From positions 1-20,019 of the forward strand of contig JACPCX010000130.1 of assembly GCA_016184305.1 (NCBI GenBank): a DNA stretch of 20,019 nucleotides, given 5' to 3'. Each line of letters starts with the position of its first letter. The first letter of the stretch is position 1. The DNA is from Candidatus Rokuibacteriota bacterium (GTDB lineage: Bacteria > Methylomirabilota > Methylomirabilia > Rokubacteriales > CSP1-6). This document shows, in pieces, positions 1 through 20,019 of this stretch. A program made the position numbers and the translations under genes. Below the pieces are notes generated by a model that saw only the letters and a list, made by a program, of their open reading frames with translations, was not told the origin of the DNA and made no database searches.

Positions 1-1
1 G

Positions 2-631
2 GCGTATGTCGTCGAGGGCTTCAAGAACGAGATGCCGGACCCGACGCGGCCGCCGATCTCGCTCAAGCCCGAGGAGCTCCGGGCGGTGATCCTCTATCTT
101 CAGACCCTCGGCGGCGAGCCGGACGTCGCCGCCATCAAGCTGCCCGAGCGGCTCCTCGCCGCCGCCAGGGGGGCGCCGGCGAGGGAGGAGTGGAAGCCCT
201 ACCTGCCCGGCGATCCGGCCAAGGGGGAGAAGCTCTTCTTCGATGCGGACTCCAACGCCGCCTGCGGCAAGTGCCACGCCGTGAAGGACCGGGGCGGCAA
301 GGTGGGGCCCGAGCTGACCCAGGTGGCGGGGACCCGCGACCCGGTGTTCATCATCGAGTCCATCCTCGATCCCTCCAAGGAGATCGCCTCGGGATACGAG
401 CCGGTGCTCATCGTGACCAAGGACAACCGCTACATCACCGGGATCGTCAAGAAGGATGACGCGGCGCAGGTCGAGGTGATGGACAACCAGGCAGAGATCC
501 AGAAGATCGCCAAGGCCGAGATCCAGCAGCGGGCGCCGCAGAAGACCTCCCTCATGCCGGGCAACTTCAAGGAGATCCTGACCGTGGAGGAGTTCCACGA
601 TCTCCTCGCCTACGTGTTGACGCTCCGATGA
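2..631 (+). CDS. c-type cytochrome, 3' part (5'-truncated by window edge); putative heme-binding domain
   Basis: Frame is open from base 2 (AYVVEGFKNEMPDP..., typical of the Met-ligand end of a preceding cytochrome c domain). Contains CxxCH (CGKCH), GPELT, IIESILDPSKEI and distal SLMP. Stop TGA at 629-631. Confidence 0.85.
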   Translation, partial: AYVVEGFKNEMPDPTRPPISLKPEELRAVILYLQTLGGEPDVAAIKLPERLLAAARGAPAREEWKPYLPGDPAKGEKLFFDADSNAACGKCHAVKDRGGKVGPELTQVAGTRDPVFIIESILDPSKEIASGYEPVLIVTKDNRYITGIVKKDDAAQVEVMDNQAEIQKIAKAEIQQRAPQKTSLMPGNFKEILTVEEFHDLLAYVLTLR

Positions 632-632
632 G

Positions 633-909
633 CCCGTCAGGGCGAAGAGGCCGAACCGCGACGTGAGGTCATCCACATTCAGGCGACCCCGATGAGGCCG
701 CGGTTGACAGGACGCCCCGATGAGCCCCATGAGGGCGAAGAGGCCCAACCGCAAACCGAGATCATCCACATTCAGGCGAGAAGAAGAGACCCCGTCAGGG
801 CGAAGAGGCCCAACCGCAACCTGTGGTCATCTACATTCAGGCGAGATGAACAGACCCCATGAGCGCGAAGAGGACGAACCGCCAACCGAGATCATCCACA
901 TTCAGGCGT
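633..909. repeat. Four imperfect 54-nt direct repeats (633-686, 726-779, 791-844, 856-909)
   Basis: Ungapped consensus CCC(G/A)T(C/G)AGGGCGAAGAGGCC.AACCGC.A...G.G(G/A)TCATCCACATTCAGGCGA. Hand-counted mismatches: R1/R3 5, R2/R4 5, R1/R2 8, R2/R3 7. Start-to-start spacing 93, 65, 65. Confidence 0.95.
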
Positions 910-914
910 GACAC

Positions 915-3281
915 ATGAAACGAGTCCCCCTCTTCTGGAACGTCGTCACGGCCGTGGTCGTGGTCTGGGTGTGTCTCGCCTACGTGGTGCCCTACGCGGC
1001 CATGTGGGTGACGGGCCGGGACCGACCCCTGCCCATCCCCGGCGCCGTCTTCGCCATCTACCTCGTCCTCACCCTCGTCGGCTCGGCGGTGTACGTCACA
1101 ATCAGCGACGAGTCCATCCGTGAGTTCCTGCGGCCCCTGCTCGCCTTCCTCCGGGGCCCCGAGCCCGGCGCGCGCCGGGCGGGGGCGCTCAGGAGGGGGC
1201 GTCTGGTCGTTCTCTTGGCGGCCCCCCTCATGGCGGGCGGCGTCGTCTACGCGCGGGCCCTGCCGCAGGCGCAGAGCCCCACGAGCCTCAGGATCCAGCA
1301 CCCCACCATCCCCGGCGCCTACGAGCGGCTGAAGAATCCATTCCGCGAGCCCGGCGAGGAGGCCGTCAGGAAGTGGATGGCCGAGACGAAGGCCACGGGG
1401 AGCCCCGAGGACGGACGGCGCGCCTACAGCGAGGCCGCGCTCCTCGAAGGGCGCGTGATGTTCCAGGTCAACTGCCGGCCCTGCCACGGCGACGCTGCTG
1501 ACGGCGCGGGGCCCATGGCCTGGGGCTTCAGGCTCAAGCCCGCCAACTTCACCGACCCGGGTATGATCGCCACCGTCGTCGAGGCCTACGCCTTCTGGCG
1601 CGTCACCGAGGGCGGGCCCGGGCTGCCACCCTCGGGAAGCCCGTGGGACTCGGCCATGCCCATCTGGAAGCAGGACCTGACTGACGAGCAGAAGTGGAAG
1701 GCGGTCATGGCGGCCTACGATCTGGCCGGGGTGGAGCCGAGAAAGCCAGAGAAACTGCACTCGTCGCTGATCGTCGCCAGAGCCGAGGCGCAGGCGGCGC
1801 CGCCCCCGGACACGCCAGAGAACCTCGGCAAGGGGCAAGCGATCTACGTCAAGCGCTGCCTCGTCTGCCACGGAGACAAGGGCGACGGCAAGGGGCCGGT
1901 GGCGCCCTATCTCGAGCCGCGCCCGCGCGACTTCATCGCGGCGTCCTTCAAGTTCCGCACGACCCAGTCGGGCGAGCCGCCCACCGACGAGGACCTCTTC
2001 CGCATCGTCACCCGCGGCGTGCCCGGCACCGCCATGGCGGGCTGGACCACGCTGTCCGAGCAGGACCGATGGCTCGTGATCGGCTACATCAAGAAGTTCA
2101 GCGATGTGTTCACGGAGAAGGGGACCGTCGTCAAGCCGGCGAAGGAGGTCGCCGCCTCCGCGGAGGTCATCGCCAAGGGGAAGGACGTCTACAAGCGGGC
2201 CAAGTGCTGGGAGTGCCACGGCCAGGAGGGGCGGGGGGACGGCGAGGCCGCCCCCAAGCTCAAGGACGACGCGGGCGACCGGATCCGGGCCGCCCAACTC
2301 ACCAAGGGCTGGCGCATCAAGGGCGGACGGGAGGCGCGCGACATCTTCATGCGCTTCTCCACGGGCATGGACGGCACCCCCATGCCATCCTTCGCCGACT
2401 CGCTCAACGAGGAGGACCGCTGGGCGCTGGCCCACTACGTCAAGTCGCTCCAGACCGTCGAGGAGCCGGGCGACCCGGTGGTCCTCCGGGCCACGCGGCT
2501 GGCCGGCCCGCTTCCCGGCGACCCCGACGATGCGCGGTGGGCGAAGGCCCCCTTCCTCGGCGTGCCGCTGGCGGGGCAGGTGCTGGCCAGGCCGCGCTGG
2601 CAGAACCACTCGGTGGATGCCGTCACCGTGCGCGCCTACTACAACGACACGGCCATCGCCTTCCTGCTCGAGTGGGACGACCGCTCCAGGGACACCGACC
2701 ACCAGCCCGGACCTGAGGCCGAACTGAAGGAGGCCACCTACCCGCTGCGCGATCTCACTCCCGGGCCCGGGGACAAACTCCGCGACGCGATCCGCCTCCA
2801 GTTCCCCGTCGCGGTCCCCGTCGGGCCCGAGCGGCCGCACTTCTTCCTCGGCAATGCGGGCAAGCCCGTGTCGCTCTGGCACTGGCAGGCGGATCTCGAC
2901 GCGGCGGGCAAGAACCCGGTGGTGAAGGAACTGGCCGACGGGTTCCAGAAGCCAGTCCGTCTGCAGACCGACTCCGGCCAGGACGTGGCGGGCAAGGGCG
3001 TGTGGAAGGACGGGCGCTGGAAGGTCGTGATGACCCGGCCGCTCGTCCCCAAGGAGCGCGACCGCGACGTGACCTTCGAGCCGGGCCGGCTCATCCCCTT
3101 CGCCGTCCATGCCTGGGACGGGGCCAACGGCGAGCGGGGGCTCATGATGGCGCTCTCGTCCTGGGCCTACGTGGTGCTGGAGGCTCCGGTCTCGGCGTGG
3201 GCCTATCTCTCCTCCCTGCTGGCGGTATGTGTCGTGGGGCTCGTGGAGGCGTGGGTGGTCCGCCGCGTCCGGCGGGCATAG
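915..3281 (+). CDS. Membrane-anchored triheme c-type cytochrome with C-terminal ethylbenzene dehydrogenase gamma-like (DOMON/EB_dh) domain
   Basis: 788 aa. About three N-terminal hydrophobic helices; CxxCH motifs CRPCH, CLVCH, CWECH, each with a downstream Met (SAMP, TAMA, TPMP); EbdC-like motifs (FLLEWDD, SLWHWQAD, GVWKDGRWKVVMTRPL, AVHAWDG); C-terminal TM helix. Confidence 0.85.
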   Translation: MKRVPLFWNVVTAVVVVWVCLAYVVPYAAMWVTGRDRPLPIPGAVFAIYLVLTLVGSAVYVTISDESIREFLRPLLAFLRGPEPGARRAGALRRGRLVVLLAAPLMAGGVVYARALPQAQSPTSLRIQHPTIPGAYERLKNPFREPGEEAVRKWMAETKATGSPEDGRRAYSEAALLEGRVMFQVNCRPCHGDAADGAGPMAWGFRLKPANFTDPGMIATVVEAYAFWRVTEGGPGLPPSGSPWDSAMPIWKQDLTDEQKWKAVMAAYDLAGVEPRKPEKLHSSLIVARAEAQAAPPPDTPENLGKGQAIYVKRCLVCHGDKGDGKGPVAPYLEPRPRDFIAASFKFRTTQSGEPPTDEDLFRIVTRGVPGTAMAGWTTLSEQDRWLVIGYIKKFSDVFTEKGTVVKPAKEVAASAEVIAKGKDVYKRAKCWECHGQEGRGDGEAAPKLKDDAGDRIRAAQLTKGWRIKGGREARDIFMRFSTGMDGTPMPSFADSLNEEDRWALAHYVKSLQTVEEPGDPVVLRATRLAGPLPGDPDDARWAKAPFLGVPLAGQVLARPRWQNHSVDAVTVRAYYNDTAIAFLLEWDDRSRDTDHQPGPEAELKEATYPLRDLTPGPGDKLRDAIRLQFPVAVPVGPERPHFFLGNAGKPVSLWHWQADLDAAGKNPVVKELADGFQKPVRLQTDSGQDVAGKGVWKDGRWKVVMTRPLVPKERDRDVTFEPGRLIPFAVHAWDGANGERGLMMALSSWAYVVLEAPVSAWAYLSSLLAVCVVGLVEAWVVRRVRRA

Positions 3282-3309
3282 GGTTGCGGCGGAAAGGGGA
3301 AGCTGCCGA

Positions 3310-3741
3310 ATGGCGACGAGCGAGGAGAAGTTCAGTCAGGCCGCTTGGTGCTACTTCACCTACGGCGTCGTCTACTGGCTCGGCGGGGTGTATCTCGCGG
3401 CCCACGGCATCGGCGCCGGTCGCGGGCTCGTCTGGCTCGCCTTGGGCGCCGTCTTCGTGGCCCTGTTCCCGTGGCTCATAGCCCGCGGCCCGCGGGGAGC
3501 GGGCTATCTCTGGTTCGTCCGGGTGCTGAGCGTGGTCGTGCTCTGGCGGGCGATCATGGTGGGGCGAGTGGCTGTCGAGCCGCGGTTCCCCTCGGTCCCG
3601 CTGCCCGGTGGCGGCGCCTTGCCCATGCGCGCCGCCGCCGCGGTCTTTCTCGTCATCACGCTGGCCACGGCGGCGATGCTGGCGCGCGCCGCCTGGAGCC
3701 GGCGCACGCCGGTGGTATCATCGGCGCGCGGCCATGACTGA
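3310..3741 (+). CDS. Hypothetical integral membrane protein (about 4 TM helices)
   Basis: ATG 3310 after purine-rich AAAGGGGA; 143 aa with four hydrophobic segments; stop overlaps the start of the next gene (ATGACTGA). Confidence 0.7.
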   Translation: MATSEEKFSQAAWCYFTYGVVYWLGGVYLAAHGIGAGRGLVWLALGAVFVALFPWLIARGPRGAGYLWFVRVLSVVVLWRAIMVGRVAVEPRFPSVPLPGGGALPMRAAAAVFLVITLATAAMLARAAWSRRTPVVSSARGHD

Positions 3742-4489
3742 CATCGTGTGGACCGACGAGGCCCGGCGCCGCGTGGACAGCGCCCCGCCCTTTGTCCGCC
3801 CCGGCATCCTCAAGCTGATGCCGCTGCGCGCCCGGGAGCGGGGCCGCACCGTGATCACCTCGGAGTTCCTCACCGAGATCCGGAACGAGTCGATGCTGCG
3901 GGTGGCCAAGTGCATCAGGGGCTTCGGCTTCGAGGAATTGTCCATGGCGGCCTTCGAGGTGGCCAAGGCCAAGATGCGCAAGCTCCCCCACAAGGTCGAG
4001 GCGATCGAGGAGATCAAGGCGTTCCTCGACGCTCGCGTCGAGAAGAACGAGATGGTCCTCGCCAAGTTCAGCCGCTATCTCCAGATGATCCCCGAGCGGG
4101 GGCTGCCGTGGACCGAGGAGGCGCTGGCCCGGGTGCAGCGGGCGCCGGCCTTCGTCCAGGGGATAGCCCGGAGCGCCATCGAGGAGGAGGCCCGGCGCCG
4201 GAAGGAGCCCGTCGTGACCCCCGAGGCGGTCGAGGCGGTGATGGGCTCGATCGCCTCGGGCGCCGCGCCTTCGGCATCGCCTCAGGCGGAGCGATCGGCC
4301 GAGCTGCTCCACGGACTCACCATGCTCTGGGAGGCGGCCGCCGAGGAGCGGCTCCGGCGCATCCCGATCCCCGCCGTCAGGGGCATGGTGATCCGGAAGG
4401 TCGAGGCCCATGCCCAGGCCCAAGGGCTCACGGTGGTGGACCTGGCCGCCTACGAGGCCGCCCTCGCGGGGGAATTCCCTCGACCCTGA
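3734..4489 (+). CDS. PCP reductase-like (PCP_red, BchB C-terminal-type) repeat protein
   Basis: 251 aa from ATG 3734. Three copies of the W-T/E-x-E/A-A...R-x-P-x-F/A-V-R motif: WTDEARRRVDSAPPFVR, WTEEALARVQRAPAFVQ, WEAAAEERLRRIPIPAVR. Confidence 0.8.
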   Translation: MTDIVWTDEARRRVDSAPPFVRPGILKLMPLRARERGRTVITSEFLTEIRNESMLRVAKCIRGFGFEELSMAAFEVAKAKMRKLPHKVEAIEEIKAFLDARVEKNEMVLAKFSRYLQMIPERGLPWTEEALARVQRAPAFVQGIARSAIEEEARRRKEPVVTPEAVEAVMGSIASGAAPSASPQAERSAELLHGLTMLWEAAAEERLRRIPIPAVRGMVIRKVEAHAQAQGLTVVDLAAYEAALAGEFPRP

Positions 4490-4721
4490 AATCGGGGGCG
4501 CTCCCGCGTGTCAGCAGTGTCGTCGGTCCGTTCCGAAGTGTGGTCTTCCGTGGGGACGCCTGTCCGCCGCCTGGTCTCACCCACGACTGCGCAGAGCACT
4601 GCGCTCCCGACCTGTGAACCACCGTGCGCATCCGCGTCCCCCTCTGGCCGCGCCGGCGCTGCAACCCCTGGGAAACCCTGCACATGGCCGATGTCTGGCA
4701 CTCTCCGCGGGACGAGGCCCG

Positions 4722-4738
4722 CTGGCATGCGTATTGCC
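4722..4738 (+). promoter_or_regulatory. Putative sigma54 (-24/-12) promoter
   Basis: CTGGCATGCGTATTGCC matches YTGGCACG-N4-TTGCW with exact GG-N10-GC spacing. Lies about 60 nt upstream of the cupredoxin start, and a sigma54 activator is encoded three genes downstream. Confidence 0.75.
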
Positions 4739-4794
4739 CCGGTGGAGGGTATCAGGCGGGAAACGTTCGCGACAACGGGGCAAAGAGGAGGGGC

Positions 4795-5280
4795 ATGGCC
4801 ATGACGCGGAGGACACGGTCGATTCTGCTGTGGGGCATCACTGTGACCGGCATAGCGCTCTTGGGGCTTTCCTTGGGGGCGCAGGCAGCTGAGGAGCGCG
4901 TGATCCACATGGCGCTCATCGAGCCCAAGGGGGGTGTGACGGTGGACAAGGAGCCGTACCCGACCGCGGAGCTCCCCAAGGGTGGCGGCTATGTGAAGAA
5001 GGCTCCCGATCCCAGCGGACGCTGGGAGGTGTCGGTGTACCAGTTCTCTCCCGCCACCATCGTCGTGAAGCAGGGGGACCGCGTGACGCTCGAGATGGTC
5101 GGGATCAACGGGGCCAAGCACTCGGTGCACGTGGACAAGTACCGTCCCGATCACGTCCTGGTGAAGCGGGGGGAGATCGCCCGCATCCAGTTCACCGCGG
5201 ACACGCCGGGGACGTTCAAGATCCACTGCCAGGAGCACGAGCCGAGCATGGAGGGCCTCCTCGTCGTCCTGCCCCGCTGA
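4795..5280 (+). CDS. Periplasmic cupredoxin (type-1 blue copper) domain protein
   Basis: SD GAGGAG before ATG 4795/4801 (exact start uncertain); signal peptide ending LGAQA; FSPATIVVKQGDRVTL strand; upstream His (AKHS) and C-x2-H-x3-M (CQEHEPSM) copper ligands. Confidence 0.88.
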   Translation: MAMTRRTRSILLWGITVTGIALLGLSLGAQAAEERVIHMALIEPKGGVTVDKEPYPTAELPKGGGYVKKAPDPSGRWEVSVYQFSPATIVVKQGDRVTLEMVGINGAKHSVHVDKYRPDHVLVKRGEIARIQFTADTPGTFKIHCQEHEPSMEGLLVVLPR

Positions 5281-5301
5281 GACCGAGCGGGGGCGTGCGG
5301 G

Positions 5302-6966
5302 ATGACGGCCTGCACCGGTCGCCACAGCGCTTGGATACCGGGGGCCGCGCTCGTTCTCGGTTTCCTGGCGCTAGGCCCGTTCGCCGCCTCGTCCGGGGGG
5401 CAGGCGGTCCCGGCAGCGGGAGACCCGCAGCAAGGTGAGTTGCTCTTTCGCCGCTACTGCGCCGTCTGTCATGGGGCTGGCGGCGCAGGGGACGGCCCCA
5501 ATGCGCCGTTCCTCGAAGAGGATCAGCCCCGGGACCTGACCAACTCGCGCTATCTGGGGCGGCTCAGCGACGAGCACCTCGTGCGGGTGATCACGGAGGG
5601 TGGGCAGGCCATCCAGGGATCGCGGTTCATGCCGTCCTGGGGGCGGACGCTCTCCTCCACTCAGATCCGGGACCTCGTCGCCTATGTCCGCAAGCTGGCC
5701 GCGCCGGGCGCTTCTGCTCCGGCAGCGGGACCTTCCGCTGGCGCCATCCTGACGCGGGAGATCGGCTGTCCCTTGTGCCACAAGATCGGCAGCCTCGAGT
5801 CGACGCCGATGGCGCCTGATCTGAGCGCGGAAGGCAGTCGGGTCCAGCGGGCCTGGCTCTTCGCCTTCCTCAAGGCGCCCCGGACGATCCGGCCAGCGGG
5901 GTATCAGCCGCTGTCGAGAGCGCGCATGCCAGACTTCCGGCTTTCGGATGAGGAGGCGGCGAGCCTTGCGGAGTACTTGCTGTCCAGGCGGGACGGACTC
6001 GCCACGGACGGGGTCGAGCCCGTGCCCTCCGCAAACACGATGCTGCAGGGGCGGGACCTCTTCCGGCAGCACGCTTGTCGCGCGTGCCACAAGATGGATG
6101 GCGTGGGCGGCAGGGCGGGACCCGATCTGTCAGCGGTGGCCCAGCGGCTCAAGCCGGGGTGGACGATGCGCTTCATCCAGGACCCGCAGGCCATCGATCC
6201 CCTGGTCCCGATGCCGCATCTCGGCGTCCCGGAGGAGCCGGCACGGGCGATCACGCACTTCCTGTTCGGCGGGGTTCTCCCGCAGCCCGAGGCTCCGCCC
6301 GGCGCCGAGGCGGCAGCCCGGGGCGCGGACCTTTTCCGGGCGTTGGGATGCGCGAGATGCCACGATCGCGAGCGTGCCGAGGTCGCGAGTGGCTTCGCCC
6401 CCGACCTCAGCGGGGCGGGCGACAAGCTCAGGCCAGAGTGGCTCGCGGGATTCCTCAGGCGGCCTGCCACGATACGGCCGTGGCTCGGGGCGCGCATGCC
6501 CGGCTTTCGCCTGGACGAGGCGGAGCTCCGGGCACTCGTCGGGTTCATCGGAGATCTCAAAGACCCGACAGCGGCGCCACTGGCCGCGCAGCGGCAGTTC
6601 GCCGGGACGATCTCGGAGGCGAATGTCCGGGCCGGGCGTCGGCTGGCCTCTCGGGAGTTCCTGTCCTGCTCCTCCTGTCACATCGGCGAGGAGCAGCCGG
6701 AGGGAAATCCGGACGAGTGGGCGCCCGATTTGCGGGTCGCGGGAAGACGGCTCAATCCCGACTGGATCGTCCGCTGGTTTCAGGATCCGCAGCGCCTGAG
6801 CCCCGGCACCAAGATGCCGAACTTCTTCGCGGACGAGCGGTCGGGGCCCGAGGAGATTCTCGACGGGGACGAGGAGCGCCAGATGCTGGCCCTCAGGGAC
6901 TACATCCTGAGTCTTGGCGGCGTTGGCTCGCCGGAGGCCGGTCCCCCCGCTGCCCCGGCCAAGTAG
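5302..6966 (+). CDS. Pentaheme c-type cytochrome built of tandem class I cytochrome c domains
   Basis: 554 aa with a signal peptide; five CxxCH motifs (CAVCH, CPLCH, CRACH, CARCH, CSSCH), each followed by an xMP distal Met (FMP, RMP, PMP, RMP, KMP). Confidence 0.9.
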   Translation: MTACTGRHSAWIPGAALVLGFLALGPFAASSGGQAVPAAGDPQQGELLFRRYCAVCHGAGGAGDGPNAPFLEEDQPRDLTNSRYLGRLSDEHLVRVITEGGQAIQGSRFMPSWGRTLSSTQIRDLVAYVRKLAAPGASAPAAGPSAGAILTREIGCPLCHKIGSLESTPMAPDLSAEGSRVQRAWLFAFLKAPRTIRPAGYQPLSRARMPDFRLSDEEAASLAEYLLSRRDGLATDGVEPVPSANTMLQGRDLFRQHACRACHKMDGVGGRAGPDLSAVAQRLKPGWTMRFIQDPQAIDPLVPMPHLGVPEEPARAITHFLFGGVLPQPEAPPGAEAAARGADLFRALGCARCHDRERAEVASGFAPDLSGAGDKLRPEWLAGFLRRPATIRPWLGARMPGFRLDEAELRALVGFIGDLKDPTAAPLAAQRQFAGTISEANVRAGRRLASREFLSCSSCHIGEEQPEGNPDEWAPDLRVAGRRLNPDWIVRWFQDPQRLSPGTKMPNFFADERSGPEEILDGDEERQMLALRDYILSLGGVGSPEAGPPAAPAK

Positions 6967-6993
6967 GAACGGACGCTCACGACGGGGGCCCGA

Positions 6994-7016
6994 CGGGGCA
7001 GGCGATGCCTGCCCCG
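6994..7016. terminator. GC-rich hairpin after the pentaheme gene (possible terminator or REP-like stem-loop)
   Basis: CGGGGCAGGC-GAT-GCCTGCCCCG, a perfect 10-bp stem starting 28 nt after the stop. No U-tract, so function is uncertain. Confidence 0.4.
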
Positions 7017-7185
7017 CCGTGACTTGGATCTCACGATCAGGAAATGGACGAATACCGGGCGAGGATGGCGTTCTGAGGCGCCGCGGCCCCGCCGAGGGCC
7101 CTTCCAACCCGGCCCGTCCAACGACCCGCTGGTGCCCCCATCGGAGCGGGGGCTATGATCGAGACCCGGGAGGAGGGGAGACTGC

Positions 7186-8688
7186 GTGGGTGAACGGCTC
7201 TTTCAGCGCTTTTCCCTGCTGAGCGCCGGTCTCTGGGTCGGCTTCGCCCTCGTCCTGGGCGGCAGCGTCACCTATGTCGTGGAGGAGAAGATGCTGGAGC
7301 GGGCCACCCTGGCCTCCCTGGACTACTTCAAGAGCCTGGCGCGCTTCATCACGACGGACCAGGAGTTCGTCAGGCTGAAGACGGGGGCGGAGTACGGGGC
7401 GTTCGACCGGCTCATCAGGGAGAACTTCTCCACCACCCACGCGGTGACCATCAAGATCTACGACCGGTCGGGAACCACCGTCTACCACTCGCGGAATCCA
7501 GAGATCGTCGGCCGCGCCTTCCCGGACAACGCCGCGCTCCAGCGGGCGTTCCGCGGCGAGACGGTGATCGGCTTCTCCGACCTCCGGGGGAGTGAGCACC
7601 TGACCGAGCGGCAGGCGGGGTATTCGCGCCTGCTGGAGGTCTACATCCCCATCTTTCTCGAGGGGACGAGCACCATCATCGGGGCGTACGAGATCTACAG
7701 TCCCATTGACCCCTTCTACCAGAAGGTCTGGCCCCTCCGTCTCTCCGTGTGGGGCGCCGTCTTCTTCGGCCTGGCGCTGCTCTACGTGGCCCTCTCGCTG
7801 ACCTTTCGCCGGGCGTCGCGGACCATCGTCGGGCAGAACCTGGCCCTGGAGCGCAGCGCGAGGGAGCTGCGGGAGGCCTACGAGGACCTCAAGCAGGCTC
7901 AGTCCCAGCTCGTCCAGACCGAGAAGCTGGCCTCTGCCGGTCGGCTGGCGGCGGGGATGATCCACGAGATCGGCAACCCGCTGGCTTCTGTCCTCGGGTT
8001 GCTGGACCTCCAGCTCCTGTGCAAGGGGAGCGCCGAGGACCGAGCCGAGTGCCTGGACCGCACCGAGCGACTGGCGGGCGAGATCGCGCGGCTCCGCGGG
8101 CTCCTCCGAGGCCTGCTGGAGTACGCGCGCCCGGGTCCCTCGGAGGCGACCGTGCTGGATCTGAACGAAGTGGTGGAGAAATCGCTGCGGTTCGTCTTCT
8201 CTCAGAGGGACTTTGGAACCCTGACCCTTCGGAAAACGTTGGCGCCGGAGCTTCCCCCTGTGCTGGCCGACGAGTCGCTGCTCCAGCAGGTTCTGGTGAA
8301 CGTTCTCCTGAATGCGGCACAGGCCTCCCCGGCGGGCGGCTCGGTCACGGTGACCACCCGGGCCGGGAACGGCGCCGAGGCCTGGAAGGGCGACCATGCC
8401 GTGGGGCGCGTCTTCCAGCCGGGAGAGCGGACCGTGACGGTTGCGGTCTCGGACGCCGGGCCCGGAATTCCGCGCGAACACCTGGGGCGGATCTTCGAGC
8501 CGTTCTTCTCGACGAAGGGACGGGGAGAAGGGGCGGGACTCGGCCTGGCGATCTGCCACAGCATCATCGAGCTGCTCCACGGCGCTCTGGTCGTGGAGCT
8601 GGCGCCCGGCGGCGGCACCACGCTCCGCATCGTGCTTTCGGCCGCCGTGCCGGTGCCGCTCGCCGCAGAAAGCGCTCGCCATGACTGA
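7186..8688 (+). CDS. Two-component sensor histidine kinase (2 TM, periplasmic sensor domain)
   Basis: GTG start after GGAGGAGG; two TM helices flanking a Cache-like region; LVQTEKLASAGRLAAGMIHEIGNP H-box; N box QVLVNVLLNA; G1 DAGPGI; F box FEPFFSTK; G2 GAGLGL. Confidence 0.95.
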   Translation: MGERLFQRFSLLSAGLWVGFALVLGGSVTYVVEEKMLERATLASLDYFKSLARFITTDQEFVRLKTGAEYGAFDRLIRENFSTTHAVTIKIYDRSGTTVYHSRNPEIVGRAFPDNAALQRAFRGETVIGFSDLRGSEHLTERQAGYSRLLEVYIPIFLEGTSTIIGAYEIYSPIDPFYQKVWPLRLSVWGAVFFGLALLYVALSLTFRRASRTIVGQNLALERSARELREAYEDLKQAQSQLVQTEKLASAGRLAAGMIHEIGNPLASVLGLLDLQLLCKGSAEDRAECLDRTERLAGEIARLRGLLRGLLEYARPGPSEATVLDLNEVVEKSLRFVFSQRDFGTLTLRKTLAPELPPVLADESLLQQVLVNVLLNAAQASPAGGSVTVTTRAGNGAEAWKGDHAVGRVFQPGERTVTVAVSDAGPGIPREHLGRIFEPFFSTKGRGEGAGLGLAICHSIIELLHGALVVELAPGGGTTLRIVLSAAVPVPLAAESARHD

Positions 8689-10069
8689 GGCCCCGGCGCG
8701 CGTGCTCGTCGTCGACGACGAAGAGAACATGGTGCATGTCCTGACCAAGCTCCTCCGGGGCGAGGGGTTCGAGGTCGAGGGCGCTGGGACGGGGGAAGCG
8801 GCCCTCGAGAAGCTGCGGGCCGGACCGTTCGAGCTGGTGCTCACCGATCTGAAGCTGCCCGACACCGACGGGATCGAGATCCTCAAAGCCGCCCGGGAGC
8901 TCCACCCCGAAACCGTGGTGGTTCTCATCACGGCCTTCGGCACGATCGGGTCGGCGATCGAGGCCATGCGGGCGGGCGCCTACGACTACGTGACCAAGCC
9001 GTTCCGGGCCGGCGAGATCCTCCAGGCGGTGGAGAAGGCGTTCGAGCGGGTGCGGCTGAGGCGGGAGGTCGCCCTGCTGCGCCAGGCCGTGAAGGAGCGC
9101 TTCGCGTTCGCGAGCCTGGTCGGCAAGAGCCCGAAGATGCAGGACGTCTATACCCAGATCGAGAAGCTCGCGGCCAGCCGCGGCGCCGTCCTCATCCAGG
9201 GAGAGAGCGGGACGGGCAAAGAGCTGGTGGCCAAGGCGATTCACTTCAATGGCCCGCGGAAATCGGGGCCGTTCGTGGTGATCAACTGCGGGGCCATCCC
9301 CGAAGCCCTCCAGGAGAGCGAGCTCTTCGGCCACGAGCGGGGGGCCTTCACGGGCGCCATCGCGGCCAAGAAGGGGCTCTTCGAGGAGGCGCACGGAGGC
9401 TCGCTCTTCCTGGACGAGGTGGCGGAGATGGCCCCGGGGCTTCAGGCCAAGCTCCTCCGCGTCCTGCAGGACGGGGAGCTCCGGCGTGTGGGGGCCACCA
9501 GGACGCTCCGCGTGGACACCCGTGTCATCGCAGCCACCAACCACGACCTCGCCGCCGAGGCCAGGGAGGGAGCCTTCCGGCAGGATCTCTACTATCGCCT
9601 GAATGTGTTTCCCGTCTTCCTCGCCCCGCTCCGGGAAAGGGCCGAGGATCTCCCCCTGCTCGTCGACCACTTCCTCCAGCGCTTCGCCCGTGAGGGCGGC
9701 CGGCCACCCAAGCGATTCTCCGCCGAGGCGCTCCGGGCGATGGTGGTCTACCCGTGGCCGGGCAACGTGCGCGAGCTGGAGCACGCCGTGGAGCGGGCGG
9801 TGCTCCTGAGCGAAGGGGAGGTGATCGGTCCCGGGGACCTTCCTCCGGAGATCCTGGAGCCCCAAGACGAGCTGACCCTGCCCCTGCCGAACCCGACCGT
9901 GGGATTCAAGGAGACCATGGCGCGTGTGGTTCGCGATGCGGAGGTGAAGCTCATCCGCCGGGCGCTCGCCCAGACGAGCAACAACCGGACGCAGGCGGCC
10001 CGGCTCCTCGGCATCAGCCGGCGCGCCCTGCTCTACAAGCTGAACGAGTACAGCCTCAGGCGTTCCTGA
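8681..10069 (+). CDS. Sigma54-dependent response regulator (NtrC/AtoC family: REC-AAA+-Fis HTH)
   Basis: ATG 8681 overlaps the kinase stop; VLVVDDE, LTDLKLP (phospho-Asp), GESGTGKE, GAFTGA, FLDEV, C-terminal HTH NRTQAARLLGISRRALLYKL. Confidence 0.96.
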   Translation: MTEAPARVLVVDDEENMVHVLTKLLRGEGFEVEGAGTGEAALEKLRAGPFELVLTDLKLPDTDGIEILKAARELHPETVVVLITAFGTIGSAIEAMRAGAYDYVTKPFRAGEILQAVEKAFERVRLRREVALLRQAVKERFAFASLVGKSPKMQDVYTQIEKLAASRGAVLIQGESGTGKELVAKAIHFNGPRKSGPFVVINCGAIPEALQESELFGHERGAFTGAIAAKKGLFEEAHGGSLFLDEVAEMAPGLQAKLLRVLQDGELRRVGATRTLRVDTRVIAATNHDLAAEAREGAFRQDLYYRLNVFPVFLAPLRERAEDLPLLVDHFLQRFAREGGRPPKRFSAEALRAMVVYPWPGNVRELEHAVERAVLLSEGEVIGPGDLPPEILEPQDELTLPLPNPTVGFKETMARVVRDAEVKLIRRALAQTSNNRTQAARLLGISRRALLYKLNEYSLRRS

Positions 10070-10199
10070 CGGTCTACCGCCCAAGGCTGTGCAGCGCGTC
10101 TAGGTCGTGTGGCTCATCAAAATAAGGCCCGCGCACTATTGTTGCAGGGGGCCGCATCGGCAAGTATTGCAAAAGGACTCACAGGATCATTTCAGTCCG

Positions 10200-10625
10200 A
10201 TGAGATTCTTCTCGCAGGAGAGCTTCTATGGGATGGCGGTGATGGTCGCCCTGGCCCGTCATGAGCCGGCGCGCCCGGCGGGAATCGAGGAGATTTCCAG
10301 CGTCCAGGATCTCCCCCGCAGCTTCGTCGCCAAGATCCTCCAGAAGCTGGTTCGCGGCGGCCTCGTGACATCCTCCCGCGGCCGCCAGCGCGGCTACACC
10401 CTGGCGGTCCCCGCCGAACGGATCACGGTCAGGGACATCCTGGAGGTCACCGAGGGAGCCGACTTCTTCCACCGCTGCATGTTCCGCAGGCGCTGCGGCG
10501 ATGAGCCCACCTGCTTCCTTCACGGGATCGGCGCGGCCCTCCGGGCCGACCTCGAGGCGAGGCTCAAGAGCCTGATCCTCGCCGATCTGGCTCGCGGCAA
10601 GGACCTCCAGGGGGCCGTCCGATGA
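10200..10625 (+). CDS. Rrf2-family transcriptional regulator with Fe-S ligand motif
   Basis: 141 aa from ATG 10200; winged HTH signature (FVAKILQKLVRGGLVTSSRGRQRGYTL...ITVRDILEVTEG); C-x5-C-x5-C-x2-H (CMFRRRCGDEPTCFLH). Confidence 0.9.
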   Translation: MRFFSQESFYGMAVMVALARHEPARPAGIEEISSVQDLPRSFVAKILQKLVRGGLVTSSRGRQRGYTLAVPAERITVRDILEVTEGADFFHRCMFRRRCGDEPTCFLHGIGAALRADLEARLKSLILADLARGKDLQGAVR

Positions 10626-10638
10626 AGGAACGGCGCGC

Positions 10639-11544
10639 ATGCTGATCCGATTGCGCCTCGATCCCCGCCTCCTGGAGGAGGTCGTCCAACTCGAGCTCAG
10701 GCGGCGGCAGGAGGGAGGGGACGCGAGTGTCTTCGATGAGTACCATCGCGAGGCCGACTCCCTGTACAAGCGGGCCCCGGAGCACCGGGACGGCGAGTTC
10801 GCCGCGCTCCACCGGCGGCTGTTCCGGAAGGTGGGCTTCGAGGGGCGCATCACCGAGGCCCTCTCGGCGCAGCGCGGGGAATTGGCGGAGCTCGAGTCAC
10901 TCACGTGCCTCCGCACCCTCAGGCCGGAGGACGAGGGCGCCGACCTCGCCGGCCCGGTCGCCCCCGCAACCGGCCGGGCCGCCGTGGTGAGGATCCGCGC
11001 GGCGCGCTTCCTCGCTCTCGACGACCTCGGACGCTTTCTCGATCACGAGCTCGTTCACGTGGGCGATCTGCTGAGCGAGGCCTTCGGCCACGACCCCGGG
11101 TCCCTCACCGCCATCTCGCCGCACCGCCGCCGCCTGGTCCAGGAGCGCTACCGCGCCGCGTGGGGGACATGCGTGGACGGGCGGCTCAGCCGGCACGGGA
11201 GGCGCTCGCTCGCCGGGCGAGGGGAGCACCGCGAGGCGCTCCACCGCTGCTTCCCGGCCCTGTCTGACCTCGAGCTGGACGGGCTGCTGGATCGGCTGTG
11301 GAACGACGAGAGGCCGACCCACGCGCGGCTCCTGGCTGTGGCTGTGGGGCGCGGGCCGCGCGAGCCCCATCAGCCTGGGGCGCCCTGCCCGCTCTGCGGC
11401 TTCCCGACTCACGACTGGACGGATGTGACAGACGATGCGCTGATCCGCGCGATCCACCTGGACGTGCCCGACTGGGAGCCCGATCACGGGCTCTGCGAGC
11501 GCTGCTTCGAGATGTACGAGCTCAGATCACTGACACAGGCCTGA
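10639..11544 (+). CDS. Hypothetical protein with HExxH motif and C-terminal CxxC...CxxC
   Basis: 301 aa, packed tightly between the Rrf2 gene and nxrA; FLDHELVHV, CPLC and CERC motifs. Confidence 0.75.
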   Translation: MLIRLRLDPRLLEEVVQLELRRRQEGGDASVFDEYHREADSLYKRAPEHRDGEFAALHRRLFRKVGFEGRITEALSAQRGELAELESLTCLRTLRPEDEGADLAGPVAPATGRAAVVRIRAARFLALDDLGRFLDHELVHVGDLLSEAFGHDPGSLTAISPHRRRLVQERYRAAWGTCVDGRLSRHGRRSLAGRGEHREALHRCFPALSDLELDGLLDRLWNDERPTHARLLAVAVGRGPREPHQPGAPCPLCGFPTHDWTDVTDDALIRAIHLDVPDWEPDHGLCERCFEMYELRSLTQA

Positions 11545-11555
11545 AGGAGGCACTC

Positions 11556-14500
11556 ATGGACGTAAGTCGGCGCGACTTCCTGAAGACGGGGCTCACCGCG
11601 GGTGCCGTGCTGGGGTGGAGCCAGCCGACCCTGGCGCTGGCGGCCCTCGCCCCGGCAGTCGAGGTGGGCAATCCCCTGGAGGTCTACCCGGCGCGCGACT
11701 GGGAGAAGGTGTACCGCGACCAGTACCGCTACGACTCGTCCTTCACGTGGGTCTGCTCGCCCAATTGCACCCACGAGTGCCGGCTGCGGGCCTTCGTGCG
11801 CAACGGCGTCTTCCTCCGGAGCGAGCAGAACTACGACTCGCACAAGGTCGGCGACATGATGGGCAACACGGCCACTCCCTCGTGGAACCCGCGCGGCTGC
11901 CTCAACGGCTTCACCTTCCAGCGCCGCGTCTACGGGCCGTACCGGCTCCGGTACCCGATGATCCGCAAGGGCTGGAAGCAGTGGGCGGACGACGGCTTTC
12001 CGGAGCTCACCGCCGAGACCAAGACCAAGTACAAGTTCGACGCGCGCGGGCAGGACGAACTGCTCCGGGCCACATGGGACGAGGCCTATACCTACGCCGC
12101 CAAGGGAATGATGGCGATCGCCAAGCGCTACAGCGGGGATGAGGGCAAGAAGCGGCTCCTGGCCCAGGGCTACCCCGAGGAGATGTTCACCCACTGGGAC
12201 GGGGCCGGCACCCGCACCTTCAAGTGCCGGGGCGGGATGGGGCTCCTCGGCGTCATCGGGAAATACGGCATGTACCGCTTCGCCAACACCCTGGCGCTGC
12301 TCGACACCCACGTGCGCGGCGTGGGGCCGGACAAGGCCCGGGGCGGACGGAACTGGTCCAACTACACCTGGCACGGCGACCAGGCGCCGGGGCAACCCTT
12401 CGTCCACGGGCTGCAGGCCTCGGATGTGGACTTCAACGAGTTGCGCTTCGCCAAGCTCCACATCGGGATCGGCAAGAATCTCGTGGAGAACAAGCGGGCC
12501 GACAACCACTACTTCATGGAATTGATGGAGCGCGGCGCCAAGATCGTCTGCATCGTGCCGGAGTACAGCCCGCCCGCCAGCAAGGCGGACTACTGGATCC
12601 CGGTGCGGCCCAACTCCGACACGGCGCTCCTGCTGGGCCTCTCCCGCATCCTCATCGACGAGAAGTGGTACGACGCGCCGTACGTGAAGCGCTTCACCGA
12701 CATGCCGCTGCTCGTGCGGACGGACACGCTCAAGCGGCTCAAGCCGGAGGAGATCATTCCCGGCTACACGCAGCCGGACATCAGCCGGGGAGCCAGCATG
12801 ACCCGCCATGGCCTCACCCCCGAGTACCGGAAGAGGGTGGGGGACTTCGTGGTGTGGGACGCGAAGACGAACGCGCCCCGGGCCATCACCCGCGACGACT
12901 TGGGCGACCGGATGACCGAGAAGGGCATCGACCCGGTCCTCGATGGGCGCTTCACCGTGAAGACCGCGGACGGCAAGCAGGTCGAGGTGATGCCGCTCTT
13001 CGAGGCCTACAAGATCCACCTCAAGGACTACGACCTCGACACGGTCCACGAGATCACCCACGCCCCGAAGGACCTGATCCGGCGCCTGGCCAAGGACATC
13101 GCCACCATCAAGCCGGTGGCCATCCACATCGGCGAGGGGATCAACCACTGGTTCCACGCCACCCAGGTCAACCGGGCCACCTACCTGCCGCTCATGCTCA
13201 CCGGGAACGTGGGCGTCATGGGCTCGGGCTCCCACACCTGGGCCGGGAACTACAAGGCCGCGCTCTTCCAGGGCTCGGAGGAGACGGGGCCGGGCTTCAA
13301 GGGGTGGGTCGCCGAGGACCCCTTCAACCCGAACCTCGACCCGGCGGCCGACGGCAAGACCATCCGCGAGCGCGGCTACGCCTCCGAAGAGGAGGTCGCC
13401 TACTGGGCCCACGGCGACAAGCCGCTCATCGTCAACACGCCCAAGTACGGCCGCAAGGTCTTCACGGGCACGACCCACATGCCCACCCCCACCAAGGTCA
13501 TGTGGTTCACCAACGTGAACCTCATCAACAATGCCAAGTGGGTCTACGAGCTGATCAAGAACATCAACCCGAACGTCGAGCTGATCATGTCCACCGACAT
13601 CGAGATGACGGCCTCCTGCGAGTACGCCGACATCGTGCTGGCGGCCAACTCGTGGGTGGAGATGGAGCGCTACGAGGTCACGGGGTCCTGCTCGAACCCG
13701 TTCCTGCAGATCTGGAAGGGCGGGATCAAGCCCATCTACGACACGCGGGACGATCAGCTGATCCTGGCCCAGATGGCGACCAAGCTGGGCGAGCTGCTCA
13801 ACGACCGCCGCTTCGCCGACTACTGGAAGTTCTCGCTCGAGGGCAAGACCGAGGTCTACATCCAGCGGCTGCTGGACTCCTCGACCACCGCGCGCGGTTA
13901 CAAGGTCTCCGACATCCTGGCCGGCAAGTACGGCGAGCCCGGGGTGGCGCTCTTCCTCTTCCGCACCTATCCGCGCGAGCCCTTCTGGGAGCAGATCAAG
14001 GAGTCGCTGCCGTTCTTCACGCCGACGGGGCGGCTGCAGGCCTACAACGACGAGCCCGAGATCATCCAGTACGGGGAGAACTTCATCGTCCACAGAGAGG
14101 GCCCGGAGGCCACGCCGTACCTGCCCAACGCCATCGTCTCCACCAACCCGCTGATCAGGCCCGACGACTACGGCATCCCGCGGGACCACGTGGGCTGGGA
14201 GGAGCGCACCGTCCGCAACCTGAAGCTGCCCTGGGCGGAGGTGAAGGCGACCCAGAACCCGCTCTGGGCCAGGGGCTACAAGTTCTTCTGCCTCACCCCC
14301 AAGACGCGGCATGCGACGCACTCCCAGTGGCAGGTGACCGACTGGCACCTCATCTGGAACAACCAGTTCGGCGACCCGTACCGCATGGACAAGCGATCCC
14401 CCGGCATCGGCGAGCACACCCTGCACATCAACCCGCAGGCGGCGAAGGACCTCGAGATCAACGACGGCGACTACGTCTACGTGGACGCCAACCCGGCGGA

Positions 14501-15008
14501 CCGGCCCTATATCGGCTGGAAGCCCAACGACGCCTTCTACAAGGTCACGCGACTCATGCTGCGGGCGAAGTACAACCCGGCCTACCCCTACAACGTGGTC
14601 ATGATGAAGCACGCGCCCTTCATCGCGACGGAGCGCAGCGTGAAGGCCCACGAGAGCCGCCCCGACGGGCGGGCGCTGTCGGCCGGCACCGGGTACCAGT
14701 CCTCCTTCCGTTACGGCTCCCAGCAGTCCATCACGCGCTCCTGGCTCATGCCCATGCATCAGCTCGACAGCCTCTTCCACAAGAAGAAGGCGCACCAGAG
14801 CTTCGTGTGGGGCTTCGAGGGCGACAACCACGGCGTCAACACCGTGCCCAAGGAGACGCTGGTGAAGGTCGCCAAGGCCGAGGATGGGGGCATAGGCGGC
14901 AAGGGGGTCTGGGCCCCCGCCACCACCGGGTTCACCCCGGGCAAGGAGAGCGACTTCATGAAGCGCTACCTGGCGGGCGACGTCTCGCCCGCGAAGCCCA
15001 AGGAATAG
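11556..15008 (+). CDS. nxrA: Periplasmic nitrite oxidoreductase / nitrate reductase alpha subunit (Mo-bisPGD, Nitrospira/anammox-type)
   Basis: SD AAGGAGG then ATG 11556; Tat motif SRRDFLK; WEKVYRDQYRYDSSFTWVCSPN; FS0 motif C-x3-C-x3-C-x39-C; NWSNYTWHGDQAPG containing the Mo-ligand Asp; C-terminal TGYQSSFRYGSQQS and NTVPKETLVK; 1150 aa. Confidence 0.93.
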   Translation: MDVSRRDFLKTGLTAGAVLGWSQPTLALAALAPAVEVGNPLEVYPARDWEKVYRDQYRYDSSFTWVCSPNCTHECRLRAFVRNGVFLRSEQNYDSHKVGDMMGNTATPSWNPRGCLNGFTFQRRVYGPYRLRYPMIRKGWKQWADDGFPELTAETKTKYKFDARGQDELLRATWDEAYTYAAKGMMAIAKRYSGDEGKKRLLAQGYPEEMFTHWDGAGTRTFKCRGGMGLLGVIGKYGMYRFANTLALLDTHVRGVGPDKARGGRNWSNYTWHGDQAPGQPFVHGLQASDVDFNELRFAKLHIGIGKNLVENKRADNHYFMELMERGAKIVCIVPEYSPPASKADYWIPVRPNSDTALLLGLSRILIDEKWYDAPYVKRFTDMPLLVRTDTLKRLKPEEIIPGYTQPDISRGASMTRHGLTPEYRKRVGDFVVWDAKTNAPRAITRDDLGDRMTEKGIDPVLDGRFTVKTADGKQVEVMPLFEAYKIHLKDYDLDTVHEITHAPKDLIRRLAKDIATIKPVAIHIGEGINHWFHATQVNRATYLPLMLTGNVGVMGSGSHTWAGNYKAALFQGSEETGPGFKGWVAEDPFNPNLDPAADGKTIRERGYASEEEVAYWAHGDKPLIVNTPKYGRKVFTGTTHMPTPTKVMWFTNVNLINNAKWVYELIKNINPNVELIMSTDIEMTASCEYADIVLAANSWVEMERYEVTGSCSNPFLQIWKGGIKPIYDTRDDQLILAQMATKLGELLNDRRFADYWKFSLEGKTEVYIQRLLDSSTTARGYKVSDILAGKYGEPGVALFLFRTYPREPFWEQIKESLPFFTPTGRLQAYNDEPEIIQYGENFIVHREGPEATPYLPNAIVSTNPLIRPDDYGIPRDHVGWEERTVRNLKLPWAEVKATQNPLWARGYKFFCLTPKTRHATHSQWQVTDWHLIWNNQFGDPYRMDKRSPGIGEHTLHINPQAAKDLEINDGDYVYVDANPADRPYIGWKPNDAFYKVTRLMLRAKYNPAYPYNVVMMKHAPFIATERSVKAHESRPDGRALSAGTGYQSSFRYGSQQSITRSWLMPMHQLDSLFHKKKAHQSFVWGFEGDNHGVNTVPKETLVKVAKAEDGGIGGKGVWAPATTGFTPGKESDFMKRYLAGDVSPAKPKE

Positions 15009-15016
15009 AGGCGCTC

Positions 15017-15400
15017 ATGGCCGAGAAGGAGTTCGAGCCTGGCGACCCCATGGGGCTGGTCGGGATCGGCGTACCCGAGGGGGAGCCCGACCTCATGGCG
15101 GAGTGCCTCGTGGAGGAGTACGTGCGCCTCGGCACCTCCGACGCCCAGCTGCTGGCCATCTTCACGAACCCGTTCTTCGCCGGGGCGTACGCGCTCTACC
15201 GGGCCCGGGGCGAGGACCACCTCAAGTCAGTGATCGAGCGGGTGCGCGCCCAGTGGGGCCGGCCCCGCTTCACCACGACCGAAGTGGGAGGCCCCGACAT
15301 GGCCCCCCACGCCCCCCAACGCTCGGAAGCGCCCCGGCAAAGCCGCGGCGCTCCTCGGCGCCGCGATTCGTTCACTGACTCTGAATCCACGGAGGCCTGA
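15017..15400 (+). CDS. Small hypothetical protein between the alpha and beta subunit genes
   Basis: ATG 15017 after GAGG, 8 nt past the nxrA stop; 127 aa (EFEPGDPMGLVG...MAECLVEEYVRLG...FTNPFFAG); ends 3 nt before nxrB. Confidence 0.75.
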   Translation: MAEKEFEPGDPMGLVGIGVPEGEPDLMAECLVEEYVRLGTSDAQLLAIFTNPFFAGAYALYRARGEDHLKSVIERVRAQWGRPRFTTTEVGGPDMAPHAPQRSEAPRQSRGAPRRRDSFTDSESTEA

Positions 15401-15403
15401 AAC

Positions 15404-16670
15404 ATGCCGCAGGTCTACAACTGGCAGCTCGGGCGGAAGATGGAGTACCCGTACGAGGAGCGCCATCCGAAGTCGCAGTTCGCCTTCGTCTTCAACACCA
15501 ACCGCTGCATCGCCTGCCAGACCTGCACCATGGCGTGCAAGTCCACCTGGACCTTCGGCAAGGGCCAGGAGGCCATGTGGTGGAATAACGTGGAGACCAA
15601 GCCGTACGGCGGCTACCCGCAGTTCTGGGACATCAAGGCCCTCAAGCTGCTGGACGACGCCCACCAGAAGGCCGGCGCGACCATGGGCTGGGAGACCGGG
15701 AAGCCGGGCCCGTCCAAGCCGTACGGCGAGTACTCGGGGATGACGCTCTTCGAGGCGGCCCGGCAGCGCTACGGCCCCGAGGGGCATCAGCGTGTGCTGG
15801 GCTACCTCCCCACCGACGAGGAGTGGCGCTTCCCCAACATCTACGAGGACACCTCCACCGCCTACCAGGGCGGCCGGCTCGGCATCAGCGCCGAGGGCGC
15901 GAGCCTGCCGGAGCACAAGAGCTGGTTCTTCTACCTCCAGCGACTCTGCAACCACTGCACCTACCCCGCCTGCCTCGCCGCGTGCCCGCGCAAGGCCATC
16001 TACAAGCGGCCGGAGGACGGCATCGTCCTCATCGACCAGGAGCGCTGCCGAGGCTACCGGGCCTGCGTCGAAGCCTGTCCCTACAAGAAGCCCATGTACC
16101 GCCCGACGACCCGCGTCAGCGAGAAGTGCGTGGCCTGCTACCCGCGCATCGAGGGGAAGGATCCACTCTCCGAGGGTGTCCCCATGGAGACCCGCTGCAT
16201 GGCGTGCTGCGTCGGAAAGATCCGGATGCAGGGGCTCGTCAAGACCAACGCCGACGGCTCCTGGGTCGAGGACCGGCAGCATCCGCTCTACTACATGGTC
16301 AAGATCGAGAAGGTGGCGCTGCCGCTCTACCCCCAGTTCGGCACCGAGCCCAACGGCTACTACATCCCGCCGCGCTGGGTCCCGCGCCCCTACCTCCGGC
16401 AGATGTTCGGACGAGGCGATCGACAAGTACACGGCGCCCTCGCGGGAGCTGCTGGCCGTCCTCCAGCTCTTCCGCAGCACCCAGAAGATGCTCTTCCGCT
16501 ACGAGATCAAGCAGGGCCCGAAGGTGTACGAGACGACCGTCAACGGCAGGCCCTGGGCCATGTACAACGACACGATCATCGGCTACGACGCCAGGGGGCG
16601 CGAGGCGGTGCGCGTCACCGTCGAGGAGCCCGTACACGTCCGCCCGGCGCAGTACGCCAACTCCATCTGA
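15404..16670 (+). CDS. nxrB: Nitrite oxidoreductase / nitrate reductase beta (Fe-S) subunit, apparent frameshift at about 16410
   Basis: N-terminus MPQVYNWQLGRKMEYPYEE; Cys groups CIACQTCTMAC, CNHCTYPACLAAC, CRGYRACVEAC, CVACYP...CMACC. The homologous C-terminus (EAIDKYTAPSRELLAVLQLF...YNDTIIGY) continues in the +1 frame to TGA 16668-16670. Confidence 0.9.
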
Positions 16671-16680
16671 GGCCCATGCC

Positions 16681-17436
16681 ATGACGGTCGAGACCCAGGC
16701 GCCGGCGGAAGACGCGGCGCGCGCCCTCGTCAGGAGCCAGATCTACCGGACGCTCGCGCTGGCCTTCCGCCATCCGGACGCAGACAACGCGGCCGCCCTG
16801 GCGGAGGTGACCCCGGCGCTCGCCGGGGCTTCCGAGGGACGCATGCCGGAGCCGGTCCGGGAGGCGCTGTCGGGTCTGGAGGCGGCGCTCCAGGGCGTGA
16901 CGCTGGAGAGCCTGCAGGAGCAGTACGTCGAGACGTTCGGGCACGTGACGGTGCCCGACTGCCCGCTGTACGAGACGGCCTGCGGGATGGGGGACCCCTT
17001 CCTCCAGCCGCAGACGCTCGCCGACCTGGCCGGCTTTTACCGGGCCTTCGGGCTCGAGATGGCCGGGGACGCGCGCGAGCGCGCCGATCACCTGACCGTC
17101 GAGCTGGAGTTCATGCACTACCTCGCCTATCGCGAGGCCTACGCGCTCGAGCATCACGGGGAGGAGCGGACCGCTGTCGTCCGGGACGCCGAGCGCCGCT
17201 TCCTCGAGGCCCACCTGGGGCGCTGGGCGCCGGTGCTGGCCCGGGCGGTGTCCGCGCGCGCCGAGGGCGCGCTCGGGGCCGCCGCGCGACTGCTCGAGCG
17301 CCTGCTCGCCCACGAGGTGGAGCACTGGGGGATCTCCCCGGCCCCCGTGGTGGTCGAGGGGGCGCCGCTGATGATTCCACCGACCGACGACGACCCTGTT
17401 GACGAGGACGACGACTTCACGGGGAGAGAGCCATGA
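16681..17436 (+). CDS. TorD/DmsD-family molybdoenzyme maturation chaperone
   Basis: 251 aa from ATG 16681; PLYET, LAGFYRAFG, ERADHLTVELEFM, FLEAHLGRW motifs; position after the beta subunit. Confidence 0.9.
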   Translation: MTVETQAPAEDAARALVRSQIYRTLALAFRHPDADNAAALAEVTPALAGASEGRMPEPVREALSGLEAALQGVTLESLQEQYVETFGHVTVPDCPLYETACGMGDPFLQPQTLADLAGFYRAFGLEMAGDARERADHLTVELEFMHYLAYREAYALEHHGEERTAVVRDAERRFLEAHLGRWAPVLARAVSARAEGALGAAARLLERLLAHEVEHWGISPAPVVVEGAPLMIPPTDDDPVDEDDDFTGREP

Positions 17437-19016
17437 CACGGACCGTCCGCCTCGCTGTTTTCTCGTTCATCCTCGCCGCGGGCTGGATCCTGCCGCTGCT
17501 GGCCGGCCCAGCGGATGCGGCGCCGCGCGGCGACGCGAAGAAGGGGGAGGCGCTGTACGCCCAGAAGTGCGCCGTCTGCCACGGCGTGACGGGCAAGGGG
17601 GACGGCGTGGCCGAGTTCGTCCTCTTCCCCAAGCCCCGGGATCTCACGAGCGGCAAGTTCAAGATCCGCTCGACGTCGAGCCTGCCCACCGACGACGACG
17701 TCTTCCGGGTCGTCACCCAGGGCATCCCGGGCACCGCCATGCCGTCCTGGACGGTGCTGAGCGATGTCCAGCGCTGGGACCTCGTGGCCTACGTCAAGAG
17801 CCTGTCGCCCGTCTTCGCCCAGCAGAAGGCGCTCAAGCCAGGGCTGATCCCGCCGACCCCGAAGCTGACGCCGGCGCTCCTGGAGACGGGCAAGAAGTTC
17901 TACGCGGAGGCCGAGTGCCTCAAGTGCCACGGCGCCACCGGCAAGGGCGACGGTGAGTCGGCCGACACGCTCAAGGACGAGTGGGGCTACCCCATCGTCC
18001 CCTACGACTTCACCATCGCGGGACGGATGAAGGGCGGCCACTCCGTGCGCGACGTCTACCGGACGCTGCTCAACGGCATCGGCGGCACGCCCATGCCCTC
18101 CTTCGCCGACTCGCTCTCGCCCGAGGAGACCTGGGGGCTCGCCTACTACGTGATGTCGCTGGCGAAGGGCCCGCAGAAGCAGGCGCCGGCCGAGGTGAGC
18201 GCCGTGCGCGTGAAGCGGGTTGCCGGCGACCTGCCGGCCGACCCCGTAGCCCCGGTCTGGACCCGCGCCGCCCTCCAGTCAGTCCCGCTCCGGACGCTGT
18301 GGCTCAGGCCCAAGCAGGCGACGCAGGTGCGGGTGGCGGCGCTCCACAACGGCAAGGAGATCGGCTTCCTTCTCGAGTGGGACGACCCGCTCGCCGACCA
18401 GGCCGCGCTCGGCGTGGACCAGTTCCGTGATGCCGCGGCGGTCCAGCTTCCGGTGCAGCCCACGCAGCTCCACGGGGCGGGCCATCCGGAGCCCAGCTAC
18501 GTCATGGGAGAGCCCGGGAATCCCGTGAACATCTGGCACTGGAAGGCGGACTGGCAGCTCGACGTGGCCCGATACCGCGACCGCGAGGATCGCTACGCCG
18601 CCGTGGCCGTCGACGACATGCCCTTCGTGCGTGGCGTCCGCTCGTCCGACCCGCAGGCCGCCGTCGCGCCCGCCGATACCCACGATCCCCTCTTCCTCAC
18701 CGCGCGAGCCGTCAACAATCCGATGGCGCGGCCCCGTCGCTCCGCGGTGGAGAACATCAACGCCGCGGGCGTCGGCACCATCACCTCCCAGGCCGCCGAG
18801 GCGCAGATCATCAGGGGCGAGGGCCGCTGGGCCGACGGCAAGTGGCGCGTCGTCATGGTGCGCAGCCTCAGGACCGAGAACCCTCGTGATGCGCAGCTCC
18901 AGCCCGGTCAGGACTCGGCCGTGGCCTTCGCCGTCTGGGATGGCGCCCAGCGCGACCGCGACGGCCAGAAGGCCGTCTCGGTATGGCAGCGGCTCCTGCT
19001 CGAGGCCGGCAAGTAG
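17433..19016 (+). CDS. Candidate gamma subunit (NxrC/EbdC-like heme b domain) fused to an N-terminal diheme cytochrome c
   Basis: ATGA overlap with the chaperone; Sec signal peptide; CAVCH and CLKCH; EB_dh-type domain with YVMG...VNIWHWKAD (Met) and AVWDG...GQKAVS (Lys); no C-terminal TM helix. Confidence 0.85.
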   Translation: MTRTVRLAVFSFILAAGWILPLLAGPADAAPRGDAKKGEALYAQKCAVCHGVTGKGDGVAEFVLFPKPRDLTSGKFKIRSTSSLPTDDDVFRVVTQGIPGTAMPSWTVLSDVQRWDLVAYVKSLSPVFAQQKALKPGLIPPTPKLTPALLETGKKFYAEAECLKCHGATGKGDGESADTLKDEWGYPIVPYDFTIAGRMKGGHSVRDVYRTLLNGIGGTPMPSFADSLSPEETWGLAYYVMSLAKGPQKQAPAEVSAVRVKRVAGDLPADPVAPVWTRAALQSVPLRTLWLRPKQATQVRVAALHNGKEIGFLLEWDDPLADQAALGVDQFRDAAAVQLPVQPTQLHGAGHPEPSYVMGEPGNPVNIWHWKADWQLDVARYRDREDRYAAVAVDDMPFVRGVRSSDPQAAVAPADTHDPLFLTARAVNNPMARPRRSAVENINAAGVGTITSQAAEAQIIRGEGRWADGKWRVVMVRSLRTENPRDAQLQPGQDSAVAFAVWDGAQRDRDGQKAVSVWQRLLLEAGK

Positions 19017-19147
19017 TCGCCGGGCCGGAGCCGGGCGGGGGTCCAGTGGGGTCAGGTCTTGCAATCCGACATTCTGGCGTCTTGTCGTAATGCAAGACCT
19101 GACCCCTGCCCCTTCGAGGCGGGCAGGTAGTCGCCGGGCCGGAGCCG
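19000..19147. repeat. 34-bp direct repeat (19000-19033, 19114-19147) flanking a palindromic element
   Basis: TCGAGGCCGGCAAGTAGTCGCCGGGCCGGAGCCG versus TCGAGGCGGGCAGGTAGTCGCCGGGCCGGAGCCG (2 mismatches). Confidence 0.9.
19048..19106. repeat. REP/MITE-like inverted-repeat element
   Basis: Perfect 16-bp inverted repeat GGGGTCAGGTCTTGCA (19048-19063) / TGCAAGACCTGACCCC (19091-19106); inner CGACA/TGTCG pairing extends the hairpin. Confidence 0.85.
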
Positions 19148-19173
19148 CGCCCGGGCCGGGAGGGGGGCAGCCT

Positions 19174-20019
19174 ATGTACCGACACATCTGCGTTCCGGTG
19201 GATAACTCGGAGCATGCCAATCGGGCCATCGACTTGGCGGTGGATCTCGGCCAGGCGTTCGGGGCGAAGCTGACGGGGGTCCACGTCTACGCGGGTCGCC
19301 TCCACGATTCGCGCTTCAAGCAGATGGAGTACACGCTGCCGGAGCGGTACCGGCAGGAGACGGAGCTGGAGCGGCAGCGACAGGTCCACGACTCGCTGAT
19401 CCGGATGGGGCTCCGGCTGATCTCCGACTCCTACCTCGACGCGATCGCGCGCCGGGCCGAGGCGGCCGGGCTCGCGCTGGAGCGCAAGACCTTCGACGGC
19501 AAGCATCACAAGGTCCTGCTGGAGGACGCGCAGCGCTCCGACTACGACCTCGTGGTGATGGGCGCCCTCGGCATGGGCGCGGTCAAGGACAGCCTGCTCG
19601 GGTCGGTCGCCGAGCGCTTCGTCCGGGCGACGACGAAGGACACCCTCGTGGTCAAGACGCTGGACCCGGAGGAGGGGCGGCGCGGGGCCATCGTGGTGGG
19701 GCTGGACGGCAGCCCCCAGTCCTTCCACGGGCTCAGGCTCGGGATCGCGCTGGGCCGGGCGCTGGGCCGTCCGGTGGAGTTGGTGGCCGTCTACGACCCG
19801 TATCTCCACTACGCGCTGTTCAAGAGCATCGTGGGGGTGCTCTCGGCCGAGGCCGCGCAGGTCTTCCGCTTCACGGAGCAGGAGCGGTTGCATGAGGAGA
19901 TCATCGACAGCGGGCTCGCGCGCATCTACCAGTCGCACCTGGACATCGGCCGCCGGCTGGCCGAGGCGGACGGGGTGGAGGTCACGACGACGCTCTTGGC
20001 CGGCAAGTGCTTCGAGAAG
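19174..20019 (+). CDS. Universal stress protein, tandem USP domains (3'-truncated)
   Basis: Read by hand (absent from the ORF track because it has no stop in the window): MYRHICVPVDNSEHANRAIDLA...YDLVVMGALGMGAVKDSLLGSVAERFVR..., then a second domain IVVGLDGSPQSF. SD GGAGGG upstream. Confidence 0.92.
   Translation, partial: MYRHICVPVDNSEHANRAIDLAVDLGQAFGAKLTGVHVYAGRLHDSRFKQMEYTLPERYRQETELERQRQVHDSLIRMGLRLISDSYLDAIARRAEAAGLALERKTFDGKHHKVLLEDAQRSDYDLVVMGALGMGAVKDSLLGSVAERFVRATTKDTLVVKTLDPEEGRRGAIVVGLDGSPQSFHGLRLGIALGRALGRPVELVAVYDPYLHYALFKSIVGVLSAEAAQVFRFTEQERLHEEIIDSGLARIYQSHLDIGRRLAEADGVEVTTTLLAGKCFEK

Follow-up and report, generated by a model that had tools for sequence, protein, structure and literature searches.

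The nitrite oxidoreductase of the anammox bacterium Kuenenia stuttgartiensis, NXR-ABC (kustd1700/1703/1704), has a solved structure (PDB 7B04; Chicano et al. 2021, as given in PMC8387239). It is a Tat-exported, soluble-type enzyme that lacks NarI. According to the gene inventory of Lücker et al. 2013 (PMC3578206), the extended NXR set of Kuenenia, Nitrospira and Nitrospina gracilis comprises a cytochrome-c-bearing "alternative NxrC" (alt_NxrC), a TorD-like chaperone, cytochromes c, a zinc-finger protein, cupredoxins and a bd-like oxidase. Two type II DMSO reductases, ethylbenzene dehydrogenase (2IVF) and perchlorate reductase (4YDD), follow the same alpha-beta-gamma-plus-chaperone plan and have a periplasmic, soluble EB_dh-type haem-b gamma. 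NarGHI of E. coli (PDB 1Q16) shares the superfamily, the cofactor chain, the Asp ligand to Mo and a NarJ-type chaperone, but is oriented towards the cytoplasm and lacks a Tat signal. NXR genes of Rokubacteria have been mentioned at inventory level (PMC5712423), as a preliminary description of the present DNA had also stated.

The window, i.e. the whole stretch of 20,019 nucleotides analysed here, proved to be an entire 20-kb contig (C65) of a metagenome-assembled genome (MAG) of 70% GC. The MAG is 88.8% complete, which applies to all genome-wide negatives below. Pfam matches were obtained for 13 of 31 candidate ORFs and for none of the 14 ORFs on the minus strand; all genes reported here lie on the plus strand. 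GC content per kb is 0.65-0.72 (genome 0.70); the window is thus very GC-rich, as noted before, yet this reflects the host phylum only. The nearest public relative is a Ca. Rokubacteria MAG (L001; 95% NxrA identity), which supports an uncultured Rokubacteria/Methylomirabilota-type host, not an anammox bacterium. Judging from sequence, we put at about 0.8 the probability that the enzyme encoded here, in such an organism, is a periplasmic nitrite:nitrate oxidoreductase and belongs to the Nitrospira/anammox (NXR/pNAR) clade.

Subunits and their relatives

The gene nxrA (11556..15008) codes for a molybdopterin catalytic subunit of 1150 aa, identified by its match to 7B04_B and by trees. Its N-terminus, MDVSRRDFLK, agrees with the Tat consensus, although the Tat profile PF10518 scores 19.8 bits, under the cut-off of 22.7; the HGDQAPG motif occupies residues 273-279. 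NxrA aligns end to end with Kuenenia NXR-A (residues 2-1143, 1937.6 bits), whereas scores to PcrA (206 bits), EbdA (168) and NarG (120) are far lower and the NCBIfam scores for the ethylbenzene dehydrogenase and perchlorate reductase families stay far under cut-offs. In the numbering of Kuenenia NXR-A (PMC8387239), NxrA has Asn70, Cys67/Cys71/Cys75 and the Mo ligand Asp275, of which Asn70 and Asp275 are shared with the Kuenenia enzyme. The FS0 motif is therefore all-Cys, in contrast to Kuenenia with Asp at position 71.

Identity of NxrA amounts to 71-72% with Brocadiaceae (anammox) loci and to just 55-56% with Nitrospira/Nitrospirales loci. Trees were obtained by quick LG+G4 searches that included no cultured type strains, with NarG as a long-branched outgroup. 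NxrA falls inside a group of 63 rows (SH-aLRT 97) together with NxrA of Nitrospira and Brocadiaceae, and within it is one of the 12 members of a subclade in which FS0 position 71 is Cys, not Asp; the sister of this subclade differed between two trees. Sequence comparison thus supports assignment of the alpha subunit to the periplasmic NXR clade, as the preliminary description had proposed. Its Tat-exported alpha subunit with HGDQAPG, beta subunit, chaperone and cytochrome-fused gamma were all recovered. Like its Kuenenia counterpart, the enzyme is of the soluble type.

The beta subunit gene nxrB (15404..16670; Fer4_11, TIGR03478) specifies a four-cluster Fe-S protein, and all four cysteine groups are present. 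NxrB has no signal peptide and is therefore presumably co-exported with NxrA. It is followed by a gene for a TorD/NarJ-type maturation chaperone (16681..17436; PF02613, E 1.3e-22; TIGR03482, E 9e-30), which would serve cofactor insertion.

The gamma subunit (17433..19016, 527 aa) combines a Sec signal, a dihaem cytochrome c module and an NxrC-type haem-b domain (two cytochrome c domains plus EB_dh). Residues 31-247 match 6H5L_B (E 2.3e-55), and residues 299-524 match Kuenenia NXR-C, 7B04_C (E 2.2e-33). The Kuenenia haem-b ligands Met155 and Lys305 have their aligned counterparts in Met358 and Lys513. The haem-b domain is thus homologous in both systems with ligands retained, but the N-terminal dihaem module is missing from kustd1704.

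Electron carriers, regulators and direction of the reaction

Scanning of the three plus-strand frames gave exactly 11 CxxCH motifs, distributed as 1+3+5+2 over four genes; at least 11 had been claimed earlier. The single motif lies in a cytochrome c gene (2..631; PF00034, E 6e-10) that is cut at its 5' end by the contig start and open from base 2. Three belong to a membrane-anchored "alternative NxrC"-type protein (915..3281, 788 aa; PF13442, PF00034, PF09459), a second gamma-like gene that had been overlooked. Three N-terminal membrane helices and one C-terminal helix are predicted for it (hydropathy segments 10-28, 45-63, 95-113 and 759-777). Its dihaem module matches PDB 6H5L_B (E 4.8e-55), and its EB_dh-like domain has Leu and Met at the positions of gamma Met358 and Lys513, so that canonical haem-b ligands are absent. 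Five motifs are found in an exported pentahaem cytochrome c of 554 aa with a hydrophobic N-terminus (5302..6966; PF00034, E 5e-40, four stretches), and the remaining two in gamma. The cupredoxin noted earlier is an exported protein (4795..5280; PF13473, E 2e-9; hydrophobic N-terminus 10-28).

The window accordingly resembles the extended NXR set in its alt_NxrC-type protein (three c-haem motifs, haem-b-like domain, membrane helices), dihaem-c/haem-b gamma, chaperone, mono- and multihaem cytochromes c, cupredoxin and zinc-finger ORF. In contrast to that set, it holds one cupredoxin, not two, and no bd-like oxidase, of which the genome has solely a 47-position fragment containing a stop. An NxrC with haem b alone was not found in the genome; besides the two genes of the window, only a fragment of contig C173 matched EB_dh. 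Between the carriers lie a small protein with three predicted membrane helices (3310..3741; start codon read off the sequence; zero Pfam families at E<=0.001) and a cytoplasmic protein of three PCP_red domains (3734..4489; PF08369, E 9.8e-29, three stretches), the latter with no tblastn match in any of 80 related loci.

Regulatory genes precede the operon. They encode a membrane sensor histidine kinase (7186..8688; HisKA, HATPase_c; hydropathy segments 11-29 and 181-199), an NtrC-type sigma-54-dependent response regulator (8681..10069; Response_reg, Sigma54_activat E 2.8e-69, HTH_8) and a regulator of the Rrf2 family that carries the cluster motif C-x5-C-x6-C (10200..10625; PF02082, E 3e-29). 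Of 64 loci with enough upstream DNA, 14 have an Rrf2 homologue no more than 2.5 kb upstream of nxrA. Ahead of the cupredoxin gene, 57 nt from its start codon, stands a sigma-54-like -24/-12 site, TGGCAT-N5-TTGC (4723..4737, plus strand). This site is the sole match at up to one mismatch, but chance alone would give 0.78 such sites and at least one turns up in 52 of 100 shuffles, so this candidate is a lead only. Downstream, a tandem universal stress protein (19174..20019; PF00582, E 7.5e-31, two stretches) is cut at its 3' end by the contig end.

Electrons would run between the Mo centre and a periplasmic high-potential pool via FS0-FS4, haem b and the two fused c-haems. The pentahaem cytochrome, cupredoxin and membrane-anchored alt-NxrC-type protein may make up this pool, which might link to cytochrome c oxidase or else lead back to a quinol:cytochrome c complex. 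By analogy, the enzyme type is reversible: Kuenenia NXR oxidises nitrite as well as reducing nitrate in vitro (PMC8387239). We lean slightly towards nitrite oxidation over nitrate respiration; a mixotroph could use it as an additional source of electrons or to detoxify nitrite. The reasons are that NarI was not found in the genome and no quinol-oxidising module in the window, that the partners are all c-haem or copper carriers, and that the genome encodes an A-type haem-copper oxidase (541 bits). In a nitrate-bearing groundwater heterotroph, the enzyme could equally act as nitrate reductase fed by cytochrome c.

That in practice the enzyme works as a respiratory nitrate reductase of the periplasm seems to us possible, at clearly less than even odds. 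Under anoxia, quinol electrons would then pass through a bc-type or ACIII-type complex to the cytochrome c/cupredoxin pool, the tri-haem gamma and nitrate. Rates reported for Kuenenia NXR in vitro, 1.5 µmol min-1 mg-1 for nitrate reduction versus 61 nmol min-1 mg-1 for nitrite oxidation (PMC8387239), agree with this, as do the reported nitrate reducers Thermogutta and Ca. Methanoperedens placed in the same major clade by PMC10732223, and the Fe-S Rrf2 regulator and universal stress proteins flanking the operon. Autotrophy markers point the same way: neither RuBisCO large subunit nor CdhC was found in the 88.8%-complete MAG, so that the host does not qualify as a classical autotrophic nitrite oxidiser (in the ACL marker search, the control itself was silent). 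On the other hand, the window showed no recognisable partner of the quinol dehydrogenase kind (NarI, NapC/NrfH type). NarI (PF02665) had no match in the window, as noted before, nor in the 88.8%-complete genome. The ~89%-complete MAG yielded no bona fide NirK (best 85 bits versus a cut-off of 296) and weak cytochrome-d1 matches only, and therefore no downstream denitrification step. Met/Lys haem-b ligation is moreover described as the high-potential type (PMC8387239). Of the host traits that the preliminary description had named for checking, a terminal oxidase was thus recovered, while carbon fixation markers and NirK were not.

The frameshift in nxrB

The deposited nxrB, in a departure that had escaped notice, lacks 11 bp after position 16409, seen as an 11-base gap against the 97%-identical L001. 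The frame shifts 89 codons short of the gene end, and the true C-terminal ~83 codons of NxrB lie in the +1 frame (16421-16670). The intact NxrB of L001 (residues 2-425) aligns end to end with Kuenenia NXR-B (2-410, 629.9 bits).

Taken at face value, the gap against this close relative and the shifted frame would mean a decaying pseudogene cluster in this strain, with NxrB truncated and the enzyme not made. We consider this improbable. The remaining genes are all intact, with no stops. Among the contig pieces listed from public runs of the same population, one from run X1, free of mismatches over 244 bases, has the 11 additional letters at the deletion site with a depth of ~11, similar to adjoining exact-match contigs (9-14); loose ends in runs X3 and X5 continue with the same letters. 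Short G-rich repeats bracket the deletion in 70%-GC DNA, probably a typical assembly trouble spot. Most probably, the frameshift reflects misassembly or a minor variant.

A substrate other than nitrite/nitrate (chlorate, perchlorate, selenate, or a hydrocarbon as in ethylbenzene dehydrogenase) is suggested by the substrate diversity of type II DMSO reductases and by Cys71 in place of the Asp71 of the one solved NXR, but is very improbable given the ~72% identity to anammox NxrA, the retained Asn70 and Asp275, and the low PcrA and EbdA scores.

The cassette in other loci

Relatives of the enzyme are encoded in 622 of 628 pattern-matched genome stretches, hence in at least 622 loci, and at least 2384 of 8000 scored candidate proteins match at E<=1e-50. 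The common layout of the clade consists of zinc-finger ORF, nxrA, small ORF, nxrB and chaperone, with a dihaem-c/haem-b gamma. Two of these ORFs had been overlooked in the window.

The first (10639..11544, 301 codons) lies upstream of nxrA. The conserved, NXR-associated protein that it encodes is cytoplasmic and carries an HExxH…D motif as well as a 4-Cys zinc ribbon at its C-terminus. The protein has no Pfam or NCBIfam family, and complete homologous ORFs are present in 51 of 80 loci. E137, D143, C250, C253, C286 and C289 are invariant among 37 rows, and H140 is conserved in at least 90% of them. The AF2 model (pLDDT 92.3) finds its best fold matches among zincins (Z 5.0-5.6); its predicted fold is zincin-like. 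In the NXR gene set, it corresponds to the "putative zinc finger protein".

The second (15017..15400, 127 codons) is located between nxrA and nxrB, unlike in Kuenenia; no match to it was detected in 12 of 12 Brocadiaceae-type loci looked at. It has no signal peptide and no Pfam family at E<=1. Clean homologues occur in at least 46 of 80 loci (48 were listed by script; over-extended L054 and stop-containing L063 were discounted). The AF2 model displays four helices (pLDDT >90 for residues 21-80), and fold comparison gave nothing below E 2.2. Conservation extends over about 85 residues; the 40-residue tail, present in the window and L001 only, traverses an interspersed GC-rich hairpin repeat that fills the spacer before nxrB (15285..15400). 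At this repeat (bin 15252-15335) depth jumps from ~10-250 to 400-118,000 in four metagenome runs, and many loose contig ends fall at 15285-15337. A second copy was located at C184:2080-2161 (84% over 83 nt), and the predicted hairpin has -39.5 kcal/mol.

Where enough downstream DNA was available, the order nxrA-small ORF-nxrB-chaperone was found in 32 of 42 loci and a gene order identical to that of the window in 7 of 42; full-length fused gamma occurs in 45 of 80 fetched loci. The architecture, earlier regarded as non-canonical, is common in the clade, and its accessory set is the one listed in PMC3578206. Specific to this copy are the Cys71 NxrA subclade, the 11-bp deletion in nxrB and the HExxH…D neighbour with its predicted fold. 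This layout is typical of a cassette found across many uncultured phyla, so the operon is one ordinary copy of that cassette, which transfer has spread over many phyla.

Identity and spread of the locus

The window of 20,019 bases is the full contig C65 of a metagenome-assembled genome (MAG) of 3.2 Mb in 239 contigs (88.8% completeness, 1.9% contamination, 70% GC). All recognisable genes lie on its plus strand; Pfam matches were obtained for 13 of 31 candidate ORFs and for none of the 14 minus-strand ORFs. The central part consists of genes for an Rrf2 regulator (10200-10625) and a 301-aa protein without assigned family (10639-11544), followed by nxrA (11556-15008), a 127-codon ORF (15017-15400), nxrB (15404-16670), a TorD/NarJ-type chaperone (16681-17436) and a dihaem-c/haem-b gamma subunit (17433-19016). 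A tandem Usp gene extends from 19174 to the contig end.

NxrA matches Kuenenia NXR-A (7B04_B) with 1937.6 bits, aligned over residues 2-1143, and the next structures score far lower (PcrA 206, EbdA 168 and NarG 120 bits). Identity reaches 95% to the locus of another Ca. Rokubacteria MAG (L001), 71-72% to Brocadiaceae loci and 55-56% to seven Nitrospira/Nitrospirales loci, which were retrieved via an nxrB primer. A phylogenetic tree of 80 rows was constructed (quick IQ-TREE, LG+G4, cultured type strains left out, E. coli NarG as outgroup). Window NxrA falls into a clade of 12 rows (SH-aLRT 99), nested in a 63-row group (SH-aLRT 97) that contains seven Nitrospira/Nitrospirales and nine Brocadiaceae-type rows; both E. 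coli NarG and a paralogue that the same genome encodes (42% identity) stay outside this group. Bit scores and group membership thus bear out the preliminary description, which had assigned the alpha subunit to the periplasmic NXR clade of Nitrospira and anammox bacteria, and a position outside that clade can be set aside because NxrA nests with rows of both kinds. In an earlier 67-row tree the 12-row clade was sister to a clade containing Brocadiaceae/anammox sequences (SH-aLRT 97). This fork collapsed after the seven Nitrospira-type rows and others had been added, and since resolution was lost in the larger tree, no sister group is claimed.

Identity with NarGHI is rejected by the Tat-type signal, by a TIGR01580 score of 147 bits where the cut-off is 1084 and by the lack of any PF02665 (NarI) match in the window, as described before. 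NarG-type and NarI genes were likewise not found in the 88.8%-complete genome.

The paralogue mentioned above is encoded on contig C144 (4727-10642), where the contig end cuts the gene. It represents a second, divergent NXR-type alpha with 665 bits to Kuenenia NXR-A and Asp at the FS0 iron-sulphur cluster. It is preceded by genes for a DsbD-type cytochrome biogenesis protein and a two-domain multicopper oxidase, the latter scoring 85 bits to the NirK model, under the cut-off.

Relatives are encoded in at least 622 of 628 pattern-matched stretches from species-representative genomes, and at least 2384 of 8000 scored candidates are proteins matching at E<=1e-50. They occur in Planctomycetota, Methylomirabilota, Acidobacteriota, Chloroflexota, Myxococcota, Binatota and other phyla. 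Gene layout was counted in 80 fetched loci, 42 of which have 5.5 kb or more of sequence downstream of nxrA. The order nxrA-small ORF-nxrB-chaperone was observed in 32 of these 42 and a full-length fused gamma, on either side, in 31; the exact gene order of the window recurs in seven. Gamma homologues with at least 85% query coverage are present in 45 of the 80 loci.

The architecture, previously regarded as non-canonical, is therefore common, and its accessory genes resemble a set listed by Lücker et al. 2013 (PMC3578206) as shared by Kuenenia, Nitrospira and Nitrospina. As given there, this set comprises an alternative NxrC (a haem-b domain together with 1-3 c-haems), along with a TorD-like chaperone, a putative zinc-finger protein and a bd-like oxidase; the remaining members are cupredoxins and cytochromes c with one or two haems. 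Rokubacteria nitrite oxidoreductases are mentioned by Becraft et al. 2017 (PMC5712423), 665 Nitrospira-clade periplasmic NxrA/NarG sequences from public genomes are reported in the Microflora Danica paper (PMC12823411), and Planctomycetota genes of such type were proposed as putative NXR by Suarez et al. 2023 (PMC10732223). For Rokubacteria, the article texts searched give inventory-level mentions rather than a description of the locus. We conclude that the locus is real, essentially complete and correctly recognised as NXR-type, and that it is a member of a known and widespread kind whose architecture is not new.

Cofactor sites and electron-transfer subunits

Tat export of the alpha subunit, proposed from the sequence, agrees with its N-terminus (MDVSRRDFLKTG, MDVSRRDFLK), which on inspection matches the twin-arginine motif; the PF10518 score there is 19.8 bits, under its cut-off of 22.7. 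The N-terminus of NxrB (MPQVYNWQLG) contains neither a hydrophobic segment nor a signal, and that of the gamma subunit is hydrophobic and Sec-type. The HGDQAPG motif noticed earlier occupies NxrA residues 273-279. Both the Mo ligand Asp275 within it and the substrate-side Asn70 (in CSPNC) are conserved, and numbering around these two residues is gap-free against 7B04_B.

The FS0 motif is present as C67-x3-C71-x3-C75, the Kuenenia counterpart of Cys71 being Asp71. According to Chicano et al. 2021 (PMC8387239), FS0 ligands depend on lineage and are either 3Cys/1Asp or 3Cys/1His; an all-Cys cluster is not mentioned in their account of FS0. Among the best 120 database homologues, position 71 is Cys in 53 and Asp in 64, and the motif was not found in three. 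In the 80-row tree, Cys71 is found in all 12 rows of the window clade (Rokubacteria, non-anammox Planctomycetota, Archangiaceae and allies) and in one Dehalococcoidia row elsewhere. All remaining 66 NXR-type rows have Asp71, and this distribution requires 2-3 changes on the tree.

The cytochrome-fused character of the gamma-like subunit was also confirmed. Its dihaem c module matches chain B of PDB 6H5L, described as a Kuenenia HAO structure (E 2.3e-55), and its haem-b domain matches Kuenenia NXR-C (7B04_C, E 2.2e-33); in this alignment Met358 and Lys513 fall on the Kuenenia haem-b ligands Met155 and Lys305. A second gamma-like protein, membrane-anchored and of trihaem-c/EB_dh-like type (915-3281), has the same dihaem module (6H5L chain B, E 4.8e-55), a third CxxCH and four predicted membrane helices. 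We take 6H5L chain B to be the dihaem partner of a Kuenenia HAO-like enzyme. As Leu and Met occupy the positions of the gamma haem-b ligands Met and Lys in the second protein, its EB_dh-like domain may bind haem in another manner or lack haem altogether. A bd-like oxidase gene was not found beside this alternative NxrC-type gene, where the contig begins only about 900 bases upstream.

Elsewhere in the genome, a locus on contig C173 (7488-11234; L089) encodes a multihaem cytochrome (c7/NrfB-like) and a membrane Fe-S protein of Fer4_5 type with 760 aa. It also contains a three-domain cytochrome c ORF whose first ~50 residues correspond to the final part of the EB_dh model.

Further carriers are encoded in the upstream part of the window by a cytochrome c gene cut at its 5' end by the contig start (2-631), a pentahaem cytochrome c gene (5302-6966) and, as first noticed, a nearby cupredoxin gene (4795-5280). 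At least 11 CxxCH motifs had been reported; we count exactly 11, distributed 1+3+5+2 over four genes, which is the total in the three plus frames. A gene whose small product is predicted to have three membrane helices (3310-3741) is also found in this region. It is followed by one for a cytoplasmic triple PCP_red (PF08369) protein (3734-4489), which stands among respiratory cytochrome genes; in protochlorophyllide reductase, PCP_red forms the C-terminal domain of subunit B. No homologue of the triple PCP_red protein was detected in the 80 related NXR loci.

The nxrB reading frame and accessory proteins

Compared with the 97%-identical L001 sequence (2095 of 2166 aligned positions), deposited nxrB lacks 11 bases after position 16409, so that the frame is shifted 89 codons before its end. 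The true C-terminus is legible in the +1 frame (16421-16670), and the four Cys groups for clusters FS1-FS4 are all located 5' of the frameshift. Intact NxrB of L001 (425 aa) aligns end-to-end with Kuenenia NXR-B (630 bits), and 54 of the 80 loci contain complete NxrB ORFs of 403-430 aa. Logan contigs from four public metagenome runs (X1-X3 from one study, X5 from another) were compared with the window over 15000-17500; the run that covers the window best may derive from the source sample. Among the contigs listed, the sole piece bridging the site (X1, 255 letters, no mismatches) contains 11 extra letters there; its depth of 11.1 is comparable to that of exact-match neighbours (9-14). Loose ends at 16410 in X3 (eight contigs) and X5 (five contigs), again among those listed, continue with the missing letters. 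The deletion more likely arose in assembly or belongs to a minor variant than represents a loss fixed in the population. The deposited frameshift should be treated with caution, as it is probably not real.

The small ORF preceding nxrB (15017-15400) comprises about 85 conserved residues and has no signal peptide. Its model displays four helices, with pLDDT exceeding 90 at residues 21-80; no Pfam family was found at E<=1, and the fold search gave nothing better than E 2.2. An apparent fusion with NxrB in one related locus (L054) was ruled out by a stop codon in between. The 40-residue tail occurs only in the window and L001 and is read-through of an interspersed repeat. This GC-rich hairpin repeat fills 15285-15400, the spacer before nxrB, and a second copy lies on contig C184 of the same genome (2080-2161). 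In the four metagenome runs, contig depth climbs from tens-hundreds to 400-118,000 in the repeat bin.

Complete homologues of the 301-aa ORF are found in 51 of 80 loci, and it is located immediately 5' of nxrA in 31 of the 70 loci with room for it, anammox loci included. No Pfam or NCBIfam family corresponds to this protein, the putative 'zinc finger' neighbour of nxrA. The 37 aligned members show no variation at R50, F54, E137, D143, W175 and Cys 250, 253, 286 and 289, and at least 90% of them retain H140, giving a signature of HExxH…D motif plus C4 ribbon. The AF2 model is confident (pLDDT 92.3, pTM 0.79) and retrieved a best Foldseek match of E 0.074. In an unfiltered structural scan (VIA), zincin-type folds rank top (Wss1, ERAP1, tricorn F3, YbeY, Spartan) at Z 5.0-5.6, values which the tool itself describes as common. 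For the C-terminal 54 residues, a resemblance to ZAD-type zinc ribbons was noted (Z 4.0-4.3), and ESM Atlas returned unnamed clusters along with SprT-like proteins at 0.80. Because the structural matches are weak, the zincin reading leans mainly on the invariant motif. The protein may be a zincin-like metal-binding protein, a fold weakly supported by the model, and might act in NXR maturation or regulation.

Regulation, physiology and direction of the reaction

The Rrf2 regulator contains a C-x5-C-x6-C motif and is kept upstream in 14 of 64 loci. Control by this adjoining, putatively Fe-S-type Rrf2 is plausible, and so is control by the sigma-54 two-component pair predicted from the genes for a histidine kinase (7186-8688) and an NtrC-type sigma-54 activator (8681-10069). 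A sigma-54-like sequence, TGGCAT-N5-TTGC, is located at 4723-4737, 57 nt 5' of the cupredoxin start codon, with the NtrC-type activator gene on the same contig. The scan returned 10 matches at <=2 mismatches (15.6 expected) and one at <=1 (0.78 expected). The candidate site is hence non-significant by count and suggestive by position, and may serve as a lead only.

The genome encodes haem-copper oxidases of A-type and further ones, with COX1-family matches on contigs C149 (541 bits) and C123 (216 bits). Judged by family, their products would include a terminal oxidase able to accept electrons from cytochrome c. A bd-oxidase match amounts to a fragment of 47 positions that contains a TAG stop. 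NirK was not detected above cut-off in the genome, and cytochrome-d1-like matches are weak. RuBisCO large subunit (PF00016) and CdhC (PF03598) gave no matches in the 88.8%-complete MAG; the Citrate_bind search for ACL gave none either, with its control likewise silent. As 11% of the genome is missing, these absences are provisional.

Every partner protein in the window carries c-haem or copper, and a quinol-oxidising module was not found within it. Such a composition agrees with nitrite electrons passing to an oxidase, and also with nitrate reduction fed by cytochrome c. Kuenenia NXR performs nitrite oxidation as well as nitrate reduction in vitro (PMC8387239), and direction is not deducible from sequence according to Suarez et al. 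2023 (PMC10732223). Since the partners fit both directions and the Kuenenia enzyme catalyses both, we regard the window enzyme as a reversible NXR-type enzyme and word its direction with reserve. We lean, at roughly 55%, to nitrite oxidation, which would provide a mixotroph with a supplementary electron source or with detoxification.

A more specific proposal is that the all-Cys-FS0 subclade represents a functionally tuned NXR, whose tri-haem gamma would hand nitrite electrons directly to the pool of cytochrome c and cupredoxin in aerobic mixotrophs. We consider this unlikely. If it were true, the FS0 Asp-to-Cys change would shift the redox bias of the enzyme, and Rokubacteria abundant in soil and groundwater would be unrecognised non-autotrophic nitrite oxidisers.

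The window copy itself adds little that is new. Three details deserve to be retained, all of them testable: the subclade with an all-Cys FS0, the HExxH/zinc-ribbon signature that marks the conserved neighbour, and the caution over nxrB, whose frameshift is a probable assembly error. Nitrite oxidation is usually ascribed to a few nitrifier genera. Hundreds of uncultured species carry NXR-type cassettes similar to that of the window, among them Rokubacteria that are frequent in groundwater and soil. If these cassettes reduce nitrate, surveys that count nxrA as nitrification would over-estimate the process; if they oxidise nitrite, their hosts would be unrecognised contributors to nitrate production.
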